The notes under the pieces were generated by a model, which was given only the letters and a program-made list of their open reading frames with translations, did no database searches and was not told where the DNA came from. Below are positions 1 to 64,000 of a stretch of DNA of 64,000 nucleotides, piece by piece; within the stretch, counting starts at the first letter, position 1; each line of letters opens with the position of its first letter. This DNA comes from an uncultured Actinomycetes bacterium. Its GTDB lineage: Bacteria > Actinomycetota > Actinomycetes > S36-B12 > UBA10799. Location: contig CAZVKB010000004.1 of assembly GCA_964627505.1 (NCBI GenBank), forward strand, positions 3,295-67,294, in the 5' to 3' direction. Made by a program: the position numbers and the translations under genes.

Positions 1-481
1 CGACCTCGATCAGATGCTGGCAGCGATCACCGAGGTACGGACGCTGGGCTATCCGGGTGTAGTTCTCGGAGCACTTAGCTACGGCCACATCGTCGAACCC
101 GATTGGCAAGTTCTGCACGTACTTATGTCTGCGTGTCACGGTTTGGAAGTGACGTTTCATCGTGCCTTCGACCATGTGACTCAGCAAGCCGAGGGCATCG
201 GCAGGTTGGCGGACTTAGGCGTGCGGCGGATCCTCACCAGTGGCAAACCAGGCCCCGCGGTGGAACATCTCAGCTGTCTGTCCTCGCTCCTAACATCCGC
301 AGCCAACGCTGGAGTTGGACTCATGGCAGGCGGCGGCATCTCCAGTTCGAATGCCCATAAATTGCTCGCAATCGGCATCAATGAGATCCATGCCTCCGCT
401 GGCGGTTCCCAAGGTGCCCAGGACTTATTCGAGGTGCGTAATCTCGCCGGACAGCTGGCTCGGTGGCCGTCAGGATCTTGA
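1..481 (+). CDS. cutC: Copper homeostasis protein CutC family, C-terminal part; the 5' end lies outside the window
   Basis: The reading frame is open to the window edge. TFHRAFD and GVRRILTSG motifs and the C-terminal GGGI...EIHAS segment are typical of CutC TIM-barrel proteins. Confidence 0.8.
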   Translation, partial: DLDQMLAAITEVRTLGYPGVVLGALSYGHIVEPDWQVLHVLMSACHGLEVTFHRAFDHVTQQAEGIGRLADLGVRRILTSGKPGPAVEHLSCLSSLLTSAANAGVGLMAGGGISSSNAHKLLAIGINEIHASAGGSQGAQDLFEVRNLAGQLARWPSGS

Positions 482-503
482 TCACCACCGCTGACACCCC
501 GCT

Positions 504-1253
504 TCACCCCGGTCGCGGATAACACAGTCCCGACGGGCTAACTGCTAGCCCCGGCGTCTGCATGTCCCATGTGAGCTCGCCCATGTGAGCCCGCAGAAGT
601 GCCGGCAACACTTGCGCTGTCGCGCGGGCATCGCCGAGAGCCGTGTGCGCATCGTTGAGATTCACATGCGCCCAGGAGCACAGGGTGGACAGTCGATAGT
701 CCGGACACGTCACCACCTGCCGAGCCAGCCGCAGCGTGTCGATCGCCGGCAACGTGGGCACATCCCGCTCCACGCCCGCAAACGCCGCAGTGAGGAAACC
801 CGCCTCAAACCTGGCGTTATGAGCAACCACCACTGCCCCGCCTAACCAACACAGGATGTCGTCCACCACCTCCCGAAACCGCGGTGCATGCGCCACCATG
901 TCATTGGTGATTCGGTGGATGCCGACGGCTCCAGTGTCTCGACCGCCACCTGGATTGATCAGGGTGGACCACTCGGCTTGCGGTTGCCCGTCGGCACCCA
1001 CCCGAACGATGCCGACTTCCACAATCCGATGGCCCTGCGCTGGGCTCAGCCCAGTCGTCTCCAGGTCCACCACCGCATACCCATCCCGGCCGCAGGGCGT
1101 ACCAGCGAAGGCCCCCGGGTAGCTGAAAAGCGGTCTCGGCGTGGCCTTCACAGCCGCCAACGTTACGCCGGGTTCGCGCGTTGCAGCCGACTGCCTCGGC
1201 GCCGCTGGCCAGAATCGGCGCCAACCGGCGCCCACCTGCTTGGACATTGCCAA
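504..1253 (-). CDS. DEDDh-type 3'-5' exonuclease (DnaQ/epsilon-like) with an N-terminal extension of about 55 aa
   Basis: ExoI motif VVDLETTGL, ExoII VAHNARFEAGFL and ExoIII HTALGDARATAQV. The start codon is uncertain within the first ~50 codons. Confidence 0.8.
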   Translation of the reverse strand: MAMSKQVGAGWRRFWPAAPRQSAATREPGVTLAAVKATPRPLFSYPGAFAGTPCGRDGYAVVDLETTGLSPAQGHRIVEVGIVRVGADGQPQAEWSTLINPGGGRDTGAVGIHRITNDMVAHAPRFREVVDDILCWLGGAVVVAHNARFEAGFLTAAFAGVERDVPTLPAIDTLRLARQVVTCPDYRLSTLCSWAHVNLNDAHTALGDARATAQVLPALLRAHMGELTWDMQTPGLAVSPSGLCYPRPG

Positions 1254-1335
1254 CCTCCCCCTCTGGACACTTTGTCCCGATAGCAGCCATCGTGATGGCC
1301 ACCTCCGACAAAAAACCGCCGGAAGGGTCGAGTGG

Positions 1336-3075
1336 TCAAGCCGAGGTGCGCTGCTGGGCCAAGCCTTCCTGTGTTGCCAGAATCAGCAAGCGGTCCCGAG
1401 CCCTGGTGACTCCTACGCTGATCAGATCGTGATAGGCCCCGCGGCTAGATGCATTGAGATCCGTGAGGATCACCGCCGGTGCCTCCAACCCCTTGAACGA
1501 GTGAATCGTGGAGTAACGCACCCGGCCTTTCTGTTTTGGCCCACCTCGGCGGTAATCCACCAGCAGCGGGCTCAGCCAATCGTCAGAGCACAACGCCGCA
1601 GCAGACTTCCGATAGCGACTCAGCACCACAATGTCTGACAACTCGAAACCGTCGGCCACCAAAGTCCGCACTGCCGCAACCAGCAACTCAGCCTGCTCTT
1701 CCGGCGTGGTGTAGGTGTGCAGCACCGGCTGATAACCGTCTGCGGGCCGACGATACGAGGCATACATATGATCCACCCCGCACAATTCGGCCGCCTCTTC
1801 GGCAATTCCAGGGACATTGCGGCAGTTGGTGGTCAGTCGAAATGTTGCGAATGAACCTGCCCGGTCGAGTAGTTCCAGACCAGCGGCTCGGGCATACAGC
1901 GCCTGGTCATCAAAGTCCCCGAAGAACAGCGCCCGGCCTGAACGCAGCCCGCCGTGCACCAGATAGTCGACCACCTCCAGCCAATTCTCCCGGCAGAGGT
2001 CCTGCACCTCGTCCACGATCAGGTAGTCAGCCGGGGCTAGCGCCGACGAACCGGCTTCCCCCACTTCGGACGCGGCTGCGGTATCCCGCGCGGCTACCAG
2101 CACTTCCCAAGCTGACACCGGCAGGGACACCTCCCAAAACTCGCGATCAGTGTCCTGACTCGCCGGCAATCCGGTGATGTCGAGCATGAGCTGCGGCAAC
2201 GTGTGCACGCTGAGACCGTCGATGTCTTCGGCCTGCTCGGACAGGTAACGGGCCAATGCGTGGTTGAAACACAGCAATACACCTCGTTTCCCCCGCGCAG
2301 CCTCCCGCCTCGCCGCTTCCAATGCCAGGAAGGTCTTTCCACACCCGGGCGGACCGGTCACCAATACCTGCTGATTGCCACTCAACCCATCGAGCACCAT
2401 CACCTGCTCGTCCAGCAAACGCGCGAGTTCTTGTTCGCGAGCGGCACGAATATCCTTTGGACTTGGGGCCACGTGGAGATGCGGCTTCAATCTGGCCGCA
2501 ATGGCGTTGGTTTGCTCCAGACTCGGTCCGATCACAGCAGGCCACTTATGACCCTTGTCGGCCCGGTTTGCACGTCCGGCGGCAAGCAAACGAATGATCG
2601 CCCCGGGCACGTCTGCTTCCAGATCCGTGTTGTCCAACACCTGCCAACCAAACCATTCCACACTCCCGGGCAACTCTCGCTTGGCGGGCGCGTGGGTGAA
2701 CCACACCCCGGCCTCGAAATGCACCGCGGTCAGGCCCATCCGCGAGTTGAGATACTCCCCGATCGCAAACTTTGCGTTATCCGCTTGGGCAAAAGGACTG
2801 TTCGAGGTAGGGGGCCGACGCCCCAACCGCCACATGCCGTTGCTGTCGCGTGACACCGAACGATGCGACTTCACTTCGATCACGGCAACACCGTGCCCCG
2901 GCACCACCACTACGAAGTCGGCCTCACCGCGCTGTTGGCGAGGATGATCGGCCAGCCGCAACGAGTGCAATGCGATCCAATCATCGCAATCCGGGCTCGC
3001 AGCCAAGGCACGGAACAGTGCCTGCTCGCCCGGTGGGGCATCGTCGCTGATGATGGGCGGAATCATCACCACCAT
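1336..3075 (-). CDS. NERD-domain (PD-(D/E)xK nuclease-like) protein fused to a UvrD-like SF1 helicase / AAA ATPase
   Basis: N-terminal GEADFVVV...VAVIEVK nuclease-like motif. Walker A GPPGCGKT, Walker B LIVDEVQDL, and a C-terminal STIHSFKGLEAPAVIL UvrD_C-like motif. I chose the ATG at 3075 because GGAGG lies 7 nt upstream; the ORF stays open to 3168. Confidence 0.8.
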   Translation of the reverse strand: MVVMIPPIISDDAPPGEQALFRALAASPDCDDWIALHSLRLADHPRQQRGEADFVVVVPGHGVAVIEVKSHRSVSRDSNGMWRLGRRPPTSNSPFAQADNAKFAIGEYLNSRMGLTAVHFEAGVWFTHAPAKRELPGSVEWFGWQVLDNTDLEADVPGAIIRLLAAGRANRADKGHKWPAVIGPSLEQTNAIAARLKPHLHVAPSPKDIRAAREQELARLLDEQVMVLDGLSGNQQVLVTGPPGCGKTFLALEAARREAARGKRGVLLCFNHALARYLSEQAEDIDGLSVHTLPQLMLDITGLPASQDTDREFWEVSLPVSAWEVLVAARDTAAASEVGEAGSSALAPADYLIVDEVQDLCRENWLEVVDYLVHGGLRSGRALFFGDFDDQALYARAAGLELLDRAGSFATFRLTTNCRNVPGIAEEAAELCGVDHMYASYRRPADGYQPVLHTYTTPEEQAELLVAAVRTLVADGFELSDIVVLSRYRKSAAALCSDDWLSPLLVDYRRGGPKQKGRVRYSTIHSFKGLEAPAVILTDLNASSRGAYHDLISVGVTRARDRLLILATQEGLAQQRTSA

Positions 3076-3387
3076 GGGTCGGCCTCCGCTCGCGTTTGCA
3101 ATAACGGTGCAGAGTCCCGGTCGCCAGGCCCCCGCCATCGGTCCGCATACCTGGCCATCCACCGTCACTGTTGACGTTGCCCGCTGCCCTGCCCGTCCAT
3201 CCTGCCGTACCGAGTGACCCAGCGATGACTTTTCCCTTGTTGATCATGAACTGCCGAGAAATGGCAGCGCATACCCGATGACGCCAACCGCGCTGGCCTT
3301 ACATTCCGCTTACAAAAAGTGCAGACGGACTCCACATCGCCCCGACACGTTGGAAACAGACACAGAATCCAGTGATTGGGGCGCCAC

Positions 3388-4803
3388 ATGAGTGTGACCA
3401 CGTTTACCCAGCCATCAGCCCCGCCGAACGTCACCCCCGCAGGGTCGGTGGCGGCGCGCAGCGGACCGACCAGGCCCAAAACCCGTCATCGGCTCTCAGC
3501 CACGGATGTCGCTGGGGTCATTGCCGGTGTACTCGGTGGCCTCATCCTCGGCTCGGGTTGGGTGCTAAGTGCACAGAACTGGAACACACCCGGCGGTCCG
3601 CTGACGGTCCTCGGATCGCTCACTGCCCTGCTCGGCACCTACCTCTGCCTACTTCTGATCGTCATCGTGGCCCGGGTGCCGTGGCTGGAACACCGCATCG
3701 GCCAAGACCGTCTGATCGCACTGCACCGTCGAATTGCGCCTTGGGCTATCGGGCTGATCACCGTGCATGTGCTGGCCACCACGTGGGGATATGCGCAGGC
3801 CGCTGGTATCGGGGTGTGGCGACAACTGGTCGAACTCGTCACTGGATACGCATGGATGGTGCCTGCGAGTGTGGCCTTGGTGGCCATGCTGTTGCTGAGT
3901 TTGATCAGCGTGCGTGCGGTACGGCGACATCTGAAGTATGAAACATGGTGGGTGGCACATCTGTACTTCTATCTGGCGGTGGCATTGGCCTTCGGCCACC
4001 AACTGAGCGCGGGTTCGATCTTTCCCGGTCAGCCGTGGGCCCGCGCAGGGTGGATCGCACTCTACGTGGGTGTCGCCGGGCTGGTGCTGGGAGCGCGGGT
4101 TGTCCTGCCGCTGGTCCGGAGTTGGCGTTATTCCTACCGCGTCGCCGAAGTTGTCACCGAATACCCGGGTGTCGTGGATGTGACGATCACAGGACGCCAT
4201 CTGGAGCGGCTCCCCGTGTGCGGCGGGCAGTTCTTCGAGTGGCGCTTCCTCACCCGCCAGTGGTGGTGGCAGGCACACCCCTACTCACTGTCCCGCGGAC
4301 CAGATGGCCAGACACTGCGCATCACCGTGAAGGCGCTCGGCGATCAGAGTTCGGCGATCGACCGCCTGCGTCCCGGCACCAGAGTGATCGCCGAGGGGCC
4401 CTACGGAATCTTCACCGCTGCCCACCGCACTGGCGGTGCCAGCGTGGTGGCGGTGGCCGCTGGTGTAGGTGTGGCACCGGTGAAATCGCTGTTGGACACG
4501 CTGGGTCCAGCCGATGACGTCAGCCTCATCTACCGGGTACCGGACCTCGCACCGGAATCCATTGCACTGCGGGCCGAGGTTGAGGCGATGGTGGCCAAAA
4601 ATCATTGGCACCTGGTGTATGTACCTGGCGCACCCGAGGCCTGCACCATGACCTCAGACATGCTGGTGCACCTGGCACCGAGCGCAACTGCTGCGGACAT
4701 CTTCGTCTGTGGGCCCCAGCAGTTCACGGCCACTGTGGTGTCGGCGGCCCGGGGCCTCGGTATCCCGCCCGAACGGATTCATCATGAACTCTTCACATTC
4801 TGA
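3388..4803 (+). CDS. Ferric-reductase-like transmembrane protein with a C-terminal FAD/NAD(P)-binding ferredoxin-reductase module
   Basis: Multi-TM N-terminus with paired His (HRRIAPW...TVHV; HLYFY...FGH). HPYSLS is an FAD-binding RxYS-type motif. GVGVAP is an NAD(P)-binding motif. An alternative TTG start lies at 3376. Confidence 0.8.
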   Translation: MSVTTFTQPSAPPNVTPAGSVAARSGPTRPKTRHRLSATDVAGVIAGVLGGLILGSGWVLSAQNWNTPGGPLTVLGSLTALLGTYLCLLLIVIVARVPWLEHRIGQDRLIALHRRIAPWAIGLITVHVLATTWGYAQAAGIGVWRQLVELVTGYAWMVPASVALVAMLLLSLISVRAVRRHLKYETWWVAHLYFYLAVALAFGHQLSAGSIFPGQPWARAGWIALYVGVAGLVLGARVVLPLVRSWRYSYRVAEVVTEYPGVVDVTITGRHLERLPVCGGQFFEWRFLTRQWWWQAHPYSLSRGPDGQTLRITVKALGDQSSAIDRLRPGTRVIAEGPYGIFTAAHRTGGASVVAVAAGVGVAPVKSLLDTLGPADDVSLIYRVPDLAPESIALRAEVEAMVAKNHWHLVYVPGAPEACTMTSDMLVHLAPSATAADIFVCGPQQFTATVVSAARGLGIPPERIHHELFTF

Positions 4804-4839
4804 GCCGTTCATCCCATCAGCGAAGAAAGGACGCCAATC

Positions 4840-5316
4840 ATGAAGCGCGCAATCATCGTCACGGCCGGCACGGTCGTGGGAGTAGGGGCTGCGCTTGCCT
4901 ACACTCCGCGGCCGCCCGCACTAGCCCTGCCCAGTGCGAGTGTGGTGCCGCCGATTTCCCCGCAAGCACCGAGCGCTCCGACCAGCCCGGTAACAGATGG
5001 CGCAGCTTCGGCGGTTGACACTGCTCTGCCCACCGCACCCAGCGGCGTGTTCACCGGAGACGTTGTGAGTACCCGATTCGGGGATATCCAGGTGCAGATA
5101 GCTGTTGCCCAAGGTGTGGTGCAGGATGCCGTGGCGGTGACCTACCCGGCGCTAGACGCCAAGTCGGCCGCCATTTCGGCGGCAGCGGTGCCGACCCTGC
5201 GCAGTGAGACGCTCGCTGCCCAATCCGCCGAGATCGCCACCGTCAGTGGTGCGAGCTATACCTCAGACGGGTGGGTCACCTCGCTGCAATCGGCGCTCGT
5301 CCAAGCAGGTCTGTGA
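4840..5316 (+). CDS. Exported FMN-binding domain protein with an N-terminal membrane anchor
   Basis: N-terminal TM/signal segment, an Ala/Pro/Ser linker, and a C-terminal FMN_bind-like domain. The flavinylation-type motif TVSGASYTS is encoded at 5245-5256. Confidence 0.75.
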   Translation: MKRAIIVTAGTVVGVGAALAYTPRPPALALPSASVVPPISPQAPSAPTSPVTDGAASAVDTALPTAPSGVFTGDVVSTRFGDIQVQIAVAQGVVQDAVAVTYPALDAKSAAISAAAVPTLRSETLAAQSAEIATVSGASYTSDGWVTSLQSALVQAGL

Positions 5317-5317
5317 C

Positions 5318-6100
5318 ATGACCGCGGTCCGACGTGCCAGCAGTGGGAGGTGGGAACGCATCGTGCATTGCGAACCCGTGTGGGGCACCGTGGTGAGCAT
5401 TGAGATCCGGGGGGCACACATGGCACAACAGTCGGCAGCGCAAGCCCTCGCGGCGGCGGCCGCCTGCGCCCATGAGGTGGATGCCCATTTCTCCACCTTT
5501 CGTGCTGACAGCGTCGTTTCCGCGCTGCGCACAGGCACCCTCACCTTGGCCGATACGCCACCAGCAGTGCAGGAAGTCTGGCGAGCGTGTGAATATACGA
5601 AATGGCTCACCCGCGGCGCCTTCGACTCGTGGGCGACACCAGGTGGCTTCGATCCGTCCGGTTTGGTCAAGGGTTGGGCCGCCGATCGCATGGCCGAATT
5701 AGTGGTGGACGCCGGGTTCCCAAATGTGACAGTCAACGCAGCCGGAGATGTGACGTGTCGAGGTGAACAGGCGCCCGGGGTGCCCTGGATCGTGGGCATT
5801 CGCGATCCGCGCTCTGCCGGTGACATCGTGCGCACCGTGGGTGTTTCAGCGGCCGCCGTGGCCACGTCCGGAAACTACGAACGTGGCGAGCACATCATCA
5901 ATCCCCACCATTACGACGCTGTCGCGAAACTCGACTCTGCGACCGTGATCGGGCCCGACGGCGCACTGGCTGACGCCTTGGCAACTGCTCTCGTCATTGT
6001 CGGCAATGCGGGGGTCGAGTTCTTCACCGATTTGCCCGGCTGGTCTGGATATCTGATCGCCGGCACGGATGTCAGTTACTTCGGCCCGGCGTTTGCCTGA
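5318..6100 (+). CDS. apbE: FAD:protein FMN transferase (ApbE family)
   Basis: ApbE-like motifs (GWAAD, ATSGNYERG, ADALATAL). The ATG sits 2 nt after the upstream stop. The longer ORF from 5204 overlaps the previous gene and was trimmed. Confidence 0.85.
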   Translation: MTAVRRASSGRWERIVHCEPVWGTVVSIEIRGAHMAQQSAAQALAAAAACAHEVDAHFSTFRADSVVSALRTGTLTLADTPPAVQEVWRACEYTKWLTRGAFDSWATPGGFDPSGLVKGWAADRMAELVVDAGFPNVTVNAAGDVTCRGEQAPGVPWIVGIRDPRSAGDIVRTVGVSAAAVATSGNYERGEHIINPHHYDAVAKLDSATVIGPDGALADALATALVIVGNAGVEFFTDLPGWSGYLIAGTDVSYFGPAFA

Positions 6101-6138
6101 CTACTTTCACCTCGATCGACGCACCCGTGCCGACAGTG

Positions 6139-7848
6139 TCACTTCGTACCATCAGCCCAGGTCAACAGCGCTTCCTGGACAGTGGTGACATACCCGTCCG
6201 GCCCGATCAGGTCGCTGATCCCGAAGTAGTCCAGCGTGGCACGGGCGTCGTCGGGGATTCGGGCGATCACAAACTTGGCCCCGGCGGCGCCGACCAGTGC
6301 AATCACCTTGCGCAGGGATTCCTCAGATGTCCAGTCCACGGTCTGTATCTCGGAGGCATCCAGCACAAAGACCGTCAAGGGCTGTGGCGGCGCCGACAGC
6401 AAGATCCGCACGTCATCGACTAGTCGGGAAGCATTGGCGAAATACAAATTCGCAGAGAAGTGGTAAACGATCAGCCCGGGAGCGGTCTGGATTCCAGGTT
6501 CCACCGACCGTTCCAGACGGTGTTCCTCAGCATTCAGTCCCAGCACGAAATTGTGGGGTCGAGAGGTGTGCGCGAGGTGCACCACGATTGAGGCCACGAT
6601 CGCCCACAGAATGCCAGCCCCGACTCCCACGAAAGCCACAATCACAGCCGTGCTCAGCGCTACCCAGAACTCATTCTTGTGAGGCAAGTGCATGAGCATC
6701 CGCAGCGTGCTCAGTTTGATCAGATGAATCGCAATCACGAACACGACTGCGGCCAGCGCCGACTCCGGCAGGTAATCGAACACCCCGGTGAGAAACATCA
6801 GCACCAGCGCCGTGAGCCCGGCTAGCACCAACATCGCCAGTTGCGAGTGGGCCCCGGACTTGTCGGCGATGGCGGTCTTCGTGGGTGACCCGTTGACGAC
6901 GAAGGTGGAGCCGAAACCAGCCGCCAAGTTGGCGCCACCCAATCCGATGAGATCGCGATTGGGCTTGTTGGGATCATCGTGGGCGATGGCGAACGCGCTC
7001 GATGTCGACACACTCTGCGCGATCACCACCAGCATCAGGACCAGCGCTGTCGGGCTCAGTGCGACCATGTCTGCCCAGGACACTGATGGCACCGTGATGG
7101 CTGGTAACCCCGCCGGCAGGGCACCGACTGTGGCTACTCCGTAATCTGTCTTCAGGTGCAGTAATCTCGCTGCAATCATGCTGCCGACCACCGCGATCAG
7201 CGGGCCCGGTACTCGGGGGGCGAACTTGCCCAACAACAAGATTGTGGCCACCACCGCCGCCGCAACAACCAGATCGGCGACGTTGCTCTCAGGTACATGA
7301 CGCGCCGTGTCCAGCAGTTTCTCGATGGTGGTGTCGCCGCTGGCAGAGACCCCCAACATGCCGTGCAGTTGTCCGAAGGCGATTTGAATCCCCACCCCGG
7401 TGAGAAACCCGGCGAGCACGGATCGGGACATGAAGTTGGACAGGAAGCCCAAGCGCAAGATTCCCGATCCCAGCAACAGCAGCCCCGTAATAATCGCCAA
7501 CACACACGTCAGCGCAAAAAAACGAGCCGGGTCGCCTGCGGCCAAAAGTCCAACCGCGCCCGCGCTGATAGCAGCGGTCGCCGAGTCGGCCCCCACCACC
7601 AGTCGTCGGGACGCCGCGATGACGGCAAACAGCAGCACGGGCAACAGGCAGGTGTACAGGCCTGTCTCGGCCGGCATGCCTGCGATCTTGGCGTATCCCA
7701 AGCCCTCCGGAATAGCCACCGCGGCCAGCGTGGCACCGGCGATCAGATCGGGGGTCAGCCAACGCCGCCGATAGGGCAACACCCCGCCCAACAGTCCATA
7801 GCGGGTGAGAAAACCGGTGCGCGGTGGTGAGACTGCGGGTGCATCCAT
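6139..7848 (-). CDS. SulP family inorganic anion transporter with a C-terminal STAS domain
   Basis: Polytopic membrane protein with a SulP-type N-terminus (LTRYGLLGG...DLIAG) and a STAS-like C-terminus. I used the ATG at 7848, which is preceded by GGGAGAG; the ORF stays open to 7956. Confidence 0.85.
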   Translation of the reverse strand: MDAPAVSPPRTGFLTRYGLLGGVLPYRRRWLTPDLIAGATLAAVAIPEGLGYAKIAGMPAETGLYTCLLPVLLFAVIAASRRLVVGADSATAAISAGAVGLLAAGDPARFFALTCVLAIITGLLLLGSGILRLGFLSNFMSRSVLAGFLTGVGIQIAFGQLHGMLGVSASGDTTIEKLLDTARHVPESNVADLVVAAAVVATILLLGKFAPRVPGPLIAVVGSMIAARLLHLKTDYGVATVGALPAGLPAITVPSVSWADMVALSPTALVLMLVVIAQSVSTSSAFAIAHDDPNKPNRDLIGLGGANLAAGFGSTFVVNGSPTKTAIADKSGAHSQLAMLVLAGLTALVLMFLTGVFDYLPESALAAVVFVIAIHLIKLSTLRMLMHLPHKNEFWVALSTAVIVAFVGVGAGILWAIVASIVVHLAHTSRPHNFVLGLNAEEHRLERSVEPGIQTAPGLIVYHFSANLYFANASRLVDDVRILLSAPPQPLTVFVLDASEIQTVDWTSEESLRKVIALVGAAGAKFVIARIPDDARATLDYFGISDLIGPDGYVTTVQEALLTWADGTK

Positions 7849-7873
7849 AGGCTCTCCCACACCGAAACGGGTA

Positions 7874-8557
7874 TCAGACTCCCGTGAGTCCGTCTGCTCC
7901 CAGCGGCAACTCCAGAGCAGCCAACGCCTGGGCGAACATTGTGTTCTTGATAGCACGCAAGGTGTCGGGATGCTTGCCTACCAGCGGTATCACATACTCG
8001 GCAGCGGTGGCAGTCAGGCCGTTTTCTTCGACACAGGCGTCCACGAGGCCGACCCGGGCCGCCTCCACACCGCCGAAGCGGCGCCCGGTAGTCATAGCAG
8101 CTACCGCGGTCTGCGGGGAAATCTTGGCTTGAATCAACGCCGCCATGCCTGGAGTGAAGGGAATATTGATGTCCACTTCCGGGAAGCAGAAGAATCCTCG
8201 ATCCCGGCGCATCACCCGGAAGTCGTGGGCCATCGCGAGCATCGCCCCGGCGCCGAACGCGTGTCCGTTGACGGCACACACCGTCGGCACCGGGAAGGCA
8301 CACATCCGCGCCAACAGATCATGAATGCGCCCGATGTACATCTGCACCTCGCCGGTATTGGCGATGAGCCACTCCAGGTCGAGTCCATTGGAAAAGAATT
8401 TGCCGGACGCCGTGGTGATCAACGCGGCGGGCGCACTGGCCTCGACCTCATCGAGCGCCGCAGCAATCTCGTCGAGCGCGGCCAACGAAAATCGGTTCTC
8501 GCCCGATCCCAGGTGCAAAGTGAAGATTGCCTCATCGTGCGTGAGTGCAACGCCCAT
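7874..8557 (-). CDS. Enoyl-CoA hydratase/isomerase (crotonase) family protein
   Basis: Crotonase-fold motifs FFSNGLDLEW and GHAFGAGAMLAMAHDFRVM. The start was trimmed to the ATG at 8557. Confidence 0.8.
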   Translation of the reverse strand: MGVALTHDEAIFTLHLGSGENRFSLAALDEIAAALDEVEASAPAALITTASGKFFSNGLDLEWLIANTGEVQMYIGRIHDLLARMCAFPVPTVCAVNGHAFGAGAMLAMAHDFRVMRRDRGFFCFPEVDINIPFTPGMAALIQAKISPQTAVAAMTTGRRFGGVEAARVGLVDACVEENGLTATAAEYVIPLVGKHPDTLRAIKNTMFAQALAALELPLGADGLTGV

Positions 8558-8677
8558 GTGAAACCTTTCCGAACCCGTGAGACGGTCGCGCAGGTGACCG
8601 ATGGCCAGCACTGTACCGGGACGGTGCGCGTCGACTATCGTCAGCGGCACCCACGATATTCCACCCAGGAGGTAACA

Positions 8678-9049
8678 ATGTTGGACTTCACCGAACGCAC
8701 CTTCAAATTGAGCGCCATGGATCCCAACGAGGTGGCCGGCCAGGTGGCGCCGCTGTTGGTGGAAGGGGAACAACTGTTTCTGGCTTTTCGTGGGGCCCGC
8801 GACTATGTGGCCTTCACCAGCAAGCGAATCATCGCCGTGGATGTGCAGGGGATGTCTGGAAAGAAGAAGGACTATTCATCGCTGCCGTACGCCAAGGTGC
8901 AGGTGTTCTCGGTAGAGACCTCTGGAGCATTTGACCGCGATGCTGAATTGGAATTGTGGTTCTCCGGGGTGGGGCGGGTGAAGTTCGAATTCAAGGGCGG
9001 AACGGACGTGGCATATCTCAGTCGGCTGGTCGCCACCTACGTCCTGTGA
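8678..9049 (+). CDS. Bacterial PH (pleckstrin-homology-like) domain protein
   Basis: A 123-aa protein resembling the bPH_2/YokE type (LFLAFRGARDYVAFTSKRIIAVD...). AGGAGG lies 6 nt upstream of the ATG. The rest of the 414-aa ORF 7805-9049 is antisense to the crotonase gene. Confidence 0.7.
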   Translation: MLDFTERTFKLSAMDPNEVAGQVAPLLVEGEQLFLAFRGARDYVAFTSKRIIAVDVQGMSGKKKDYSSLPYAKVQVFSVETSGAFDRDAELELWFSGVGRVKFEFKGGTDVAYLSRLVATYVL

Positions 9050-9064
9050 CCAGTTGGCTCTGAC

Positions 9065-10447
9065 GTGGTCTCGCCGGGAGTGCGGATTGCCTGGGATCTG
9101 CTGCGCGCGCGGCGGGCCGGTCCCGACGGCATCGCGGATCGCCAGCGTGCGCGCCTGCAGCAACTCGTCGCGCATGCACGAGCCACCTCGCCTTTCTACC
9201 GCGAGCACCTGCGCGCACTGCACGCAACCGACTGGGGACTCGCCGACATCCCCCCAGTCAACAAATCTGAACTGATGGCCGACTTCGACAACTGGGTAAC
9301 GGATCCTCGATTCGCCCGGGAGCGAGTGATGTCCTTCCTCAGCAGCAGCGCGGCGGTGGGCACGCCACTTGACGGGGCATTGATAGCGACGAGTTCCGGG
9401 GTGACCGGCCAACCCGGCATCTTTGTCCACGACGAGTTCGCCGTGGCTGTGTGTCAAGCCATGATCGTGGTGCGCGGCTACCTGGCGTGGCTGCGCTGGC
9501 CGCAAATCTCCGGATTCCTGCGCCACGGCGTCCGGGAAGCCGCCATCGTCGGAACCGGCGGCCACTTCGCCGGGGTGAGTTGGTTGGAACGAGCCCGGCA
9601 GCGGGCACCGTGGGTATCGAGAGTGATCAGTGTGCATTCAGCCCAATCCCCCATCGCGGCATTGGTGCGGGAACTCACGACCGTCGATCCGACCGCGTTG
9701 GTGGGCTACACCAGCGTGTTGCGGCTGCTGGCCGACGAGCAGATCGCCGGTCGGCTTGCGATTCACCCTTTGATCGCAGCAACATCTGGCGAAACCGCCA
9801 CAGATGGCGATCGGGCGCTGCTGGCCCGCGCTTTTGACTGTCCCATCAAGGAAACGTACGCCTGCTCCGAGGCGCTTTTCTTCGGATTTGGATGCGACCA
9901 GCGCTGGTTGCACGTCAGCGCGGACTGGGTGATCGTGGAGCCCGTGCAAGCTGACGGCAGCCCCACACCGCCGGGCGTGTTCTCGGATTCCGTGTTGCTG
10001 ACCAACCTGGCCAACCGGACCGCGCCGCTGCTGCGCTACCAGTTGGGGGATTCGGTGATGCGCCGCGCCGACCGATGCCCCTGCGGCAATCCGCTGCCGG
10101 CGTTTCGAGTGGCCGGCCGCAGGGACGACACGCTGGTGATGCACGATGCGACCGGGCAACCCGTGGCGATCTCCCCCGTGGCCTTCGGGCTACTGGCAGA
10201 GGCAGTGCCAGGGGTGCGCAACTGGCAAATCGTGCAGGTGGATCGCACGACCCTCACAGTGCGCGTCAGTGCAGATAAGACAGCAGCACCGACCGAATCA
10301 CAGGAGGCGATCGCGGAGGCATTCCGGGAACATCTGATGTCCGTTCTTCGTGCTCATGGAGTTGGCAACGTGACACTTGTGATCCAAGAAGCTCAGCTGC
10401 GGCCAGACGCGAAGAACGGCAAGTTCCGCCACGTCTACGCACTGTGA
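9065..10447 (+). CDS. Phenylacetate-CoA ligase / coenzyme F390 synthetase-like adenylate-forming enzyme
   Basis: N-terminal RQRARLQQLVAHARATSPFYREHL and an AMP-binding-type TSGVTGQPG motif. The size is typical of this family. Confidence 0.7.
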   Translation: MVSPGVRIAWDLLRARRAGPDGIADRQRARLQQLVAHARATSPFYREHLRALHATDWGLADIPPVNKSELMADFDNWVTDPRFARERVMSFLSSSAAVGTPLDGALIATSSGVTGQPGIFVHDEFAVAVCQAMIVVRGYLAWLRWPQISGFLRHGVREAAIVGTGGHFAGVSWLERARQRAPWVSRVISVHSAQSPIAALVRELTTVDPTALVGYTSVLRLLADEQIAGRLAIHPLIAATSGETATDGDRALLARAFDCPIKETYACSEALFFGFGCDQRWLHVSADWVIVEPVQADGSPTPPGVFSDSVLLTNLANRTAPLLRYQLGDSVMRRADRCPCGNPLPAFRVAGRRDDTLVMHDATGQPVAISPVAFGLLAEAVPGVRNWQIVQVDRTTLTVRVSADKTAAPTESQEAIAEAFREHLMSVLRAHGVGNVTLVIQEAQLRPDAKNGKFRHVYAL

Positions 10448-10498
10448 CTGCTCTTGGTCGCACGGGTGCGCTGGCGAGCAGTGGCAGTCAGCAGGCTC

Positions 10499-11329
10499 CT
10501 AGTTGGGCACCGGCGCGCAGTACTGTTCGGGACTTTGATCGGCGATGATGTCCACTGTGGTGCCCTGGCGGACAACGAACTCGCTGGCACCAATCTTGTT
10601 GGCGGGATCGCCCCAGTCGTACGTGTATCCCATGCGGGTCCATGGGTACGGGTTGGCAGGGTCGTAGGCCAAGGCTTTCTGCAAGCGGAACCAGTCGGCG
10701 TGGTTGGGGTATGCCGGGTCCTCAGGTTGCACAGTGCCGTCGTCGTACACGGCAGTGGTGTCAGCAATTTGGGGATCGGGCGTCGGCCGGAACATGCCAG
10801 ACAGCGGGACCATCATGGTCACCATAGTCACCGGTTTGGCGTGCGGCGGCATGCCCAGGTATTGCAGGGAGCGCAGTGCCGGATCGGTGCCACCCGCCGC
10901 GACATAGGAACGGCAGAAATCCTGCAACTCCGGCACCGGAGTCAGCCAAACTTCGCGACTGAGAGTCATGGGCTGGCCGACACTGTCCGCATAACCAGTC
11001 CAGTCCGTCAACGTGACCATTTCGGCTGCCGTGTTGTCGGCGTTGAACACAACGTTCGAGGCCCCTGGGGTGAGGGCCACCAACGAGGGCGCCAACTGGT
11101 CGGGCCCGGCAGTTTCGGCATCTGCCACCGCAGCTAGGTACGCCGCGGGCAACTGGGTAGCGGTGGGGCTGGCTGCGGCAGAGGCCGAAGTGGAACTCGC
11201 TGTTGCGGTCGGGTCGGTGCTGGTGTCCGTGCCACTACATCCGGTGACAGTCAGACCGAGCGTGAGGACGAACCCGGCAGCCACACTTGGTTGAACCATT
11301 CGCATAGTGATCACGTTACGCCTGGCCAC
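10499..11329 (-). CDS. Hypothetical lipoprotein
   Basis: Signal peptide with lipobox LTVTGC, followed by a Ser/Thr/Ala linker. I recognise no catalytic motif. Confidence 0.6.
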   Translation of the reverse strand: MARRNVITMRMVQPSVAAGFVLTLGLTVTGCSGTDTSTDPTATASSTSASAAASPTATQLPAAYLAAVADAETAGPDQLAPSLVALTPGASNVVFNADNTAAEMVTLTDWTGYADSVGQPMTLSREVWLTPVPELQDFCRSYVAAGGTDPALRSLQYLGMPPHAKPVTMVTMMVPLSGMFRPTPDPQIADTTAVYDDGTVQPEDPAYPNHADWFRLQKALAYDPANPYPWTRMGYTYDWGDPANKIGASEFVVRQGTTVDIIADQSPEQYCAPVPN

Positions 11330-11387
11330 TGTGCGTGTTCGAAAGGGTCGCAGCGCTCAATACCCCCCACGGCGACCGCAGCAGATA

Positions 11388-11834
11388 TCAGCCCAGCACG
11401 CCGATCTGATACTCAGCCAAGGTTTCGTTCGGCTCGCTCTGACTGCCGTGCTGACCGCTGAACGCTGAGGTTCCGTCGATGCCACACAGCCGATAGATGT
11501 TTTGGTCTCCGCCCGGGTGTTTGGTCGCCCAGGAGGTGACGTCATAGACCTTGCCATTGATGGCAGTCCAACAATCCGACTGCTTGTTGTGGGTGGCGAC
11601 CTCAGCCAGGGTGTACACGCCGGTCGATCCAGACGGCGAAGCAGACGGGCTCGTACTTGCGGTCGCCGAGCCCGACGCCGCGGTGGGGCTCGCAGAAGCG
11701 GGACTTGCGGCGGCGCTCGTCGCGGGTGCGCTGCTCGTAGTGGTGTTGGTGGCCGAACTGCTGCATGCGGTTAGAGCCAACCCTGAGACGATGATGCCCA
11801 GAATCAAAGTGGACGAACTGCGCGCGCGCTTCAT
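11388..11834 (-). CDS. Lipoprotein with a C-terminal cytochrome b5-like heme/steroid-binding domain
   Basis: Signal and lipobox LALTAC, a long Ser/Ala/Thr linker, then the b5-like core HNKQSDCWTAINGKVYDVTSWATKHPGG. The start was trimmed to the ATG at 11834. Confidence 0.7.
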   Translation of the reverse strand: MKRARSSSTLILGIIVSGLALTACSSSATNTTTSSAPATSAAASPASASPTAASGSATASTSPSASPSGSTGVYTLAEVATHNKQSDCWTAINGKVYDVTSWATKHPGGDQNIYRLCGIDGTSAFSGQHGSQSEPNETLAEYQIGVLG

Positions 11835-11919
11835 ACCGGTGCTCCTTAGGTGCGATGACGGTGCCGTGTCACAAACCCTGCCACATGAATACTCAGGCCG
11901 CTGCAGGCGCACCCAGCGC

Positions 11920-12891
11920 TCAGCGGTGGAAGTGCTGCCAGCCGCGATTGCCTTTGCGCTGACCGCCATCCACCACCACATCTACGGGGCCCTCCACCAC
12001 CGCACCGATCTTGACGAAACTGCCCGGCAGCGTGGCTCCCTTCGGGAAGGTCGCGACGAGGGCGTGGTCGTCGCCACCTGTGAGTACCCACGAGAGCGGA
12101 TCGACGCTGAATGCGATGGCCGTGTCACGTAAAACCGGGTCCACCGGTAACGCGGCGGCTTCGATATCTATCCGCACGCCAGATGCATCGGAGATGTGAC
12201 CCAGGTCGGCCAACAGCCCGTCACTCACGTCGATCATGGCCGTGGCACCTGCCGCTGCCGCAGCTGGACCAGCGGAGTACGGCACGTCTGGCCGACGCAC
12301 GGCATCCACGAGCAGTCGCGGCGACCGGAATCCGCGGCTGAGCACGGCCAATCCAGCCGCGGCCCAACCCTGGCGGCCGGCGATGGCGACTTGGTCCCCG
12401 ACAGCTGCACCACCACGTCGTACCGGCGGTACCTCCCCGAGGTCACCGATGGCAGTCACCGACAACACAATCGGTCCGTCGGTGGCATTGGTGTCGCCAC
12501 CTGCAATGACCGCTCCGATGGACTCTGCTTCAGCCTGAATGCCGTCGATCAAGTCCGCTACCCATCCAGCTTCCGTGGTGTCGGGCAACCCCAGCGCCAC
12601 CAGCAACGCCCGTGGTCGGGCCCCCATCGCCGCGATATCCGCCAGGTTGGCCGCCGCTGCTCGATGACCTACGTCCTCGGCAGTCGACCAATTGGTGCGA
12701 AAGTGCCGCCCCTCCACCAGCATGTCGGTGCACACCACTGTGGAGCCGGCAGGTGTCATCGTGACCACGGCAGCATCGTCCCCTACACCCACGGTGACGT
12801 ATTCCGAGGTGGGAAGTCCCTCGGTGATGACGTCAATGAGCGCAAATTCGTCCAGCTGCGACACCTGGTGGTGACGAGTGCTTCTGTCCAC
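11920..12891 (-). CDS. thiL: Thiamine-monophosphate kinase
   Basis: AIR-synthase-like fold motifs: EFALID, GVGDDAAV, TDMLVEGRHF, GGDTN. Confidence 0.9.
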   Translation of the reverse strand: MDRSTRHHQVSQLDEFALIDVITEGLPTSEYVTVGVGDDAAVVTMTPAGSTVVCTDMLVEGRHFRTNWSTAEDVGHRAAAANLADIAAMGARPRALLVALGLPDTTEAGWVADLIDGIQAEAESIGAVIAGGDTNATDGPIVLSVTAIGDLGEVPPVRRGGAAVGDQVAIAGRQGWAAAGLAVLSRGFRSPRLLVDAVRRPDVPYSAGPAAAAAGATAMIDVSDGLLADLGHISDASGVRIDIEAAALPVDPVLRDTAIAFSVDPLSWVLTGGDDHALVATFPKGATLPGSFVKIGAVVEGPVDVVVDGGQRKGNRGWQHFHR

Positions 12892-12958
12892 GTGTGAACC
12901 CCTTCGGTGTTTCGCGATAGTGTCGTACTCCTTGACAGCATAGATAGGAGTTCGCCAA

Positions 12959-13201
12959 ATGAGTGGCGTTCACGCATACGTTCTTGTGCAGACTGAAATT
13001 GGGCGTTCCGCCGCCGTGGCCCACGCTATCAACGGATTGCCGGGGGTGACGGCCGCAGAGGAAGTCACCGGACCTTACGACGTGATCGCTCGAGTGAGCG
13101 CCGAATCACTGGATCTGCTGGGCCGCGAAGTTGTCACCCCCATCCAACATGTCCCGGGAATCACTCGGACGCTCACCTGCAACGTGGTCACGCTCGGCTG
13201 A
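12959..13201 (+). CDS. Stand-alone Lrp/AsnC ligand-binding (RAM) domain protein
   Basis: An 80-aa protein with the AsnC_trans_reg pattern (AYVLVQTE...VTGPYDVIARV). AGGAG lies 8 nt upstream of the ATG. Confidence 0.7.
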   Translation: MSGVHAYVLVQTEIGRSAAVAHAINGLPGVTAAEEVTGPYDVIARVSAESLDLLGREVVTPIQHVPGITRTLTCNVVTLG

Positions 13202-13223
13202 TCCGCGGGCAGTCGATGCTCTC

Positions 13224-13697
13224 ATGATGGATCCTGCCCAGCGACTCCGGTTTCCGCGATTGTCCATGACTGTCAGTGGTTTTGGCGTGCTGGCAACGGT
13301 CGTGCTGCTCGCCGGGTGCGGGGCTCCAGTTGCGGTGACTCCGCCTGAACCGGCGTTTGCGGCCTGCGACGATTTGGCGCAGGAACTTCCCAAACGAGTG
13401 GAGGGGCAAGATCGGCGCACAACGACCCCCACATCATCGGCTACTGCCGCGTGGGGAGACCCGCCCATGGTGCTGCGCTGCGGTGTTGGTACGCCGGTCG
13501 CATACACGCCCACCGCGTCATTGGTCGAGGTCGGCGGCGTGTCGTGGTTTGCCGAACCGCTGTCTGCCGGGGTGCGGTTCACCACTATTGGCCGGGTGGT
13601 CAACGTCGAATTCACGGTGCCGGATGCCTATAGCCCGGAGGCTTACCCTCTGATCGACCTGACGGGGGCCATCACTAAAACCGTCCCGACGGTCTGA
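13224..13697 (+). CDS. DUF3515-like membrane-anchored or secreted protein
   Basis: Signal and lipobox-like LLAGCG, and the conserved AAWGDPPMVLRCGV segment. The position between thiL and ddl matches actinobacterial synteny. Confidence 0.65.
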   Translation: MMDPAQRLRFPRLSMTVSGFGVLATVVLLAGCGAPVAVTPPEPAFAACDDLAQELPKRVEGQDRRTTTPTSSATAAWGDPPMVLRCGVGTPVAYTPTASLVEVGGVSWFAEPLSAGVRFTTIGRVVNVEFTVPDAYSPEAYPLIDLTGAITKTVPTV

Positions 13698-13718
13698 CGT
13701 CTTATCACGCAGCTTTGC

Positions 13719-14825
13719 TCAGCGGCCCGAGACTTCTGGCTCGGCACCGCGTCGCAGTGCGTCCTCGCACAGGGCATCGATGAGATCCGGGTAGCTGACG
13801 CCAGAAGCTTGCCACACAGCTGGGTACATCGAGGTGGAGGTGAATCCGGGGATGGTGTTGGGTTCGTTGAGCAGAACCTCACCGTTGGCGGTGAGGAAGG
13901 TATCCACACGAGCCATGCCTTCGCACCCCAACGCCGAATACGCACGCAGGGCAAGTCGCTGAATTCGCGCACGCTCGTCCGGGGTCAGCGCGGCTGGCAG
14001 GCTGATGTCAGTGGATCCATCGAGGTACTTGGCGGTGAAGTCGTAAAAACTGTGACCGCCGAGGACGGTGATTTCTGCGCATTCGCTGACGATCGGCCCG
14101 TCGGGGGTGGCTAACACGCCGCATTCGATTTCGCGCGCGTTCTGCACCGCAGCCTCAACGATCACGCGACGGTCATGGCTCCGGGCTGCTTCCACCGCCG
14201 CCGGAATTTCGCCGGAGTCCACGACTCGGCTAATCCCGACGCTGGAGCCGGCACGAGCGGGCTTGACAAACACCGGCAGCCCCAGCGCTGCCACCTGGGC
14301 CAGGATCTGCGCCCGGTCGGAGGTCCAGGCATGATCGGTGATACCTACGTAGGGCCCGATGGGGATCTCAGCGGCCAGCAGCGCTTCCTTGGTGCGAATT
14401 TTGTCCATGCACACCGCAGATGCGGCGACTCCCGAGCCCACACACGGCACGTCGGCAAGTTCGCAGACACCTTGGATGGCCCCGTCTTCACCGCCATATC
14501 CGTGCAGCACCGGGAACACCACATCAACCTTCAGGACCGTGCCATCGGCGAGCACGAGGCCGGCAATCGCAGGATCGGGTGGGAACATGACCCGCGTACC
14601 GCCGCTGGGCACCTCGGGCACCACTGCGTCTCGGATGGTGTAGAGCTCAGGCTGGTCCGGGGCCAGAGTCCAAGCGCCGTCGCGGGTGATGCCGATCGGC
14701 GTGACCTGCCATCGGTCGCGGTCGATCGCGGCCAGTACGTTTCCGGCAGAGACGCACGAGATGCCATGCTCGGAACTGCGTCCGCCGAAAATCACCGCGA
14801 GATGGTGCTTGGATGGGGCCACAGC
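13719..14825 (-). CDS. ddl: D-alanine--D-alanine ligase
   Basis: FGGRSSEHGISCVS N-terminus and ATP-grasp motifs. I used the GTG at 14825; the ORF stays open to 14870. Confidence 0.9.
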   Translation of the reverse strand, partial: AVAPSKHHLAVIFGGRSSEHGISCVSAGNVLAAIDRDRWQVTPIGITRDGAWTLAPDQPELYTIRDAVVPEVPSGGTRVMFPPDPAIAGLVLADGTVLKVDVVFPVLHGYGGEDGAIQGVCELADVPCVGSGVAASAVCMDKIRTKEALLAAEIPIGPYVGITDHAWTSDRAQILAQVAALGLPVFVKPARAGSSVGISRVVDSGEIPAAVEAARSHDRRVIVEAAVQNAREIECGVLATPDGPIVSECAEITVLGGHSFYDFTAKYLDGSTDISLPAALTPDERARIQRLALRAYSALGCEGMARVDTFLTANGEVLLNEPNTIPGFTSTSMYPAVWQASGVSYPDLIDALCEDALRRGAEPEVSGR

Positions 14826-14885
14826 ACGTGACCTTACCCGCTGATCAGCATGGCGCCGTGGCGCCACCACGAGAGGTGTCTTGCG

Positions 14886-16058
14886 ATGTCCACAACGCCC
14901 GAATCAGCTGCGGATGCCGGCTTGGATGGTTCCACCCGAGTGGATCACGCTTGGTCCATGGCAACGCGCACGATTGCCGCTGGTCGGCCGCACCGGCCGG
15001 GAGCACCGTTGAATGTGCCGATCGTGCCTGCCACCTCGTTCACTGCCGGCGGCGATCTCGACTATGCCCGCGACAGCAATCCCACGTGGGTTGCGTTCGA
15101 AAACGTCGTGGGCGACTTGGAGGGGGGACGCGCGGTGGCATTCGGCTCCGGCATGGCAGCGATCGATGCCGCTTTTCGGGTGCTGATGGATCGCGTGGAA
15201 TCCCGCTGCCCGCGCATCGCTCGCCCACACGTGCACTATGCAGGGTCGTCAGGGCTGCTCAATCATTGGTCCAAGACCGGGCGAGTCACGCTGGTTGAGT
15301 ACACCCCAGGGGACGCTACGGATGCTGCAGCAGCTGCGCAGGGCTGCGACGTGCTCTTAGTCGAAACTCCTAGCAACCCCACTATGGACATCACCGACAT
15401 CGCCGCAGTCACCCAGATCGCGCATGAGGCCGGCGCGCTGGTGATGGCCGACAACACCTACGCCACGCCATTCGCGACCCGACCGCTGGCACTGGGTGTG
15501 GATCTTGTGGTGCATTCGGCCAGCAAATATTTCGCTGGACACTCAGATGCACTTCTGGGTGTGGCCGTTGCCGGATCTGCGGACCTGGCCGATGAGTTGG
15601 CCGCCCAACGTGTTCGGGGCGGTGGCGTGCCCGGTGTGCTGGAAGCGTGGCTGGGCACTCGCGGCCTGCGCACGTTCGTGCTGCGCATGCGTGCCGCGAC
15701 CGCCAACGCTGGCGTGCTGGCCGCGCGCCTCTCTGCTCATCCGGACGTGTCGTGGGTGCGTTACCCAGGGCTGCCGAACGACCCTGGCCATGCGGTTGCG
15801 ACCCGGCAAATGGCGCACTTCGGCGCAGTCGTGACATTCGCCCCGGCCGGCGGCGAGCCACGAGCACAGCAACTATGCGAAGCCACGCAACTGTGGTTGC
15901 ACGCCACGAGTCTCGGCGGTGTGGAGTCCACGCTGGAGCGCCGTCGCCGCCACGTCGACGAGAATCCGGCCGTTCCGGCAGATCTCATTCGTTTATCGGT
16001 CGGATGTGAAGATGTTGCGGATTTATGGTCCGATCTGGAGCACGCACTTTCGAGGTGA
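14886..16058 (+). CDS. Cys/Met-metabolism PLP-dependent enzyme (cystathionine gamma-synthase/lyase family)
   Basis: PLP-lysine motif HSASKYFAGHSD and the C-terminal RLSVGCED. Confidence 0.85.
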   Translation: MSTTPESAADAGLDGSTRVDHAWSMATRTIAAGRPHRPGAPLNVPIVPATSFTAGGDLDYARDSNPTWVAFENVVGDLEGGRAVAFGSGMAAIDAAFRVLMDRVESRCPRIARPHVHYAGSSGLLNHWSKTGRVTLVEYTPGDATDAAAAAQGCDVLLVETPSNPTMDITDIAAVTQIAHEAGALVMADNTYATPFATRPLALGVDLVVHSASKYFAGHSDALLGVAVAGSADLADELAAQRVRGGGVPGVLEAWLGTRGLRTFVLRMRAATANAGVLAARLSAHPDVSWVRYPGLPNDPGHAVATRQMAHFGAVVTFAPAGGEPRAQQLCEATQLWLHATSLGGVESTLERRRRHVDENPAVPADLIRLSVGCEDVADLWSDLEHALSR

Positions 16059-16095
16059 CCGGCGTGGGGGACGCCGATTGCGCTAGAACTACATT

Positions 16096-17154
16096 GTGGC
16101 CAAGAGTGCAGATCGGAAATCGCCGCGCATCGACCCTGCCGAGCCGCTCTCTGTCGGTCGGCAAGTCCGACGGGCGCTCATTGCGTTGGCGAGCGTCTTA
16201 GCTTTCGGAATTGCCGGCTACATGATGCTGGGTTTCTCTTCGTTGGACGCGGCATATCAAGCCGTGACCACGATGACCACCGTTGGATTCAAAGAAGTTG
16301 TCGAACCTTTCGGCACGTCGGAGAAGTTGTTCACCATCTTCTTCGTGCTGGTCGGAGTGGGCGTTGTGCTCTACACGCTGACCATGCTCCTGGGACTGTT
16401 CATTGAAGGTTGGCTCGGCCACGAATGGGAAAGGCGCCGAATGCAACGTCAGATTGAATCCCTGTCCGACCACGCGATCATCTGCGGGTGGGGTCGAGTC
16501 GGCCGAGCCACTGCTCATCAACTGCACAAGTCAGGCTTGCCGGTGATGGTGGTGGACAGCGAAGAAGACCGCTTCACGGACTGCCCCTACCCCTATCTCG
16601 TGGGGGACGCCAGCCGGGACGACGTGCTCCGACAAGCAGGTATCGAACGCGCCCGGACTCTCGTCGCCACCCTGAACACCGACGCGCTGAGTCTGTTCGT
16701 CACCCTGTCTGCTCGAGCCCTCAACCCGGACTTGGTGATCATCGCACGCAGCCGCGTCGACGACACCGAGCAGAAGTTGCTGCGGGCAGGCGCTGATCGA
16801 GTGGTGAATCCCCAACGCATCGGCGGCAACCGGATCGCCGGGTTTGCGCTGCAGCCGCATGTGACCGATTTCCTCGATGTCGCCATGCACGACGACGACG
16901 TCGAGTTCCAACTTGAGCAGGTCATGGTGCATCAGGACTCGCTGTTTGATGGCTCCACGATCCGGCAAGCCCGACTACAAGAGGGCGAGGGCGCACTCCT
17001 GCTGGCTTTGCGCAAACTGGCGGGCGGCACGTTCCGCACGAACCCGTCCCCCGATGAAGTTATGCGTCCTGGTGACGTGGTGATTGCCGTGGGCACTCCT
17101 GAGCAGATCAACGAACTTCGTCGACAAGCCGGCAGCTCGAAAGTAGACAACTAA
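16096..17154 (+). CDS. Two-TM ion channel with an RCK (TrkA-N plus TrkA-C) cytoplasmic domain and a non-canonical pore signature
   Basis: GTG start. Layout is M1, pore helix, TTVGFKE, M2, then the Rossmann motif ICGWGRVG and a TrkA-C-like tail. Confidence 0.8.
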   Translation: MAKSADRKSPRIDPAEPLSVGRQVRRALIALASVLAFGIAGYMMLGFSSLDAAYQAVTTMTTVGFKEVVEPFGTSEKLFTIFFVLVGVGVVLYTLTMLLGLFIEGWLGHEWERRRMQRQIESLSDHAIICGWGRVGRATAHQLHKSGLPVMVVDSEEDRFTDCPYPYLVGDASRDDVLRQAGIERARTLVATLNTDALSLFVTLSARALNPDLVIIARSRVDDTEQKLLRAGADRVVNPQRIGGNRIAGFALQPHVTDFLDVAMHDDDVEFQLEQVMVHQDSLFDGSTIRQARLQEGEGALLLALRKLAGGTFRTNPSPDEVMRPGDVVIAVGTPEQINELRRQAGSSKVDN

Positions 17155-17225
17155 CCTCCGCCTTCCCAACTTTCGGACCTGCAGGCGACCTCGATGCTCC
17201 GGAACGATCCACCGCACACCTTGCC

Positions 17226-18887
17226 TTAGCGCAGCAACAGATACCCAACCCCGATGGCTGTGATCGTGGCGGCAATGAATAGCGGCACGCCGAGCCGAAC
17301 GAAAGAGGCATTCGAGTAGCCGCCGGGTTGCATCACCATCAGATTGGACTGGTGGGAAAACGGGTTGATGAACGTGAACGAGATTGCAGTGGCCACCAAT
17401 GCCAGCAGCAGTACCGGTGACAGCGACATCTCCGCCGCAATCCCAATCGCCACTGGAGTGAGGATGGACGCAGCCGCAGCGTTCGTGGTGATGTTCGTGA
17501 GGATTCCCGTGGCCAACACAACCACCACCACCACCAGCGGCAGACTGCCAGCAGACAGGTAGGTGATCGCCCCCGCGATCACATCCGCAAGGCCGCTGCT
17601 CACCACAATCGCACCCAGGCCCACCGACCCGGCCAAGATGAACAGCACATTCCAGTCCAGAGCCCGCGCCGCAGCTCGCGGCGTCAACACCCCCGTCACC
17701 ACCATCAGCAATGCACCGGTGAAGGCGGCAATCTCCACCGGCGCCAGGCCGAACCCGGCGGTGATAATCACTGCCAGCAAGATCGCCAACGCCATCGGCG
17801 TCTTTCCGGGCTGCGGCACCTTTCCCGCAGCGTTCTGCCAGAGCGCCACTTCATTGCTGTCCTGCAGCACGGTTGGATCATCACACGTAAGGAAACAGGT
17901 CTCACCGGGCTTGGCTGGCGTTTCCTTGAGCGGCTTGGTGGTCTGGGCTGCGATCACTGTGAGGTCACCATCTGCGCCCAATTCCCGCATCGTGGCATGA
18001 GTACCGCTGGCGACAGAGGCGGAGTACAACCGTTGCGCCGACAGCCCAAATCGGGGACTCCCCCACAGCGCCCTGACCCCGCGCTCGGTGGCGGCGAACA
18101 CCATCGTGTCCCCAGCTGCGATCGCCACATCCGGCTCTTCCATCTGGCCGCGTCGTCGCACGCCGATCAGTTCGAATTCCTGTGTACTCTCCAAGCCCAG
18201 AACTGCCGGGGTCCGTCCGATGGCATTTGCATGATCTTCCACCCTGATCTCCGCCCGCCAATCCATTTCCGGGGCTTCACCGAGGTCGCCGGCTTTGAAG
18301 AGTCGGGGTGCTGCAATCAACAGCACCACCCAACCCACCAGGCACACTGGCAACGCGATCGGCGCGAAAGAGAACAAGTCCACACTCACACCAGCGGCTC
18401 CGGCGATTCCGGCGATCAGCAAGTTGGAGCTTGTGCCGATCAACGTGATTGAGCCCGCGAGCGTCGTGGCCTGTGCAATAGGTAGGAGCACTTGCCGTGC
18501 CGGAATGCCCCGCGTCTGTTGTAGTTCCTTCACCGCCGGTATCAACATGGCCACAATTGGCGTGGTGTTGATGGTCGCTGACAGCACCCCGACCGGCACG
18601 ATGATCTTGCGCAAAGTCTGCGACGCTGTCGTCACCCCGGAGAGCAACCGCCACGTCACCCGGGAAACCACTCCCGTGTGGATCACACCTTTAGCGATCA
18701 CCAACATGGCAGCTACGGTGATGATGCCGCCGTTGCTCAAGCCGGCGAATAACTCCGCGGAGGTCGCCATGCCGGTGAGACCGGCGACCGCCAGCGCACA
18801 GCCCAAGGCGAGCACCGGCGGCACCCGACCGGAGGCCATCGCCACCAATGTGACAATGACCAGAAGGGCCGCAAAGTAGATCATCAC
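17226..18887 (-). CDS. SLC13/DASS-type permease with central TrkA-C domains
   Basis: Polytopic membrane protein. A soluble insert of about 150 aa resembles a TrkA-C pair. The flanking repeat halves are typical of CitMHS/SLC13 permeases. Confidence 0.8.
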   Translation of the reverse strand: MMIYFAALLVIVTLVAMASGRVPPVLALGCALAVAGLTGMATSAELFAGLSNGGIITVAAMLVIAKGVIHTGVVSRVTWRLLSGVTTASQTLRKIIVPVGVLSATINTTPIVAMLIPAVKELQQTRGIPARQVLLPIAQATTLAGSITLIGTSSNLLIAGIAGAAGVSVDLFSFAPIALPVCLVGWVVLLIAAPRLFKAGDLGEAPEMDWRAEIRVEDHANAIGRTPAVLGLESTQEFELIGVRRRGQMEEPDVAIAAGDTMVFAATERGVRALWGSPRFGLSAQRLYSASVASGTHATMRELGADGDLTVIAAQTTKPLKETPAKPGETCFLTCDDPTVLQDSNEVALWQNAAGKVPQPGKTPMALAILLAVIITAGFGLAPVEIAAFTGALLMVVTGVLTPRAAARALDWNVLFILAGSVGLGAIVVSSGLADVIAGAITYLSAGSLPLVVVVVVLATGILTNITTNAAAASILTPVAIGIAAEMSLSPVLLLALVATAISFTFINPFSHQSNLMVMQPGGYSNASFVRLGVPLFIAATITAIGVGYLLLR

Positions 18888-19072
18888 TCAGGGCTCCCTC
18901 ACGCGACAATAGACCCAATGGATTGGCCGGACGCCCGGAACCTAGCGCCCAGACTCCCGCGAAGGCAACTGCTGGCCACATGTTGTTTACTTGCACGTCA
19001 CCTGATACCAATCTGCCGACCACCAAGCAGCGGGCCCACCCCCGACCTGCGCAGCATCTGGCGGACGAGCCG

Positions 19073-19909
19073 TTACACCCGATTGAACAGTTCCGGGTCT
19101 GGACCGGTCCGTTCGCCGCGATCCAAACCGTCGATAGCCGCCATCTCGGCCGGGCTCAAGTCAAAGTCGAACAACTCGAAGTTCTCCCGCATCCGGTCCG
19201 GGTGCATGGACTTGGGAAAGACGATGTCGCCACGCTGAATTGCCCACCGCAAAGTGACTTGCGCTGGCGTGCGCTCGTGCGCCTGCGCAATCTGCTCGAT
19301 CACCGGATCAGCCAACACCCGCCCGCGGGCGATCGGAGACCAAGCCTCGGTGGCGATGCCCAGTTCCGCATTGGTCGCACGCAGCGCATCTTGGCGCAGA
19401 TAGGGGTGTACCTCGATTTGGTTGACGGCTGGCACAACATCGGTCGCCGCGATGATCTGTTGCAGGTGTGCAGCATGGAAGTTGGACACCCCAATCGCCC
19501 GCACGCGTCCCTGCGCTAATAGTTCGACCAGCGCAGCCCACGCCTCCACATATTGCCCGCGCTTCGGTAGTGGCCAATGGATCAGAAACAAGTCCACATA
19601 TTCCAGTCCCAGCGCGGTCAACGAACCGTCGAAAGCTGCCAACGCTGCTTTTCGTTCATGAAAGCCGTTGTTCAACTTGGTCGTCACAAAGACCTCATCC
19701 CGCGGCAATCCGCTGTCCCGAATCGCTCGACCGACCCCAGCCTCATTGCCATACATCTGCGCAGTGTCGAGATGTCGATAACCCTGATCCAGAGCGGCCA
19801 GCGTGACCTGCGCTGCCTCTGCCGGTGGCACGAGGAAGGTGCCGAAACCTAGTTGCGGAATCGTCACACCGTTGTTGAGGGTGAGTTGCGGAATCTGATG
19901 AATACTCAT
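19073..19909 (-). CDS. Aldo/keto reductase (2,5-diketo-D-gluconate reductase-like)
   Basis: GYRHLDTAQMYGNE, LIHWP and IGVSNF motifs. Confidence 0.9.
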   Translation of the reverse strand: MSIHQIPQLTLNNGVTIPQLGFGTFLVPPAEAAQVTLAALDQGYRHLDTAQMYGNEAGVGRAIRDSGLPRDEVFVTTKLNNGFHERKAALAAFDGSLTALGLEYVDLFLIHWPLPKRGQYVEAWAALVELLAQGRVRAIGVSNFHAAHLQQIIAATDVVPAVNQIEVHPYLRQDALRATNAELGIATEAWSPIARGRVLADPVIEQIAQAHERTPAQVTLRWAIQRGDIVFPKSMHPDRMRENFELFDFDLSPAEMAAIDGLDRGERTGPDPELFNRV

Positions 19910-20020
19910 GGCCTGATGCTGCCATCCGCCTCCGACGCAATCAACGCACCGGCGCGCCCGATCCGAGTACCGCTGACAACAAAATCAGTCCGAGTGCTGC
20001 TGCGCACGCAACCTCACTGC

Positions 20021-21220
20021 CTACTCCAACACCGACAACACGATGTCGAGACCGTGCTCGAGATCCTCGATGGAAATCATCAACGGTGGCGCCAAACGCA
20101 ACGTCGTCTCGTGCGTCTCCTTCATCAGTACGCCCTGACGCAATGCGGCCTCGCACCGCTGCCGAGCCGTGACCTGGCCACCAGCAGTGACTACTCCAGC
20201 CCACAACCCCTTGCCGCGAACTTCCACCACGGATTCCGGCGCCTGGACTCGGAGCCGTTCCAGCATGGCAGTACCCAACTCCTCTGACCGCTGCTGCATC
20301 TCCCCCTCCCGCAACATCCGGATCACCTCACGCCCAATCGCCAAGGCCAGCGGGTTCCCGCCGAAAGTCGATCCATGCTCACCTGGGTGCAATACCGCCA
20401 AGACATCATCCCGAGACACCACCGCCGACACCGGGATGATGCCCCCGCCCAGAGCTTTTCCAAGCAGCACCACATCAGGTATGACCCCCTCCCAATCACA
20501 CGCCAGAGTCCGCCCCGTGCGACCCAGCCCGGATTGGATCTCATCAGCGATGAACAGGACGTTGGCCTCCCGACACGCAGCAGCCGCGGCGGTCAGGTAG
20601 CCCGCTGGCGGCACAACCACCCCTGCTTCACCCTGGATCGGCTCCACCAGAAACGCCACCACATTTTCGTCCGCCAACGCCGCGGTGAGGGCGCCGATGT
20701 CCCCGTAGTCCACCGCCTCAAAACCCGGAGTAAACGGACCGAAGTCATTGCGCGCCACCGGGTCATCACTGAAGGAAACGATGGTGGTGGTGCGACCATG
20801 GAAGTTGCCGTGTGCCACCAAGATCTTGGCTTGCCCAGGTGCCACACCCTTGACCCGATACCCCCACGCCCGCGCCGTCTTGATGGCGGATTCGACAGCC
20901 TCTGCACCCGAGTTCATCGGCAGCACCCGATCCAACCCCACGAGGTCGGCCAGTTCGGCGCAGAACGGACCCAGCTGGTCGGAATGCATCGCTCGACTAG
21001 TGAGCGTCACGCGATCGAGTTGTGCGCGTGCCGCAGTTACCAGGCGCGGGTGTCGATGGCCGAAGTTGAGCGCGGAATAAGCACTGAGGAAATCCAGATA
21101 GCGACGGCCTTCGACATCCGTCACCCAGGCGCCCTCCGCCGAAGCCACGACCACCGGCAGCGGGTGGTAGTTGTGGGCACCGTGGAGGTCTTCGAGGTGG
21201 CGCAGATCAGCAGCTGTCAT
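20021..21220 (-). CDS. rocD: Ornithine--oxo-acid aminotransferase
   Basis: GAHNYHPLPVV, LSAYSALNFGHRHP, a class-III aminotransferase body and DEIQSGLGRTG. The start was trimmed to the ATG at 21220. Confidence 0.85.
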   Translation of the reverse strand: MTAADLRHLEDLHGAHNYHPLPVVVASAEGAWVTDVEGRRYLDFLSAYSALNFGHRHPRLVTAARAQLDRVTLTSRAMHSDQLGPFCAELADLVGLDRVLPMNSGAEAVESAIKTARAWGYRVKGVAPGQAKILVAHGNFHGRTTTIVSFSDDPVARNDFGPFTPGFEAVDYGDIGALTAALADENVVAFLVEPIQGEAGVVVPPAGYLTAAAAACREANVLFIADEIQSGLGRTGRTLACDWEGVIPDVVLLGKALGGGIIPVSAVVSRDDVLAVLHPGEHGSTFGGNPLALAIGREVIRMLREGEMQQRSEELGTAMLERLRVQAPESVVEVRGKGLWAGVVTAGGQVTARQRCEAALRQGVLMKETHETTLRLAPPLMISIEDLEHGLDIVLSVLE

Positions 21221-21236
21221 AGCCCACAGCCTAGGG

Positions 21237-22121
21237 CTAGGACACCCCTTTCGGCATGTCCACAACCTCCGGCCACGGTCGCGTCGAGGCTAGTACGGCA
21301 AGGTCCAGCTCGTTCGCAACTGTCGGGACAACACCTGGCTCGGCGTCAACCGCAGCGCAGTATTGCGCAGTGCCACAGCCACCGGCGCTTGCCATTGGGC
21401 GATCCGGCCGAATTGCGCCGCCCGCGCCACCACCGCATTCGCACGTGCTCGCCGCCGCAAACCAGTGCCAACGATCACCATCAATGCCGCAGCCGCCGAA
21501 CCGCCGTCCCTCTCCCCAGAACTCTCCCGACCAGTCGGGCGTGAATTCTGCCTCCGCGCTGACCCCACGCCAGCAGGTGTACCCCGAGTAGCGCGGCGGA
21601 TGCCTGCCCAGCACGCCCGTCCGAACCTGCGAATCCAGCCCGTCGGCACCAATCAAAATGTCCCCTGAGATGCGCTCGCCGTCGACCAAGGTCACCGTGG
21701 CATGAGCGGCATCTACCGCTCCCGCCTGCGCCGATGTGCGCACATGCACACCCCGGGACATGGCTGCCGCAAGTAAGTGATGCTGGAGGGTGGCGCGGTG
21801 CAATCCCCACGCTGGTGCGCCCACGGCAATGCGCAGGGCAGCGGCCTCGTTGGGCCCGAGCGCCGAGAGCACCCGGCCAGCCGCATCACAAATCGTGACC
21901 GAATCCAACACTCGCGCCACATCCGGAAGGTCGCCGACGAGCCCTAACCGCTGCAACGCCAGCACCGCATTCGGCTGTACCGTCAGCCCCGCCCCCACAG
22001 TCGTGAGCACATCGGCCTGCTCCAGCACCGCCACCTCGATGCCAGCCTCAGCAAGAGCTGCCGCCACGGTCAGCCCCCCGATCCCGGCCCCGACCACCAC
22101 ACACTTCAATCTCTCCTGCAT
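21237..22121 (-). CDS. FAD-dependent monooxygenase, apparently C-terminally truncated or frameshifted (possible pseudogene)
   Basis: Intact GxGxxG (VVGAGIGGL) and GADGLDSQVR motifs. The C-terminal GDAAH region is missing, and the last ~70 residues are atypical. Confidence 0.6.
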   Translation of the reverse strand: MQERLKCVVVGAGIGGLTVAAALAEAGIEVAVLEQADVLTTVGAGLTVQPNAVLALQRLGLVGDLPDVARVLDSVTICDAAGRVLSALGPNEAAALRIAVGAPAWGLHRATLQHHLLAAAMSRGVHVRTSAQAGAVDAAHATVTLVDGERISGDILIGADGLDSQVRTGVLGRHPPRYSGYTCWRGVSAEAEFTPDWSGEFWGEGRRFGGCGIDGDRWHWFAAASTCECGGGAGGAIRPDRPMASAGGCGTAQYCAAVDAEPGVVPTVANELDLAVLASTRPWPEVVDMPKGVS

Positions 22122-22142
22122 GCCGCTACCTACAACCGCACT

Positions 22143-24791
22143 CTAAGCAAGGCCCGCGCCGCCGTGGGTACGTCGGAATTCCACGAACCAGTCCCACAGT
22201 TCGTCCGGCGGCATGGGCCGGGCGTACAGATACCCCTGAACTGACGTGCACCGCCGACGCTGGAGATAGTCAGACTGTTCCGACGTCTCCACCCCCTCTG
22301 CCACGCACCGCATGTTCAGCTCCTCGGCCAGTGCGATGATCGAACGCACCACCGCCTCCCCTGCCGGATCCACGCCAATCTGCCACACGAAGGAACAATC
22401 GATCTTGATGGTGTCAATCGGGAACAGCCGCAAGTTGGCAAGGGAGGAATAGCCGGTTCCGAAATCGTCCAAGGCGAACCGCACCCCGCGATCATGCAGA
22501 ACCCGCATCACTTCAGCGCTCGCCTCCGGTCGCCGCATGGCCCAGTTCTCAGTGATCTCCAATTCGAGTCGATCACTGTTCCAGCCGTTTCGTTCGAGTT
22601 CCCGTACCACCACATCGGCGAATCCGGTCTGCCCGAAATGTCGGCCGCTGACATTAACGGCCAGGTCAATGTCACCCATGCCGCGGTGCCGCCACTCGGC
22701 CACCTGGTGCAGGGACTGCGCCAACACCCACTCGCCGATCGCCAAGATGCTGCCACCTGCTTCCGCGACTGGAATGAACTCGGCCGGGCTGGGATTACCC
22801 AGCTCCGAGTTTTGCCACCGCAACAGCACCTCCACCCCAGTCATGGTCATAGTCGCAATGTCTATTTGCGGTTGGTAGAACAACTGAAATTCGCCGCTGT
22901 CCAACGCTTGTCGAAGTCCCCGCACGATCGCCCCCCGACGCTCCTGCAGACTGAAGGTTTCCGAATCGAAAAAGCGCCACGAGTTGCGGCCCTCGTGCTT
23001 GACCTCGTACATGGCGGTGTCGCCGCTGCGCAGCAGTGCGTTCGGGCCGTTGCCATCACGCGGGTACAGCGCGATCCCGATGGAGACCGAAGTGTGAATG
23101 AGGTTGGACTCCACCACAAACGGCCGACGCATGGCCCCGGCCACTTGTTCGGCCACGCGCGCCGCCTTGGCTTCGTCCGCATTCGGGATCACCACCACAA
23201 ATTCGTCCCCCGACAGTCGCGCTACCAGATCTTCGCTCGCCAATTGTTCCCGCAAACGCTCGATCGTGGCAATCATGAGCAGATCGCCGGCCTCATGCCC
23301 AAGCGAGTCATTGACCCCTTTGAAATCATCGATATCGAGATAGAGCAACGCAAACTCGTGACCGGTGAGTTCGGAATCTTCCACTAGTTCCGAAATTCGC
23401 TCCAGTAGCAACCGCCGGGTGGGGGCGCCGGTCAACGGGTCGTAGAACGCCAGCCGCTCGATCTCTTCCTGATTGCGCTTTCGCTCCGATATGTCCAGCG
23501 CGAGCGCAGCGTAGTTGCGGACGAAACCGTCTTCGTCGAGCATCCGGATAATCCGGGTTTCCTGCGGGTAGATCTCCCCGTTTTTGCGCCGGTTCCACAT
23601 TTCGCCGGACCAGTAATTGTCGGCGTTCAGAGCGTGCCAAAGTTCCTTGTAGAACGACTTGGGGTGCCGGCCGGATTGTAATACGGAAGGCTGTACCCCG
23701 ATCAGTTCAGCTTGGGTGTACCCGGTCATGCTTTCGTAGGCCTGGTTCACCGACACGATCCGGTTGTTGCCATCGGTGATGATCACCCCTTCGGCACTGC
23801 GGGCCAACACCTCCGCAGCCAGATGCAGATCCAATTGGGCTTGCCGGACATCGGTAAGGTCAGTCGCGATTCCCCCGACCGCGAAGATCCGACCACTGGT
23901 GTCGCGCAGCGGAAATCGGGTAGTGGCGATCACTTGGGTGTCGCCATCGTGCTCCCGCATTTCCTCCAGCACGATTTGGCGGCCTGTGCGAATCACCTCC
24001 GCCTCGAGGTTGTGGGCCTCGATCACTTCTGGCAACGGGAGCCAGTCGTGGCGGGTGTGTCCCAGCACCTCCTCCATCGGGCGAGCCAGCTCAGCCAACA
24101 TGGCCGTGTTTGCCAGCAGGCACGTCCCTTGCGTGTCGAAGGCGTACATCGGCAGGGCGGAACTGTCGAGCATGGCTTGGAACAGCACTCGGATCCGATC
24201 GGACTCCAACTCGGCGGTGCGGTCCTCGAGCAGCACCAGCAGCCGATCTGCGTCAACCCGTTTGGAGTCCAGCACGGCGAAGAGCAACTCCACCGGGATT
24301 CGACGCGCCGACCGACGTGGCAATACATGCAGATCGGCTAGTCGGACCGCTTCCCCGATCGGAATGGTGCGAGTGGCCGCATAGAACACGGTGCGCGAAT
24401 CTTCGTCGAGCATGGTGAGCAGGGATTTGGGCGCGAATCTGTTATTCGCCGGAAGTCCGAGCAACTCCACGGCCATGCGATTGGCTTCCAGAATCCGAAA
24501 CCCGAGGTCAATCACGATCGCCGCGACCGGCATGTTTTCAAAGATGGTGGAAAATTCTGACAGTGCTCTTGCCGCCCGCGCCTGGGTCTCCAGTAGTTCC
24601 TGATTCTGGACCTCGAGTTCGCTCTGATACAGGCTGAGTTCCTGCACCAGCGTTTGCACGCGCGCGGCGGCGTCGGCGTCGTGGAGCAGTTCGGGACTGT
24701 CTTGCGTTAATTGTGTGACTGCCCGGGCCCGGTCCCGCAGGTAGGAGAGGCGCTCGTGACGTTCCTGTTCGGGCTCTCCGTGGTCATTCAT
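22143..24791 (-). CDS. Multi-PAS GGDEF-EAL protein (diguanylate cyclase / c-di-GMP phosphodiesterase)
   Basis: N-terminal coiled coil and at least three PAS-like segments. GGDEF domain with SGDEF. EAL domain with EVL, DDFGTGYSS, KIDCSF and EGVET. The start overlaps the upstream gene by 8 nt. Confidence 0.9.
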   Translation of the reverse strand: MNDHGEPEQERHERLSYLRDRARAVTQLTQDSPELLHDADAAARVQTLVQELSLYQSELEVQNQELLETQARAARALSEFSTIFENMPVAAIVIDLGFRILEANRMAVELLGLPANNRFAPKSLLTMLDEDSRTVFYAATRTIPIGEAVRLADLHVLPRRSARRIPVELLFAVLDSKRVDADRLLVLLEDRTAELESDRIRVLFQAMLDSSALPMYAFDTQGTCLLANTAMLAELARPMEEVLGHTRHDWLPLPEVIEAHNLEAEVIRTGRQIVLEEMREHDGDTQVIATTRFPLRDTSGRIFAVGGIATDLTDVRQAQLDLHLAAEVLARSAEGVIITDGNNRIVSVNQAYESMTGYTQAELIGVQPSVLQSGRHPKSFYKELWHALNADNYWSGEMWNRRKNGEIYPQETRIIRMLDEDGFVRNYAALALDISERKRNQEEIERLAFYDPLTGAPTRRLLLERISELVEDSELTGHEFALLYLDIDDFKGVNDSLGHEAGDLLMIATIERLREQLASEDLVARLSGDEFVVVIPNADEAKAARVAEQVAGAMRRPFVVESNLIHTSVSIGIALYPRDGNGPNALLRSGDTAMYEVKHEGRNSWRFFDSETFSLQERRGAIVRGLRQALDSGEFQLFYQPQIDIATMTMTGVEVLLRWQNSELGNPSPAEFIPVAEAGGSILAIGEWVLAQSLHQVAEWRHRGMGDIDLAVNVSGRHFGQTGFADVVVRELERNGWNSDRLELEITENWAMRRPEASAEVMRVLHDRGVRFALDDFGTGYSSLANLRLFPIDTIKIDCSFVWQIGVDPAGEAVVRSIIALAEELNMRCVAEGVETSEQSDYLQRRRCTSVQGYLYARPMPPDELWDWFVEFRRTHGGAGLA

Positions 24792-27750
24792 GGTGTGTGG
24801 CCGCCTGTCGCCAGGGAGTGACGTTCACATGGCTGACGACCGCCCCGAAGCTGCCATCCATAATCCTCGAAACATTCATGACAAACCACCGCTGCTCGGT
24901 CGGTGAATGGCAGGGGTATTCCATCGAGAACGTCGCCTCGGTCCCCTCCAGCACATGCCGCAGGCCGACCACAGCTTCGTTTGCGGAATCCTCATCCGGC
25001 AGGCCGCCCATGCAGGCGTCGAAGTAGTTCGCCCCCGGGCCGGAGTGGATCATTGCCGGATCTCCGTTGGCGCGAGCAAACCGTACCCAGGCTGCGTTCA
25101 CCATCCGAATGGTGCCGTCGACGTCAACCACTGCCACGTGTTCTGGCAGTGCATCGATGACGGCTTGCAGGCGGCGGAGGTCGTGGAAGGCCGTGAAGTC
25201 GACAAACGTCGCCACGGCGCCTCGCACCGTTGGCGAACCCACTTGGTACGGCAGGATTCGTACCAAATAGGTGTGCCGACCGTCGAGTGAGCGCACTTCG
25301 CGCTCGGTCATACGCTCCTGGGTCATAGTGCTTTCCATGTCCACGATCAAATCGGGGTAATCCATGGAGTGCGCAAAGTCATCGAGCCGACGACCGATAT
25401 CGGAGTCCCGCAGCCGGAAAATCAAAGCTGCATCAGGGGAGAACCTCGTCAACACCAAGTTTTCGTCCACAAACACGGTGGCCACCCCCGCGGCTTTCGC
25501 CATGCTGTCGAGGTCGGCGTTCATGCGGTTGAGCACGAGTACCTTTTCCTGGTACTCCACATTGACCGTGTTGAGTTCTTCATTGAGGCTCTGCAGTTCT
25601 TCGTTGGAACTCTGCATCTCCTCGTTGGACGCCATCAGTTCCTCATTGGTGGCCTGCAGTTCCTCATTGGCCGTTTCCAACGCCTCGATGGTGGATTGCA
25701 GACTTTCCCGTGTGGCCATCAACTCACGTTCGAGGATGCTGATCCGCCGCACAGTCTCTTCATCGACATCAACCGAGCCGGCTTCCCCGTCGGTTGATAC
25801 ATCACCTGCGTTCTCGAAGCACAGCAGCGTGAACCGCTCCTCCTCGGGTTGCCGCAACGGATGCGCAGACAACCGCAGATGTTGCGTACTGCCGTCGAGA
25901 GCCGACACCTGCACATGGTCGGAGATGATCGCAACGTTGTCGCGATTCGATTTGTGCAGCAATGCTGAGGCGACCGGCACCAACGGCCCTGGCAACAACC
26001 GGTTGACCATCAGACTGGCCGACCCAGCACTCAAACGTACGAAGGGTGACACGTCGCCGAAGACATGCACCACCTCATGGTTGGCATTGACCAAAATCGC
26101 CGGGGGCGCGAACTCCCGCAACAGCGCCAAAGTCCCGGCCTCCAAGAGATCCGGATCGACGTGAGTCGGCGGCTGCGGGCGGGAGACTGAGCGCACCACC
26201 GAGGAACGACCCGCGGGCATGGGACCGGGCATCATCCGTTCCACAGAAAGCGGACGGGTTTTGCCCACCTTTTGAAAAATCTTGTGCCGAGAACTCACCA
26301 CCCGCAAACCTTCGGTGCCTGAGGACAGTGATTCGCTGGATCCCAAGAAGAGGTAGCCACCGGGCCGGATGGCATATTCCAGTGACCGCAGCGCGCGTTC
26401 CTGGGCTGACAATTTGAAGTAGATCAGGGTATTGCGGCACAGCACCAGATCCATGTTGGTGAAGGGTGGATCGGACAGCAGGTTGTGCCGTGCCACCACC
26501 ACGGACTGCCGCAGTTCGTTGGTCACCACAAATGAGTTGCCCTGTTTGATGAAGAAGTGCTCCAAGCGGTCGCGGTTGATCTCCACACTGGTGGATTCGG
26601 GGTACTGGCCGGCTCCGGCGCTTTCCACGCACCGCTGATCGACATCGGTAGCAAAAATTTTCAACGGCGGCCAGGTGCCGGCGCGCTGAAACGCTTCCAT
26701 GAAAAGGATCCCCAGGGAATAGGCTTCCTCCCCAGTGGCGGTGCCGGCCACCCACGCCCGAATCACTTCCCCACCTTTTTTGTTCGCCATGATGTCGGGG
26801 ATGACGACTTCGGCCAACAGGTCAAAAGCCTCGGCATCTCGGAAGAAACTCGTAACTGCGATCAACATCTCTTGCCGCAGTGTCAAAGCTTCGGAACGGT
26901 CGTTGAGCAGCAGTCGGTAGTAAGCGTCGAGGTCAGGGACGTGCCGCACCTGCATCCGTCGATCGATCCGGCGCAGAATGGTCGCCGGCTTGTAGTCCCG
27001 GAAGTCGATCCCACCCACTTCGAACAGCAGGGCCAGGATCGCTTCGAGCGCCTCATCCGCCGACAGGTGCGCCATGGACACCGGCACATTGCTGATCTCG
27101 GAGGGCGCAGTAAACGGCTCGTGGCGCATGTGCGCCATGATGCGGCCGGGCAGATCCTCCGCCGGCAGCACAGCATCCACCACACCGGTGCTGATCGCGC
27201 TTCTGGGCATGCCGTCGAACTTCGCCGATTCCGGCTCCTGCACACACACAAAGCCATCGGCGGCATTGATCGTCACCGTGCCCCGTGTGCCATCGGTGCC
27301 GGTGCCCGAGAGCACCACGCCAATCGCCTTCGATCGATACGTCTCAGCCAAGGACGCGAAAAAGATGTCGATCGGCAAGGTGAGTCCGTGCGGGCTCTTT
27401 GGGGTCAGGTGCAGATGCCCCTGACTGGCGTGCATGACCGCACCAGGAGGTATCAAATAGACGTGGCCAGGTTCGATGCGCATGTCATCCTCAACCACCA
27501 CCACAGGCATGCTGGTGTGGCGGGACAAAAGGTTGTTCATGATCGATTTGTGGTCTGGCGACAGGTGCTGGATCACCACGAAAGCCGCACCGCTATCAGA
27601 TGGACACGAGTCGAAGAAACGCTCCAGAGCGTCCAGCCCGCCCGCTGAGGCGCCGATGGCAACCACATAGCCATCACCGATTGCGGTTGGGGGGTGCCCG
27701 ACGACAGCCGATGGCTGCCCAGCCCCGACCAGGGGCGCCACCTCGGCCAT
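24784..27750 (-). CDS. CheB methylesterase - CheR methyltransferase fusion protein with coiled-coil and PAS domains; no kinase domain
   Basis: CheB-type AIGASAGGLDAL...VIQHL. CheR-type IRAWVAGTATGEEAYS. NEEL heptad coiled coil and C-terminal PAS-like segments (LPEHVAVVDVDGTIRMVNAAW). Confidence 0.85.
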   Translation of the reverse strand: MAEVAPLVGAGQPSAVVGHPPTAIGDGYVVAIGASAGGLDALERFFDSCPSDSGAAFVVIQHLSPDHKSIMNNLLSRHTSMPVVVVEDDMRIEPGHVYLIPPGAVMHASQGHLHLTPKSPHGLTLPIDIFFASLAETYRSKAIGVVLSGTGTDGTRGTVTINAADGFVCVQEPESAKFDGMPRSAISTGVVDAVLPAEDLPGRIMAHMRHEPFTAPSEISNVPVSMAHLSADEALEAILALLFEVGGIDFRDYKPATILRRIDRRMQVRHVPDLDAYYRLLLNDRSEALTLRQEMLIAVTSFFRDAEAFDLLAEVVIPDIMANKKGGEVIRAWVAGTATGEEAYSLGILFMEAFQRAGTWPPLKIFATDVDQRCVESAGAGQYPESTSVEINRDRLEHFFIKQGNSFVVTNELRQSVVVARHNLLSDPPFTNMDLVLCRNTLIYFKLSAQERALRSLEYAIRPGGYLFLGSSESLSSGTEGLRVVSSRHKIFQKVGKTRPLSVERMMPGPMPAGRSSVVRSVSRPQPPTHVDPDLLEAGTLALLREFAPPAILVNANHEVVHVFGDVSPFVRLSAGSASLMVNRLLPGPLVPVASALLHKSNRDNVAIISDHVQVSALDGSTQHLRLSAHPLRQPEEERFTLLCFENAGDVSTDGEAGSVDVDEETVRRISILERELMATRESLQSTIEALETANEELQATNEELMASNEEMQSSNEELQSLNEELNTVNVEYQEKVLVLNRMNADLDSMAKAAGVATVFVDENLVLTRFSPDAALIFRLRDSDIGRRLDDFAHSMDYPDLIVDMESTMTQERMTEREVRSLDGRHTYLVRILPYQVGSPTVRGAVATFVDFTAFHDLRRLQAVIDALPEHVAVVDVDGTIRMVNAAWVRFARANGDPAMIHSGPGANYFDACMGGLPDEDSANEAVVGLRHVLEGTEATFSMEYPCHSPTEQRWFVMNVSRIMDGSFGAVVSHVNVTPWRQAATHHE
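25575..25679 (-). repeat. Five tandem 21-bp units inside the CheB-CheR gene, encoding xNEELxx heptads
   Basis: Plus-strand units start at 25575, 25596, 25617, 25638 and 25659 (gttcttcattg / gttcttcgttg / tctcctcgttg / gttcctcattg / gttcctcattg). They translate to ANEELQA TNEELMA SNEEMQS SNEELQS LNEELNT. Confidence 0.8.
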
Positions 27751-27899
27751 GTTGCTGCCACCTTTCGGTCAGTTCCCCAATCGCGCCCATGGGCAGCATG
27801 CGACTCTCCGCATCGCCCTGCTCTGAAGGGGATCTCCACCCCCACCCTACGCCCATCCGGGCTAGTGGTTTCAACACATCGTCGGCTTCGGCAGCGAAA

Positions 27900-29048
27900 C
27901 TATTTAGAATCCGCCACATCGTTGTCCCACACCGGATGCGGCGAGTCACCCACCGGCAATAGCAACGTCAATACGATGGCGATCGCCGCCCCAATGAGCG
28001 TGTCGATGCCGCGCCACACCAACGCCTCCGACAACGGCGCGCTCACCTGCGCATAGCCGAGCACGGCCACCACCGAAACTCCCAGCACCGAGATTGCATA
28101 ACTGCGCTTGATGAACGCAAGCATCACCACCAGTCCCGCTGCCAGCACCAGCAAGCGCAACGACCCCGGCGGCACCACTACATCCACCACAGTGAGCACC
28201 ACCATGGCGGCCATGGTCCCCACGAGGCGTTGCAGAACACGGTCGATAGTCAGTGGCAGCGCTGGCGGAATGAGTGCGATCAAGGTCATCAACACCCAGA
28301 CCGTGTTGTGGTCACCGGTGGCCGTCACCACGACTGCGCCGATACCCAAGCCGATGGCAGAGCGAATCGTCGTGCGCCGCAGCCGCCGCAACTGCGGCTG
28401 CTTCACGAGTGTGAACGAGTACTTATGATGCGTGCGAGTGGCTGCAGTCTCGTCGGTTGACCGCACCCGCGTGGGAGCCTTGCGATGAGGCACCACAGCA
28501 ACGAGGGCGCGCAGCACTACCGTGAGCACTGTCATCGTGCCAAAACTGAGCAACAGGTATTCAAAACCCACCCCAGTACCCGCGCCGAACGCCAATGGCA
28601 CGAAGAACTGATACATCCCAAGATTGCCCAGCGTCGCCCACGGTTCTCCGTGCCACGCCATGAACCCGGCGATCAACGCCGCGCCCGCCAAGGCCACGCC
28701 TGCTGCGATCGGAATGCTGTGCACCCCGATCGCGAGCAAAGTCACCGGGAAGGCGAGCACCGACATCACAATGGCGCGGGTCAGTCCGGACTTCGTGCTC
28801 CCGCCGAGGGAGCCGAGGAAGGCGAACATGCCGGCAAAGACAGCTGGAAGCACAGCGTGGGTGAGTCCTTGGGTGGGGTGCCCTGCTGCCACCAGAACTG
28901 CGCGGACCACAAAAAACACCACCGCGATGTCGATCACCACGGCAATCCCCACGCGGATCAACACTGGTGTTGGCTCTGGCGCCAAGGCCCTACTGACGTG
29001 CCATCGCCATGGTCGAGCCGCGGCAGCAGGTGTGATGTCGGTGGACAT
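27900..29048 (-). CDS. FUSC-like / aromatic-acid-exporter-like integral membrane protein
   Basis: Roughly 10 predicted TM segments and a FUSC-like C-terminal IGAAIAIVLTLLLP. The start was trimmed to the ATG at 29048. The family call is tentative. Confidence 0.55.
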   Translation of the reverse strand: MSTDITPAAAARPWRWHVSRALAPEPTPVLIRVGIAVVIDIAVVFFVVRAVLVAAGHPTQGLTHAVLPAVFAGMFAFLGSLGGSTKSGLTRAIVMSVLAFPVTLLAIGVHSIPIAAGVALAGAALIAGFMAWHGEPWATLGNLGMYQFFVPLAFGAGTGVGFEYLLLSFGTMTVLTVVLRALVAVVPHRKAPTRVRSTDETAATRTHHKYSFTLVKQPQLRRLRRTTIRSAIGLGIGAVVVTATGDHNTVWVLMTLIALIPPALPLTIDRVLQRLVGTMAAMVVLTVVDVVVPPGSLRLLVLAAGLVVMLAFIKRSYAISVLGVSVVAVLGYAQVSAPLSEALVWRGIDTLIGAAIAIVLTLLLPVGDSPHPVWDNDVADSK

Positions 29049-29184
29049 ATCACCAGCATTCCGCCGGTAACCAGTGGGTGTCACAGCGGGGCGGGAAGAA
29101 GCCTGGATCGGCCTCCGATCAGGCCAGCTTGTCATTCATTCATGCAGTGTTTACCTATTAGCTAACTAATGAGTATCAAATCTT

Positions 29185-29227
29185 CACCAAGTTGAACAAG
29201 TACTTTCCATTACGTCAACACTTGGTG
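29185..29227 (+). promoter_or_regulatory. Inverted repeat (caccaagt ... acttggtg) in the AT-rich leader of the PiT gene; candidate operator or leader hairpin
   Basis: Perfect 8-bp arms at 29185-29192 and 29220-29227, separated by 27 nt. The site lies about 60 nt upstream of the GTG start, in the most AT-rich intergenic stretch of the window. Confidence 0.25.
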
Positions 29228-29285
29228 CGTGCCATGCTGAACGCCGTCTGTCATCTGCGCGTCACGACTAGGAAGAACTACGCCC

Positions 29286-30479
29286 GTGGACTGGTTGTTG
29301 ATTTCTGTTATTGCCATCGTTGCCCTCGCGTTACTTTTTGACTTCACAAACGGGTTTCACGACGCCGCCAACTCGGTCGGCACAGTTGTTGCCACGCGTG
29401 CCTTGCCGGCTCGGTATGCGCCGGCTTTCTCGGCGTTTTTCAACTTCGCGGCGTTGTTCATCGTTGGGACGGCAGTGGCCAACACCGTGGCGAAAACCGT
29501 GGACAAGGACGTGTCCAGCGTCGCGGTAATATTCGCGGCCCTCTTTGCCGCTGTGGTGTGGAACTACCTCACGTGGTGGGTGGGGATGCCGTCCTCGTCC
29601 AGTCACGCCATCCTTGGCGGCTTGGTGGGGGCAGGCGTGGCGGCTGGCTTTCACAAAGGCATCGGTTTCGATGCCATCAATCTGGAGAGCGTGGAGAAAG
29701 CCCTGGTGGGGCTCATCGCCTCCCCCGCAGTGGCAATCGCGATCGCATTTATCGCGATGTACGTCATTTTCCTGATCCAGAAAATCTTCAAGTGGCACGA
29801 CAACCACACCGTCTTCAAGGGCCTACAACTCGTGGCGGCCGCGGGCTTGTCCTTTGGACACGGGGCCAACGATGCCCAGAAGACCATGGGCGTGATCGCC
29901 GCGTTGCTGCTGACCACCGGCTACATCGAAGCGGAAGGAAAGACCGTCGGCGTGCCCATGTGGGTGAAGATCGCCGCGTATTCCGCCATTGCACTTGGCA
30001 CGCTCTGGGGCGGCTGGAAGATCATCGAAACGATGGGCTTGAAGCTGACCACCTTGCACGCCAACTCCGGCGCTGCCGCCAACATCGGATCCACCGTCGC
30101 CATCTTCGGCGCCACAAGTTTCGGCGCTCCGATTTCGACGACGCAAGCGGCTGCCAGTTCAGTCGTCGGCGCCGGCGTGGCCTCCGGAAAAGGTGCCAAC
30201 TGGAAGGTTGTGGGGGAAATGGTGATCGCGTGGATCTTGACGATTCCCGCCGCTGGCCTGGTGGGATTCATCCTCTATTGGCTCACCCAACTACCCACAG
30301 TACTGGCATGGATTGTGGTGGGTGCAATCGTGGTGGTGACAGGTGGGGCGATCATCTGGGCGATGCGCCACTCCATCCACGCCGATGATGTGGAAGCCGA
30401 AATTCCCTCCGAGGAAGAACTCGACGTGACCGAAGTCGAGCTGCACCCGCACCTCAAAGGCAGCGGACCAGTGCATTGA
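29286..30479 (+). CDS. Inorganic phosphate transporter, PiT (PHO4) family
   Basis: Duplicated PiT signature: NGFHDAANSV and GANDAQKTMG. Confidence 0.9.
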   Translation: MDWLLISVIAIVALALLFDFTNGFHDAANSVGTVVATRALPARYAPAFSAFFNFAALFIVGTAVANTVAKTVDKDVSSVAVIFAALFAAVVWNYLTWWVGMPSSSSHAILGGLVGAGVAAGFHKGIGFDAINLESVEKALVGLIASPAVAIAIAFIAMYVIFLIQKIFKWHDNHTVFKGLQLVAAAGLSFGHGANDAQKTMGVIAALLLTTGYIEAEGKTVGVPMWVKIAAYSAIALGTLWGGWKIIETMGLKLTTLHANSGAAANIGSTVAIFGATSFGAPISTTQAAASSVVGAGVASGKGANWKVVGEMVIAWILTIPAAGLVGFILYWLTQLPTVLAWIVVGAIVVVTGGAIIWAMRHSIHADDVEAEIPSEEELDVTEVELHPHLKGSGPVH

Positions 30480-30540
30480 TCTGAACCCAGTTGACACTGC
30501 CGCACAGTGACCAACCATTCGCGGTGCCCGATCGCCAAAT

Positions 30541-31053
30541 GTGGGTGAGGTACCAGCGGTGCGCTTGTCTTCTGCCCATAATGATCCCGTGGACCCTGAC
30601 CCGCCTGCCGCCGACGATGCGCAGCATCGCGCCGAGTCGACGGCCGAGTCTGCTGCATCAGAAGCGTCCGCTGGCGATCGGGAGAACCCCACCACCGAGA
30701 CCGACGACCCGTTTGCTTCACCTCACACACTTCGCCAATGGTCGTTTCTACGCCGGATTCCCCCGCCGGTCCGCAAACCACTGGTCGTCGTCATGGGGGC
30801 GACGCTGATCGTCACCGGCATGTTGCTGGTGGTGTTGCCAGGACCCTTCACCTTGCCGCTGGTGATCGCCGGCGTTGCGATCCTCTCCACTGAGTTTGTC
30901 TGGGCGTCGCGGGTGTTTGCCGTTGGCCATCATCACACCCGCCGATTGCTCGCCAAAACCCGCAACCCGTGGGTGATGGCCGGCCTGATTGTGCTCGGCT
31001 TGGCGCTCGCCGCCACTGGCTATTCGGTGTTCGTCGCGCCACGCCTGAGCTAG
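30541..31053 (+). CDS. PGPGW-domain small membrane protein
   Basis: RRIPPPVRKPLVVVMG...VVLPGPFTLPLVIAGVAILSTEFVWA. The acidic N-terminal tail means the GTG start is uncertain. Confidence 0.6.
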   Translation: MGEVPAVRLSSAHNDPVDPDPPAADDAQHRAESTAESAASEASAGDRENPTTETDDPFASPHTLRQWSFLRRIPPPVRKPLVVVMGATLIVTGMLLVVLPGPFTLPLVIAGVAILSTEFVWASRVFAVGHHHTRRLLAKTRNPWVMAGLIVLGLALAATGYSVFVAPRLS

Positions 31054-31070
31054 TTCTCCAGGACGTGCCG

Positions 31071-32168
31071 TTACCGACTGCGCTCCCCCGGCAACTCACC
31101 GATCCGGTGTGCGTCGGTCGTCTTCTCGTCAGCCGCATGTGCATCCGCCGCGCGGTCGTCCGTTGCGTGGTCGTGCGAACCGATAGCCGCCGGGTTTGGC
31201 TCTGTCTGACCTTCCGGTCCCGGCGCCGGGTCAGCGCCAGCGCTTGCAGTCGGGGCCAGGCCGGCCGTCGCACGCAGGCTCATCACCACACTGATGGCGA
31301 TCACCACCACGACCACAGCCAAACTCAGCAAGGTCGGGATCTTGATGTCGAAGCCCAGCAGCACCATCTTCACACCAACCCAGACCAGCACAATCGACAA
31401 TCCGGTGGTGAGGTAGATGAAGCGATGCATCAGGTCAGCAAGCAGGAAGTACATGGCCCGCAAACCCAAGATGGCGAAGGCATTGGCCGTGAACACCAAG
31501 AAGGGCTCCTGGGTCACCGCGAAGATCGCCGGGATCGAATCCACCGCAAAAATCAGATCGGTGAATTCCACGAGCAGCAACACCAACAGCAGCGGCGTTG
31601 CCAGCCAGACCCCGTTGCGCCGCACCCACATCTTGCCGCCGGCGTAGTCGTCGGTGTGCGGCACTTTGCGTCGGAACCATGTCACCAGCCGCGATTTCCC
31701 GACGTCGTAATGCTCGTTGCGGGATCGGAACATCTTGTACCCGGTGAAGATCAGGAACGCACCGAAGACGTACACGATGAACGACAGATTCGCGATCAGC
31801 ACGGCACCGAGCGCGATGAAGGCCCCGCGCATCACCAGCGCACCGATCACCCCCAGGAACAGCACGCGGTGCTGATATTCGCGCGGCACTGCGAAGTAAC
31901 TGAAGATCAATGCCCACACAAAGACGTTGTCCACAGCCAGCGACTTCTCGATGACATATCCGGAGAAGTATTGGCCGGCAATCTCACCGCCGTACAAGTA
32001 CCACAGAATAGCCCCGAAGGCGACGCCCAGCGCCACCCAGACCGAAGACCACACTGCGGCCTCACGCACCGAAATCACATGCGCCTTCCGGTGGGCGAAC
32101 AGGTCGATGGCAAGCATCAACAGGATGATTCCCAGGACTGCAAACCAGGCCCAAAGCGGCACGTTCAC
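31071..32168 (-). CDS. TerC family integral membrane protein
   Basis: TerC motifs (LAVDNVFVW, FAVDSIPAIFAVT). GTG start with GAGGAG 6 nt upstream. Acidic/His-rich C-terminal tail. Confidence 0.85.
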   Translation of the reverse strand: MNVPLWAWFAVLGIILLMLAIDLFAHRKAHVISVREAAVWSSVWVALGVAFGAILWYLYGGEIAGQYFSGYVIEKSLAVDNVFVWALIFSYFAVPREYQHRVLFLGVIGALVMRGAFIALGAVLIANLSFIVYVFGAFLIFTGYKMFRSRNEHYDVGKSRLVTWFRRKVPHTDDYAGGKMWVRRNGVWLATPLLLVLLLVEFTDLIFAVDSIPAIFAVTQEPFLVFTANAFAILGLRAMYFLLADLMHRFIYLTTGLSIVLVWVGVKMVLLGFDIKIPTLLSLAVVVVVIAISVVMSLRATAGLAPTASAGADPAPGPEGQTEPNPAAIGSHDHATDDRAADAHAADEKTTDAHRIGELPGERSR

Positions 32169-32270
32169 GTAAACTCCTCAATCATGCGGAAGCCGCAAGT
32201 GGCCCGCGCAATACCGACATTGAATGGGTGAACTGGGAATCATGTGTATTTATTCCGCTGTTATGGAACT

Positions 32271-32555
32271 ATGACAACCCGCCCCGCCCGCACCTGGACT
32301 TTCTTCAGTAACCACGGTCACGTCATGATCTTCCTGTCCGGACATCCCGATGCTCGCGTCCGCGACATTGCCCACGCTGTGGGCATCACTGAGCGCGCAA
32401 CCTCCGCGATCCTGCGCGATCTGGAAAACGCCGACTTCGTCACGGTCACGCGCGAAGGCCGACGCAATCACTATCGGATTCACCCTGAACGCACCATGCG
32501 CCACCCGATGGAATCACACCGTGCCATCGGCGAGGTGTTGAACGTGTTCGGATAG
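32271..32555 (+). CDS. Winged helix-turn-helix transcriptional regulator (ArsR/MarR-like)
   Basis: VRDIAHAVGITERATSAILRDLENADFVTVTREGRRNHY. Divergent from terC and upstream of the ABC-like/YhgE pair. Confidence 0.65.
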   Translation: MTTRPARTWTFFSNHGHVMIFLSGHPDARVRDIAHAVGITERATSAILRDLENADFVTVTREGRRNHYRIHPERTMRHPMESHRAIGEVLNVFG

Positions 32556-32589
32556 GACTGGCGGCACCAACAGCAATACCCTTGGCGCC

Positions 32590-33258
32590 ATGGCGACCTA
32601 CCCCCAGCCCGCACCTCCGATCCCGCCGCTGGACGACCCGGCCACGTCGATTTCGGCGGTGTGGGACAACGTCTCGGTCTCAATCCGCGGTCGACGGCTA
32701 TTGCGCGGGTTCAGTCACACGGCTCGTGCTGGCGGCATTCTCGGGGTGATCGGTCCAAGCGGCTCCGACTCCGACATCGTGTTGTCGACACTGGCGGCGC
32801 GTCGCCCGGCCACAGCGGGAAGCGTCACAATCGTCGGCGCCCCGCACAACGTCGCCATCGCTCGGCTGGTTAGTGCGCAGATTGACGATCCCCTCACAAC
32901 TGTTGGGGAATCTCTGCGAGCTGTGACCCCGCGGACCCCGACAGCGAGCCCAACTGAGATTCAGGGTTGGGCCACCTTCACCTCCGGCAGCGTGGACCTC
33001 ACCACTCGGCTCTGGGGCGAACTTGCGCCCGGTCAGCGCGTGCGCGCCGGCTTGGCCTGTGCCTTAGCCAGTGGCGCGACCGTGATTGCGGCCAATGCTG
33101 CCGACGTGAGTGTGCCAGCCGATATCGCCCGCACCTGGCAGGCCATCACCCAAGTCGCAGGTACCGGCAGGCTGGTGTTGGTCGGCTGGCCTACACCAAT
33201 GGCCAACATGTCAGCCACAGCCACCATGTTGGCAGCCACAGTGGAGGTACCTCGATGA
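32590..33258 (+). CDS. ABC ATPase-like protein with degenerate catalytic motifs
   Basis: ABC NBD layout, but Walker A reads GPSGSDSD (no Lys), the signature reads LAPGQ, and the Walker B region reads VIAANAA. The stop overlaps the next start (ATGA). Confidence 0.65.
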   Translation: MATYPQPAPPIPPLDDPATSISAVWDNVSVSIRGRRLLRGFSHTARAGGILGVIGPSGSDSDIVLSTLAARRPATAGSVTIVGAPHNVAIARLVSAQIDDPLTTVGESLRAVTPRTPTASPTEIQGWATFTSGSVDLTTRLWGELAPGQRVRAGLACALASGATVIAANAADVSVPADIARTWQAITQVAGTGRLVLVGWPTPMANMSATATMLAATVEVPR

Positions 33259-35081
33259 CCGCATCCGCCTATTTCGCCAGCATCCGCAGATGGTGGCGCT
33301 CCCCAATCGCCCGCCTCACCATCGTGGGTGCCGTGCTTGCGTCCGGGATCCTCGCTGGGATCATTTCGGCCGCCTTTGCCGACCCGCCAGCCCGCAGCGA
33401 CCGCATTCCCGCCGCTCTGGTCAACGATGACCAACCTGTCAACGTGGAAGGTTTACAGGTACACGCCGGACCCGATCTAGTGCAGGCGGTCCTGGCCGCC
33501 GACGCCCTGGATTGGCGGGAAATGTCGTTGGCAGAGGCAGAATCTGCCCTCAACTCAGGCGCAGTTCTGGCGTTGCTGCACATTCCGACGGGGTACAGCG
33601 CCGCGATCGCGTCCATGGACAGCAGTGCACCGATTCAGGCAACTGCGGAGTTTCGCACCAACGATGCTACGAACTATTTCATGGGGCCCGCCACCGCGGC
33701 GGCTGTAATGTCAGTGGAAGAGACAATCAGCAATTCCGTAACGTTGAACTTCCTCGACGAGGTGTATGCGGCCCTGCCCGAAGCCCGAGAGCAAGGCCAA
33801 GCCGCAGCGGTGGTGGTCGGCCAACTGGTCACTGACATCAACAACACCGCGACAGTGGCCCAGTCTGCGGCAACCGCTGCAACCGAAGCCGCCACCGCCA
33901 GCCAACAGGCGGCAACGAGCATCACAGAAGCCACTGGGGTGGCTGATCAGTCGGCCACCCAAGCTGCCGACTTAGCCGCGAGCACAACTGCGGCTGCTGG
34001 CAGCGCCACCGCGGTTCTGGCTGGCGCAAAATCTGTGGATGCCAGCCTGCAAACATTGCAGAACGATCTCACCAGCAAGGGGCTCACCGATGCTGCTGCC
34101 GCAGTCGGGGCTACCCGGACCAACCTGACGACTTCCGTCACCACTCCCGCCGAAACATTGACTGCCCAAACCGCCGCAGATGCCACCAAAGCCGGGCAAC
34201 TCAATGCCCAGACCGCCGCGGTGCCCCCACTGTTGGCACAAGCGGCGACGCAAACCGCGCAAGCCGTGGGTCAAGGTCAGTCTGCAGCCGCTGCTGCACA
34301 AACGATCAGCACCACTTTGAGCACACAAGTCGCGCCAGCGGCGGCCGGCCTCCAGAACTCGCTCAACGCTGCCGCTGCCAAGGTTCCACCTGTGTCCGCC
34401 GAACAACGCGCGGCGTTTGCGCAAGTACTCGCTGCACCGGTCGCCATCACCACCACCGTGGCCAATGACGTGGCTACTTTCGGCACCGGGATCGCCACCA
34501 TGGTGCTGCCAGTGGCATTGGGCGTCGGGGCGCTGCTGCTGGTCTGGCTGCACCCTGGCCTGCATCGACGGTTGCTCGCTGTCAGCGCCAGCAGTTGGCG
34601 GGTCGGTCTCACCACCTGGTTGCCGACACTCACCTGGAGTGCCGCGCAATCGGTGACAGCTGTGCTGCTTGTGGCGCTGTTCGGCGTCGCGGCCACCGCG
34701 TGGATCCCGCTGCTAGGCGTGCTCATCCTCACTGCTGCCGCGCTCGTGACTCTCACCGCATGGCTTCGGGCAGCATTCGGCGGCATCGGCTTGTACACCG
34801 CTGCTGTGTTGCTTGCGGTGCAGGCAGCGGCCAGTGGTGGGCTGTTCCCGAACCAAACGCTCGGACCAGTGTTCAATTGGCTGCACCCATTCCTACCGAT
34901 GAGTTATGCCGCTGATGCCATTCGTCGCACCATCGCCGGCGGACCGCTGACGCCGTTCGTGTGGGTCGACGTCCTGGTATTAGCCGGATTCACTGCGATC
35001 GGTGTCGGGTTGTTGATCGCCACTGCACACTGGCGTACCAGCGGGCGCACCAGAGACCTGGAACCGCTACCGATGGGTTAA
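33255..35081 (+). CDS. YhgE/Pip domain membrane protein
   Basis: N-terminal TM and a YhgE/Pip N-domain (ALVNDDQPV...LLHIPTGYS). A long Ala/Thr/Gln-rich coiled central region, then a C-terminal ABC-2-like TM bundle. Confidence 0.75.
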   Translation: MTASAYFASIRRWWRSPIARLTIVGAVLASGILAGIISAAFADPPARSDRIPAALVNDDQPVNVEGLQVHAGPDLVQAVLAADALDWREMSLAEAESALNSGAVLALLHIPTGYSAAIASMDSSAPIQATAEFRTNDATNYFMGPATAAAVMSVEETISNSVTLNFLDEVYAALPEAREQGQAAAVVVGQLVTDINNTATVAQSAATAATEAATASQQAATSITEATGVADQSATQAADLAASTTAAAGSATAVLAGAKSVDASLQTLQNDLTSKGLTDAAAAVGATRTNLTTSVTTPAETLTAQTAADATKAGQLNAQTAAVPPLLAQAATQTAQAVGQGQSAAAAAQTISTTLSTQVAPAAAGLQNSLNAAAAKVPPVSAEQRAAFAQVLAAPVAITTTVANDVATFGTGIATMVLPVALGVGALLLVWLHPGLHRRLLAVSASSWRVGLTTWLPTLTWSAAQSVTAVLLVALFGVAATAWIPLLGVLILTAAALVTLTAWLRAAFGGIGLYTAAVLLAVQAAASGGLFPNQTLGPVFNWLHPFLPMSYAADAIRRTIAGGPLTPFVWVDVLVLAGFTAIGVGLLIATAHWRTSGRTRDLEPLPMG

Positions 35082-35115
35082 CTGCGGTCACGGTAGCCAC
35101 GGGTGCGGACCTGGG

Positions 35116-37215
35116 TCAGAGGCTGCTCAACGCCGGCAGTTCCGCCCCCGGGATCGGGTCGAGCCCCACCGCCAACAAGTGCGTGACGTCGCCCTCAGTT
35201 GCCGGGCTGCCCTGCCAGGTGGTGAGGTCGGCCAAAACCTTTCGTCGAGCTTCTTCGGGATCGGGTGCCTGGGCTGCTGCTGTCCAACGGCGGCGCAGTT
35301 CCCATGCGCGCTCTCGGGTCTGCAACGTCCATTTCAGGCGATTCATCTGCGTGGCGGTGGCTGGCAAACGCCACACCTGGGAGATCGCGTCCGGCAGTAC
35401 GATCCGGTAGTCGTGTCCCCCGCCCGCAAACACCCCGGGGGTCGGGGTGAGTGCGTTACCCATGTCGAAGAACGTGGCGAAAAACGTGGTCACCGGCGTC
35501 CACGACGTGCCTTTGGGCGCCCCGACCGGGCGTCGATCCGCCGGTCCGAGCCAGGCGGGACGCCGCCACAGCACGTCGGCATCGAACTTGGGAATGGGAT
35601 CGTCGCCGTTTTGCAGCAGCAGATAACGCACCTGGTCCCGTTCGTCCTCAGACAAGTTGACCCAGTCCATGATGGCGCGCGTGATGAAGACTGGGCCGGG
35701 ACCCACCGGCGGTGGCGTCGCGATGCTGCGGTCACCCTCCAGTTGTTTCTTCCAGACCGTCGCGGCAGGCGTTCCGATCCAGAGTGCAGCTTCGATCCCC
35801 ACACCTTCCAGCCCGAACAGCCCGGTGTCGCGGAACACCTCTTGGGACACCTGGGAGCCCAACGATTCGCCGAAAAGTAGGAACCTGGGACGATCCGCTG
35901 GCGCCATGTCGCGAATGCGGGCCATGATCCCGTCGAGCACCATGCGCGTCTGGTGCACACCTGCGGACACTTTGCCCAACGAGAGCGCCGAGGGCAGCAC
36001 GGAATACTGAATCGCCGCGCTGGCGCAGTCACCACCTGTGAGGTATTCGAGTGCCTCGCACGCCACGTAGTTGACGTATCCCGAACCCGTGGGCGAAAAG
36101 AGGGCGAAGACCTTGCGTTGCAGTGCACCAGTGCGATCGATTTCGGCCAGTAGTTGCGCCGCCCGGGATTCTTCATCAGTCGCTGAGGCCAGTGCCGCGT
36201 ACACCCTAATCGGCTGCTTCGCCCCAGAAATGCCCATGACGGCATCGATGCTCTCCGGACTGGGTGCCATGCTGAGCCAGCGGCGACCTTCCCGGCTCAA
36301 CTGCGCCCACGGTATGCCGGATTCCGGGCACCCAGTCACGGTCGGCGAGGTCGGCGGCTGGGCGTGACCGGGTTCGATCCCCTCGCCGCCCTTCTCCAAC
36401 TTCGCTGACACCAGCGACACTCCCAACCAGCCCAATCCGTAGGTAGTGGCCAGCGCCCCAACCCGTCCGAAAGTGCGATGTTCCTCCGGGTTGCCTCCCA
36501 GCACCACCGCGGCCGCATGCGCGAAAGTCCTCGACAGTGCCACCTCGCCGTGGGCCAGAGCGTACGTCAAACCCGTCACGACGACACCGATCGTGGTTGC
36601 CTGGAGCGGGGCCACCGAACGCGTGGTGTCTTCGAAGTTCTTTCCGTCTTTGCCCTTGGCACCTACTTGAGCCTGCCAGGGCCGGGTGGCCAAGTAGGAC
36701 CCCACGCCGGTGGTGGCAGCCGCAACCAACGTTTCCCACGGTCGATATCTGCTACCGAGCGACTTCTCCAAGCCGAGTGAGGCGACCCCTGCGGTTCCGG
36801 CTGCTGCCAAACTGCCTGCCGCCAGACGGGCGATGGAGCGCCGCGGTGGTTCGTGTTCCCGCCAACGCAGCGCTGTCGCTGCCCCAATTCCCAAGACCGC
36901 CGATGTGACATCAACCGCCAACAGGGCGCGACGGGACGCCGGCGTGCCCGAGAAGCGTCTGGCGATGGATCCCAGCAGTGAATGTCCGGCCGCCCCCCAG
37001 GCATAACCGGCGGCCGCCCCGACGCCGGTTATGACCGCTTGGTTGGTGGTATCGCGGGACAGCAGGCCCGGCTGATACGACCGGCCAGCGAGCACAGCGG
37101 CCACCAGCACGCCCGCTCGGGCGGAGTGGTCGAGGGTATCGGCAGCGATGACAACAGCATCTTCCATAGGCAGATCCTGCCATGACCACCTGATTCGTGG
37201 CTGTGCCCGCGCCAA
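35116..37215 (-). CDS. Membrane-anchored alpha/beta hydrolase family protein (Abhydrolase_9-like), paralog 1
   Basis: N-terminal multi-TM region, then SPTGSGYVNY...LEYLTGGDCA...FGESLGS (nucleophile elbow GxSxG). Clear paralog of 47457-49436. Confidence 0.7.
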   Translation of the reverse strand: MARAQPRIRWSWQDLPMEDAVVIAADTLDHSARAGVLVAAVLAGRSYQPGLLSRDTTNQAVITGVGAAAGYAWGAAGHSLLGSIARRFSGTPASRRALLAVDVTSAVLGIGAATALRWREHEPPRRSIARLAAGSLAAAGTAGVASLGLEKSLGSRYRPWETLVAAATTGVGSYLATRPWQAQVGAKGKDGKNFEDTTRSVAPLQATTIGVVVTGLTYALAHGEVALSRTFAHAAAVVLGGNPEEHRTFGRVGALATTYGLGWLGVSLVSAKLEKGGEGIEPGHAQPPTSPTVTGCPESGIPWAQLSREGRRWLSMAPSPESIDAVMGISGAKQPIRVYAALASATDEESRAAQLLAEIDRTGALQRKVFALFSPTGSGYVNYVACEALEYLTGGDCASAAIQYSVLPSALSLGKVSAGVHQTRMVLDGIMARIRDMAPADRPRFLLFGESLGSQVSQEVFRDTGLFGLEGVGIEAALWIGTPAATVWKKQLEGDRSIATPPPVGPGPVFITRAIMDWVNLSEDERDQVRYLLLQNGDDPIPKFDADVLWRRPAWLGPADRRPVGAPKGTSWTPVTTFFATFFDMGNALTPTPGVFAGGGHDYRIVLPDAISQVWRLPATATQMNRLKWTLQTRERAWELRRRWTAAAQAPDPEEARRKVLADLTTWQGSPATEGDVTHLLAVGLDPIPGAELPALSSL

Positions 37216-37230
37216 ACGGCGGGCGTCGAA

Positions 37231-37518
37231 CTAGAAGTTATTCGTGTAGTACCAGCCGTAGCCGAACGTGTTGACGATCAATCCGATGATGCCCAGCACC
37301 ATGCCCGCAGTGGCCATACCGCCATTGGTCGCCGTACCCATCTGGGCGGCTTTGCGACCTTGCACCCCCAGAATGATCGCCACGATACCCAAAATCAGGC
37401 CGCAGCAGAAGAAACTCAAGATGCCCGTGATCAGCGACCACAGACCCTTCTTGTTGTCAGCGTCTGAGGCGCCGAGCGCCGCGGCACCGTAGATCGGTGG
37501 GGGTGGCGGAGTAGACAT
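37231..37518 (-). CDS. DUF4190-like small membrane protein
   Basis: Pro-rich N-terminus and two TM helices (LITGILSFFCCGLILGIVAIILG; GMVLGIIGLIV). Lies 15 nt upstream of the hydrolase gene. Confidence 0.7.
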   Translation of the reverse strand: MSTPPPPPIYGAAALGASDADNKKGLWSLITGILSFFCCGLILGIVAIILGVQGRKAAQMGTATNGGMATAGMVLGIIGLIVNTFGYGWYYTNNF

Positions 37519-37659
37519 GGCACCATCCTTGTCTCAATCGGCAGTCGGCCCTGTGCGCGACTTGTTGGTGTGGGCAACCTAGCGCAGCGCGCGCAGGATT
37601 TCCGGGCCACACGCGTTTCTCGGGCAAGTGACCTTGCACGCACCGGCTACCGTGCACAG

Positions 37660-38367
37660 ATGGCTGGTCCCGGTGCTCTGCTTGTTCTGACGGCCTACCT
37701 CGCCTGGGGCATCGCCACCAGCCCGCTGCCGATCGCCGGGGTGGCAGTGATGCTGCTCTCCGATCGCGCCAAACGCACGGCAACTGCGTTCACCGCCGCC
37801 TGGTGGATGTGTCAACTCGTGGCTATCTCGGTCTTCGCGGTTGTCGCCCACTACTTGCTGGCGATGCACGTCACAACCGATGAGCGCCGCGCCTTGGCCA
37901 CCGCACTGGCGGTGCTCGGCGTCGCCATGGCCTTCGCAGGTGTCGTCGCAGTTTTGTGGGAACGTTGGCGACCCAACCCGAATTCCGGCGCCCATACCCG
38001 CGCCTTCTTGGCTCGCGCCCAAGTCGCCGGCCCGAGAGATGCAGTGGGGATGGCCTTAGCTACCAGCCTGTTCAACATCACCAATCTGCCGTACTGGGTG
38101 AGCATCGGGCTGTTGATCGAACGCAGTCATGCGGAACTCGCAACTAAGGTGGCGGTTGTCCTCATCACCTCGCTGGTGGCGAGCTCAACATTCTTGGTCA
38201 TCACTGCGGCCGTACTGCTCACCGGAAACCGTCTGCAGCATCGCCTGGAATCGGGAAGGGACTTTCTGGTCCGGCACTCCGGTGGGGTGGTGCCAAGTTT
38301 CTTGATCATCAGCGGACTCGTCCTCATCGTGCTCGCTGGGATGGACCTCGGCTGGTGGCATCTGTGA
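37660..38367 (+). CDS. GAP (Sap-like) family membrane protein
   Basis: Six hydrophobic segments and a GAP-like N-terminus (LAWGIATSPLPIAGV). The start was trimmed to the ATG at 37660. The family call is tentative. Confidence 0.55.
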   Translation: MAGPGALLVLTAYLAWGIATSPLPIAGVAVMLLSDRAKRTATAFTAAWWMCQLVAISVFAVVAHYLLAMHVTTDERRALATALAVLGVAMAFAGVVAVLWERWRPNPNSGAHTRAFLARAQVAGPRDAVGMALATSLFNITNLPYWVSIGLLIERSHAELATKVAVVLITSLVASSTFLVITAAVLLTGNRLQHRLESGRDFLVRHSGGVVPSFLIISGLVLIVLAGMDLGWWHL

Positions 38368-38416
38368 TCCGTCCCCCTTGGTATGAACTCAGCGGCCATG
38401 GGGAACAATAGCCAAC

Positions 38417-39643
38417 ATGCCGCTTGTCACCATCGAACAGCTCAAAGACGTTTTCGGCCGACTCGCCCCTGGGGCCCGGGCAGTCGCATCAGGTAACTTC
38501 GCCACCCCGATGCCCTTGATCTCAGCCCTCGATGAGTCGCTTGAGACCTACACCCTGCACATGCTCAACGCCCATGGCGATTTGCCAGACCGTCCCGGCG
38601 TCACCTTGGAGACTGCGTTTGTGGGCCCTGCCATGCGCAACAAGGCCGGTCTGAGTTATGTCCCCAGCCGACTGTCGATGGTGCCGCTGCTGTATTTCGG
38701 TCCACTGCAACCAGACGTGGTCCTGCTGCACACAACTGTGCCGCGCGATGGCCGCGTGAGTTTGGGGATTGAAGTCAACGTCCTGCCGGCGGCTGTGGAA
38801 GCGGTACGGGCCCGCGGCGGAATCGTCGTCGGCATGATGAACCCTCAGATGCCCTACCTATACGGCGATGCCGAAATGCTCACCGGCCACTTTGACTACC
38901 TGGTTGAAGTTGACACTCCGCTGCCCGCGATCCGTGCCACCGCGCCGGACGAGCGCAGCCGCGCCATCGGGGGCAACGTCGCGGACATGATCGACGACGG
39001 TGCCTGCATGCAGTTGGGTATCGGCGCAGTCCCGGATGCCGTACTGGAGTCCCTGAAGGGGCACCGAGAACTCACCGTGTGGTCGGAAATGATCAGCGAC
39101 GGGGTGCACAGCCTGGAACGCGCTGGCGCATTGAGCAAGAAGCGTCCGATCGTCTCCAGTTTCATCTTTGGTTCCAACGAACTGTACGAGTGGATCGACG
39201 ACAACCACCGGATTCGCATGCTGCGCACCGAGAAGACCAACGATCCGGCGCTGATCGCACGCCATCCTCGGATGACCTCGGTGAACGCCGCCCTGCAAGT
39301 GGACCTGTTCGGTCAAGCCAACGCCAGCTCCATCAAAAACCGCATCTACTCCGGTTTCGGCGGGCAGACCGACTTCATCGTGGGGGCCATGCACGCCCCC
39401 CAAGGGCAGGCCTTCATCGCGCTGTCGTCGATTCATGACAAGTCCGGTTCGTCCAACATCGTGGATGCACTGTCCACCCGCGTCACGAGTTTCCAGCAGA
39501 CCGCGGTGGTCACTGAGCAGGGTGTCGCGCGGTTGTGGGGCTTGAGTCAAGCCGGCCAGGCGCGCGCAATCATCACCCACGCCGCGCATCCCAGCGCCCG
39601 CGACTTTTTGACCCAGCGGGCCGGGGAACTCGGTCTCGGTTAG
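38417..39643 (+). CDS. Acetyl-CoA hydrolase/transferase family protein (4-hydroxybutyrate CoA-transferase-like)
   Basis: GIGAVPDAV and SGFGGQTDF motifs, with typical size. Confidence 0.8.
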   Translation: MPLVTIEQLKDVFGRLAPGARAVASGNFATPMPLISALDESLETYTLHMLNAHGDLPDRPGVTLETAFVGPAMRNKAGLSYVPSRLSMVPLLYFGPLQPDVVLLHTTVPRDGRVSLGIEVNVLPAAVEAVRARGGIVVGMMNPQMPYLYGDAEMLTGHFDYLVEVDTPLPAIRATAPDERSRAIGGNVADMIDDGACMQLGIGAVPDAVLESLKGHRELTVWSEMISDGVHSLERAGALSKKRPIVSSFIFGSNELYEWIDDNHRIRMLRTEKTNDPALIARHPRMTSVNAALQVDLFGQANASSIKNRIYSGFGGQTDFIVGAMHAPQGQAFIALSSIHDKSGSSNIVDALSTRVTSFQQTAVVTEQGVARLWGLSQAGQARAIITHAAHPSARDFLTQRAGELGLG

Positions 39644-39718
39644 GCGATCGTTGCCGCATCACGGCGTGGGAGTGGTTATGGTTACGCCACCGCCATCCGT
39701 GATGTGCAAGGAGTCGCC

Positions 39719-41590
39719 GTGCCACACCGCACCATCAGTCCCCGAGACGTCCCGCATGGGCCGTCCGATGTGCTCGCATCGCCGAGTTTCCAGACTCTGA
39801 TCGACTCCATCGTCGCCGATACCGGTCGGCCTCGGGATTCGGTCAGTGAAGAAGTTCTCGACTGCTTGCAGGAAATGTGTGTGCTGCCCAGCGCGACCAA
39901 CACCTCGCAAGTGGTGTGGAAGCGTCTGAGCCGCTGGATGTCTCGGGCCTACCGGGTGGACGTGGATGATGCCGGTCTGCGCGACTTGCGGGAGCTCGGC
40001 AAAGACGCATCGTTAATCTTTCTGCCCAATCACAAGTCCTATCTGGACCCGATCATTCTGCGTTCGACGCTGGCGAAGCACGGCTTCCCCGGCAACTACG
40101 TGCTCGGCGGTGACAACCTCGCGTTCTGGCCGATGGCGCCGCTGGCCCGGCGCAACGGGATCGTGTTCATCCGACGCGAGTTCAAAGAAGCCGCCATCTA
40201 CAAAGCCACGTTGCGGACGTATCTGGCCTTTCTCTTGGCCAACCAGGCCAACCTTGAGTGGTACATCGAAGGCGGCCGCTCACGCACCGGAAAGCTGCGT
40301 CCCCCGCGCTACGGCATCCTGAGTTATGTGGTGGACGCTTTCCAGGCTGCTGGCGACGAGCGGGCTTACTGCGTACCCGTGTCGATCACTTACGACCAGC
40401 AGCACGAGATCGGCGCCATCTCTGCGGAAGAGCTCGGGGCGTCCAAGTCTCCCGAGAGCGTGAAGTGGCTGGTGCAATACGCCCGCGATCAATCGCGCAC
40501 CCTGGGCCGCGTACACCTGCGCTTCGGCGAGCCACTGTCGATCGGTGCGGCGATGGAGCAGGCGCGAGCCGTCGAGCAGGAAAAAGCGGCCGATCGTGGT
40601 GACGTCGAGGTAGTGGACCTCGACCGCTACGCCGTACCGAAGATCGCCTTCGAGGTGTGCTATCGGATCAATCAGGTGACGCCGATTACCCCGACCTCGC
40701 TGGTGACGTTCGCGTTGCTCGACAACGACGACCGGGCGCTCACCCAAGCCGAGGGCCGCGCCGTTGCCGATCCACTGTTGGAGTACATCAACAAGCGTGG
40801 CCTACCGCTGACGTCCGACGTGGACTTGTCGGAAAGCGGTGGTATTCGACGGGCCAGTACGCGGCTGATCCGCGAGGGGGTGATCGAAAAGTACACCGGC
40901 GGTACCGAACCGGTGTACTCGATCAACCCGGACCGGATGCACGAGGCTGGCTTCTACCGCAATTCCATCGCGCATCACTTCATCACACGTGCGATGGTCG
41001 AAGTGGCCATCGTCGCAGTGGCCACCCACGGTGCTGACGACGTGGCCAACGCGGTATGGCAGCAGGTCAAGCGACTCGAGGATTTGCTCAAGTACGAGTT
41101 CTTTTTCCCGGCCCGGGCCGAGTTGGCCGCTGACGTGGCCGCCGATGTGGCGCTCGTCGCCCCGGAATGGGAACAGGAGAACTTGCAGTCGGACACCCTG
41201 TTGGACCGTCTGCGTGAGACTCCATTGCATGTGGCCCACCGCACGATTGGCCCCTTCTTGGAGGCATACAAGGTAGTAGCGGTGCTCCTGGCAGAGCGCG
41301 CACCGAGCCGCCCGTTGGACCGCAATGAGTTCCTCAACGAGTGCATCGGCGTGGCCCGGCAGTGGTGGCTACAACGCAATCTGCACTCCCCGGAGTCAAT
41401 CTCCAAGAACCTGTTCTCCGGTGCCTACCAGTTGGCGGAGAACCGGGGCCTCACCGGCACCGGGGACGAAGAACTCACCGGCCGCCGGAAAGCCTTCGCC
41501 GACGAACTCAGCGAAGTTGTGCACTATGTGCAGTTGGTCCGGGAGATGGCCAACGATCAAGAAGGTCTTTCGAGAGGAGTTCGCGCATGA
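39719..41590 (+). CDS. Glycerol-3-phosphate acyltransferase, PlsB-like
   Basis: HX4D acyltransferase motif FLPNHKSYLDP, FIRR, and EGGRSRTGK. GTG at 39719 has AAGGAG 5 nt upstream; an alternative ATG lies at 39704. Confidence 0.75.
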   Translation: MPHRTISPRDVPHGPSDVLASPSFQTLIDSIVADTGRPRDSVSEEVLDCLQEMCVLPSATNTSQVVWKRLSRWMSRAYRVDVDDAGLRDLRELGKDASLIFLPNHKSYLDPIILRSTLAKHGFPGNYVLGGDNLAFWPMAPLARRNGIVFIRREFKEAAIYKATLRTYLAFLLANQANLEWYIEGGRSRTGKLRPPRYGILSYVVDAFQAAGDERAYCVPVSITYDQQHEIGAISAEELGASKSPESVKWLVQYARDQSRTLGRVHLRFGEPLSIGAAMEQARAVEQEKAADRGDVEVVDLDRYAVPKIAFEVCYRINQVTPITPTSLVTFALLDNDDRALTQAEGRAVADPLLEYINKRGLPLTSDVDLSESGGIRRASTRLIREGVIEKYTGGTEPVYSINPDRMHEAGFYRNSIAHHFITRAMVEVAIVAVATHGADDVANAVWQQVKRLEDLLKYEFFFPARAELAADVAADVALVAPEWEQENLQSDTLLDRLRETPLHVAHRTIGPFLEAYKVVAVLLAERAPSRPLDRNEFLNECIGVARQWWLQRNLHSPESISKNLFSGAYQLAENRGLTGTGDEELTGRRKAFADELSEVVHYVQLVREMANDQEGLSRGVRA

Positions 41591-43041
41591 GCGATCTGGG
41601 ATGGTTGCTCGAAGACGTTGCCCGCAGTCCGGACGGTCCGCAGGTGGCGGCATTCTTCGACTTCGACGGCACGCTGATCGATGGCTACTCCGCGCGCGCT
41701 TTCTTCTCGGAGCGGTTGAAGAATCGCGATATCGGTTTCCGCGAGTTGCTGCGTACCGTGGTGGAAAGCGCCAACGTGGAGCGCCGCGGTGCGGATATCA
41801 CGCGGTTGATGAACACCGCGGTCAAGGCGCTCGCCGGCCGGACCCAGGCGGACATCGACGCCGCGGGCGATGACCTGTACACCAAAAAGATTGCCGACAT
41901 GGTCTTCCCGGGTGCCCGCGCACTGGTGAGTGCGCATGTGGATAAGGGCCACACGATTGTGATCGCCTCGTCGGCCACGCCCCCGCAGATCGTGCCGGCA
42001 GCCCGGGCCTTGGGAATCACCCATGTCTTGGCCACTGAGTTCGAAGTCGATGACGACGGTGTGCTCACCGGCCGCGTCGCCGGCGATATTCGCTGGGGTA
42101 CCGGTAAAGCCGCTGCGGTGGCGGAATTCGCTGAGGACCATGGGGTTGACCTCACTGAGTCGTTCGCCTACAGCAACGGCGCCGAAGATGTGCCCATGTT
42201 GAAGGTGGTGGGCCGACCCCGTCCGCTGAACCCGGACGAGAAACTCCAGGACATCGCGAATGAACGCGGGTGGCCGACGTCGCGGCTGTTCCGACCGAAA
42301 TCCATCGGCCCGCTCGATATCGCCCGGACCATGCTCTCCTACAGCGCACTCGGCGTGGGCGTGGCGCTGGGTTCCACGACCGCGTTGGCCAACGGGAGTC
42401 GGCGCGCTGGGGCAAACCTGGCTGCTGGTGTGGGTTCCGACTTGGCACTGGCTGCCGGGGGCGTGAATCTCAACGTGCTGGGGCGCGAACACCTGTGGTC
42501 GGCCCGGCCCGCGGTTTTCATCTTCAACCATCAGAGCCAACTCGATGTGCTGATCTTGGGCGCGCTCTTGCGGCAGGACTTCACCGGGGTCGCCAAGATC
42601 GACCTGTCCCATGATCCGCTGTTCGCCCCGGTCGGGTACCTCATGGACATCGCCTACATCGACCGCGGCAACACCGAGCAAGCCAAACAGGCCCTCGCGC
42701 CGGTGGTGGCGGCCCTGCACGGCGGGCGCTCGATTGCCATCGCGCCAGAAGGCACTCGTTCGAGTTCGGACCGGATCCTGCCGTTCAAAAAGGGCGCGTT
42801 CCATATCGCTATCCAGGCCGGTGTGCCGATCGTGCCGATCGTGATCCGCAACGCCGGTGAGCTGATGCGCCCGCACGCGATCTTCATGGCTCCTGGCCGT
42901 TTGGATGTGCGGGTGCTCCCACCCATCGACCCCTCCGGCTGGACACCCGACATGCTCGACGACAAAGTGTCCGAAGTGCGCCAGCTCTACATCGATGCCA
43001 TGGCCAGTTGGCCGCGCTACATCGAACCTGTTGATGAGTGA
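41587..43041 (+). CDS. HAD-IB hydrolase / 1-acyl-sn-glycerol-3-phosphate acyltransferase (PlsC) fusion
   Basis: HAD motif FFDFDGTLIDG. PlsC motifs FIFNHQSQLD and IAPEGTRS. The ATGA overlap couples it to the plsB-like gene. Confidence 0.8.
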   Translation: MSDLGWLLEDVARSPDGPQVAAFFDFDGTLIDGYSARAFFSERLKNRDIGFRELLRTVVESANVERRGADITRLMNTAVKALAGRTQADIDAAGDDLYTKKIADMVFPGARALVSAHVDKGHTIVIASSATPPQIVPAARALGITHVLATEFEVDDDGVLTGRVAGDIRWGTGKAAAVAEFAEDHGVDLTESFAYSNGAEDVPMLKVVGRPRPLNPDEKLQDIANERGWPTSRLFRPKSIGPLDIARTMLSYSALGVGVALGSTTALANGSRRAGANLAAGVGSDLALAAGGVNLNVLGREHLWSARPAVFIFNHQSQLDVLILGALLRQDFTGVAKIDLSHDPLFAPVGYLMDIAYIDRGNTEQAKQALAPVVAALHGGRSIAIAPEGTRSSSDRILPFKKGAFHIAIQAGVPIVPIVIRNAGELMRPHAIFMAPGRLDVRVLPPIDPSGWTPDMLDDKVSEVRQLYIDAMASWPRYIEPVDE

Positions 43042-43612
43042 GAATGACCACCCGCTGACTGCGGCAGTTGCTTCCGATCGACTCAACTCGCCAATCGTGG
43101 TGGTGCCACTGACGCCTGACTGGTTCCCAGCCCTGCGCGCGTGCGCAACCGCGGTCTGGCACGCCGCCTACGATGACCTGCTGCCGCCCGGTCAGGTGGA
43201 CCACATGCTGGCCAACCGGTTACGGGCCGAGGCCCTCGAGAGCTATCTCGCGGCGGCGGACCGCTGGCTGGATCTGGCGCTCGGCGCCGACCATTCCGTG
43301 ATCGGCTACAGCTCGTGCCGGTTGGTACCGGAGGACGGGATGCTGCTGCTCGAGCAGATCTATGTGCATCCCGACTATTGGGGCGGGACTGCGGCAGATG
43401 CCTTGTGGAGCGTGGTGCGACAGCACGCGTGCGACAGTGGTTGCACGACGATCCAACTGCGGGTGAATAGGGGAAACTCCCGAGCGCAGCGCTACTACCG
43501 GAAACGCGGCTTCACTGTGACTGGGGAAATCGTGCAAGACATCGGCGGCGGATATGTGATGGACGACTACATCTTCACCGCGCCCGTGCAGACAGAACGC
43601 GCTCCGGCCTAG
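43034..43612 (+). CDS. GNAT family N-acetyltransferase
   Basis: QLRVNRGNSRAQRYYRKRGF acetyl-CoA-binding-type motif. Overlaps the upstream gene by 8 nt. Confidence 0.75.
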   Translation: MSENDHPLTAAVASDRLNSPIVVVPLTPDWFPALRACATAVWHAAYDDLLPPGQVDHMLANRLRAEALESYLAAADRWLDLALGADHSVIGYSSCRLVPEDGMLLLEQIYVHPDYWGGTAADALWSVVRQHACDSGCTTIQLRVNRGNSRAQRYYRKRGFTVTGEIVQDIGGGYVMDDYIFTAPVQTERAPA

Positions 43613-43635
43613 TCCGCTGACCGGACCACCAACCG

Positions 43636-44277
43636 CTAGCCGGCCCAAGCCACGGGCCCGGCGCCTTGTTCAGCAAGCAGAGCGTTGGTCCGGCTAAACG
43701 GTGCCGACCCGAAAAAACCGCGATGCGCCGACAGCGGACTCGGGTGCACACTGGTGATCGTGGGCACCCCTGCCAACAGCGGCTGCAACGTCTGGGCGTC
43801 CCGTCCCCACAAGATGGCCACGAGTGGGCCGCCGCGCGCCGAAAGCGCGGAGACGGCGGCAGCGGTGATGGCCTCCCAACCCTTGCCGCGGTGTGAGCCG
43901 GACGCCCCTGGACGCACGGTGAGCACCCGGTTGAGCAAGAGCACGCCCTGCTCGGACCATACGGCTAGATCCGACGGCAGCTCCACCCCGACGTCGCTGC
44001 GTAGTTCCTTGCCGATGTTCACCAACGTCGGTGGCAGCGGGGTGGTGCCCGGCGGCACGGCGAACGACAGTCCAACGGCATGTCCCGGCGTCGGGTAAGG
44101 ATCTTGACCCACAATCAGGACCTTGACGTCGGACATCGGCACACGCAGCGCCCGAAAGACGTTGGTACCCGTCGGCTGATAGCCGCGTCCGGCCACAACT
44201 TCGGCGCGGAGAAAATCGCCCATCGCCCGGATTGCCGGCTCGTGCGGGGCCAACGCGTCCGCCCACGATGACGCCAT
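43636..44277 (-). CDS. ung: Uracil-DNA glycosylase, family 1
   Basis: GQDPYP water-activating loop, a GVLLLN motif and VHPSPLSA. The start was trimmed to the ATG at 44277. Confidence 0.9.
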
Positions 44278-44312
44278 CACAGTGGACAGGGGCGGAGGGG
44301 CTGGGGACCCGC

Positions 44313-45197
44313 TCACCCGAGCTCCGCAACCAAACGCCAAAGGTGACCGGGGCCAATCAGCCCGGCACACCGATCGGCCACACGCGCACGCAGTTCGGCA
44401 TCGGCGGTGACCACGATGTCGTCCGGGCCGACACTTGCGACGATGGCATCATCTGCGCTGCCCCGGGCGGCTGTAACCAATACCGCTGGATGTGGACTGG
44501 CAGTGCTGCGACCCGCACCTTCCACAACCGCTCTGATCATGCCGACGAGTGCGCCGTCCACCGTGGCCCGCCCGACCAGCGGCGCAATGTCGTCAACCGT
44601 GCGCTGTGCACCCAACGCCCGATCCCGCCACCAACCATCGGGCCGGGAGCCCATCACGTTGGCGACATCCACCACCAGCGACACCCGTCGGCCGGTGAGG
44701 CTCGGCCATGCCGCCCGCAGCCCGGGGTGCAACGGCAGATCTGACGCGGCGGCGATCGGCAACCAGGCGGCGGCCGTACTCTCCGCGTTGATCACTGGGG
44801 CTACTTGTTCCCGGGTGCGCATGATCACTGTGGTGTAGGACCATGTGCCATGTTCGGCCCGATGCACGCCCAAGAGTGTGGCGGGCGCCTGCACACCAGT
44901 TTCCTCTTGGGTTTCCCGGATCGCTGCGGTCACCACATCCTCATGGCTGTCGCAGGCGCCGCCGGGCAGACCCCAAGTGCCACCTTCGTGCGACCACTGG
45001 GCCCGGTGCTGCATCAGAATTTGTGCATCGGCGGGTAACGGACCTGACGTGACTGTGGTCGTTTTGCCGCCAGCGATCAGCAACAATCCGGCGGCACCGT
45101 AGCGCCCCCAGTGCCGCTGTCCGCACGCGCACTCCACCCAGCCGTTACCGTCGGAGACTGCCACTCGCCAACCGTATCCCCTCTCCGGCACCCGCAC
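44313..45197 (-). CDS. NUDIX hydrolase fused to a C-terminal YacP-like NYN domain
   Basis: NUDIX box [26 protein letters not shown]. The C-terminal half has VVDVANVMG...DGWW...[14 protein letters not shown]...VVTADAELR, resembling NYN_YacP. Confidence 0.75.
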
Positions 45198-45244
45198 CTG
45201 ATCCCGGTTAGGGTCAAGGTATCCCCAGCCCGGAAAGGCCGCAC

Positions 45245-46621
45245 ATGGATCCCCGCATGGCCCCGTTCGACGCCGTGATGTTCGATGTCGAGACCGATCC
45301 GATTCTGCGCTCGGTGATCACCTCGGTGGTGGTGCTCGACAGTACGCCGGATCCGGCGCGTCTGCGCTTTCGGGTGGACCGGTTAACACGGCTGTTGCCC
45401 AAGTTGCGCCAACGAGTGGTCGGCCATGGGCTCTCGCCGATCCCGCCACGGTGGGAGACCGTCGCCGACTTCGACCTGGACTATCACCTCCAGCAGGTCA
45501 CTTTGCCCAACGGCAGCCTCAATGATCTGCTCGACCGGCTGGCGCTGTGGTCCGAGGCAGACTTCGATCATGCCCGGCCGCTGTGGGGGATCACCACCTA
45601 CGACGGGCTCGATGGTGGCCGAAGCGCAGTGGCGATCAAGATCCACCACTCCATCACGGACGGCGTGGGCGGCATGATGCTGGCAGCCGCGCTGTTCGAT
45701 GTGACTGCGACAGCGCCCGATCCCACCGATTTGCCTGCGCCTCCCGAACCGACCGCGCCGAGTTGGCGAGACCGATTTGTCGGGGCGACGCGGTTCGAAG
45801 CCAGATCGCTGCTTGGCGATGCGGCCGGGGCGTTGCGTGCCACGGCTGATGCGGGGAGGGCAGCGCTGGCGGATCCTTTCGGTAGCGTGCTGATGACACA
45901 GGAGTTCCTGGGTAGCGCGGGGCGAATTCTAGCGCCGGCGGATCAACCGATGTCGCCCCTGCTCACCCAGCGTTCGTTGGCCTTGTACTTCTCTGAGTTA
46001 TCGGTGGATCTCGGAGATCTCAAGGCGGCGGGGAAGGCGGCAGGGGGCAGTCTCAACGATGCTTTTGTGGCAGCAGTGGTGGGCGGCATGCGCGATTACC
46101 ACGAACGTTTCGGCGAGATTCCCCCGACGCTGCGGCTGCACATGCCGATCAACCTGCGTAGTGCCGATGACGCCGAGTCCGGCAACAAGTGGATTCCCGC
46201 GCGTTTTCCCGTGCCCCTCAACGAAGCTGATGCAGCACGTCGGATTCGACAACTGCACCCCTTATTGGCGCAAGCTCGCAACGAACCGGCGCTCGGCGTC
46301 AGCGAACAGGTGTACAAGGTGCTGATGACCTTGCCCAACAACGTGACCACCAAGATCGCCGGCGGTCTGATGAAGGGGACAGACTTCGTAGCGTCAAACG
46401 TGCCGGGGCCGCCGATCCCGGTGTTCTTGGTGGGAGCCCGGGTGCAGCGATTCCTGGCGTTCGCACCCAAAGGCGGGGCAGCGGTGAATGTCGCGCTGAT
46501 GTCGTACAACGGTCGGGCCGATGTCGGCATCAACATCGACCGGGTGGCAGTGGCCCACCCCGAGGTACTTTCCGAATGTTTCGCCGCGTCGTTCCAAGCC
46601 GTGGTGGCCACGGTCGCATAG
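45245..46621 (+). CDS. Wax ester synthase / diacylglycerol acyltransferase (WS/DGAT) family
   Basis: Catalytic HHSITDG motif and the C-terminal NVPGP motif, with typical length. Confidence 0.85.
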   Translation: MDPRMAPFDAVMFDVETDPILRSVITSVVVLDSTPDPARLRFRVDRLTRLLPKLRQRVVGHGLSPIPPRWETVADFDLDYHLQQVTLPNGSLNDLLDRLALWSEADFDHARPLWGITTYDGLDGGRSAVAIKIHHSITDGVGGMMLAAALFDVTATAPDPTDLPAPPEPTAPSWRDRFVGATRFEARSLLGDAAGALRATADAGRAALADPFGSVLMTQEFLGSAGRILAPADQPMSPLLTQRSLALYFSELSVDLGDLKAAGKAAGGSLNDAFVAAVVGGMRDYHERFGEIPPTLRLHMPINLRSADDAESGNKWIPARFPVPLNEADAARRIRQLHPLLAQARNEPALGVSEQVYKVLMTLPNNVTTKIAGGLMKGTDFVASNVPGPPIPVFLVGARVQRFLAFAPKGGAAVNVALMSYNGRADVGINIDRVAVAHPEVLSECFAASFQAVVATVA

Positions 46622-46626
46622 CGACG

Positions 46627-47460
46627 TCACCGCGGGCGGTAGCGCTGCCAGGCCGAGTTCCACGCGGAGCGAGAGGTGCGCGTCACGCGATCCCATTGCT
46701 CGCCCACTTGCTCGCTTAGTTGGTTTCCGAAGTGTTCCGGAACATGCTCGGTGAGAAAGTCGGGTAAGACAGTGCGCATGCGGGCGGCTCGGCGCCGCCG
46801 ACTTGCCGCAGCGGCCGCCACCCTTGCCCGCGCCGCCGCTTCCGGGTCGATCGCAAATGTGGCCGCTCGCAGTTCGGCAATGCCGTGCACGGGCACTCCG
46901 GAGGTTTCCAGCGCCAGCGCGTTGGTGAGGAGCACCGGGCGGTCGCCCAATGCCGGCAACATCAGCGCGTCCATGCGGCGGGCGAAGGCCACCGCCTCCC
47001 GCGCCCGCCGACCAGCGAGATTCGCCGGGACCTGGGTCACCACGAGCACCACCGGCAGTCGCTCGGCGACATCGGCCAACAGCGACATCTGGGCATCAGT
47101 GAGATCCCCGGTTCCCCAGCGCAGCACGAACCACGCGCTGTGCAACTGATCAGAGCTGCCGAATGTGTCGGTTGCGGCGAGGTGCGCATCTAACGCTTCC
47201 CACACTTCTACAGGCACGCCGATCCCGGGCCCGGATGCTGGTGCGGCGCCCGGCAACGGGGTGGTCCGCATCACTTGCAACTCCACGACATCATCGGGGT
47301 CGCGCAACACCTGGGCTCCCGGCAAAACTGCTGGTCCAAGTGCGGCCGCGACCGGTTCCGCGGCGAAGCAGGTCCGCGCCAGAGTGCGGACTCCGCAACC
47401 GGGCGGGCCAAACACCACCACGTTGAAGCGACCGCGCTCGGCGGAGACAGGAGTCGTCAT
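46627..47460 (-). CDS. Hypothetical protein with a degenerate P-loop (GTPase-like fold suspected)
   Basis: VVVFGPPGCGVRT at the N-terminus, with no Lys at the Walker A position. Arg-rich C-terminal helix. The start overlaps the stop of the upstream hydrolase gene (ATGA). Confidence 0.5.
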   Translation of the reverse strand: MTTPVSAERGRFNVVVFGPPGCGVRTLARTCFAAEPVAAALGPAVLPGAQVLRDPDDVVELQVMRTTPLPGAAPASGPGIGVPVEVWEALDAHLAATDTFGSSDQLHSAWFVLRWGTGDLTDAQMSLLADVAERLPVVLVVTQVPANLAGRRAREAVAFARRMDALMLPALGDRPVLLTNALALETSGVPVHGIAELRAATFAIDPEAAARARVAAAAASRRRRAARMRTVLPDFLTEHVPEHFGNQLSEQVGEQWDRVTRTSRSAWNSAWQRYRPR

Positions 47461-49436
47461 GCTGGCAGTGTGGCAGGAGCGTCGAGCGACGCGTCAGCGG
47501 TTGTCCACGACTTGAGTTGTCGGCTGATGGACTCCTTGGCCTGCGCGACTTGTTCGGCCACCAACCGCCGTTCCGCCCATGTCAACTCGCGGCGGCGCAA
47601 CGCCCGTTCCACCCGGCCCATCAGCGCCCCGTCGCCGGGCAGGTCGAAGGCGATTTGGGTGAATCGGCCGAGATCTGCGCGATAGTCGTGACCGCGGGCG
47701 GCGAAGCGACCAGGCACCACGTCTGAGGCGTTGAGCACGTCCACGGTGGTGAGCATGAATGACGTGATCGGTCGCCACCGCACGCCTTCGATCAGTGCCG
47801 GCGAGCGATTGGGTCCGTCGGCCATCCAATCCGGGGCCTGCACTGCCAGGGCAGGGCGGTACTTGGTGATGGGGTCGTCATGGTGGCTCAAGAGGATGAA
47901 TCTGGCGCTGCGGCGCCGCTGCTCAGACAATTCCAACCACTCGGTGTAAGAGGCAATCTCGACCACTTCCGAATCGGGATCGGTACGCTCTGGGTCGAGT
48001 CGCCACTGTTCGGCCCATTTGCTCTCTGCCGGTGTGCCGACGAACAGCGCCCGACTGATCCCCGCGCGATGCAGACCGGCCGTGCCTTCATGCAGAAAGG
48101 CGTCCTGCAGCGTGAAAGCGCCGAGGCTCTCCCCGACGGCGACGAACTTCGGGCGCTGGGCCACCGGGATCGCCCGCAGCCGACCGTTGATGGCGTGCAG
48201 CAGGGCTCGGTTCTGTTCCCGGCCGAGGTGCACACGGTCGAGGGACAAGAACGACGGCCGCAGCGAATACTGCAAAGCGATAGTCGCGCAATCCCCGCCG
48301 GTGAGGTACTCCAGCGTCTCGGCCACCACATAGTTCACATAGCCGGTGCCGGTGGGGGCAGCGAGGCACAGCACGGAGCGTTCGAAAGCGCCGAGGGTCT
48401 CCAACTCGTCCATTGCAATCGAGACCCGCGCATCCACTGTGGCGGCAGTCCCCAGCCCAACGAACACCCGGACCGGATCTTTTGCGGGTGCACCTGTGAC
48501 GTCCGAGATCTCCTCCGCCGGCAGCACCATATTGACGAATCGGCGCCCTTCGCGACCCAACGATTTCCAATCCACAGATGATCGCGGTCCCCCGCTGACG
48601 GTCGATGCGCCCGGGGGGACTTGGTAGGCATACTCCACCGCCGCCCCACCGAGTTCCGTGCGGCGATACACCGCCTCCAGACCCAGCCACATCAGGATTC
48701 CGTAGGGGGCTAGTGCCATCACGTGCCCGATGGGCTCAGCCAGACCGGCGAACCCGGGGGTCGCCCGCCGCACCCATGCCGACACCCCGCCGGCGACTCT
48801 TCGTTCCAAGGCCGCAAGCACCGACACACCGGTCATCACGGCGACACCTTGACCAATCGACGAGACCATAGGCACCGGATGCGGGGCGCGTCTTCGGTAC
48901 CAAATGATTTCCGCCGATGCCACGCTCGCCCCGAGCAGAAAACCCGCTGGGATCAGACTGGTGGGTACCTTGCCGGTGCGCCCGACGGTGAGGTCGACGC
49001 CAGCCTGGAGTCCGGCGATGGTCAGGCCGAGGCCACCGGCGGCGGCGATCTGCCATGCGGCGGTGCGAGCGGCGGCCCGCTTCACGGGTTCACCTCGGCG
49101 CCGCGGCAATGCGCGCTGCGCGGCGACTCCGGCCCCCAAAGCAACACCATGCGCTACTACGCCCAGCACCCGCCGGTTGCTCACCGACTGCTCGTCCCCA
49201 CCCGGCAACGCGCGCTCGGTGAGCGTGTCGATCAACGCCTGCGAAGCCCGCGAGACGCCATAGAGGACCACCGCACTCAGCCCTGTGAGCACAGCCTGCT
49301 GGGCTGGTTTGCGGGGCAGCAGGCTCGGCGCAAAACTTTGTCCCACCGCCAAGGTGGCTGCCAGCGTGGCTGCGCGGTCGTCGATGTCGCGCTCGGAAAC
49401 GCGGCGCAGCAGTTGTTGCAAACGCTCACCCATCAC
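47457..49436 (-). CDS. Membrane-anchored alpha/beta hydrolase family protein (Abhydrolase_9-like), paralog 2
   Basis: Same architecture as 35116-37215: APTGTGYVNY...LEYLTGGDCA...VGESLGA. Confidence 0.7.
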   Translation of the reverse strand: MMGERLQQLLRRVSERDIDDRAATLAATLAVGQSFAPSLLPRKPAQQAVLTGLSAVVLYGVSRASQALIDTLTERALPGGDEQSVSNRRVLGVVAHGVALGAGVAAQRALPRRRGEPVKRAAARTAAWQIAAAGGLGLTIAGLQAGVDLTVGRTGKVPTSLIPAGFLLGASVASAEIIWYRRRAPHPVPMVSSIGQGVAVMTGVSVLAALERRVAGGVSAWVRRATPGFAGLAEPIGHVMALAPYGILMWLGLEAVYRRTELGGAAVEYAYQVPPGASTVSGGPRSSVDWKSLGREGRRFVNMVLPAEEISDVTGAPAKDPVRVFVGLGTAATVDARVSIAMDELETLGAFERSVLCLAAPTGTGYVNYVVAETLEYLTGGDCATIALQYSLRPSFLSLDRVHLGREQNRALLHAINGRLRAIPVAQRPKFVAVGESLGAFTLQDAFLHEGTAGLHRAGISRALFVGTPAESKWAEQWRLDPERTDPDSEVVEIASYTEWLELSEQRRRSARFILLSHHDDPITKYRPALAVQAPDWMADGPNRSPALIEGVRWRPITSFMLTTVDVLNASDVVPGRFAARGHDYRADLGRFTQIAFDLPGDGALMGRVERALRRRELTWAERRLVAEQVAQAKESISRQLKSWTTADASLDAPATLPA

Positions 49437-49478
49437 ACCCTCCGGGAATAGCTGTCGGCTTGAGCCTATTGTGACCCC

Positions 49479-49808
49479 ATGGCCGATGATGACATCGAAC
49501 GCTTGCTCGCCGAGGTGGCAGCCGGATCGCAGCCCAAGGCCGAAGGGTCAGCAACCAACTCTGACTCAGCGCTGGCGCGGCGCGCTGCTGGGACGGACGT
49601 AACATCGGACAAGCCCGGTGGAGGTATGGGCACCACTGGGCGGGTGTTGGTGTCCGGGGGTGCAGGTGCGGCTGTGTCGTTGCTGACCTACGCAATCCCC
49701 GTGGTGGGTTGGATGGACACCACGGCCAATCTGCTGGCCGGGTTTCTCGGCGGAGTCACAGGGTTCGCAGTCGCCGGATATTTTCGCCGCCGGGACCGGA
49801 AGCGGTAG
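49479..49808 (+). CDS. Hypothetical small membrane protein
   Basis: A 109-aa ORF with an acidic N-terminus, two Gly/Ala-rich hydrophobic segments and a basic C-terminus. Divergent from the hydrolase gene. Confidence 0.45.
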   Translation: MADDDIERLLAEVAAGSQPKAEGSATNSDSALARRAAGTDVTSDKPGGGMGTTGRVLVSGGAGAAVSLLTYAIPVVGWMDTTANLLAGFLGGVTGFAVAGYFRRRDRKR

Positions 49809-49911
49809 TCGGACGTCGATCGCTGTGGCTGCGAGGAGTGAATCGCCCAAACTGGGAGAGCCACATCGCACAGCCTGGCCGAGAAGTTTGGCAAAAGTAT
49901 GCTGGCGGCGC

Positions 49912-50511
49912 TCAGTCCGACAGGCCATCCGGGTTGATGTTCCAGCCGCCAATCACCGGTTGCACACGTTCATGGCTGAGTACCGCGATACCTCCGGGAT
50001 CGAGCGCAAGAAACCTACCGCTGCGAGGCGCCAGGCCCAAGTAGGTGGCAGTGAGGATGCGCAGCATGTGACCGTGGGCGACCAACATCACGTTGTCCCC
50101 GGCCTCGATGTGCGGGTGCACATGGTCGAGCACGCGGCGCGCCCGCGCGGATACGCTCTCCGGACTCTCCCCCTCTGGAATCGGCGCATCCCAGATGACC
50201 CAGTTCGGGTCGCCCGTTTCAGCTCGGATCTCGGCAGTGGTCCGACCTTCGTAAATGCCGTAGTCCCACTCCAATAGGTCATCTGTGTAGCCGTCGGGCG
50301 TCAGCCCCGCCAGAGTCGCGGTGTCACGCGCCCGCGACAACGGGCTGCACAGCACCTCTGCGAAAGTCACCCGGGCCAGCATCGGGGCCACCTCGGATGC
50401 GCGGATGCGCCCACCCTCGGTTAATGGGATATCCGTGCGGCCCGTGTGTTGGCCGGATTTGCTCCATTGGGTTTCCCCGTGACGCAACAGGTAAATCTCG
50501 CCAAGATCCAT
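49912..50511 (-). CDS. Histidine phosphatase (phosphoglycerate mutase) family protein
   Basis: LLRHGETQWS catalytic RHG motif and a downstream LVAHGH motif. Confidence 0.85.
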   Translation of the reverse strand: MDLGEIYLLRHGETQWSKSGQHTGRTDIPLTEGGRIRASEVAPMLARVTFAEVLCSPLSRARDTATLAGLTPDGYTDDLLEWDYGIYEGRTTAEIRAETGDPNWVIWDAPIPEGESPESVSARARRVLDHVHPHIEAGDNVMLVAHGHMLRILTATYLGLAPRSGRFLALDPGGIAVLSHERVQPVIGGWNINPDGLSD

Positions 50512-50597
50512 AGTTGCTCACCCTGCCAGCCCAACAGCGCGGTGTCTTTCTGAACCGGGGAGTGTCGGGGTAGTCAGAGGGGGAATGTGCTGGCAAG

Positions 50598-51323
50598 GTG
50601 GTGGTCATGTCTTCACTCAATGGTGCGAGTGTGATCGTGGCTGGGGCCACGGGCGGTTTGGGTGCGCCTCTGAGTCAGTTGTTGGCCGAGGCTGGTGCCA
50701 AGCTCACGTTGACGGCCCGGCGCCCGGATGGGCTCGCTGCGCTACCGCCAGAGGTGCTCAGTACTGGGACGGTGGCGATTCCGGCCGACCTGTGTAAACC
50801 GCAGGCGGCTCAGACCGTTGTGGATGCTGCCATGCGTGCCCATGGCCGCATCGATGGGGTGGTGTGTGCCATTGGGGCGGTCGCTTTCGGTCCGGCGATG
50901 GAACTCCCCGATCAGGTACTGATTGACCTATTCACGCTCAACACGCTCGCGCCCATCCGACTGCTGAAAGCGGCATATCCACACTTGCTCGCGTCCGCAG
51001 AACAGGGGCGGGCCCCGTTTGTCATCAACATCAGTGCTGTAGTGGCTGAGCAGCCGACGCCGGGGATGGCTGGCTATGCCGCGTCCAAGTCCGCGCTGAC
51101 TGCATTCGATCGGTCTGCAGCGCGGGAGTTGCGCCGCAAGGGGATCCGACTGATCGATGTCCGTCCGCCACATACCGAAACGGGCTTGGCCGAACGGCCG
51201 GTGTACGGCCATGCGCCGCGGCTTCCGCGCGGATTGCCCCCGCGGACGGTGGCGAAGCGGATCGTGGGGGCGATCACAGAGGGCGATTCCGACGTCCCCA
51301 GTGGCGCGTTCATTCTGGGGTGA
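50598..51323 (+). CDS. Short-chain dehydrogenase/reductase (SDR)
   Basis: GATGGLG cofactor motif and the YAASKSAL catalytic YxxxK. Confidence 0.8.
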   Translation: MVVMSSLNGASVIVAGATGGLGAPLSQLLAEAGAKLTLTARRPDGLAALPPEVLSTGTVAIPADLCKPQAAQTVVDAAMRAHGRIDGVVCAIGAVAFGPAMELPDQVLIDLFTLNTLAPIRLLKAAYPHLLASAEQGRAPFVINISAVVAEQPTPGMAGYAASKSALTAFDRSAARELRRKGIRLIDVRPPHTETGLAERPVYGHAPRLPRGLPPRTVAKRIVGAITEGDSDVPSGAFILG

Positions 51324-51363
51324 GGTTTTCGGCGGCAAATCTGACGTTGGGGCAGCCCCTGCG

Positions 51364-51699
51364 TCACAGATACAGGCCGGTGGCTTCGTCCTCCACTCGT
51401 TCCGAAGCGATTGCGTGCACGTCCCGTTCGCGCATCAGTGTGTATGTCTTGCCGCCGATTTCGACATCGGCCAGATCGGCAGGCTCATACAGCACCCGGT
51501 CCCCGATCTCCAGGTGCCGCACATTCGGGCCCACCCCCACCACATGTGCCCACAGCAGCCGCCGCCCCATCGATGCCGTCGCGGGAATCACGATTCCCCC
51601 GCCCGATCGCCGCTCCCCGTCGGGACCTTCCGAGGTCACCAAGACCCGGTCGTGCAGCAATTTGATGGGAAGGGCAGTGGTCGTGTCGAGAGCGGACAT
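51364..51699 (-). CDS. GroES/Cpn10-like co-chaperonin paralog
   Basis: IKLLHDRVLV...GGIVIP...VGVGP...GDRVLY pattern of Cpn10. No groEL is adjacent. Confidence 0.7.
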   Translation of the reverse strand: MSALDTTTALPIKLLHDRVLVTSEGPDGERRSGGGIVIPATASMGRRLLWAHVVGVGPNVRHLEIGDRVLYEPADLADVEIGGKTYTLMRERDVHAIASERVEDEATGLYL

Positions 51700-51703
51700 G
51701 GCT

Positions 51704-52540
51704 TCAGCCTATTGCCGAGGGCTGGTGACCACGGCATTCCCGGACCCGAGCAACCACTTCATAGCAGGCGATCGCGGCCGCAGCGGCGACGTTCAACGAG
51801 TCCACCCGGGATGTCACCGGGATCCGCACCTGGGCAGTTGCCGCAGCCATCGCCGCCGGGGACAGACCATCGCCCTCGGTGCCCAGCAGCAGCGCCACTT
51901 TGCGATCTCCCCGCTGCCACTGTCCAAGATCCACGGCACCTGCCTCCGGGGTCAGCGCCATCACCGTGAAGCCCGCCTCGACGATCTCCTGCAACGCGCC
52001 GGGCCATGTGGGTGCAGTTGTCCACGGCAAAGCGAGCACCGCACCCATCGACGTCTTCACCGAGCGGCGATAGTAGGGATCCGCGCAGCGCGGCGACACC
52101 ACGGCCGCATCAATGCCTACCGCCGCCGCCGTTCGCATGATCAAACCAACATTGGTGTGATCGACGAGGTCTTCGAGTACCACGAGCGTCTCTGCCTGCG
52201 CCAAAATGTCAGCCAAAGCGGGCGCTTGCTTCCTGTGAAACGCCGCGAGTGCCCCTCGGTGCAATCGGAAGCCGACTACCCCGCGCAACACAGTCTCGCT
52301 CGCCACCATGACATCGATGTCGAAACTGCTGAGAGCCGCCTGCAGCCCGGGCAACCACTTTTCAGTCATCAGAGCGCTGCGCGGCTGATACCCCGCAGCC
52401 AGCGCACGCAGAATCACCTTTTCACCCTCGGCCAGAAACAACCCCTGCTCTGGTTCCATGCGCATCCGCCAGGCCATGTCGGTGAGGTCGCGATAGTCGG
52501 CCACGCGTGGGTCATCGGCCGCCACCGCAATGACGGGCAT
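51704..52540 (-). CDS. TrmH/SpoU family RNA 2'-O-methyltransferase
   Basis: The SpoU_sub_bind-like N-terminus and the LLLGTEGDGL and IPVTSRVDSLNVAAA motifs. The start was trimmed to the ATG at 52540. Confidence 0.8.
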   Translation of the reverse strand: MPVIAVAADDPRVADYRDLTDMAWRMRMEPEQGLFLAEGEKVILRALAAGYQPRSALMTEKWLPGLQAALSSFDIDVMVASETVLRGVVGFRLHRGALAAFHRKQAPALADILAQAETLVVLEDLVDHTNVGLIMRTAAAVGIDAAVVSPRCADPYYRRSVKTSMGAVLALPWTTAPTWPGALQEIVEAGFTVMALTPEAGAVDLGQWQRGDRKVALLLGTEGDGLSPAAMAAATAQVRIPVTSRVDSLNVAAAAAIACYEVVARVRECRGHQPSAIG

Positions 52541-52705
52541 CGCTAACTCCCCGCCGGCGAGACGTTCGCGGCAACCGCCACACCACCGGACCTGACGTCG
52601 CGATACCACCGGCAGGACAGTCCGTTGCGAATGGCGACGGCAACTCCATTGCTCTCTACACCCACAGCCGCCACCCTAATCCCCGCGTCTGCGTAGGCTA
52701 CCGCC

Positions 52706-53545
52706 ATGGACCAACCCCGTCAGCGCCTCGCGCCGCCGTCGGCATTGGTCACCCCGCCGCACTCCGCTGTTGAGGTCTACCCCCGCGCGGCCGTACTCAC
52801 AGCCTGGGTAAACGCCGTCTGTGCGGGAGTCGTCGATGGACTCGCCGAATGTCCAGCTCTCAACCCGAGGGATCCCTTCAGCGCCGCACTGGACTCGCCG
52901 TACTCTGCCCATCACCCCGCCTGGACATTCGCCCGGATGACCCTTGGTGAGGCTGTTGCGACCTGGCCGACCCGGGCATCAGCCCAATGCGCACTGCCAG
53001 TCCCTGGTGATGTTGCCGGTTTGCCGGCCGACGCCGTCGCGGCCCGATCCGCCGGTCAAGCCTTAGTGGTCCCCGGTCCCGACTTCGCGCTGGTGGTGTG
53101 GCCTTCGGCGGCGGGCGATGTCACCTCAGTCTGGCGCGCCACAACTGGCATGGCTGTCGCACGTGCGGATCGCGATATTCGCCATGCGCGGCAATTGGTG
53201 ATGGAGCGACTCACCGAGGCTGTGGCCTCCTTCGAGGCCAGCGGGCCGGTGCGGTCGTCGCGCGAACACGTCGCGCGCCGCATCTCTGCGTTGGATGCCG
53301 TCCCGATGCCGCCGGAGTCGCATCCGGCCGCCGTGTCGTTGGCCCGGCTCAGCGCCCAATTGTTGGTGATTGTCGACGCCGCGCTGCAGCCGCATGCTCC
53401 CAACACCCTCCCCACCCACGACAACCCGACCAACCCGACCAACCCGCACGACTCAACCACCCGTGCCCTGGCGCCGCTGGGGCGGGTGGGCAGAGCCGCA
53501 CTGGCGACTGCGTTTTCCGCCACCCACCCCCCGAGGAGTGCGTAG
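52706..53545 (+). CDS. Hypothetical protein
   Basis: A 279-aa ORF ending 6 nt before serB. I recognise no motif. Contains a 9-bp tandem repeat. Confidence 0.45.
   Translation: MDQPRQRLAPPSALVTPPHSAVEVYPRAAVLTAWVNAVCAGVVDGLAECPALNPRDPFSAALDSPYSAHHPAWTFARMTLGEAVATWPTRASAQCALPVPGDVAGLPADAVAARSAGQALVVPGPDFALVVWPSAAGDVTSVWRATTGMAVARADRDIRHARQLVMERLTEAVASFEASGPVRSSREHVARRISALDAVPMPPESHPAAVSLARLSAQLLVIVDAALQPHAPNTLPTHDNPTNPTNPHDSTTRALAPLGRVGRAALATAFSATHPPRSA
53422..53448 (+). repeat. Three tandem 9-bp units (caacccgac caacccgac caacccgca) encoding NPT-NPT-NPH
   Basis: Read directly from the sequence, inside the hypothetical gene 52706-53545. Confidence 0.7.
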
Positions 53546-53551
53546 CACGTC

Positions 53552-54778
53552 ATGCAAACCGTGTTGGTCACAGTCAGCGGCCGCGATCGTCCGGGCCTCA
53601 CCGCCGCCCTGCTGGAATCGATGTCGGCCACCGGTGCCGACATCCTCGACGTCGAGCAAATCGTGCTCCGTGGGCATCTCACGCTCTGCCTATTGGTGGC
53701 TATCCCGACTCATCACGTGGACTCGACCCTCACGGCGATCAACTCCGCGGCGGCCGCAGTGGACGTGAAGCTGATGGTCGATCGCCAACCGGCAGTGGCC
53801 GATCCCAGCCGGCATGGCCGCATCCTGGTCACAGTGATGGGCGAGCCGCTGCGCCCCGCAGCACTCGCCGGTATCACAGCTCGCATCGCCAAGCTCGGCG
53901 GAAATATCGATCGCATCGAGCGGTTGGCAGGTGAGCCGCTCGTGGTGCTGGCACTCACGGTGTCCGGGGCTGATGAGAGCGCCCTGCGCACAGCCCTGGC
54001 CGCAGAGTCCGCCGCAGTCGGCCTCGATGTTGCCGTGCAGCGCATGTCATTGTCACGGCGTGGCACCCACTTGGTGGTGATGGATGTCGATTCCACACTC
54101 ATCCAGGACGAAGTGATCGAACTCATCGCCCGCCACGCCGGGTATGAGGAGTCCGTGCGCGAGGTCACAGAGGCGGCAATGCGCGGCGAGTTGGACTTCG
54201 CTGAGAGTCTGCGCGCCCGCGTCGCCCTGCTCGCCGGGGTGCCAGCGGAACGACTCGACGACGTCCGCGCCGCCGTCCGGCTCACCCCCGGAGCCCGCAC
54301 CCTGTGCCGCACATTGAAACGGCTGGGGTATCGCATCGCTGTGGTGAGCGGCGGCTTCACGCAGGTGGTGGAGCCGCTGGCAGAACAACTGGGAATCGAC
54401 TTCGTGCTGGCCAACGAACTCGAAATCATCGACGGAGTCCTCACCGGCCAGGTGGTCGGCGAGATCGTCGACCGGGCGGGCAAAGCCGCCGCGCTGCAAC
54501 GCTTCGCAACCGCATGCCGCATTCCGCTGGGCCAAACCGTGGCCATCGGCGATGGTGCCAATGATGTCGACATGATCACGCTGGCGGGTCTGGGGATCGC
54601 CTTCAACGCCAAACCCGCACTCCGCACGGCGGCAGACACCTCAGTCAACGTGCCCTACCTCGATACCGTTTTGCACCTTCTGGGCATCAGCCGGGAGGAG
54701 ATCGACGAGGCCGACGCGGCCGCACAGTCCGACGCGGCGGCGAAGTTCGTACCCGCGGCAACCTTGCCGCGCGCCTAG
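53552..54778 (+). CDS. serB: Phosphoserine phosphatase with N-terminal ACT domains
   Basis: Two ACT-like segments, then HAD motifs MDVDSTLIQDEVIE, SGGF and GDGANDVDM. Confidence 0.9.
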   Translation: MQTVLVTVSGRDRPGLTAALLESMSATGADILDVEQIVLRGHLTLCLLVAIPTHHVDSTLTAINSAAAAVDVKLMVDRQPAVADPSRHGRILVTVMGEPLRPAALAGITARIAKLGGNIDRIERLAGEPLVVLALTVSGADESALRTALAAESAAVGLDVAVQRMSLSRRGTHLVVMDVDSTLIQDEVIELIARHAGYEESVREVTEAAMRGELDFAESLRARVALLAGVPAERLDDVRAAVRLTPGARTLCRTLKRLGYRIAVVSGGFTQVVEPLAEQLGIDFVLANELEIIDGVLTGQVVGEIVDRAGKAAALQRFATACRIPLGQTVAIGDGANDVDMITLAGLGIAFNAKPALRTAADTSVNVPYLDTVLHLLGISREEIDEADAAAQSDAAAKFVPAATLPRA

Positions 54779-54796
54779 CCCTGGAAGCTGGCTTCC

Positions 54797-55303
54797 CTAG
54801 CCCCGAGCGATCACGAACGAGCGCAAGGTGCCGGTGCCCCGGGCTTGGTGGATGTCACTCCACGGTCTGGGCAAATCGATTTCAGCCAGCGCCGAGGTGG
54901 GGAACTTCGTCGACATCTCCAGGTAGTCCGGTGTGGCCGAATCCGCCGCCAACCAGAACGCGAGCATCTCCGTTCCTGGGTTGTGTCCGACGATCAACAG
55001 CCTGGACACGTCGTCCGGCACTTGCGAAATGGCGATCAGCAAGTCGGTCACGTCGGCTTCGTACACTCGCTCATCGATCCGATGTGGCGGGATCGTTTCC
55101 ATCGCCGATGTCACCAGGTGAAAGGTCTCCCGCGTGCGTTGCGCAGGCGACACTAAGGCCAAGTCAATCGGCGGTCCCGCCGCAAGCACGGCACCGGCCA
55201 CCGGCGCATCGCGGCGTCCGCGCGGATTCAGCGGCCGCTCCTCATCTGGCACACCGGGCGGCCAGGCTGACTTGGCGTGACGCAGCAGGACAAGCGTTGG
55301 CAT
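54797..55303 (-). CDS. sixA: SixA-like phosphohistidine phosphatase (histidine phosphatase family)
   Basis: LLRHAKSAW N-terminal motif and a downstream VGHNP. About 168 aa. Confidence 0.7.
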   Translation of the reverse strand: MPTLVLLRHAKSAWPPGVPDEERPLNPRGRRDAPVAGAVLAAGPPIDLALVSPAQRTRETFHLVTSAMETIPPHRIDERVYEADVTDLLIAISQVPDDVSRLLIVGHNPGTEMLAFWLAADSATPDYLEMSTKFPTSALAEIDLPRPWSDIHQARGTGTLRSFVIARG

Positions 55304-55429
55304 GCGGTTACCTTAGACGCCCGCGTGCCGACGATGCAGGCCGCACACCAGGCGGGCAGGCACACTGGCCTGCCACCCGTGATGGCGTGACATCCTGCCA
55401 CCTGACCTGACGCAACATAGGGTGGGACC

Positions 55430-56914
55430 GTGCGCACCCTTGACCCGGACTTTCTCGAGTTGCCTGCCGAAGCCTGCGGATCTGCCGCGTTGGCGAGTGC
55501 GCAGTCCCTGGGTGCCATGTGGGCTGACGTGCGGGTGTCAGCCGACGTCGAGCGCAACGTCAGCATGCGCGACGGGTCGGTGGAGAACGCGGACAGTCAC
55601 GAGTCGATGGGGATCGGGGTGCGGGTGATCGTCGACGGCAGTTGGGGCTTCGCCAGTACCACCACGCTGACGCCCGGTGCCGCAGCTGCCGCCGCAACCC
55701 GAGCCGTGGCGATGGCCCGTTCGCTGTCGGCCTTGGTGACGACTCCGGTACAGCTCGCCGCCGAACCCGCAGTCCGTGGGACCTGGGTGAGCCCGTACGA
55801 CGTCGACCCTGTCACCGTTGCAGACGCTGAGGTGGCGCAACTCTTCGCCGAACACAGCGCGCGACTTCTGGCGACACCGCATGTGAGCCACGTCACCTGT
55901 ACTTTCCACGCGACGAAGGAGCGCACGTACTACGCCGATTCCGCCGACGCTGCCACGTGGCAGCAGCGGGTGCGCTGCCATCCGCAGGTCACTGCGTTGG
56001 CGGTCACCGACTCGGGGTTCGAGGACATGACCACCACGCTGCCGCCACAGGCCCGCGGGTGGGAATACCTGACCCTCCCGCAGTGGGATGAGCAGATTGT
56101 GCAACTCCCCGAACACCTCGCCGACCGGATCGCGGCACCGGCTTTGGAGCCAGGCCGTTATGACCTCGTGATCCACCCGTCCAATCTCTGGCTCACCATC
56201 CACGAAAGCGTGGGCCACGCCACCGAATACGACCGGGCGGTGGGTTTCGAGGCGAATTATGCAGGGACCTCATTCGCCACGCCCGAACAACTCGGCACCT
56301 TGCGCTACGGCAGCAGCCTCATGCACATCACCGGTGACCGCACCGCACCCAACGGCCTAGCCACGGTTGCCTGGGATCACGAAGGGGTAGCGGCGCAGGA
56401 ATGGGACATCGTGCGCGACGGCGTCCTCGTCGGCTACCAACTCGACCGATGGGGGGCCGCCGTGCTGGGCGCACCACGCTCCAACGGCTGCGCCTACGCC
56501 GACGATCCCAGTCACGTGCCGTTGCAGCGCATGCCCAACGTGTCGCTGGCACCAGCCGAATCAGGACCTGACGTACCTGCCCTGATCGCCGGCGTGACCG
56601 ATGGGCTGCTTGTGGAAGGCGACAAGAGTTGGTCGATTGACATGCGCCGCCGCAATTTTCAATTCACCGCGCAACGCTTCTGGCGCATCCGCAATGGGGT
56701 GCTGGCGGGGCAGGTCAAGGACATTGCCTACCAGAGCGACACCTTGGATTTTTGGCGTTCGCTGGTGGCCTTGGGTGGGGAGCAGACCTATGTGCTGGGA
56801 GGTGCCGTGAACTGTGGCAAGGGCCAACCCGGGCAAGTGGCGGCAGTCAGTCACGGCTGCCCGGCTGCGGTCTTCGAAGGCGTCAACGTGCTCAGCACCG
56901 GGCGGGTGACATGA
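55430..56914 (+). CDS. tldD: TldD family metalloprotease
   Basis: HESVGHATE metal-binding motif and a Gly-rich C-terminus (GGAVNCGKG). GTG start. Confidence 0.85.
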   Translation: MRTLDPDFLELPAEACGSAALASAQSLGAMWADVRVSADVERNVSMRDGSVENADSHESMGIGVRVIVDGSWGFASTTTLTPGAAAAAATRAVAMARSLSALVTTPVQLAAEPAVRGTWVSPYDVDPVTVADAEVAQLFAEHSARLLATPHVSHVTCTFHATKERTYYADSADAATWQQRVRCHPQVTALAVTDSGFEDMTTTLPPQARGWEYLTLPQWDEQIVQLPEHLADRIAAPALEPGRYDLVIHPSNLWLTIHESVGHATEYDRAVGFEANYAGTSFATPEQLGTLRYGSSLMHITGDRTAPNGLATVAWDHEGVAAQEWDIVRDGVLVGYQLDRWGAAVLGAPRSNGCAYADDPSHVPLQRMPNVSLAPAESGPDVPALIAGVTDGLLVEGDKSWSIDMRRRNFQFTAQRFWRIRNGVLAGQVKDIAYQSDTLDFWRSLVALGGEQTYVLGGAVNCGKGQPGQVAAVSHGCPAAVFEGVNVLSTGRVT

Positions 56915-58296
56915 GCGCATCAGCCCACCCCAGCTCCACCGATCCGGCGCCATTGGTGACCGAAGTCCTCAACACTGCAACTGCTGGCGAGGTGATCGTC
57001 GGGGTCACAGTCAGCGGCGAAGTCAATTCCCGCTGGGCGATGTCCATGCCCACGACCAACGGCAGCCAGTTCGCCGAAACCATCACGATCACCGCCATTG
57101 CGCCCAGCTGCGATGGCGCGAGTGCCGCCACAAGATCGGGACCCGTGGCGCTGTGGCGTGAACTGCTGGCCCAGGCCGAGGCTGCCGCCCGGGAAGGTTC
57201 GCCGACACTCGACCATGCCCCGCTCCTGCCCGGCTCTGCGCAGCCGGGATGGACGGCTCCCCCTGCGGACATGCCAATGCTCGACGTGCCCGACGCGCTG
57301 GTCGCGGCATTCGCGCAAGACAGCGACACCGAATATTTCGGGTATGCCGAGGAGTCCGCTGCCACCACCTATGTCGGCACCAGCACCGGTTGGCGTTGGC
57401 GCTCGCAGACTCGGTCCGCGCGCTTCGAGTTGTGCGGTAAGCAGGCCGAACGCACCCGATCGGCGTGGCACGGCGCAGCTGGTGAGCGGCTCAGCGACGT
57501 GGATGCACAGGCAGCTGTGACCGATGTGCGCGCCGGGTTGGCCCAGCAACAGCAACCGGTGCGCCTCGAGGCGGCCCCCACGACGGTGATCCTCACGCCC
57601 TCAGCTGTGGCCGACTTGCTGCTGTGCTTGTGGTGGGAAACCGACGCCCGGGCGGCAGCTGAAGGCCGTAGCGCCTTCAGCGGGGACGGTCCCGGCGGCA
57701 CCTCGCTGGGTTCGGTGCTCAGCCAGCGTCAGTTGTCGTTGCGCTCGGATCCGCACGCCAAGGGCATGTCGGCACCTGATCGCCTGTGGGCGCCCTTCAG
57801 CGGTTCCGGGATCTCGCTGTTCGACACCGGCAGCGCGATCGGCGACGTGGCGTGGATTGCCGACGGGCGACTTGCAGCCCTGATCACCAGCCGGGGGGCG
57901 GCTGCCGAATTCGGCATCCCGGCGCACGTGCCGGCGGAGAATCTGTTGCTCGCCGACGCCGACGGCCACGGCACACTCGCCGACGTGATCGCGCGCACTG
58001 ACCGAGCCCTGCTCATCACCAGCCTCTGGTACATCCGGGATGTGGACCCGCAGCAACTATTGGTCACCGGCCTCACCCGAGATGGCACCTACCTGGTGAC
58101 AGACGGGCAGATCACCGGGGCGACCGGCAACTTTCGCTTCAACGATTCCCCGCTCGACATGCTCACCCGCATCCTGGACGCCGGTGACTCGGTGCGCTGC
58201 TTGCCTCGGGAGTGGGCCGACTACTTCTCCCGCACCACGATGCCGCCGCTGGTGGTTGCCGAATTCGGTCTGTCCACTTCCTCGTCTGCGGTGTAG
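56911..58296 (+). CDS. TldE/PmbA-like partner of TldD
   Basis: ATGA coupling to tldD. PmbA_TldD-fold C-terminus (YIRDVDPQ...GLTRDGTYLV..G). It lacks the HExxxH-like motif, as PmbA partners do. Confidence 0.75.
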   Translation: MSASAHPSSTDPAPLVTEVLNTATAGEVIVGVTVSGEVNSRWAMSMPTTNGSQFAETITITAIAPSCDGASAATRSGPVALWRELLAQAEAAAREGSPTLDHAPLLPGSAQPGWTAPPADMPMLDVPDALVAAFAQDSDTEYFGYAEESAATTYVGTSTGWRWRSQTRSARFELCGKQAERTRSAWHGAAGERLSDVDAQAAVTDVRAGLAQQQQPVRLEAAPTTVILTPSAVADLLLCLWWETDARAAAEGRSAFSGDGPGGTSLGSVLSQRQLSLRSDPHAKGMSAPDRLWAPFSGSGISLFDTGSAIGDVAWIADGRLAALITSRGAAAEFGIPAHVPAENLLLADADGHGTLADVIARTDRALLITSLWYIRDVDPQQLLVTGLTRDGTYLVTDGQITGATGNFRFNDSPLDMLTRILDAGDSVRCLPREWADYFSRTTMPPLVVAEFGLSTSSSAV

Positions 58297-58406
58297 CACA
58301 CACGGAGACGTGGGCAAACTGGCCGTCAGGTCGTTGCGGTTGGTCGGGCCACCTGGCCGGAGGGCTATCGCGACAGTAGGTCGACTCGAGGGGATACGGT
58401 CAGTTC

Positions 58407-59399
58407 ATGCGCGCATGGCTCCTCGACGCCCCCGGCTCACAACTTCGTTTGGGACATCTCCCAGACCCGGCGCCGGGTCCCGGACAGTGGCTGGTTCGCG
58501 TGCGCTTCTGCGGCTTGAATCCAGTGGACTGGAAACTCGCTGCCAACGGACATCCCGATTGGGTCTGGCCGCAAGTGTTGGGGTTGGACGTCGTCGGCGA
58601 GGTGGTGGGCACCGGGGTCGATGCGCCGCCGCCCGCTGGGCTCATCGCCGCCCACCTCGACCTTGCTCAGCGTGGCGGTCTGGCGGAATACGTGACCCTC
58701 ACCCCGGGCGTGACGGCCGCACTCCCCGCCGGGCTGGATCCCTGGACGGCCGCCACCATGCCGTGCCCCGGGCTGACAGCTTGGCAAGCGGTCAGTCGGA
58801 TCGCGGACATCCTCGGGCGAGCCGGCCATAGTCGCCGGGCGTTGGTGCTCGGCGGGGGTGGCCCGGTGGGTTCCTTGGCTGTACAACTGCTGGTGCAGCA
58901 AGGTGCGCAGGTGGCTGCGACCTGCTCTGCCACCGATCGTGCGCGCGTGCACGACTTGGGCGCAATCTGGACTGCGGATTACCACAACCCGCAGGCACTG
59001 CCGGAACTTGTCACCGCAGCCGGCGGGCCGTTCGCCTGCGTCGTGAATACGGCGACGCCACAAGCAGCGGAGGATGCTCTGCCGCTTGTGGAATTCACAG
59101 GTGCGCTCGCGTCCATCACCGGCCGACCTCATGCGTCTGAGGTGCCGGAGTTCACTCTGGCACCGACATTGGTGGAAGTAGCGCTGGGGGCTATTCACTC
59201 CCATGGAACTCATGACCAGCAAGCCGCTTTCGGCGATGCCCTGCACCGACTGCTCGACGCTGTTGACCAGGGGCGGCTCACTGCGCCGCAAGCGACGGTG
59301 GTGCCAATGACCGACGTTGCTGACACTCTGACCAAAATGTCGCACAGCACCGGCAGCAAGTATGTCGTGGAAGTCGCCGCCAGTTCGAAGGAGTTTTGA
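58407..59399 (+). CDS. Zinc-type alcohol dehydrogenase / quinone oxidoreductase (MDR family)
   Basis: N-terminal GQWLVRVRFCGLNPVDWK and a Rossmann-fold motif VLGGGGPVGSLAVQL. Confidence 0.8.
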   Translation: MRAWLLDAPGSQLRLGHLPDPAPGPGQWLVRVRFCGLNPVDWKLAANGHPDWVWPQVLGLDVVGEVVGTGVDAPPPAGLIAAHLDLAQRGGLAEYVTLTPGVTAALPAGLDPWTAATMPCPGLTAWQAVSRIADILGRAGHSRRALVLGGGGPVGSLAVQLLVQQGAQVAATCSATDRARVHDLGAIWTADYHNPQALPELVTAAGGPFACVVNTATPQAAEDALPLVEFTGALASITGRPHASEVPEFTLAPTLVEVALGAIHSHGTHDQQAAFGDALHRLLDAVDQGRLTAPQATVVPMTDVADTLTKMSHSTGSKYVVEVAASSKEF

Positions 59400-59403
59400 T
59401 GAT
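59350..59403 (+). repeat. Left copy of a 54-bp imperfect direct repeat (51/54 identical to 62759-62812)
   Basis: Base-by-base alignment by hand. It covers the last ~14 codons and stop of the MDR gene plus an overlapping ATG. Confidence 0.85.
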
Positions 59404-59520
59404 GGTGGCGTTGGCTGGCCGGAATTGGCTCACGACCTTCGAGAACCGAGGTGGCTGCCAGAGCAGGTATCACGGGACATCTAGCTCATCTGGGCTGTCG
59501 GATGTGGCGTCCATGATCGA

Positions 59521-60666
59521 TCAATCGCGGCCAAGGATGGCTTCCTGGTATCGATCGTCGGTCCTGGCGACCACCGTGGGCCATCCGAAATCCGGTTGGT
59601 TCGCCATATTGCGATTGGTCACGGTCGTCCGCAGTTCCTGCTCAGACACCAGTCGGGCGATTGCCGCAGCGAGACCCTCGTCATCGTTGGCGAGTAGACC
59701 TTCCCGACCGTGACGCACGAACTCCGATATCCCGCTGTCGTGCAATGCCACAACGGGGAGTCCGAATGTCCGCGCTTCCAGGGCTGCGATCCCAAACGAC
59801 TCAAGGCGTGCGGGCGCCACATATATATCTGAGAGGGAGTAATAGGCACGTATCTCAGCGTGTGACTTCCAGCCCACGCACCGAACCCAACCCATTTTCC
59901 TGTGCACAAGGATCTTTTCGATTGCACCCCTGTCTGGACCATCTCCAACGATGATGGCGCGCAGTTGGATCTCAGCTGGGATTCGGGACCGAACTTCACC
60001 CAGAATGTCGATCAACGCCTCGCTGCGTTTCCGCACTGCCAACCGCCCTACGGAGATGATTGTCACCTCATTAGGTGGCCGCACCTTGCGCACCTCACAC
60101 TCGCGTTCAGTTGATCGCCAAAATGGGATGTCGATGCCATTAGACAGGACTGACACTTCCGCTCGACCGCCCAAGGCGTGTCTGAGTGGGCGCGCCGCTA
60201 CTTCGCTGACCGCGGTCCACACCACAGGCCACTTCCGCCAACAGAACAATGCGTCGGCCATCGCGAAGATGCGCGACCAGTTGGCCCACACCGAATGCAC
60301 TGTGACCACCACCGGCAGACCAGCCTTCACTGCAGTTCGCAACGCCGGCCAAGCGAAGGGGGACACTAATCCGGCATGAACGTGAACTACGTCGGTATCT
60401 GCCACCAGCTCTGACCGAAGTTGTTTTCCGATGCGATGAGTGACAGGCAGCTCGTAGGGCAAGTTGGTGACAAGGCGGTGGATTGGCACAGCACCGCTGG
60501 TGTAATCGTCAGCAGTTGTTGCCGGTAGGCCTCGCGTACCTGTGGCTGTCACGACTCGAGGCTGGTGTCCGATCGCAAGTTGTGCACGGGCTAATCCCTG
60601 CACCTGTAACTCGATTCCACCCGTCCTGGGCAGATAGCAGTCACTCACATGAGCGACGCGCAGCAT
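59521..60666 (-). CDS. GT4-family (GT-B, retaining) glycosyltransferase
   Basis: N-terminal HVSDCYLPRTGGIE and the C-terminal EX7E motif ESFGIAALEA. Locally lower G+C than the flanks. Confidence 0.85.
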   Translation of the reverse strand: MLRVAHVSDCYLPRTGGIELQVQGLARAQLAIGHQPRVVTATGTRGLPATTADDYTSGAVPIHRLVTNLPYELPVTHRIGKQLRSELVADTDVVHVHAGLVSPFAWPALRTAVKAGLPVVVTVHSVWANWSRIFAMADALFCWRKWPVVWTAVSEVAARPLRHALGGRAEVSVLSNGIDIPFWRSTERECEVRKVRPPNEVTIISVGRLAVRKRSEALIDILGEVRSRIPAEIQLRAIIVGDGPDRGAIEKILVHRKMGWVRCVGWKSHAEIRAYYSLSDIYVAPARLESFGIAALEARTFGLPVVALHDSGISEFVRHGREGLLANDDEGLAAAIARLVSEQELRTTVTNRNMANQPDFGWPTVVARTDDRYQEAILGRD

Positions 60667-60718
60667 GCTTTCTCCTCACTGCTCACCCCTCGGGCTACGT
60701 GTTTGGAAGACTAGGCCT

Positions 60719-61564
60719 GTGCCCTCCACCGTAGTGTTCCTCCATGCTCATCCCGACGATGAGGCTCTCATGACTGGCGGAACGATGGCACGGCTCGCTG
60801 CCGAGGGGCATCGGGTGGTGCTGATAACTGCGACAGACGGCGCAGCCGGCCTCACTGCTTCCACGACGATCAGCACCCGAACGTTGGCATCCGTTCGCCG
60901 TGAAGAATTGCAGAGATCGATAACCGTCCTCGGGGTAGCGAGACTCGTCCTGCTCGGATACGCCGACTCGGGTCTCGACGGCAACGGCACACCGTCGACA
61001 GCGGGGCTGGATCGCCAATCAGACGTGCCCTTCACTCACGTGGCGACCGAAGCCGCTGCGTCCAAGGTTGCTGCGATTCTCGAGGAAGAGACTGCCGATG
61101 TGCTTGTGGGCTACGACGCGGCGGGTGGGTACGGTCATCCAGACCATAAGCAGGTTCATCGCGTCGCCCGGCTTGCCGCACAGATGACGCCGGCGGTGAT
61201 GCTGCTGGAGGCAACTCTCCCCCGCGAACCTCTGGCGCGGGCAGTGACAGGCGCCCATCACCTGCGTCGCATCATCCCTGCGCTGGGTGGACTTGATCCA
61301 GCGACGTGGTCGGTCGCGCACACACCACGAGCAGACATCACCCACCGTGTCAACGTCCGACGCTTCGCTGATGTCAAACGAGCGGCCATCGCTGCACACG
61401 CATCCCAGCAGGCCGCCGACCGGGATGTGCGTACGTTGGAGGTGCTGCTGCGGTTGCCCCGACCCGCATTTCGGCTACTGCTGGGGTGGGAATGGTACGT
61501 CGGACCGCGGTCGGCACGCACCCGGTACGTCACCCATCCGCTTGCCAAGACGGCGAAAAGTTGA
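60719..61564 (+). CDS. PIG-L / LmbE family N-acetylglucosaminyl deacetylase
   Basis: Zinc-site motifs AHPDDE and GHPDH. GTG at 60719 was chosen to leave a divergent promoter gap; the ORF stays open to 60665. Confidence 0.8.
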   Translation: MPSTVVFLHAHPDDEALMTGGTMARLAAEGHRVVLITATDGAAGLTASTTISTRTLASVRREELQRSITVLGVARLVLLGYADSGLDGNGTPSTAGLDRQSDVPFTHVATEAAASKVAAILEEETADVLVGYDAAGGYGHPDHKQVHRVARLAAQMTPAVMLLEATLPREPLARAVTGAHHLRRIIPALGGLDPATWSVAHTPRADITHRVNVRRFADVKRAAIAAHASQQAADRDVRTLEVLLRLPRPAFRLLLGWEWYVGPRSARTRYVTHPLAKTAKS

Positions 61565-61568
61565 ACAA

Positions 61569-62666
61569 GTGACTCCACCCGAAGACGTCACCGGAGCCCA
61601 GAGCGTGTCGATGTGGCGCCCAACTGGCGGTCAAGTCGCATTGTCTTTGGGGGCCTTGGCATTGGGCGCAGCCCTGATCGCGTTTGCGCTGCCACAGGCG
61701 GCGGGCACAGATTGGTCGCAGGCGATCGCCGCACTGGCGAGCCTTCGCCCGCTGGAGATTGCTCTCATAACACTCTTATGGGCCGTCGGACTTTGGCTGT
61801 ACACCTTCGTCTACACAGGCAGTCTGCCCGGACTGCGACATTCCCAATCACTCGCACTAAATCTCACCGGTTCCCTGGTCTCGAATCTGCTCCCCTTCGG
61901 TGGCGCCGCCGGGGTGGCCAATACGTATGCCCTGACCTTCTCGTGGGGTTTCTCAGGTATCGCGACATCGCTGATGGTTCTGGTGAGTGGTCTGGCAAAT
62001 CTGCTCATGCGACTCGTACTTGTGCTGATCGGTCTGGTGGCATTGCAGATGAGCGAGGCCACCCTGTCGGCCGCGGGCGGTCGCATCACGCTGGGGACGG
62101 TCGTTGCCACGGCGTTGGTCACCGTCGCGGTCGTGGGGATGCTCGCCAATTCCCGCTTCGCCGGCGGCATCGGTTCACTTGGGGACCTGGTACTTCGCGC
62201 CTTGCGGCGGATGGGGCATCGCGCTGAACCACGCACTTCACTGCACGACTCTGCCATCGACATGCAGAAACGTGCGAAACCACTGCTGGCGAAGGGCTGG
62301 CTTCCGGTGGCCTTCGGGATGACTTCCTACTACGCAACCGAAACGCTGTTTTTCGGCATAGCGCTACACGCCCTGGGGGCACCCCTGCCCTGGAACGAAG
62401 TCATCGCGGCCTTTGCGTTATCCCGGGTGTTGACAGCCGCCACCGTGACTCCTTCTGGTGTCGGCATCTCGGAAGTGGGCACCGCGGCCGCCCTCGTACT
62501 GTTCGGCACACCACCGGCCATCGCAGCAGCAGCGGTGCTGGTGTTGGGGTTCTACACGTACCTGATAGAGATTCCAGTTGGTTTTGTCGGCTACATATGG
62601 GTGGCATTGATGCGACGGTGGCGGGTTCAAGGCAGCACTCCACCCGAGATTGCTCCGTCGCCCTAG
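61569..62666 (+). CDS. Flippase-like membrane protein (lysylphosphatidylglycerol synthase TM region / UPF0104 family)
   Basis: About 8 TM segments with the family-typical SLVSNLLPFGGAAGVANTY. GTG at 61569 lies 4 nt after the PIG-L stop; an alternative ATG lies at 61611. Confidence 0.7.
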   Translation: MTPPEDVTGAQSVSMWRPTGGQVALSLGALALGAALIAFALPQAAGTDWSQAIAALASLRPLEIALITLLWAVGLWLYTFVYTGSLPGLRHSQSLALNLTGSLVSNLLPFGGAAGVANTYALTFSWGFSGIATSLMVLVSGLANLLMRLVLVLIGLVALQMSEATLSAAGGRITLGTVVATALVTVAVVGMLANSRFAGGIGSLGDLVLRALRRMGHRAEPRTSLHDSAIDMQKRAKPLLAKGWLPVAFGMTSYYATETLFFGIALHALGAPLPWNEVIAAFALSRVLTAATVTPSGVGISEVGTAAALVLFGTPPAIAAAAVLVLGFYTYLIEIPVGFVGYIWVALMRRWRVQGSTPPEIAPSP

Positions 62667-62758
62667 AAGTAGTGGACTGTGAAGGGATAAGGCGATCCAG
62701 CTGTTCTGCCCACGCGATCAACTCGTCCGCGTGGGCGCGAATCAGGTGCTCGACAGCC

Positions 62759-62812
62759 CCGGCAGCCAGTATGTTGTGGAAGTCACCGCCAGTTCGAAGG
62801 AGTTTTGATGAT
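62759..62812 (+). repeat. Right copy of the 54-bp imperfect direct repeat
   Basis: It carries a C-terminal stub of an MDR-like frame (SQYVVEVTASSKEF-stop) and the true ATG of the NifX-like gene. Confidence 0.85.
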
Positions 62813-63167
62813 CGTTGCAGTGCCGGTAGATGAGCACGGACATGTCGGCCACTCGTGGGGGCGGGCGCATACTGTCGCCATTGCGCGGGTGACCGGTGAC
62901 AGCGTCACGGATTGGCACGAGTACCCCGTGGGCTGGGATGCACTCCACGATCAAGGCTCAGAAGGGGCGCATCACGCTCGGGTCGTGAAGTTCTTACGCG
63001 AACACGAGGTGTCCGGTGTGGCCTTGTCACACGTCGGGCCAGGAATGCAGCGCATGATGGCAACCATGGGCATTTACCTGGTTACCGGAGCCAGCGGCGA
63101 CGCAACAGAGGCCGTGATCGCATTGGCGCGTGACGCTGAAACCGAGCCTGAGTATCCCAACACATAA
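62808..63167 (+). CDS. NifB/NifX-family (dinitrogenase FeMo-cofactor-binding-like) small protein
   Basis: IVAVPVDEHGHVGHSWGRAHTVAI...GVALSHVGPGM...GIYLV pattern of the Nitro_FeMo-Co domain. Confidence 0.6.
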   Translation: MIVAVPVDEHGHVGHSWGRAHTVAIARVTGDSVTDWHEYPVGWDALHDQGSEGAHHARVVKFLREHEVSGVALSHVGPGMQRMMATMGIYLVTGASGDATEAVIALARDAETEPEYPNT

Positions 63168-63259
63168 CCCTCACTCATTCGCCATTTTGCCTGCGTGAGG
63201 CTGCTCGACGGCTGAATCAGACGTAGCCTGGGAGCATCGTCCATCGAGAGGCCGCTGCC

Positions 63260-64000
63260 ATGACCGACACCATGTCCACACCTGAAGAGACTTTCCTCGG
63301 CTACGGCATCCCAGACGACATCGATCACGTGCCACCCGGTGCGTTCGACGAGGTGCAGGCACTGCTGCGCGCGGGCCAGGACACGGGTGCGATGCGCTCC
63401 ACGGCTGCGCGCAAATCTGCGCTGCGAGCAGTCCTCGCCATGCTCACCGAGCATGAAGAAGCGTTCATCGACGCACTGCACGAGGACCTCCGCCGACCCC
63501 GCCTGGAAGCGATGCTGGCCGATATCGCCACCGTGAAGGCCGAAATCAAGTTTGCGCTCGCCCATGTCCGGACGTGGCAGCGCGGGACGTTCTCGATTCC
63601 GCCGGTGGTCGCGCAACCCAGCCTGGGTCGGGTGCTGCCCGAGCCGCGTGGCGTGGTTTTGATCATCGCGCCATGGAACTACCCCATCCAATTGAGTATC
63701 GCGCCGTTGGTGGGTGCCTTGGCGGCCGGCAACAGCGTGCTGCTGAAGCCCAGCGAACTCGCGCCAGCCTCGAGCGCGTTACTGGCGCGACTGATTCCCA
63801 TGTACCTCGACCCACATGTGGTGCAGGTGGTCGAAGGCGGCGTCAAGGTGTCCACCGAGTTGTTGGCCATGAAGTGGGACCACATTTTCTTCACCGGCTC
63901 GACTCGGGTCGGCCGCGTGGTGATGCAGGCAGCAGCGCAGCACCTCACCCCAGTCACGCTGGAGCTCGGTGGAAAAAGCCCGGCGATGGTGGCTGCCGAT
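63260..64000 (+). CDS. Aldehyde dehydrogenase (class-3-like), N-terminal part; the 3' end lies outside the window
   Basis: My own translation from the ATG at 63260 is open to the window end. It contains IAPWNYP, LKPSE, FFTGSTRVGR and ELGGKSP. Confidence 0.85.
   Translation, partial: MTDTMSTPEETFLGYGIPDDIDHVPPGAFDEVQALLRAGQDTGAMRSTAARKSALRAVLAMLTEHEEAFIDALHEDLRRPRLEAMLADIATVKAEIKFALAHVRTWQRGTFSIPPVVAQPSLGRVLPEPRGVVLIIAPWNYPIQLSIAPLVGALAAGNSVLLKPSELAPASSALLARLIPMYLDPHVVQVVEGGVKVSTELLAMKWDHIFFTGSTRVGRVVMQAAAQHLTPVTLELGGKSPAMVAAD

Follow-up and report, generated by a model that had tools for sequence, protein, structure and literature searches.

Nhi is a nuclease-helicase immunity of staphylococci, reportedly described by Bari and colleagues in 2022, and a sequence-only reading of the locus studied here had named it as the closest analogue. 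The locus lies in a stretch of 64,000 nucleotides (hereafter the window) and consists of a gene for a nuclease-helicase protein and, downstream on the same strand, a gene for a DEDDh exonuclease (Table 1). Nhi can serve as a working analogy only: it also joins a nuclease and an SF1 helicase in one polypeptide, but the window helicase belongs to a different family, and the PADLOC Nhi model matched it with an E-value of 1e-3 at residues 234–269 (the P-loop) and nowhere else. Because this match is limited to the Walker A region, membership in Nhi was ruled out.

Full-length homologues of the window helicase are the NERD-SF1 helicases of DISARM-like operons, such as those of Gordonia araii (NZ_BAEE01000050.1) and Rhodococcus opacus plasmid pROB02 (WP_050785280.1), the latter a cultured example of the operon. 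They share 43–46% identity with the window copy over ~570 aa, are equal in length, and carry the same invariant motifs; the profile scores DISARM-linked helicases at E 1e-240 or better. These operons contain a C5-methylase gene, two unknown genes (X and Y), the NERD-helicase, DrmA, and DrmB, whereas the window copy stands without C5-methylase, X, Y, DrmA, or DrmB and is followed instead by a DnaQ-like exonuclease. The reverse transcriptase-associated NERD-helicase of the UG34 system, "cluster 485" (PMC9226505), has the same architecture of NERD domain and C-terminal helicase, and the reverse transcriptase-linked branch is ~29–32% identical to the window helicase. In UG34 a reverse transcriptase gene is adjacent, whereas the neighbors in the window are the DEDDh exonuclease and a ferric reductase. 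A fusion of a RelE nuclease to an SF1 UvrD-like helicase, located beside a YprA/DrmA-type SF2 helicase, follows a logic analogous to that of the DISARM-linked relatives; the window helicase, in contrast, bears a NERD domain, a YprA-family partner is not present in the window, and matches to GajB models are weak. For DNA repair, MrfAB of Bacillus subtilis combines a YprA-family helicase with a DEDDh exonuclease (PMC12458937). It is a precedent, for a repair role, of a defense-related helicase acting with a 3′–5′ DEDDh exonuclease; however, MrfA is an SF2 YprA helicase, unlike NERD-SF1, and MrfB was not among the solved-structure matches of the window exonuclease.

The helicase open reading frame spans 1336..3168. 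Because the N-termini of homologues begin with MVVMIPP or MIPP and an SD sequence (GGAGG) is located 8 nt ahead of the ATG at 3075, this ATG was taken as the start, which bears out the length of 579 aa claimed earlier. The earlier domain calls for both proteins were also right: in Pfam searches NERD (45.1 bits; gathering cut-off 22.1), AAA_19 (33 bits; cut-off 25.1), and UvrD_C_2 (residues 520–565; 38.8 bits; cut-off 27.4) in the helicase and RNase_T (91.6 bits; cut-off 24) in the exonuclease all exceeded their cut-offs. Alignment of 66 homologues showed that D53, E67, and K69 of the PD-(D/E)xK motif are invariant, as are GxGKT (244–248), DExQD (355–359), and R558 and D561 of motif VI. The protein also has the motifs GDFDDQ (motif III; 386–391), NCRN, FKGLEA, and TRARD, and every catalytic motif is intact in both the helicase and the exonuclease. 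By its domains and motifs the protein is classed as an SF1 (UvrD/RecD-like) helicase with a PD-(D/E)xK NERD nuclease domain. The fold of its AF2 model (mean pLDDT 88.7) resembles the SF1 helicases SLFN11/14, IGHMBP2, RecD2, Rep, UvrD, Upf1, and Dna2; the fold matches had query-normalised TM-scores of at most 0.47 and were to generic SF1 helicases and Schlafens alone. A sequence search among solved structures found no close relative.

Table 1. Features of the helicase-exonuclease locus, in window coordinates
Feature	Position	Strand	Remarks
DEDDh (DnaQ-like) 3′–5′ exonuclease CDS, stand-alone	504..1247	-	247 aa; stop codon included
RNase_T/DEDDh domain	606..1073	-	residues 59–214; Pfam PF00929
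Clade-specific N-terminal leader of exonuclease	1131..1247	-	residues 1–39; weakly constrained
Spacer, helicase stop to exonuclease ATG	1248..1335	-	88 bp
Exonuclease SD GGGGGAGG	1254-1261	-	upstream of ATG 1247
Small conserved hairpin in exonuclease 5′ leader	1262..1280	-	RNAalifold; SD GGGGGAGG then follows
Conserved block TGTCGGAGGTGGCCATCACGAT	1289..1310	-	putative PafBC/RecA-NDp-type promoter-like element
NERD + SF1 (UvrD-like) helicase CDS	1336..3075	-	579 aa; stop codon included
SF1 helicase core	1339..2439	-	residues 213–579
Walker B DEVQD	1999-2013	-	helicase residues 355–359
Walker A GPPGCGKT	2332-2355	-	helicase G241–T248
NERD (PD-(D/E)xK-type) nuclease domain	2740..3030	-	residues 16–112; Pfam PF08378, E 1.7e-11
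NERD catalytic residues	D53 2917-2919, E67 2875-2877, K69 2869-2871	-	
Divergent intergenic region, helicase/ferric-reductase gene	3076..3375	.	300 bp; conserved blocks

The exonuclease open reading frame spans 504..1253 and begins at a TTG, to which the previously given gap of 82 bp is correct; the distance to the ATG at 1247 is 88 bp. We preferred the ATG because of the SD sequence ahead of it, its conservation in relatives, and the choice made by gene callers in two relatives, where proteins of 246–247 aa were called. In alignments the catalytic residues D61, E63, E148, H201, and D206 are present, with E148 representing a conservative change of D to E in Exo II. The protein scored above the cut-off for the NCBIfam dnaq subfamily domain (92.5 vs. 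71.5 bits) and below that of every NCBIfam epsilon equivalog; nothing points to a role as a replicase subunit. Among solved structures it comes closest to the exonuclease domain of PolC and to Pol III epsilon (E ~1e-18), with which it shares the DEDDh fold and catalytic residues; it differs from them in the E for D in Exo II and in a family-specific MFSYP N-terminus. It is an ordinary, lineage-typical DnaQ-like enzyme. The N-terminal extension of ~55 aa that had been called unusual proved to be so in part: residues 1–39 are specific to the clade, whereas residues 40–57, with the segment (M/L)FSYP...G(Y/F)A, form the usual N-terminus of the family. The clade-specific leader is nearly neutral (dN/dS 1.0 vs. 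L012 and 0.43 vs. L109), compared with 0.12 for the exonuclease core. A conserved GTG at 1151 (V33) is an alternative start.

Outside its conserved blocks (the PafBC-like block, the leader hairpin, and the SD) the spacer is poorly conserved, and its length varies from 37 to 105 bp among relatives. The pattern TGTCGG-N10-CAnnnT is found at a fixed distance from the exonuclease ATG in five loci (the window, L110, L111, L012, and L109). The published PafBC/RecA-NDp promoter consensus is tGTCgg(N10)tA(N3)T (PMC8635444), from which the spacer motif deviates at the first base of the −10 element. Within the window alone the pattern was not enriched (3 found vs. 2.1 expected), and the other matches, at 11035 and 59496, were taken as chance occurrences, the one at 59496 having no suitable downstream gene. 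The exonuclease seems, from this conserved motif, to have its own DNA-damage-type (PafBC-like) promoter. The leader hairpin has seven pairs, two of them with compensatory changes, across three lineages. The same conserved block can also be read as an SD sequence, GGAGGTGG, with an NTG 8 nt downstream, forming a leader uORF. Because this NTG does not keep one frame with respect to the exonuclease (L012 has it in frame, the window has it at +1, and in L109 a stop follows at once), it was rejected both as the true exonuclease start and as a conserved uORF; GGAGGTGG is possibly a regulatory ribosome-binding element.

An alignment of four relatives shows conserved blocks in the DNA that separates the helicase gene from that of the ferric reductase, CCAACGTsTCG..TGTGGAG..TCTGCACkTTTTGT..GGAATGTAAAG and CCATGATCAAC. 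This intergenic region had been described as a less GC-rich promoter region, and its GC content (0.603) is indeed below the window mean (0.635); 18% of all 300-bp windows are at or below this value, and the region is therefore not remarkable. A scan of 300–3500 for sigma-70 promoters and intrinsic terminators gave nothing useful, no mycobacterial SOS box (TCGAAC-N4-GTTCGA) was found in 1–3500 with as many as 3 mismatches allowed, and an Rfam search of 1–5000 returned no family.

Clustered at 50% identity, the helicase family has at least 3,019 representatives, which databases name only as "NERD domain-containing protein" or "nuclease-related domain-containing DEAD/DEAH box helicase." Family loci were gathered from metagenomes by means of a NERD-only alignment; an earlier genome scan with a full-length alignment and generic patterns (P-loop, DExQD) had yielded at least 11 loci. 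A DISARM-like operon houses the helicase in 25 of the 45 sampled lineages. In these operons the same-strand gene 3′ of the helicase encodes DrmA (PADLOC 5e-197) and the next DrmB (3e-59), while X, Y, and the C5-methylase gene lie upstream. In all 25 DISARM-linked lineages the helicase is packed tightly among the operon genes, and stop and start codons often overlap; no PLD gene (DrmC) was found past DrmB in L003 and L112, the two loci that reach that far. Other family members adjoin a reverse transcriptase, as in L096. Homology and operon context assign this family to a type of DISARM-like operon that is common in Actinomycetota, as its nuclease-helicase subunit.

In the helicase tree the window copy, L012, and L109 nest with L013, L017, L019, and L020 in a monophyletic solo clade, sister to the main DISARM-linked clade. 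Members of the solo clade carry substitutions at positions conserved in 85–100% of DISARM-linked members; a Tyr conserved in 100% of the latter, for example, is replaced by Ser or Asn. No DISARM gene was found beside seven independent solo loci within flanks of 2.5–8 kb on each side. Homologues of DrmA, DrmB, X, Y, and the C5-methylase were likewise not found in the 64-kb window, where the tblastn queries included DrmA and the C5-methylase of L003; on these genes the locus does not qualify as a DISARM system. The window helicase is therefore an orphan within 64 kb, in a clade without DISARM partners.

Comparison with PADLOC models upheld the earlier proposal of defense as far as the family is concerned, which is tied to defense by these matches and by the DISARM-like operons. 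The best model for the helicase was RTasNERD-Hel (E 3e-26, in three stretches), followed by C3a187 "NERD+UvrD" (5e-13). Despite the former match, membership in DRT UG34 was rejected for want of an adjacent reverse transcriptase. Matches to GajB, AbiO, Mokosh, and MADS were partial and at the domain level only; Gabija was rejected, its best GajB match (8.6e-12) covering residues 351–495 and the adjacent genes not encoding an OLD nuclease. The PADLOC single-gene defense candidate PDC-S48, a name not found in the literature searched, is a protein of ~410 aa with a DEDDh exonuclease, a middle region, and a BRCT-like C-terminus. The window exonuclease matched it with E 7e-61 at positions 4–178 of 411 only, in contrast to the full-length protein of L061 (408 aa; E 2e-163; positions 1–405). 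Because only the exonuclease module is covered, membership was rejected; like P0147 of Nanopelagicales, the window protein belongs to the short MFSYP type that stands alone.

The flanks had been described as unrelated housekeeping genes, and the synteny of the locus is indeed of a conserved housekeeping kind. In Pfam searches the two flanking genes proved to encode CutC and a ferric-reductase/FAD-type oxidoreductase. The order ferric reductase, helicase, exonuclease, and CutC or DUF2804 recurs in relatives whose helicases are 77–100% identical; the exonuclease is visible in three of them, and the contig of L116 ends inside the helicase. Among the five related loci in this range, which come from metagenomic contigs, each contig reaching far enough carries both genes, so that presence did not vary within this narrow clade; such constancy comes close to that expected of a core repair function. 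The helicase of the window is 81% identical to that of L012, compared with 58–88% for the flanking genes. Its dN/dS of ~0.06 shows strong purifying selection; that of the exonuclease core was ~0.12. The GC3 of both genes (0.70–0.72) is like that of the flanks, and no island features were found at the locus in either synteny or composition.

The pairing itself did not hold up as a conserved module. The place of this exonuclease gene behind the helicase is confined to relatives whose helicases are at least 79% identical, one narrow group of uncultured actinobacteria; relatives at 52–60% identity sit among housekeeping genes with no exonuclease beside them. Exonuclease homologues of ~50% identity are solitary and belong to another conserved synteny in Nanopelagicales-type genomes (FUSC_2...exonuclease, P-type ATPase, patatin), one such homologue recurring on hundreds of contigs. 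None of the P-type ATPase/hemerythrin, patatin, FUSC_2, and YaaD genes of that synteny was found in the window. A DEDDh exonuclease occurs within 2.5 kb of the helicase in 4 of 20 non-DISARM lineages vs. 0 of 25 DISARM-linked ones, and some link between helicase and exonuclease is possible.

Our preferred interpretation, with a probability of about 0.4, is that the two chromosomal genes evolve separately and form a domesticated DNA-processing pair, not a dedicated two-gene defense system. The 579-aa protein would be an ATP-driven nuclease-helicase that is active and joins a minimal SF1 motor to a NERD PD-(D/E)xK endonuclease; its relatives would normally serve as a subunit in DISARM-like restriction operons or in reverse transcriptase systems. 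The clade of the window copy would have lost all partners and then been inherited vertically in housekeeping neighborhoods; in one narrow sub-clade the helicase would have come to stand immediately upstream of a stand-alone DnaQ-like exonuclease of the lineage, which appears to retain its damage-type promoter. The helicase may load on DNA ends or branched DNA and unwind it while the NERD site cuts, and the exonuclease may trim the freed 3′ strands. We infer a role in genome maintenance or DNA-end processing, co-opted from a defense ancestor; the two proteins would cooperate loosely at most. The gene anatomy, intact motifs, family contexts, orphan status within 64 kb, synteny, and selection on which this interpretation draws were directly observed; several observations count against domestication. 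All family contexts that can be assigned to a recognized system are defense contexts, Microbacteriaceae-like solo helicases directly border variable defense islands, and L013, one of the solo relatives, is neighbored by GmrSD-like, Fic, and HTH genes. The deviation of the PafBC-like motif from the consensus, its lack of enrichment within the window, and the uORF reading of the same block weigh against the interpretation as well.

The defense contexts of the family and the bordering islands also lend weight to a somewhat less probable alternative, in which the orphan helicase restricts phage or plasmid DNA in a Nhi-like manner, whether by itself or aided by the exonuclease as degradative partner, by recognizing foreign replication intermediates or free ends, unwinding, cutting, and degrading them. 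The family's PADLOC matches, its DISARM-like operons, and its reverse transcriptase systems are consistent with such a function, as are the intact and selected catalytic residues. So is the recurrence of a DEDDh neighbor in non-DISARM lineages, which include L061 and L063 with full-length PDC-S48; a nuclease-helicase-exonuclease module could serve defense equally well. Against it, no C5-methylase or other self/non-self partner was found in 64 kb, the locus is core-like and vertically inherited without presence/absence variation among close relatives, and the exonuclease is of the lineage's usual type, not of PDC-S48 architecture, with what seems to be its own damage-type promoter. There were no helicase homologues in 50,697 phage records, plasmids gave two matches only, and the Nhi model reached the P-loop only. 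Less likely again is that helicase and exonuclease serve unrelated roles, with neither cooperation nor shared regulation, and became neighbors only through a rearrangement in the ancestor of the narrow clade. The narrow range of the adjacency, the solitary occurrence of each gene elsewhere, the variable spacer with its promoter-like element, and a Microbacteriaceae-like clade in which the exonuclease lies inside a variable island starting exactly at the helicase stop codon all fit mere juxtaposition; however, the distribution of 4/20 (independent lineages) vs. 0/25 exceeds the chance level expected from a few exonuclease genes per genome, given an estimated background rate, and the same-strand tandem order has been kept across ~20% protein divergence. 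That the helicase works in trans with DrmA, DrmB, and a methylase encoded beyond the window is highly improbable. Full-length homology, the sister-clade relationship, and a visible genome portion of 64 kb would allow it, but the tight embedding in every DISARM-linked lineage, the seven solo loci without DISARM genes, and the replacement in the solo clade of residues highly conserved in DISARM-linked members argue against it.

A more specific form of the domestication interpretation, which we consider doubtful, is that a DISARM-type subunit lost DrmAB and the methylase, became a vertically inherited genome-maintenance enzyme of uncultured aquatic actinobacteria, and in one sub-clade joined a PafBC-controlled, DNA-damage-inducible, DnaQ-like exonuclease in a minimal helicase-endonuclease-exonuclease resection module. 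If this is true, the pair would parallel MrfAB by convergence and would illustrate how a defense gene can turn into a repair gene. Single-protein PADLOC matches (RTasNERD-Hel, PDC-S48) would wrongly mark an ordinary-looking chromosomal locus as defense. The clade has shed its defense partners, yet purifying selection persists in core neighborhoods; it thus offers a testable orphan defense component, which may be either a minimal stand-alone defense or a co-opted repair enzyme.

The helicase and exonuclease genes are both on the minus strand. Because homologues of the helicase start with MVVMIPP or MIPP and a GGAGG lies 8 nt ahead of the ATG at position 3075, its product was taken to be 579 aa, the length proposed in the sequence-only reading. 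In an alignment of 66 sequences, the PD-(D/E)xK triad (D53/E67/K69), Walker A (GxGKT, 244–248), Walker B (DExQD, 355–359), D387 and Q391 of GDFDDQ, NCRN, and R558/D561 of TRARD were all invariant. The AlphaFold2 model was confident (mean pLDDT 88.7): an alpha/beta nuclease domain forms the N-terminal part, followed by a helical linker and a compact two-RecA core. Foldseek searches with this model returned only generic SF1 relatives (SLFN11/14, IGHMBP2, RecD2, Rep, UvrD, Upf1, and Dna2), with query-normalised TM-scores of 0.47 or less throughout, and no close solved structure was found by searching with the helicase sequence. The Nhi model covered only the P-loop, and membership of the Nhi family was rejected.

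For the exonuclease, the ATG at 1247 was a better start than the TTG of the ORF call, because it has GGGGGAGG, a Shine-Dalgarno (SD) sequence, ahead of it, is kept in relatives, and was the gene callers' choice in two of them, giving a protein of 246–247 aa. The protein matched RNase_T (Pfam, 91.6 bits) and had the DEDDh residues D61, E63, E148, H201, and D206; in Exo II, Glu conservatively replaces Asp. In our exonuclease alignment, the stand-alone MFSYP-type homologues share this Glu at the position of residue 148 instead of the canonical Asp (HNAxFE); of the three longer BRCT-type exonucleases, two kept the Asp (L061 and P0201) and one had Glu (P0215). The supposedly unusual extension of about 55 aa proved to be clade-specific only for residues 1–39, which are nearly unconstrained (dN/dS 1.0 and 0.43 vs. 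0.12 for the core); residues 40–57, (M/L)FSYP...G(Y/F)A, are the usual N-terminus of the family, and Nanopelagicales homologues begin exactly at MFSYP. Homologues at about 50% identity were solitary 209–255-aa proteins of Nanopelagicales-type genomes, where they occupy another conserved gene order (FUSC_2...exonuclease, P-type ATPase/hemerythrin, patatin); one of these homologues was present on hundreds of contigs. The match to PDC-S48, a PADLOC single-gene defence candidate, was limited to the exonuclease module (positions 4–178 of 411), and the short homologue P0147 gave the same partial match; full-length PDC-S48 in locus L061 has 408 aa and comprises the exonuclease and a BRCT-like C-terminus.

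Features of the helicase–exonuclease locus, with window coordinates except where residues or other loci are named
Feature	Position	Strand	Remarks
Exonuclease ORF	504..1253	-	ORF call, from TTG
Small hairpin	1262-1280	-	between promoter-like block and exonuclease SD; 7 pairs, 2 compensatory, three lineages
Promoter-like block	1289-1310	-	TTTnTGTCGGAGGTGG-N6-CAnnnT (also given as TGTCGGAGGTGG-N6-CAnnnT); invariant in window, L110, L111, L012, L109
Helicase ORF	1336..3168	-	ORF call
NERD domain	helicase residues 16-112	-	Pfam, above gathering score
AAA_19 domain	helicase	-	Pfam, above gathering score
UvrD_C_2 domain	helicase residues 520-565	-	Pfam, above gathering score
Divergent intergenic region with conserved blocks	3076-3375		counterparts L109 ~495-856, L116 ~1061-1365
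Other relaxed PafBC-type match	475-496	-	
Other relaxed PafBC-type match	11035-11056	+	
Other relaxed PafBC-type match	59496-59517	+	TGTCGGATGTGG...

A profile search (E <= 1e-30) yielded 3,019 representatives of 50%-identity clusters, a large helicase family found in Actinomycetota and beyond; nearly all of the best 150 of these representatives were full-length, at about 570 aa. With an alignment restricted to the NERD domain, 80 metagenomic loci were fetched, and their neighbour genes were clustered. The commonest arrangement was a C5-cytosine methylase, X (~330 aa), Y (~520 aa), the NERD-helicase, a ~1,170-aa protein, and a ~640-aa protein, with frequent stop-to-start overlaps between the genes. 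PADLOC identified the last two as DrmA (5e-197) and DrmB (3e-59; Pfam MZB/DUF1998), whereas X and Y had no Pfam or PADLOC match. At 70% clustering, 25 of 45 helicase lineages were linked to this DISARM-like operon. On plasmid pROB02 of Rhodococcus opacus (L112 6867-16062) the operon is annotated with Vsr, NaeI, HNH, and Dcm genes after it, and it is also found in Gordonia araii NZ_BAEE01000050.1 (L003 1154-12028); it is common in Actinomycetota, occurring also in L029-L059 and others. Neither of the two loci with sequence downstream of DrmB (L003 and L112) contained a PLD DrmC, Vsr coming next instead, and the NERD-helicase may fill the roles of DrmC/DrmD/DrmE. Among the papers searched, a single one named NERD alongside DrmA and DrmB, applying the term to the TALON system, not to DISARM.

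A low-GC branch of the family adjoins a retron-type reverse transcriptase, which accounts for RTasNERD-Hel, corresponding to the UG34-associated 'cluster 485' (PMC9226505), being the best PADLOC match of the window helicase. That locus (L096 1292-9217) contains a 441-aa gene without assignment, a DEDDh exonuclease (281 aa), a 332-aa HTH-type protein, the NERD-helicase, the reverse transcriptase, and a 494-aa protein, and is likely a reverse transcriptase-based defence system using the same helicase family. The family is a module of defence systems.

The spacer between the window genes showed little conservation outside the promoter-like block, the hairpin, and the SD sequence. The block lies at a fixed distance from the exonuclease ATG in five loci, and it fits the PafBC/RecA-NDp promoter consensus, tGTCgg(N10)tA(N3)T (PMC8635444), at all positions save one, the base that opens the −10 element. 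An alternative reading of the block is an SD sequence, GGAGGTGG, with an NTG start 8 nt downstream; the frame of that NTG relative to the exonuclease was inconsistent across lineages. These features suggest a putative DNA-damage-type (PafBC-like) promoter belonging to the exonuclease itself, with the SD-plus-NTG reading as a competitor. The PafBC-type pattern was not enriched within the window alone, and its other relaxed matches there are probably due to chance; the one at 59496 is similar to the exonuclease block, but no obvious gene lies downstream of it.

Searches upstream of the helicase for an SOS box, a sigma-70-like site, or an Rfam family found none. The 300-bp region between the divergent helicase and ferric-reductase genes has a GC content of 0.603 vs. 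the window mean of 0.635, a difference that is not unusual. It contains strongly conserved blocks, CCAACGTsTCG..TGTGGAG..TCTGCACkTTTTGT..GGAATGTAAAG and CCATGATCAAC. The CCATGATCAAC box, which is single in the window and L012, lies within a ~15-nt unit present in three or four tandem copies in L109 and L116; the box may be a regulator-binding site.

Homologues of DrmA, DrmB, X, Y, and the methylase were absent from the 64-kb window. A role as a DISARM subunit acting in trans, for which the helicase's family ties would speak, is very improbable. In a neighbour-joining tree, nearly all deep branches were held by DISARM-linked members; the window helicase, L012, and L109 clustered with L013, L017, L019, and L020, none with DISARM genes, in a monophyletic solo clade sister to the main DISARM-linked clade. 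Several residues 85–100% conserved in DISARM-linked members were replaced in this clade. Housekeeping genes surround most of the solo loci: L017 and L020 have PEPCK, WhiB, thioredoxin, and DUF179, and L019 has citrate synthase; the neighbours in L013 are GmrSD-like, Fic, and HTH genes. The window helicase is flanked by CutC on one side and a ferric-reductase/FAD oxidoreductase on the other. Five related loci (helicase 77–100% identical) share the order ferric reductase, helicase > exonuclease, CutC or DUF2804, although the contig of one of them, L116, does not reach as far as the exonuclease; where the ferric reductase of a relative was 62% identical, a different gene stood at the corresponding site. 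Contigs of the clade include ERZ28615854 scaffold_742, ERZ27239146 k141_1590454, and ERZ28615197 scaffold_8579. Between the window and L012, the helicase was 81% identical with a dN/dS of about 0.06, and flanking genes were 58–88% identical. The GC3 of the helicase and exonuclease genes equalled that of their flanks. Taken together, these findings argue for a functional enzyme passed on vertically, and the locus resembles neither an island nor a decaying remnant. The genes and motifs originally described were confirmed, and their reading as an Nhi-like defence pair is supported only in part. The defence-linked family speaks for stand-alone defence; the Nhi match and a general helicase–exonuclease pairing did not stand, adjacency being confined to relatives with at least 79% helicase identity. 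We consider stand-alone defence unlikely, though the strongest of the alternatives.

That narrow distribution would also suit pure juxtaposition of two unrelated genes. With clustering at 70%, some DEDDh exonuclease lay within 2.5 kb of the helicase in 4 of 20 non-DISARM lineages vs. 0 of 25 DISARM-linked ones, which is more than we would expect by chance, the background rate (a few such genes per genome) being our own estimate; juxtaposition is rated as rather improbable. The four lineages are the window clade, a Microbacteriaceae-like clade, the reverse transcriptase-linked L096, and the distant L005, in which the exonuclease is divergently oriented. L005 (3239-8188), from a distant actinobacterial MAG, has a 25%-identical NERD-helicase and a 250-aa exonuclease that, like the window protein, has an extended N-terminus (about 65 aa); this gene overlaps (ATGA) one for a second, UvrD/GajB-like helicase of 607 aa, and a 233-aa ORF lies on the other side. 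In the Microbacteriaceae-like clade (L001, L044, L047-L049, L061, L063), the helicase is conserved, with a GC3 of ~0.9, and DNA homology among relatives breaks off exactly at the helicase stop codon. Beyond it (e.g., L063 6815 onward) comes a variable, lower-GC3 island containing AbiE-like toxin-antitoxin genes, a nucleotidyltransferase with E1/E2-like genes (CBASS-like), SNF2, a PglX-like methylase, or a full-length PDC-S48 exonuclease-BRCT gene, the last directly downstream of the helicase in L061 and L063. The helicase gene here looks like the anchor of a defence-island hotspot, and the adjacency signal from this clade is ambiguous.

Our preferred reading, to which we give a probability of roughly 0.4, is that the two proteins function in genome maintenance. 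In the best-supported account, the predicted active NERD-SF1 nuclease-helicase derives from a DISARM-type subunit and is today an orphan, passed on vertically among core genes. A single narrow clade has the lineage's ordinary DnaQ-like exonuclease downstream of it, apparently with a damage-type promoter of its own. The two proteins may process DNA ends or branches, cooperating at most loosely.

Follow-up and report, generated by a model that had tools for sequence, protein, structure and literature searches.

In the 64-kb stretch of DNA analysed here (hereafter, the window), two overlapping genes on the reverse strand encode a CheB-CheR-PAS fusion protein (gene A) and a PAS-GGDEF-EAL protein (gene B). 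Comparison across genomes shows these genes to be a dedicated pair, and their locus to be one instance of a two-gene cassette that is conserved. In bacterial chemotaxis, adaptation classically proceeds by the reversible methylation of glutamates, a mechanism tied almost entirely to chemoreceptor arrays. The pairing described here points to a route, widespread yet unstudied, by which protein methylation could reach outputs such as the turnover of cyclic-di-GMP (c-di-GMP). In the literature we were able to find no functional study of the pairing, and no account of the NEEL heptads or of the conserved partner and the signature it carries, all presented below, but only KEGG-style mentions and one genetic study of a fusion protein (Wu et al. 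2011, Microbiol Res 166:606).

Organization of the gene pair

Gene A (positions 24784..27750, reverse strand) is a 988-aa open reading frame with an ATG start, encoding by Pfam a CheB-CheR-PAS fusion that has neither a kinase nor a receiver. Gene B (22143..24791, reverse strand), also starting with ATG, is an 882-aa reading frame that encodes a helix, three PAS domains, a GGDEF domain and an EAL domain, as assigned by Pfam and by an AlphaFold2 model with a mean pLDDT of 85.6. The stop of A and the start of B overlap by 8 nt, ATGAATGA (24784..24791, reverse strand); the junction reads ...CAC CAT GAA TGA in the frame of A and ATG AAT GAC in the second frame. Both reading frames and their overlap, as seen in the ORF calls and the junction sequence, have exactly the coordinates and lengths given in the original prediction.

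Upstream of A lies an intergenic stretch of 149 nt (27751..27899, reverse strand), presumed from the sequence to be the promoter region of the pair. We were not able to identify a promoter-like site in it, and since promoter and terminator scans gave counts no better than those of shuffled sequences, it is the overlap itself that argues for co-transcription of A and B. No RNA family was detected by Rfam anywhere in the 64 kb. The gene content of the window looks actinobacterial.

The FAD-binding and aminotransferase genes that begin 21 nt past B were considered as further operon members and rejected as part of the unit, because other genes occupy this place in the nearest relatives and in all other loci. 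An apparent loss of B in one related contig proved to be an assembly artefact: the DNA there is 99.4% identical across B, and the stretches that are missing lie further downstream in the contig.

Domains and enzyme sites of the fusion protein

Pfam recognizes in A the domains CheB_methylest (residues 30-204, 3e-57), CheR_N (234-284) and CheR (299-490, 7e-49), followed in the C-terminal part by PAS_10 (747-853, 1e-21) and PAS_4 (866-971, 2e-10), with no match to HisKA, HATPase_c or Response_reg. This annotation, a check that the original prediction had proposed, bears out its description of A as a CheB-CheR fusion with PAS-like domains and without a kinase module. Its accompanying remark that such fusions often carry a kinase has to be reversed, as the kinase-less form is the rule in this clade, and a fused HisKA-HATPase-REC module was confirmed in only two of 75 relatives.

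Combining Pfam with alignment to PDB structures, we place the CheB methylesterase/deamidase domain at residues 29-208 (27127..27666, reverse strand), with a catalytic triad of S35, H62 and D153 that is invariant in 20 orthologs. In the alignment to PDB 1A2O/1CHD, with positions counted, S35 and H62 fall on S164 and H190, and D153, within the sequence GTGTDG, stands opposite the GMGNDG motif, which we take to hold D286 of CheB. The CheR methyltransferase, placed by the same means at 26269..27060 (reverse strand), comprises CheR_N (residues 231-297) and the SAM-binding domain (299-494). Its alignment to PDB 5FTW/1BC5 reveals that the motifs FFRD, TGEEAYS, ATDVD and CRNTLIYF are retained, and its basic helix (R260, R261, R264 and R265) is invariant in the 20 orthologs. 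The CheR and CheB domains of A are both apparently active.

A also has three PAS-like domains. The first (residues 535-647; 25810..26148, reverse strand) has no Pfam call, and is proposed on the basis of an AlphaFold2 helix-strand pattern typical of PAS domains (pLDDT about 60-86). The second is PAS_10 (residues 747-853; 25192..25512, reverse strand), seen by both Pfam and AlphaFold2; the third, C-terminal one (residues 858-976; 24823..25179, reverse strand) is supported by Pfam PAS_4 and by conservation, and carries a conserved C913 and the motif EYPCHSPxExRWF. The AlphaFold2 model of A is of moderate quality (mean pLDDT 67, pTM 0.31) and was used for secondary structure only.

Over 96-100% of its length A is 57-69% identical to proteins of about 980 aa that are annotated in JGI as 'two-component system CheB/CheR fusion protein', and its best match among species-representative genomes, at 68% identity, comes from an Actinomycetota MAG. 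With its CheB triad, CheR_N and CheR following CheB, a helix of five NEEL heptads leading into PAS_10, and similarity along the full length, A belongs to the CheB/CheR fusion family (K13924-type).

A probable c-di-GMP phosphodiesterase as the partner

The three PAS domains of B (residues 80-190, 208-317 and 330-436; 23484..24554, reverse strand) are found by Pfam and AlphaFold2 alike, and Pfam assigns the GGDEF domain to residues 448-603 (6e-41; 22983..23450, reverse strand) and the EAL domain to residues 626-859 (2e-68; 22215..22916, reverse strand). Three helices (residues 8-31, 33-37 and 39-86) precede the first PAS domain in the AlphaFold2 model, so that the N-terminal helix, earlier described as a coiled coil, is real. 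Inside the last of these helices lies a conserved stretch that we denote the partner signature (residues 48-70, LVQELSLYQSELEVQNQELLETQ; 24582..24650, reverse strand); a search of the 64-kb window in all six frames gave no second match to it.

The GGDEF domain of B reads SGDEF (residues 527-531) in place of GGDEF and SEDL in place of the RxxD inhibitory site, and therefore has neither the canonical GG[DE]EF active-site motif nor the RxxD site of active diguanylate cyclases. Most partners have RxxD...GGDEF, while B and its orthologs of 87-88% identity have S/A/P-E-[DE]-L...SGDEF. SGDEF variants can retain activity. The EAL domain has the variant EVL (residues 654-656), and eleven of its residues, E654, R658, N713, E745, E748, D775, D776, K796, E832, E835 and Q852, presumably the catalytic and metal-binding set, are retained in B without exception and do not vary across the family alignment. 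The best NCBIfam match of B is to the phosphodiesterase DibA, over the C-terminal 560 residues, with 566 bits, which is below the 980-bit cut-off. Since the GGDEF domain is degenerate, having lost its inhibitory site, and the EAL domain is intact, the most likely output of B is c-di-GMP hydrolysis.

The pair recurs as a cassette across phyla

The partner signature has the form L-x-E-x-L-x-x-[YH]-Q-x-E-L-E-x-Q-N-x-E-L and is N-terminal. We define the cassette as a fusion gene with an output gene on the same strand that starts within a few nt of the fusion stop and carries [YH]Q-x-ELE-x-QN-x-EL at 30-130 residues from its N-terminus. At the locus studied here the overlap is 8 nt and the signature runs from Y55 of B; Q56, E58, L59, E60, Q62, N63, E65 and L66 are invariant in 17 signature-bearing homologs.

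We surveyed 80 genome loci, and in 73 of them, representing at least 10 phyla, the sequence past the fusion gene could be assessed. In 47 of these 73 genomes the gene immediately after the fusion encodes a PAS output protein. The signature lies 76-282 nt past the fusion gene end, on the same strand, likewise in 47 of 73, and elsewhere in the locus in 4 more. Of 45 related loci, 32 have the start of the partner overlapping the fusion stop, most often by 4 nt (19 loci) or 8 nt (8 loci), and 10 more have it within 30 nt. The flanking genes all differ while the pair persists, as seen in the two nearest relatives and in four homologs of B. In lineages ranging from Actinomycetota to Chloroflexota, each locus has a single signature, which follows the fusion gene at a constant place.

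The same association was seen in the reverse direction. When metagenome DNA was scanned for the signature alone, 62 loci offered 1 kb or more of sequence upstream or else a recognizable match to the fusion gene, and in 33 of them a fusion gene adjoined the signature (30 directly upstream as a separate reading frame, 3 divergent). The signature is present in only 16 of 119 PAS-GGDEF-EAL homologs of B; all four signature-bearing homologs tested have the fusion gene upstream, with overlaps of 4-11 nt, and none of four signature-less homologs has a fusion gene within 5 kb. The kinase-carrying fusions L067 and L075 have no signature partner. The linkage is not universal, as about 45% of signature-bearing proteins have no adjoining fusion gene, some 30% of fusion genes lack a signature gene at their locus, and one close relative has lost the partner. 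The gene pair is abundant, with at least 590 matches among species-representative genomes; a profile search with the partner-module alignment in a set of 5.8 billion proteins returned only 10 short fragments, which is no measure of the family's size.

The outputs of the cassette are diverse. In 46 downstream proteins of other genomes we found PAS (42), GGDEF (28), EAL (26) and HATPase_c (12) domains, and signature-bearing partners also end in histidine kinase, SpoIIE phosphatase, HD or sigma-54 activator domains; some partners are only about 185 aa long and consist of the signature and one PAS domain, with no output domain. The idea that a methylation switch may feed into c-di-GMP turnover is partly supported, by the pairing with a GGDEF-EAL partner, and has to be widened: c-di-GMP is one of several outputs connected in this manner. 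A survey of co-occurrence had been suggested in the original prediction, and its result, recurrence across phyla with overlapping frames, changing flanks and a partner-specific signature, supports a dedicated pairing of A and B as opposed to a chance one.

A conserved helix with candidate methylation sites

Between its PAS domains A is predicted by AlphaFold2 to form a continuous helix of 92 residues, presumably a coiled coil (residues 662-753; 25492..25767, reverse strand). It includes five NEEL heptads recognized by conservation (residues 695-730; 25561..25668, reverse strand), namely NEELQAT, NEELMAS, NEEMQSS, NEELQSL and NEELNTV, followed by a further N. The N, E, E and most other heptad positions are invariant in the 20 orthologs. 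Among 75 relatives, which represent at least 10 phyla, 74 have exactly five N-[EQD]-[EQD]-[LMIF] heptads, nearly always written NEEL, and one has six; the heptads are near-invariant in all 75 although overall identity is just 36-68%. A phmmer search with residues 660-760 of A retrieved 4,122 clusters (50% identity) at E<=1e-10, mostly matching at position ~640-700 of proteins of about 1000 aa.

This helix matches the methylation consensus of chemoreceptors exactly at E696-E697 (EELQAT) and E703-E704 (EELMAS), and loosely at 710, with a spacing of 7 residues. To appreciate the background of such matches, we note that the exact consensus occurs once in the 17,122 aa of the other reading frames of the window. 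E697, E704 and E711 of A are therefore the best candidate methyl-accepting sites in the pair. Neither A nor B has a Pfam match to MCPsignal, the chemoreceptor signalling hairpin, and the signature helix of B (QELLET) does not fit even the loose form of the methylation consensus. It is of the same heptad type as the helix of A, with polar Asn or Gln at 'a' and Leu at 'd', and is a shortened copy of the pattern. In a profile comparison the partner module aligned to residues 680-855 of A, that is, to its helix and PAS_10, with the heptads in register, as a weak match (probability 54%, E 1.3e-4). The suggestion that the methylation substrate could be the fusion protein itself or its partner fits both the consensus heptads of A and their shortened copy in B.

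A model for the pair

We consider it somewhat likely that A is a chemoreceptor-independent writer and eraser of methyl groups that acts on the coiled coil and thereby tunes a phosphodiesterase-biased partner. A and B would form a self-contained two-protein signalling unit with no need of a chemoreceptor, CheA or CheW. A would serve as a cytoplasmic sensor with three PAS-like domains, a CheR glutamate methyltransferase and a CheB methylesterase/deamidase, its NEEL helix lying between the PAS domains, and B would be made in step with it by virtue of the overlapping stop and start. The helix-PAS modules of the two proteins may associate, allowing the CheR and CheB domains to put methyl groups on exposed glutamates of the coiled coil and to take them off; in many relatives the partner heptad [EQD]-E-L-x-x-A-Q is a fitting candidate as well. 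Signals sensed by the PAS domains would shift the methylation balance, and the resulting change in the helix, comparable to the altered helix packing of methylated chemoreceptors, would pass through the PAS domains of B to its catalytic end, where phosphodiesterase activity would change.

Alternatively, the NEEL helix and the signature might only hold A and B, or their homodimers, together. CheR and CheB would then have their targets in a different part of B or in some other protein, or would modify nothing that matters for B, and A would regulate B by allostery via contacts between PAS domains. Dimerisation is common among PAS domains that have N-terminal helices, and the partner module does align with the helix and PAS_10 of A. 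Chemoreceptor methylation sites commonly alternate between Glu and Gln, whereas the Glu-Glu pairs of the A-type helix are never Gln in 75 sequences, and could thus mark a binding surface instead of a modified one; the lack of a consensus in the helix of B points the same way. We nevertheless regard docking by itself as unlikely, as it leaves unexplained why a docking helix should carry the chemoreceptor methylation consensus at heptad spacing, and why both catalytic domains and the basic helix of CheR are invariant when the partner is the only conserved neighbour.

A could also be a PAS-regulated form of an ordinary adaptation enzyme that methylates chemoreceptors encoded elsewhere, with B merely co-expressed. 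Its CheB and CheR parts are true homologs, many host lineages of the fusion are motile (e.g. Rhodocyclaceae and Chromatiaceae), and a cstB mutant of Azospirillum, in work by Wu and colleagues from 2011, reportedly showed reduced swarming, a defect that would also fit action on ordinary chemoreceptors. In the 64-kb window, however, tblastn searches with CheY, CheW and the signalling domain of Tsr from E. coli gave no match at E<=0.01, and thus no receiver-like sequence at any place in it, and Pfam scans of 42 of the ~51 called reading frames found only transporters and metabolic enzymes, and no chemoreceptor, CheA or CheW gene. These searches agree with the original prediction that MCP, CheA, CheW and CheY genes are absent from the window; with the CheB part also devoid of a receiver, the features of a canonical adaptation pair are not seen here. 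Actinobacteria, to which the window content points, are mostly non-flagellated. Moreover, this reading gives no reason why the fusion should be paired so tightly, and by way of a specific signature, with outputs other than chemotaxis in many phyla, and the kinase-fused versions have an output of their own. This makes an ordinary adaptation enzyme a decidedly unlikely explanation of A.

The flow of the signal might even be reversed, so that B, or a signal sensed by B, controls A, whose true output would lie elsewhere. B itself has three PAS domains, and the ~185-aa partners would suit such an arrangement, but most partners end in classic output domains (kinase, GGDEF/EAL, SpoIIE, HD or sigma-54 activator) and A has none, which makes this direction very improbable. 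That the two genes are neighbours by chance, or for reasons of transcription only, and have no functional connection is contradicted by the comparative data (a single signature at a fixed place, overlapping frames, phyla-wide pairing); only the general clustering of signalling genes speaks for it, and we give it almost no credence.

Returning to methylation of the coiled coil by A, a wider version can be offered only tentatively, and on balance we doubt it: the fusion, as writer and eraser, together with a portable methyl-accepting helix-PAS module, might constitute a general, so far undescribed signalling pair that works on many outputs without chemoreceptor arrays. The helix-PAS module on histidine kinases, GGDEF/EAL proteins, SpoIIE phosphatases, HD proteins and sigma-54 activators would then give these proteins a chemotaxis-like adaptation or memory. 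The unlinked half or so of the signature proteins could be extra substrates of the same fusion, just as one CheR and CheB serve many chemoreceptors. If the gene pair does apply chemoreceptor chemistry to its compact coiled coil and so tunes phosphodiesterases, cyclases and kinases, then cytoplasmic signalling at large would be capable of methylation-based adaptation or memory, and many proteins annotated as 'chemotaxis' would be mislabelled. A and B should lend themselves to testing, being two soluble proteins with named candidate residues and simple enzymatic read-outs, and could serve as a small synthetic adaptation module.

Comparison with known systems

The closest known proteins are those of the CheB/CheR fusion family (K13924), including CstB of Azospirillum brasilense, which share with A the domain order CheB, CheR, helix, PAS_10, PAS. 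So far this family consists of an annotation ('two-component system, chemotaxis family, CheB/CheR fusion protein', JGI) and one genetic study. CstB is said to be kinase-less, and its mutants reportedly are altered in exopolysaccharide, colony form and cyst formation, traits that are often governed by c-di-GMP.

With the adaptation system of E. coli and Salmonella A shares the enzyme folds and catalytic residues of CheR and CheB. It differs in that no chemoreceptor signalling domain, CheA, CheW or CheY is encoded nearby and that a receiver open to phosphorylation is missing from the CheB part. A single polypeptide holds the two enzymes together with a candidate substrate helix, and the output is presumably not the flagellar motor.

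The Wsp system of Pseudomonas (WspA-F/WspR) likewise joins CheR- and CheB-type enzymes to c-di-GMP metabolism, but it depends on a chemoreceptor in the membrane, on CheW proteins, on a kinase of the CheA type and on a receiver-GGDEF response regulator. None of these is present at the A/B locus: B has no receiver domain, and the window holds no chemoreceptor, CheW or CheA-type kinase. In a 2022 census of c-di-GMP inputs, CheR and CheB appear only within full Wsp-type systems (PMC8846402).

Precedent for CheR acting on acidic pairs of a signalling protein that is not a chemoreceptor is provided by Salmonella PhoP, described as methylated at E8/D9 and E107/E108 (PMC8546571). As described there, a stand-alone CheR moonlights on a response regulator, whereas A joins the two enzymes in a dedicated fusion that has a conserved partner of its own. 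B, finally, resembles PAS-GGDEF-EAL phosphodiesterases of the DibA/PdeR type in its intact EAL and altered GGDEF domains; it differs from them in its additional signature helix and first PAS domain, which 103 of 119 similar proteins lack.

A CheB-CheR-PAS fusion gene overlapping a GGDEF-EAL gene

Two genes on the reverse strand of the window, A (24784-27750) and B (22143-24791), encode proteins of 988 and 882 aa in the ORF listing, both with ATG starts. Pfam places CheB_methylest (residues 30-204), CheR_N (234-284), CheR (299-490), PAS_10 (747-853) and PAS_4 (866-971) in protein A, and detects no kinase or receiver domain there; the AlphaFold2 model (mean pLDDT 67) adds a PAS-like domain at 535-647 and an uninterrupted single helix at 662-753. 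Protein B carries three PAS domains, a GGDEF domain (448-603; motif SGDEF) and an EAL domain (626-859; motif EVL), and its model (mean pLDDT 85.6) has helices 8-31, 33-37 and 39-86 leading into the first PAS. The genes overlap by 8 nt (24784-24791), where the frame of A reads CAT GAA TGA and that of B reads ATG AAT GAC. The original prediction of a fusion lacking a histidine kinase, joined by this overlap to a PAS-GGDEF-EAL gene, is therefore borne out, and the coiled coil called at the start of protein B corresponds to the modelled helices. So is its claim that the window holds no MCP, CheA, CheW or CheY genes: tblastn found no match to CheY, CheW or a chemoreceptor signalling domain anywhere in the 64 kb, and the genes around the pair are transporters and metabolic enzymes.

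Both enzymatic domains of protein A look functional. Aligned to solved CheB structures, S35 and H62 fall on S164 and H190, and D153 falls in the motif holding D286; aligned to solved CheR structures, the SAM-binding motifs are kept. All of these are invariant in 20 orthologs, as are four arginines (R260, R261, R264, R265) of the basic CheR_N helix.

At the output end, RxxD, GGDEF and EAL are intact in most partners. In the window's protein B and its 87-88% orthologs the motif is SGDEF and RxxD has been lost, and all EAL catalytic and metal-binding residues checked in B are present and invariant. These features suggest that protein B is most likely biased towards c-di-GMP hydrolysis, though it may retain residual cyclase activity.

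The C-terminal PAS of protein A (residues 858-976; 24823-25179, reverse strand) has, in 19 orthologs, a near-invariant Cys913 and the motif EYPCHSPxExRWF (C947-H948). This might be a pair that binds a cofactor or a metal or senses redox state, and it could supply the system's input signal.

Among the matches listed, the best genome match to protein A is an Actinomycetota MAG. The window contains the Pfam families SfLAP, WS/DGAT, PGPGW and DUF4190, which we take to be typical of actinobacteria. Together with the sample labels, these two observations point weakly to an actinobacterium from sewage metagenomes as the probable organism. The window is also rich in lipid metabolism genes, presumably of the kind associated with that group, and holds two paralogous Abhydrolase_9 membrane hydrolases (35116-37215 and 47457-49436, both reverse), a GPAT_C acyltransferase and an LPG_synthase_TM protein. 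At E<=1e-5, Pfam leaves six ORFs of 276-460 aa unmatched: 9065-10447, 51320-52546 and 52706-53545 on the forward strand, and 10499-11329, 46627-47460 and 58437-59345 on the reverse.

The gene pair is a widespread cassette

Protein A clearly belongs with the proteins annotated as CheB/CheR fusions. Its kinase-less architecture, at a length of about 980 aa, is shared by a large family in Rhodocyclaceae, Chromatiaceae, Methylococcales and others, with 57-69% identity to A. Scanning species-representative genomes confirmed at least 590 relatives, of which 80 loci were kept for analysis. In 46 of the 70 loci whose fusion gene is full-length, an ORF of 300 aa or more starts on the same strand within 160 nt of it. 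On the co-occurrence with GGDEF/EAL neighbours that had been proposed for survey, Pfam finds GGDEF in 28 and EAL in 26 of the 46 downstream proteins (window protein excluded), besides PAS in 42 and HATPase_c in 12.

The partners share an N-terminal signature, L-[VI]-E-[ED]-L-[RK]-[IV]-[YH]-Q-x-E-L-E-x-Q-N-x-E-L, followed by a PAS domain. Run as a regular expression across six frames, it never matched more than once per locus and matched exactly once in 51 of the 80; its sole match in the 64-kb window is protein B residues 48-70. It lies 76-282 nt past the fusion stop on the same strand in 45 loci, and about 150-175 nt beyond the end of the fusion-gene match in two more (L025, L063), where frameshifts misplace the stop; the last four have it convergent, upstream, or third in line behind a second fusion gene. 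Once partner starts were refined, the start overlapped the fusion stop in 32 of 45 loci (by 4 nt in 19 and 8 nt in 8) and lay within 30 nt of it in 10 others, so that the window's 8-nt overlap is one of two standard junctions. The signature gene is missing from the loci of two fusions, L067 and L075, that have a HisKA-HATPase-receiver module of their own.

The nearest relatives, P0004 and P0005 (67-69% identical), keep the same pair amid entirely different flanking genes; the conserved unit is thus the two genes. A FAD-binding oxidoreductase gene (21237-22121, reverse) starts 21 nt past the B stop and shares 29 nt with a class-III aminotransferase gene (20021-21265, reverse). The two may be co-transcribed with the pair in the window; both were rejected as cassette members, being missing from related cassettes. 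Another relative, P0006, has no partner.

Protein B diverges far faster than protein A: beyond close orthologs at 87-91%, identity drops to about 40% in the next relatives for B, versus 66-69% for A. At L077:11300-15316 and L083:11267-13753 the fusion gene is followed directly by another CheB/CheR fusion gene, and in L083 the signature-bearing protein comes third (signature at nt 13907). An apparent natural loss of B in a metagenome contig, L001:12968-17000, where gene A is identical and B has no gene call, was rejected as an assembly or gene-calling artefact, since the DNA is 99.4% identical and ungapped across B and stretches are missing further downstream.

We also scanned metagenome contigs for the signature as a degenerate DNA pattern, without reference to CheB or CheR, counting the 62 loci that had either 1 kb or more of sequence upstream or a fusion gene that could be matched. 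The fusion gene was immediately upstream as a separate ORF in 30, divergent in 3, 2.8 kb away in 1 and absent from 28. Every adjacent case, and all but two non-adjacent ones, had the signature about 30-130 residues in from the N-terminus. Outputs comprised HATPase_c (23), HisKA (15), HisKA_3 (6), receiver (10), GGDEF/EAL (6), and SpoIIE, HD and a sigma-54 activator (one each). The control set was 119 PAS-GGDEF-EAL homologs of B, among which the signature occurs in only 16; the four of these 16 looked up all had a fusion gene upstream with overlaps of 4-11 nt, and none of four signature-less homologs had one within 5 kb. We regard A and B as very probably a dedicated functional pair, and the window's feature is an ordinary member of a widespread, functionally uncharacterised cassette.

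In five metagenome loci (L096, L101, L105, L120, L135) the partner beside the fusion gene has only about 185 aa: the signature helix and one PAS, with no output domain.

A proposed methylation switch

All 75 relatives of protein A examined (36-68% identical overall) have five NEEL-type heptads in the same helix segment, EELETxNEELQATNEELxxxNEELQSxNEELQSVNEEL, and one has a sixth. Protein A matches the chemoreceptor methylation-site consensus at 696 (EELQAT) and 703 (EELMAS), and more loosely at 710; the other ORFs of the window, 17,122 residues in all, contain the strict pattern once. In every heptad of both the A and the B helix, one core position is Asn or Gln and the other is Leu, and a profile comparison places the partner module on A 680-855 (helix plus PAS_10) with heptads in register, at modest support (probability 54%, E 1.3e-4).

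Beside the observed anatomy, pairing and consensus match we set the following model. A and B would be produced jointly and bind each other by their related helix-PAS modules; the PAS domains of A would set the balance of CheR and CheB activity; methyl groups would go onto exposed Glu of the coiled coil, the best candidates here being A's own E697, E704 and E711; and altered helix packing would be relayed to the PAS domains of B and then to its EAL domain. We lean slightly towards this chain as a whole, and give the coiled coil about an even chance of being the methyl acceptor.

The helices might instead serve docking only, holding the proteins together while the substrate lies elsewhere. The Glu-Glu pairs of the NEEL heptads, essentially invariant and never Gln in the 75 relatives, would fit this, as would the B helix being off the methylation consensus; the consensus match in the A helix and the conserved catalytic machinery of CheB and CheR speak against it, and we find it doubtful. 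We hold it improbable that A is an ordinary CheB/CheR enzyme for conventional chemoreceptors, which would suit the swarming defect reportedly described by Wu et al. in 2011 for cstB, the Azospirillum family member, but would leave the signature-specific pairing, the missing receiver domain and the kinase-fused variants unexplained. Signalling in reverse, from B to A, and a chance neighbourhood of the two genes are unlikely.

Close orthologs of B read QNEEL versus QNQEL in the window, a single case resembling the Glu/Gln swap at chemoreceptor sites. Three proteins without CheB or CheR domains (P0262, P0264, P0273) have a five-heptad NEEL helix and PAS_10 near the N-terminus, then PAS and a kinase; they may reflect gene calls that were cut short, or may be free receiver proteins, which would make natural substrates.

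Comparison with known systems

A 2022 census of c-di-GMP sensory inputs has CheR and CheB only inside complete chemosensory systems (PMC8846402), and the architecture of protein A falls outside a survey of CheR-TPR fusions (PMC3447774). Neither the partner signature nor the NEEL heptads turned up in full-text literature, searched also by motif strings and including few subscription journals; an earlier description of them may exist. The canonical Che system and the Wsp system are both marked by receiver, chemoreceptor, CheA and CheW features; none of these occurs in the window, which places the A/B pair outside either system. As a system, the cassette would be a new form of methylation-based signalling.

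Follow-up and report, generated by a model that had tools for sequence, protein, structure and literature searches.

A NEEL-heptad helix in a CheB–CheR–PAS fusion protein as a candidate methyl-accepting element outside chemotaxis

In textbooks, sensory adaptation is explained by glutamate methylation that CheR and CheB make reversible, a mechanism that to our knowledge has been established almost only for chemoreceptors. The methylated sites of these receptors sit on an antiparallel four-helix bundle, are commonly encoded as glutamine, and fall in heptads such as EQQASAL, EETAASM and EQLTATV in Tsr. In M. xanthus, FrzCD is methylated at E168, E175 and E182, which lie seven residues apart (PMC2535941). 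CheR can also act outside the chemoreceptors, on Salmonella PhoP at E8/D9 and E107/E108 (PMC8546571), a precedent that we count in favor of the reading proposed here. In open-access full text, no functional study of the CheB–CheR family with a NEEL helix, methylation tests included, was found, although such work may exist elsewhere; the literature covered has passing mentions only, of the 'CheB-CheR hybrid' RC1_3878 of Rhodospirillum centenum and of how many cheBR fusions occur in Geobacter. We put forward, with slightly less than even confidence, that the NEEL heptads make up an intrinsic methyl-accepting helix, and that fusion and partner together serve adaptation outside chemotaxis as a two-gene module. 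The anatomy, the conservation, the intact catalytic motifs and the operon pairing are observed, and from these the mechanism is inferred.

Architecture of the fusion protein and its helix

The window, meaning the whole 64-kb stretch of DNA analyzed, carries the following features of the fusion gene.

24784..27750, minus strand: CheB–CheR–PAS fusion gene, 988 aa (ORF list and translation, Pfam domains)
27139..27663, minus strand: CheB methylesterase domain, aa 30-204 (CheB_methylest, Pfam E=3e-57)
26281..27051, minus strand: CheR_N plus CheR SAM-dependent methyltransferase, aa 234-490 (Pfam: CheR_N 234-284, CheR 299-490)
25810..26154, minus strand: PAS-like domain, aa 533-647 (AlphaFold2 secondary structure and pLDDT)
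25492..25767, minus strand: unbroken predicted helix, aa 662-753, 92 residues (AlphaFold2, pLDDT about 77-89)
25567..25671, minus strand: five NEEL heptads, A694-T728, translated as ANEELQATNEELMASNEEMQSSNEELQSLNEELNT; candidate methyl-accepting sites
25543..25563, minus strand: sixth, degenerate heptad NVEYQEK, aa 730-736, retaining Asn at a and Glu at c
25192..25512, minus strand: PAS_10, aa 747-853, starting directly off the helix (Pfam E=1e-21, AlphaFold2)
24838..25155, minus strand: C-terminal PAS_4, aa 866-971 (Pfam E=2e-10)

The sequence-only reading had assigned both CheB and CheR to this protein, and the two were recovered as Pfam domains with their catalytic motifs retained. The CheB triad S35/H62/D153 aligns on Ser164/His190/Asp286 of PDB 1a2o and is invariant among 65 homologues, while the CheR domain aligns over its full length to the structures 5ftw, 1af7 and 1bc5; in the homologue alignment the basic CheR_N helix (R260, R261, R264, R265) and the TGEE, ATD and CRN motifs are invariant. 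With these motifs intact, both enzymes look active. A receiver domain is absent from the 988 residues, which gave no Response_reg match in Pfam. The PAS-like domain at 533-647 had no Pfam match even at E up to 10 and is flanked by tethers (503-530 and 651-662) that AlphaFold2 models as disordered and that could allow the enzyme domains to reach the NEEL helix; the pTM of this model is 0.39, which makes its relative domain placement unreliable. The protein combines a Ser-His-Asp CheB, CheR_N and CheR directly after it, and a NEEL helix followed by PAS_10, as befits the CheB/CheR fusion family. Hundreds of its homologues carry the source name 'CheB/CheR fusion protein', and a model for the CheB–CheR fusion was not found in NCBIfam.

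The helix at 662-753 bridges the PAS-like domain and PAS_10 and contains 22 acidic and 7 basic residues. Searched alone against family libraries, it matched nothing but generic coiled-coil families, all with scores under the respective cut-offs. It is covered by no entry in Pfam, NCBIfam or the PDB, and neither the helix nor PAS_10 has a relative in the PDB. The five heptads read ANEELQA, TNEELMA, SNEEMQS, SNEELQS and LNEELNT, giving a register with Asn at a, Glu at b and c, Leu or Met at d, a variable e, Ala or Ser at f, and Thr, Ser or Leu at g. This 35-residue block contains 10 Glu and zero Lys or Arg. Whereas an ordinary dimeric coiled coil has hydrophobic residues at both a and d and leaves b, c and f free to vary, here a is Asn throughout the block, only d is hydrophobic, and b, c and f are constrained.

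At the DNA level, the five 21-bp units noticed earlier within the CheB–CheR gene are borne out both by translation and by Tandem Repeats Finder (25574-25670, period 21, 4.6 copies, 72% matches, score 87). The interval first given for them, 25575-25679, is shifted by 8 nt and covers L691-L726; the exact array occupies 25567-25671 on the minus strand. Identity between the units is 79% per column, and synonymous differences (AAT/AAC, GAG/GAA, CTG/CTC) separate them, so the repeat is kept at the protein level and does not reflect recent DNA duplication.

Conservation and likeness to chemoreceptor sites

Conservation was assessed across 150 diverse representatives sharing 37-59% identity. No other segment of the fusion is as well conserved as the NEEL block: its entropy is 0.46 bit per column, compared with 1.58 for CheB, 1.83 for CheR and 2.25 bit for PAS_10, and drops to 0.05-0.09 bit among 118 closer homologues. 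The best-conserved peptides, picked automatically for locus finding, were NEELQATN and QSSNEELQ, both from this block. Conservation of the Glu pairs relative to the other heptad positions had been proposed as a check on the methylation idea, and the outcome agrees with it: among the 150 representatives, b (0.10 bit) and c (0.03 bit) are far less variable than e (1.19), f (0.63) and g (0.79), with Asn at a at 0.05 and Leu at d at 0.24 bit. The second Glu of the pair, at c, is the single most conserved heptad position. Asn shows little or no variation in any a column of the block. The flanks of the same helix serve as an internal control and vary as in an ordinary coiled coil (b 1.9-2.6, f 2.1-2.5, and b/e/f overall about 1.9-2.6 bit). 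A census of 1100 heptads, drawn from 221 distinct blocks, finds Glu at c in 1093 and Ser, Ala or Thr at f in 1052. The degenerate sixth heptad shares in this constraint, N730 being conserved in 150/150 and E732 in 147/150 representatives.

The sequence-only reading had also named the coiled coil as a recurrent feature of this fusion family, and the block is indeed present in 149 of the 150 representatives, 145 of which carry exactly five heptads. In an independent metagenome sample, all complete NEEL-repeat ORFs but one matched simple CheB and CheR motif patterns, the exception (L086) missing the CheR pattern. At least 593 species-level genomes match both NEEL peptides, thousands of protein clusters are involved, and the phyla represented include Proteobacteria, Planctomycetota, Chloroflexota, Bacillota, Actinomycetota and others; the NEEL fusion family is very large. 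We count the block's lead in conservation, with b and c near-invariant against variable flanks and a fixed heptad number, in favor of a methyl-accepting helix. Such extreme conservation on all faces would fit a multi-partner binding surface equally well, which counts against a methyl-accepting role.

The sequence-only reading likened the heptads to the EEXXA(S/T) pattern of chemoreceptor substrate sites. Two of the five units fit it strictly (EELQAT at 696 and EELMAS at 703); shuffled versions of the protein contain 0.064 strict matches on average, and 40 of 20000 reach two. The remaining three, which had been called near matches, are not strict: EEMQSS at 710 fits a relaxed consensus, bringing the overall count to 3/5, whereas Leu or Val closes the motif in the fourth and fifth units. 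By unit, the family consensus runs EELQAT, EELLAS, EELQST, EELQSV and EELYTV. Against what we take to be the wider ten-residue chemoreceptor consensus, the first position is missed in all five units. The candidate sites follow one another at seven-residue steps on one helix face, as five in-phase EE pairs.

Homology is a different matter. The helix gave no match to the chemoreceptor signaling domain MCPsignal even at E up to 10, and AlphaFold2 models a single helix between PAS domains rather than the four-helix bundle in which MCPsignal sites are located. At chemoreceptor acceptor positions Glu and Gln interchange, with CheB deamidating the Gln. As to this possible hallmark of CheB substrates, replacements in the NEEL block are few and dominated by Gln, and they lie mainly at the first position. 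Only 12 replacements occur at the Glu pairs in 1500 cells, of which 8 are Gln and 6 of these at the first position; across the 1100 heptads, a single Gln is found at c and seven at b. Exchange of Glu and Gln in the NEEL block appears weak. The shape of a chemoreceptor site, the absence of Lys and Arg, the active-looking enzymes, the tethers and the presence of a partner in place of a che cluster together suggest a methyl-accepting role for the NEEL helix. Against it stand the strict motif in only two of five units, the absence of chemoreceptor homology, the occurrence of Gln at the second Glu only one or two times, and the modeled single helix, which differs from the chemoreceptor bundle. The invariant Asn at a is foreign to chemoreceptor methylation helices and wants a structural explanation of its own.

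The coupled partner and competing explanations

Immediately downstream lies a second gene, which overlaps the fusion stop by 8 nt and is translationally coupled to it.

22143..24791, minus strand: partner gene, PAS–GGDEF–EAL, 882 aa (ORF, Pfam)
24537..24677, minus strand: long N-terminal helix of the partner, aa 39-85, running into the first PAS (AlphaFold2, pLDDT 85-95)
24582..24638, minus strand: partner motif LSLYQSELEVQNQELLETQ, aa 52-70, resembling a shortened NEEL helix (translation)

The product comprises an N-terminal helix, three PAS domains, a GGDEF domain in the SGDEF variant and an EAL domain, and is probably a c-di-GMP phosphodiesterase. Its motif contains one NEEL-like heptad (ELEVQNQEL), in a register where a is polar (Q56, N63, Q70), c is occupied by Glu (E58, E65) and d by Leu (L59, L66), and the family consensus is L.HEL.VHQIELEMQN(E/D/Q)ELR.AQ. 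A profile search with this motif yielded nothing longer than 105 aa, fragments too short to reveal output domains. The order of fusion and then partner is repeated on independent metagenome contigs. The sequence-only reading had not noticed this partner, whose single heptad introduces trans-methylation or helix docking as alternatives to pure self-modification.

The docking alternative holds that the NEEL helix is an assembly element rather than a substrate, its Asn seam and acidic stripe pairing with the Gln-Asn-Gln a-layers of the partner helix and thereby bringing CheB and CheR to the partner or to another true target. Buried Asn layers are a known device for fixing partner choice and register in coiled coils, as with Asn16 of GCN4, and the partner helix repeats the pattern of polar a, Glu c and Leu d, with its Asn 32 residues ahead of the first PAS strand motif, exactly the spacing of N730 in the fusion. 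In related loci, a partner with a NEEL-like helix comes next in 35 of 48 adjacent same-strand genes, compared with the same motif in 3 of 439 other ORFs; in the reverse direction, 35 of 66 metagenomic instances of the partner motif are paired with the fusion. The second residue of the partner pair is Glu or Gln in 33 of 36 sequences (29 Glu, 4 Gln) and is at least 90% conserved in another alignment, while the first is often Asp, a pattern that would suit an acceptor residue in the partner. Yet about half of 80 genome loci lack an adjacent partner although the NEEL block is present in nearly every representative, and no natural fusion of the two proteins occurs among the 150. Partner-gene loss in contig L001 was considered and rejected, the apparent loss being only a scaffold gap. 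Docking alone would also leave the small residues at f and the absence of basic residues over five repeats unexplained. We regard docking by a helix that is not itself a substrate as rather unlikely, and docking as such can coexist with self-methylation.

Considerably less probable is that the helix acts as a pseudo-substrate, blocking the active sites of CheR, CheB or both until released by the PAS domains, with the real substrates elsewhere. It would account for the resemblance to a substrate consensus in a segment tethered to the enzymes, and a CheB that lacks a receiver domain needs some other control. Five to six identical sites, however, exceed what an inhibitor requires, a Glu offered to an active CheR would be expected to become methylated anyway, and the sites show no feature that sets them apart from true acceptors.

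We likewise give little credence to the fusion being an accessory CheR/CheB for ordinary chemoreceptors, with the NEEL helix as a dimerizing linker conserved for structure. The catalytic domains do align with chemotaxis CheB and CheR, and many host lineages of the family are motile, but the scores lie far under the NCBI cut-offs for the true enzymes (123 vs 342 bits for CheB and 103 vs 435 bits for CheR). Also in favor of this reading, chemoreceptor signature motifs occur within 6 kb in 5 of 80 related loci, but the rate shows no obvious enrichment when judged against an assumed background density; the 64-kb window itself contains no chemoreceptor signature. The window also encodes a D-Ala–D-Ala ligase, whose closest named relatives, at about 68% identity, come from uncultured Actinobacteria. 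The fusion gene is not usually located within a chemotaxis cluster, and its conserved neighbor is a PAS effector rather than a che gene. Moreover, the outward positions b and c are more conserved than the core and differ in this from their own flanks, which would be unexpected for a structural linker.

Finally, a chance low-complexity or unstable DNA tandem repeat without specific function, for which the detection of a 21-nt array by Tandem Repeats Finder might speak, is refuted by the synonymous differences between units, by the failure of all 20000 protein shuffles to produce five in-phase EE pairs, and by a block that is near-invariant across phyla with its copy number fixed at five.

Proposed mechanism and comparison with known systems

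In the methyl-accepting reading, the 92-residue helix between two PAS domains of this receiver-less CheB–CheR protein would have its functional center in the five NEEL heptads. The helix would dimerize along a polar seam of an unusual kind, in which Asn takes all a positions and Leu takes d, and its Glu-Glu pairs, with small residues beside them, would line up as the family's own methyl-accepting surface. The CheR domain, on flexible linkers, may methylate the second Glu in every pair, with the CheB domain removing the methyl groups, so that stepwise neutralization of up to five or six charges per chain would alter the stability or register of a weakly held coiled coil. The flanking PAS sensors would bias which enzyme wins, making the methylation level a graded memory of the signal, and the state would be relayed to the translationally coupled PAS–GGDEF–EAL partner, whose N-terminal helix may either be methylated too or be packed against the NEEL helix. 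A difficulty is that CheR and a CheB without a receiver, when both work on a single helix, could undo each other's action in a futile cycle if the conformation of the substrate exerted no control.

With more reserve, we consider it possible that CheB–CheR–PAS proteins and NEEL-tagged PAS effectors form a widespread two-gene sensory adaptation system without chemoreceptors, CheA or CheW. The polar-core coiled coil of the enzyme protein would itself bear five or six Glu residues that accept methyl groups and the partner, whether a c-di-GMP enzyme, a histidine kinase or a bare PAS output, would bear one, providing a graded and reversible methylation memory for second-messenger and two-component outputs. 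If both the fusion's own helix and the partner helix are substrates, methylation memory would extend to c-di-GMP turnover and histidine-kinase signaling, and the fusion would offer a compact soluble model of how stepwise charge neutralization switches a coiled coil. Direct experiments are now within reach, since candidate sites, catalytic residues and partner have all been pinned down.

Compared with the methylation helices of chemoreceptors (Tsr, Tar and FrzCD methylation helix 1), the NEEL helix shares a Glu/Gln pair followed by two residues and then small residues, exact seven-residue spacing, and an acidic helix with the sites on one face. The second residue of the pair is likewise the best conserved, and CheR and CheB are the cognate enzymes. 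The two differ in that the core a position is hydrophobic or small in chemoreceptors and Asn in the NEEL helix, and in that an antiparallel hairpin bundle there corresponds to a single long inter-PAS helix in the fusion model. Furthermore, Gln hardly ever occupies the acceptor position in NEEL, the enzymes lie within the same polypeptide, and the NEEL sites are candidates only.

FrzF and other CheR–TPR proteins also join CheR to a domain that directs or restricts the modified sites, in pathways outside flagellar chemotaxis (PMC2535941, PMC3447774). Unlike the present gene, they lie within che-like clusters that also encode a chemoreceptor, CheA and CheW. The protein described here additionally includes CheB, PAS sensors and the NEEL helix, and its conserved neighbor is a PAS effector. 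Methylation of Salmonella PhoP by CheR resembles our proposal in involving a non-chemoreceptor target and consecutive acidic residues (E8/D9, E107/E108; PMC8546571). For the chemotaxis CheR, however, PhoP is a moonlighting target, and it has neither a repeated heptad array nor a fused enzyme. The coiled-coil linkers and signaling helices of PAS-output proteins offer a further parallel, as they too feature a long helix running into a PAS core and a predicted parallel dimer. An Asn at a fixes the register of such a coil and weakens it, and in this comparison six or seven successive Asn layers combined with invariant outward Glu pairs occur only in the NEEL helix.

Architecture of the fusion protein and its repeat

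The NEEL repeat lies in a CheB–CheR–PAS fusion protein of 988 aa, whose features are as follows.

Features of the fusion gene and protein
24784..27750, minus strand: fusion gene, ORF of 988 aa
aa 30-204, minus strand: CheB_methylest (Pfam)
aa 234-284, minus strand: CheR_N (Pfam)
aa 299-490, minus strand: CheR (Pfam)
25810-26154, residues 533-647, minus strand: PAS-like domain by AlphaFold2 fold, with no Pfam match even at E up to 10
25567-25671, residues 694-728, minus strand: NEEL block of five heptads, ANEELQA TNEELMA SNEEMQS SNEELQS LNEELNT, translated from the ORF
aa 747-853, minus strand: PAS_10 (Pfam)
aa 866-971, minus strand: PAS_4 (Pfam)

A Pfam search found no receiver domain in this protein. 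In alignments, the CheB triad falls on Ser164, His190 and Asp286 of Salmonella CheB, and solved CheR structures match the CheR domain from end to end. Across 65 homologues there is no variation in the triad, in the CheR motifs or in the basic CheR_N helix (R260, R261, R264, R265). Scores against the NCBI models of true chemotaxis CheB and CheR fall far under the cut-offs. The AlphaFold2 model (mean pLDDT 80.9; pTM 0.39, domain packing not being readable from it) predicts disordered segments at 503-530 and 651-662 and a single unbroken helix at 662-753. This helix runs between PAS_10 and the PAS-like domain. No other structured region is as poorly conserved as this PAS-like domain (2.74 bit per column).

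The sequence-only reading had correctly recognized a 21-bp tandem repeat but placed it at 25575-25679, a shift of 8 nt for the same feature. In the coding DNA, Tandem Repeats Finder detects 4.6 copies with a period of 21 nt and 72% matches. The five units have diverged at synonymous sites, which means that selection on the protein, and not recent duplication, maintains the repeat. The 35 residues include ten Glu and zero Lys/Arg. The fusion protein contains two strict EExxA[ST] matches against 0.064 expected, with at least two arising in 40 of 20,000 shuffles and five in-phase EE pairs in none (0/20,000); a chance origin is excluded. As the sequence-only reading had stated, two of the units match EExxA(S/T); under the strict form the other three do not. 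Long opposite-strand ORFs at 25364-26164 (+) and 25369-25797 (+) also overlap the helix-coding region; in sequence of 63.5% G+C they are most likely spurious.

Conservation of the heptad glutamates

The CheB–CheR fusion family is very large and represented in many phyla. Column entropies were computed from 150 cluster representatives of the fusion protein (37-59% identity). The mean was 0.46 bit for the NEEL block against 1.58 bit for the CheB domain, 1.83 bit for the CheR domain and 2.25 bit for PAS_10; within the protein, conservation is therefore highest in the block, exceeding that of either domain with an active site. Exactly five uninterrupted heptads occur in 145 of the representatives. 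The repeat, described in the sequence-only reading as a recurrent feature, is a family hallmark.

Entropy (bit) by heptad position: NEEL block; the two stretches of helix on either side
a (Asn): 0.05; 0.9-1.8
b (Glu): 0.10; 1.9-2.6
c (Glu): 0.03; 0.7-1.2
d (Leu): 0.24; 0.8-1.4
e: 1.19; 1.9-2.0
f (Ala/Ser): 0.63; 2.1-2.5
g: 0.79; 1.1-1.15

The flanks behave as an ordinary coiled coil, with b, e and f variable. Since they provide an internal control within the same helix, this comparison reveals strong separate selection on the outward-facing Glu pair, and the preferential conservation of the EE pairs on which the sequence-only reading had staked its proposal is borne out. Across 221 distinct NEEL blocks, Glu occupies c in 1093 of 1100 heptads, and a sixth, degenerate heptad (NAEF or NVEY) retains it as well.

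Heptad number varies in places. Representatives P0228 and P0144 comprise one with eight consecutive heptads in place of five and one of 829 aa with a degenerate block (NFDELQSINEELMATNAELQ...) containing no run of two intact heptads. Metagenome loci (L085-L204) include subfamilies with three (NEELQSTNEELQSTNEELTTS) or four (NEELKSTNEELQSTNEELQSTNEELETS) uninterrupted heptads, whose partners are often small (~183-190 aa), with the NEEL-like helix and one PAS domain only.

A coupled partner gene with a matching helix

Features of the partner gene
22143..24791, minus strand: partner gene overlapping the fusion stop codon by 8 nt; three PAS domains, GGDEF (SGDEF motif) and EAL
24582-24638, minus strand: N-terminal NEEL-like motif LSLYQSELEVQNQELLETQ, from translation
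24537-24677, minus strand: N-terminal helix of 47 residues (39-85), AlphaFold2 pLDDT 85-95, containing the motif and continuing into the first PAS

Read in the heptad register, the motif reproduces the NEEL helix in short form: Q56, N63 and Q70 are polar a-layers, E58 and E65 occupy c, and d is Leu. From the conserved Asn to the Asp that closes the first PAS strand motif there are 32 residues in each protein (N63-D95 in the partner, N730-D762 in the fusion), and the two helix-plus-PAS units (24537-24677 and 25492-25563) look like the same design. Ahead of the first PAS, partners share the consensus L.HEL.VHQIELEMQN(E/D/Q)ELR.AQ. The first residue of its pair is E in 17, D in 12 and Q in 5 of 36 sequences; the second is E in 29 and Q in 4, with conservation of 90% or more across a wider alignment. 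With a degenerate SGDEF, an EVL in place of EAL, the other EAL motifs retained and a sub-threshold best NCBIfam match to a phosphodiesterase (DibA), the partner probably acts on c-di-GMP as a phosphodiesterase and not as a cyclase.

Across 80 related genome loci, 48 genes lie next downstream on the same strand, and 35 of them carry the pattern [QERHK].E[LMIV]..QN..L. It occurs in 3 of 439 other ORFs, all three also close by. Conversely, 35 of the 66 metagenomic DNA matches encoding ELEMQNEEL that are preceded by 1500 nt or more of sequence sit directly after a NEEL-repeat gene, and the motif nearly always lies near residue 50 of its protein. All complete NEEL-repeat ORFs in the metagenome sample except that of L086 fit simple CheB and CheR patterns, with 3, 4 or 5 uninterrupted heptads. 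In L053 (9989-10600) and L066 (9267-11753), the fusion gene is followed immediately by another CheB-like or CheB–CheR-like gene (start ...GIGASAGGL...), a tandem paralogue; in L066, the NEEL-tagged partner follows this copy. Most of the fusion protein's closest relatives, at 60-69%, are proteobacterial or unnamed. For the window's D-Ala–D-Ala ligase (13719-14870, minus strand), by contrast, the nearest relatives with a name belong to uncultured Actinobacteria and Nanopelagicales (~67-68% identity), and an uncultured actinobacterium is the probable source of the window.

A candidate methyl-accepting surface

The sequence feature itself is not new, since the repeat is a hallmark of an already annotated gene family. 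The only mentions that our search of open-access literature met were gene counts; it found no account of outward-facing Glu pairs as its most constrained residues, of the fixed five-heptad count, or of the conserved pairing with a NEEL-tagged PAS effector. The best-supported reading, which we put forward tentatively, takes the NEEL stripe as a candidate methyl-accepting surface built into the family. Beyond anatomy, conservation and gene linkage, we infer that the tethered CheR domain would methylate the stripe and the tethered CheB domain demethylate it. As many as five or six Glu in each chain would be neutralized step by step, tuning a deliberately weak, Asn-seamed coiled coil; flanking PAS sensors would bias the CheR/CheB balance, and the partner would receive the state through its matching helix.

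The main rival, possible although less probable, gives the NEEL helix the role of docking specifically to the partner helix, with the partner or some other protein as substrate; this reading is compatible with the first. Less likely than either, and improbable in our view, is an accessory enzyme for ordinary chemoreceptors. Signature motifs of chemoreceptors were found no more than 6 kb from the fusion gene in only 5 of 80 loci (L008, L012, L013, L027, L071), upstream on the same strand in three of these, and none occurs within the 64-kb window. A minority of family members may have such linkage. A pseudo-substrate role for the helix is similarly unlikely.

Compared with chemoreceptors, the methyl-accepting reading meets both likeness and difference. 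Only two of the five units satisfy the strict consensus, no MCPsignal homology was found for the helix (Pfam, E up to 10), the core position holds Asn and not a hydrophobic residue, the element is modeled as a single helix rather than an antiparallel bundle, and the acceptor position almost never encodes Gln. Because of these five departures, the block is not classed as a chemoreceptor methylation helix. It nonetheless shares with those helices the acidic pair, the small residues at f and g after it, the exact seven-residue spacing and the strongest conservation at the pair's second residue, and may work like one. Genuine sites can deviate from the E. coli consensus, and those of FrzCD are E168, E175 and E182 (PMC2535941); acidic pairs in PhoP, a non-receptor protein, can be methylated by CheR (PMC8546571). 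The finding would belong among the CheR/CheB glutamate methylation systems as a variation on them, to which it adds a candidate non-chemoreceptor substrate.
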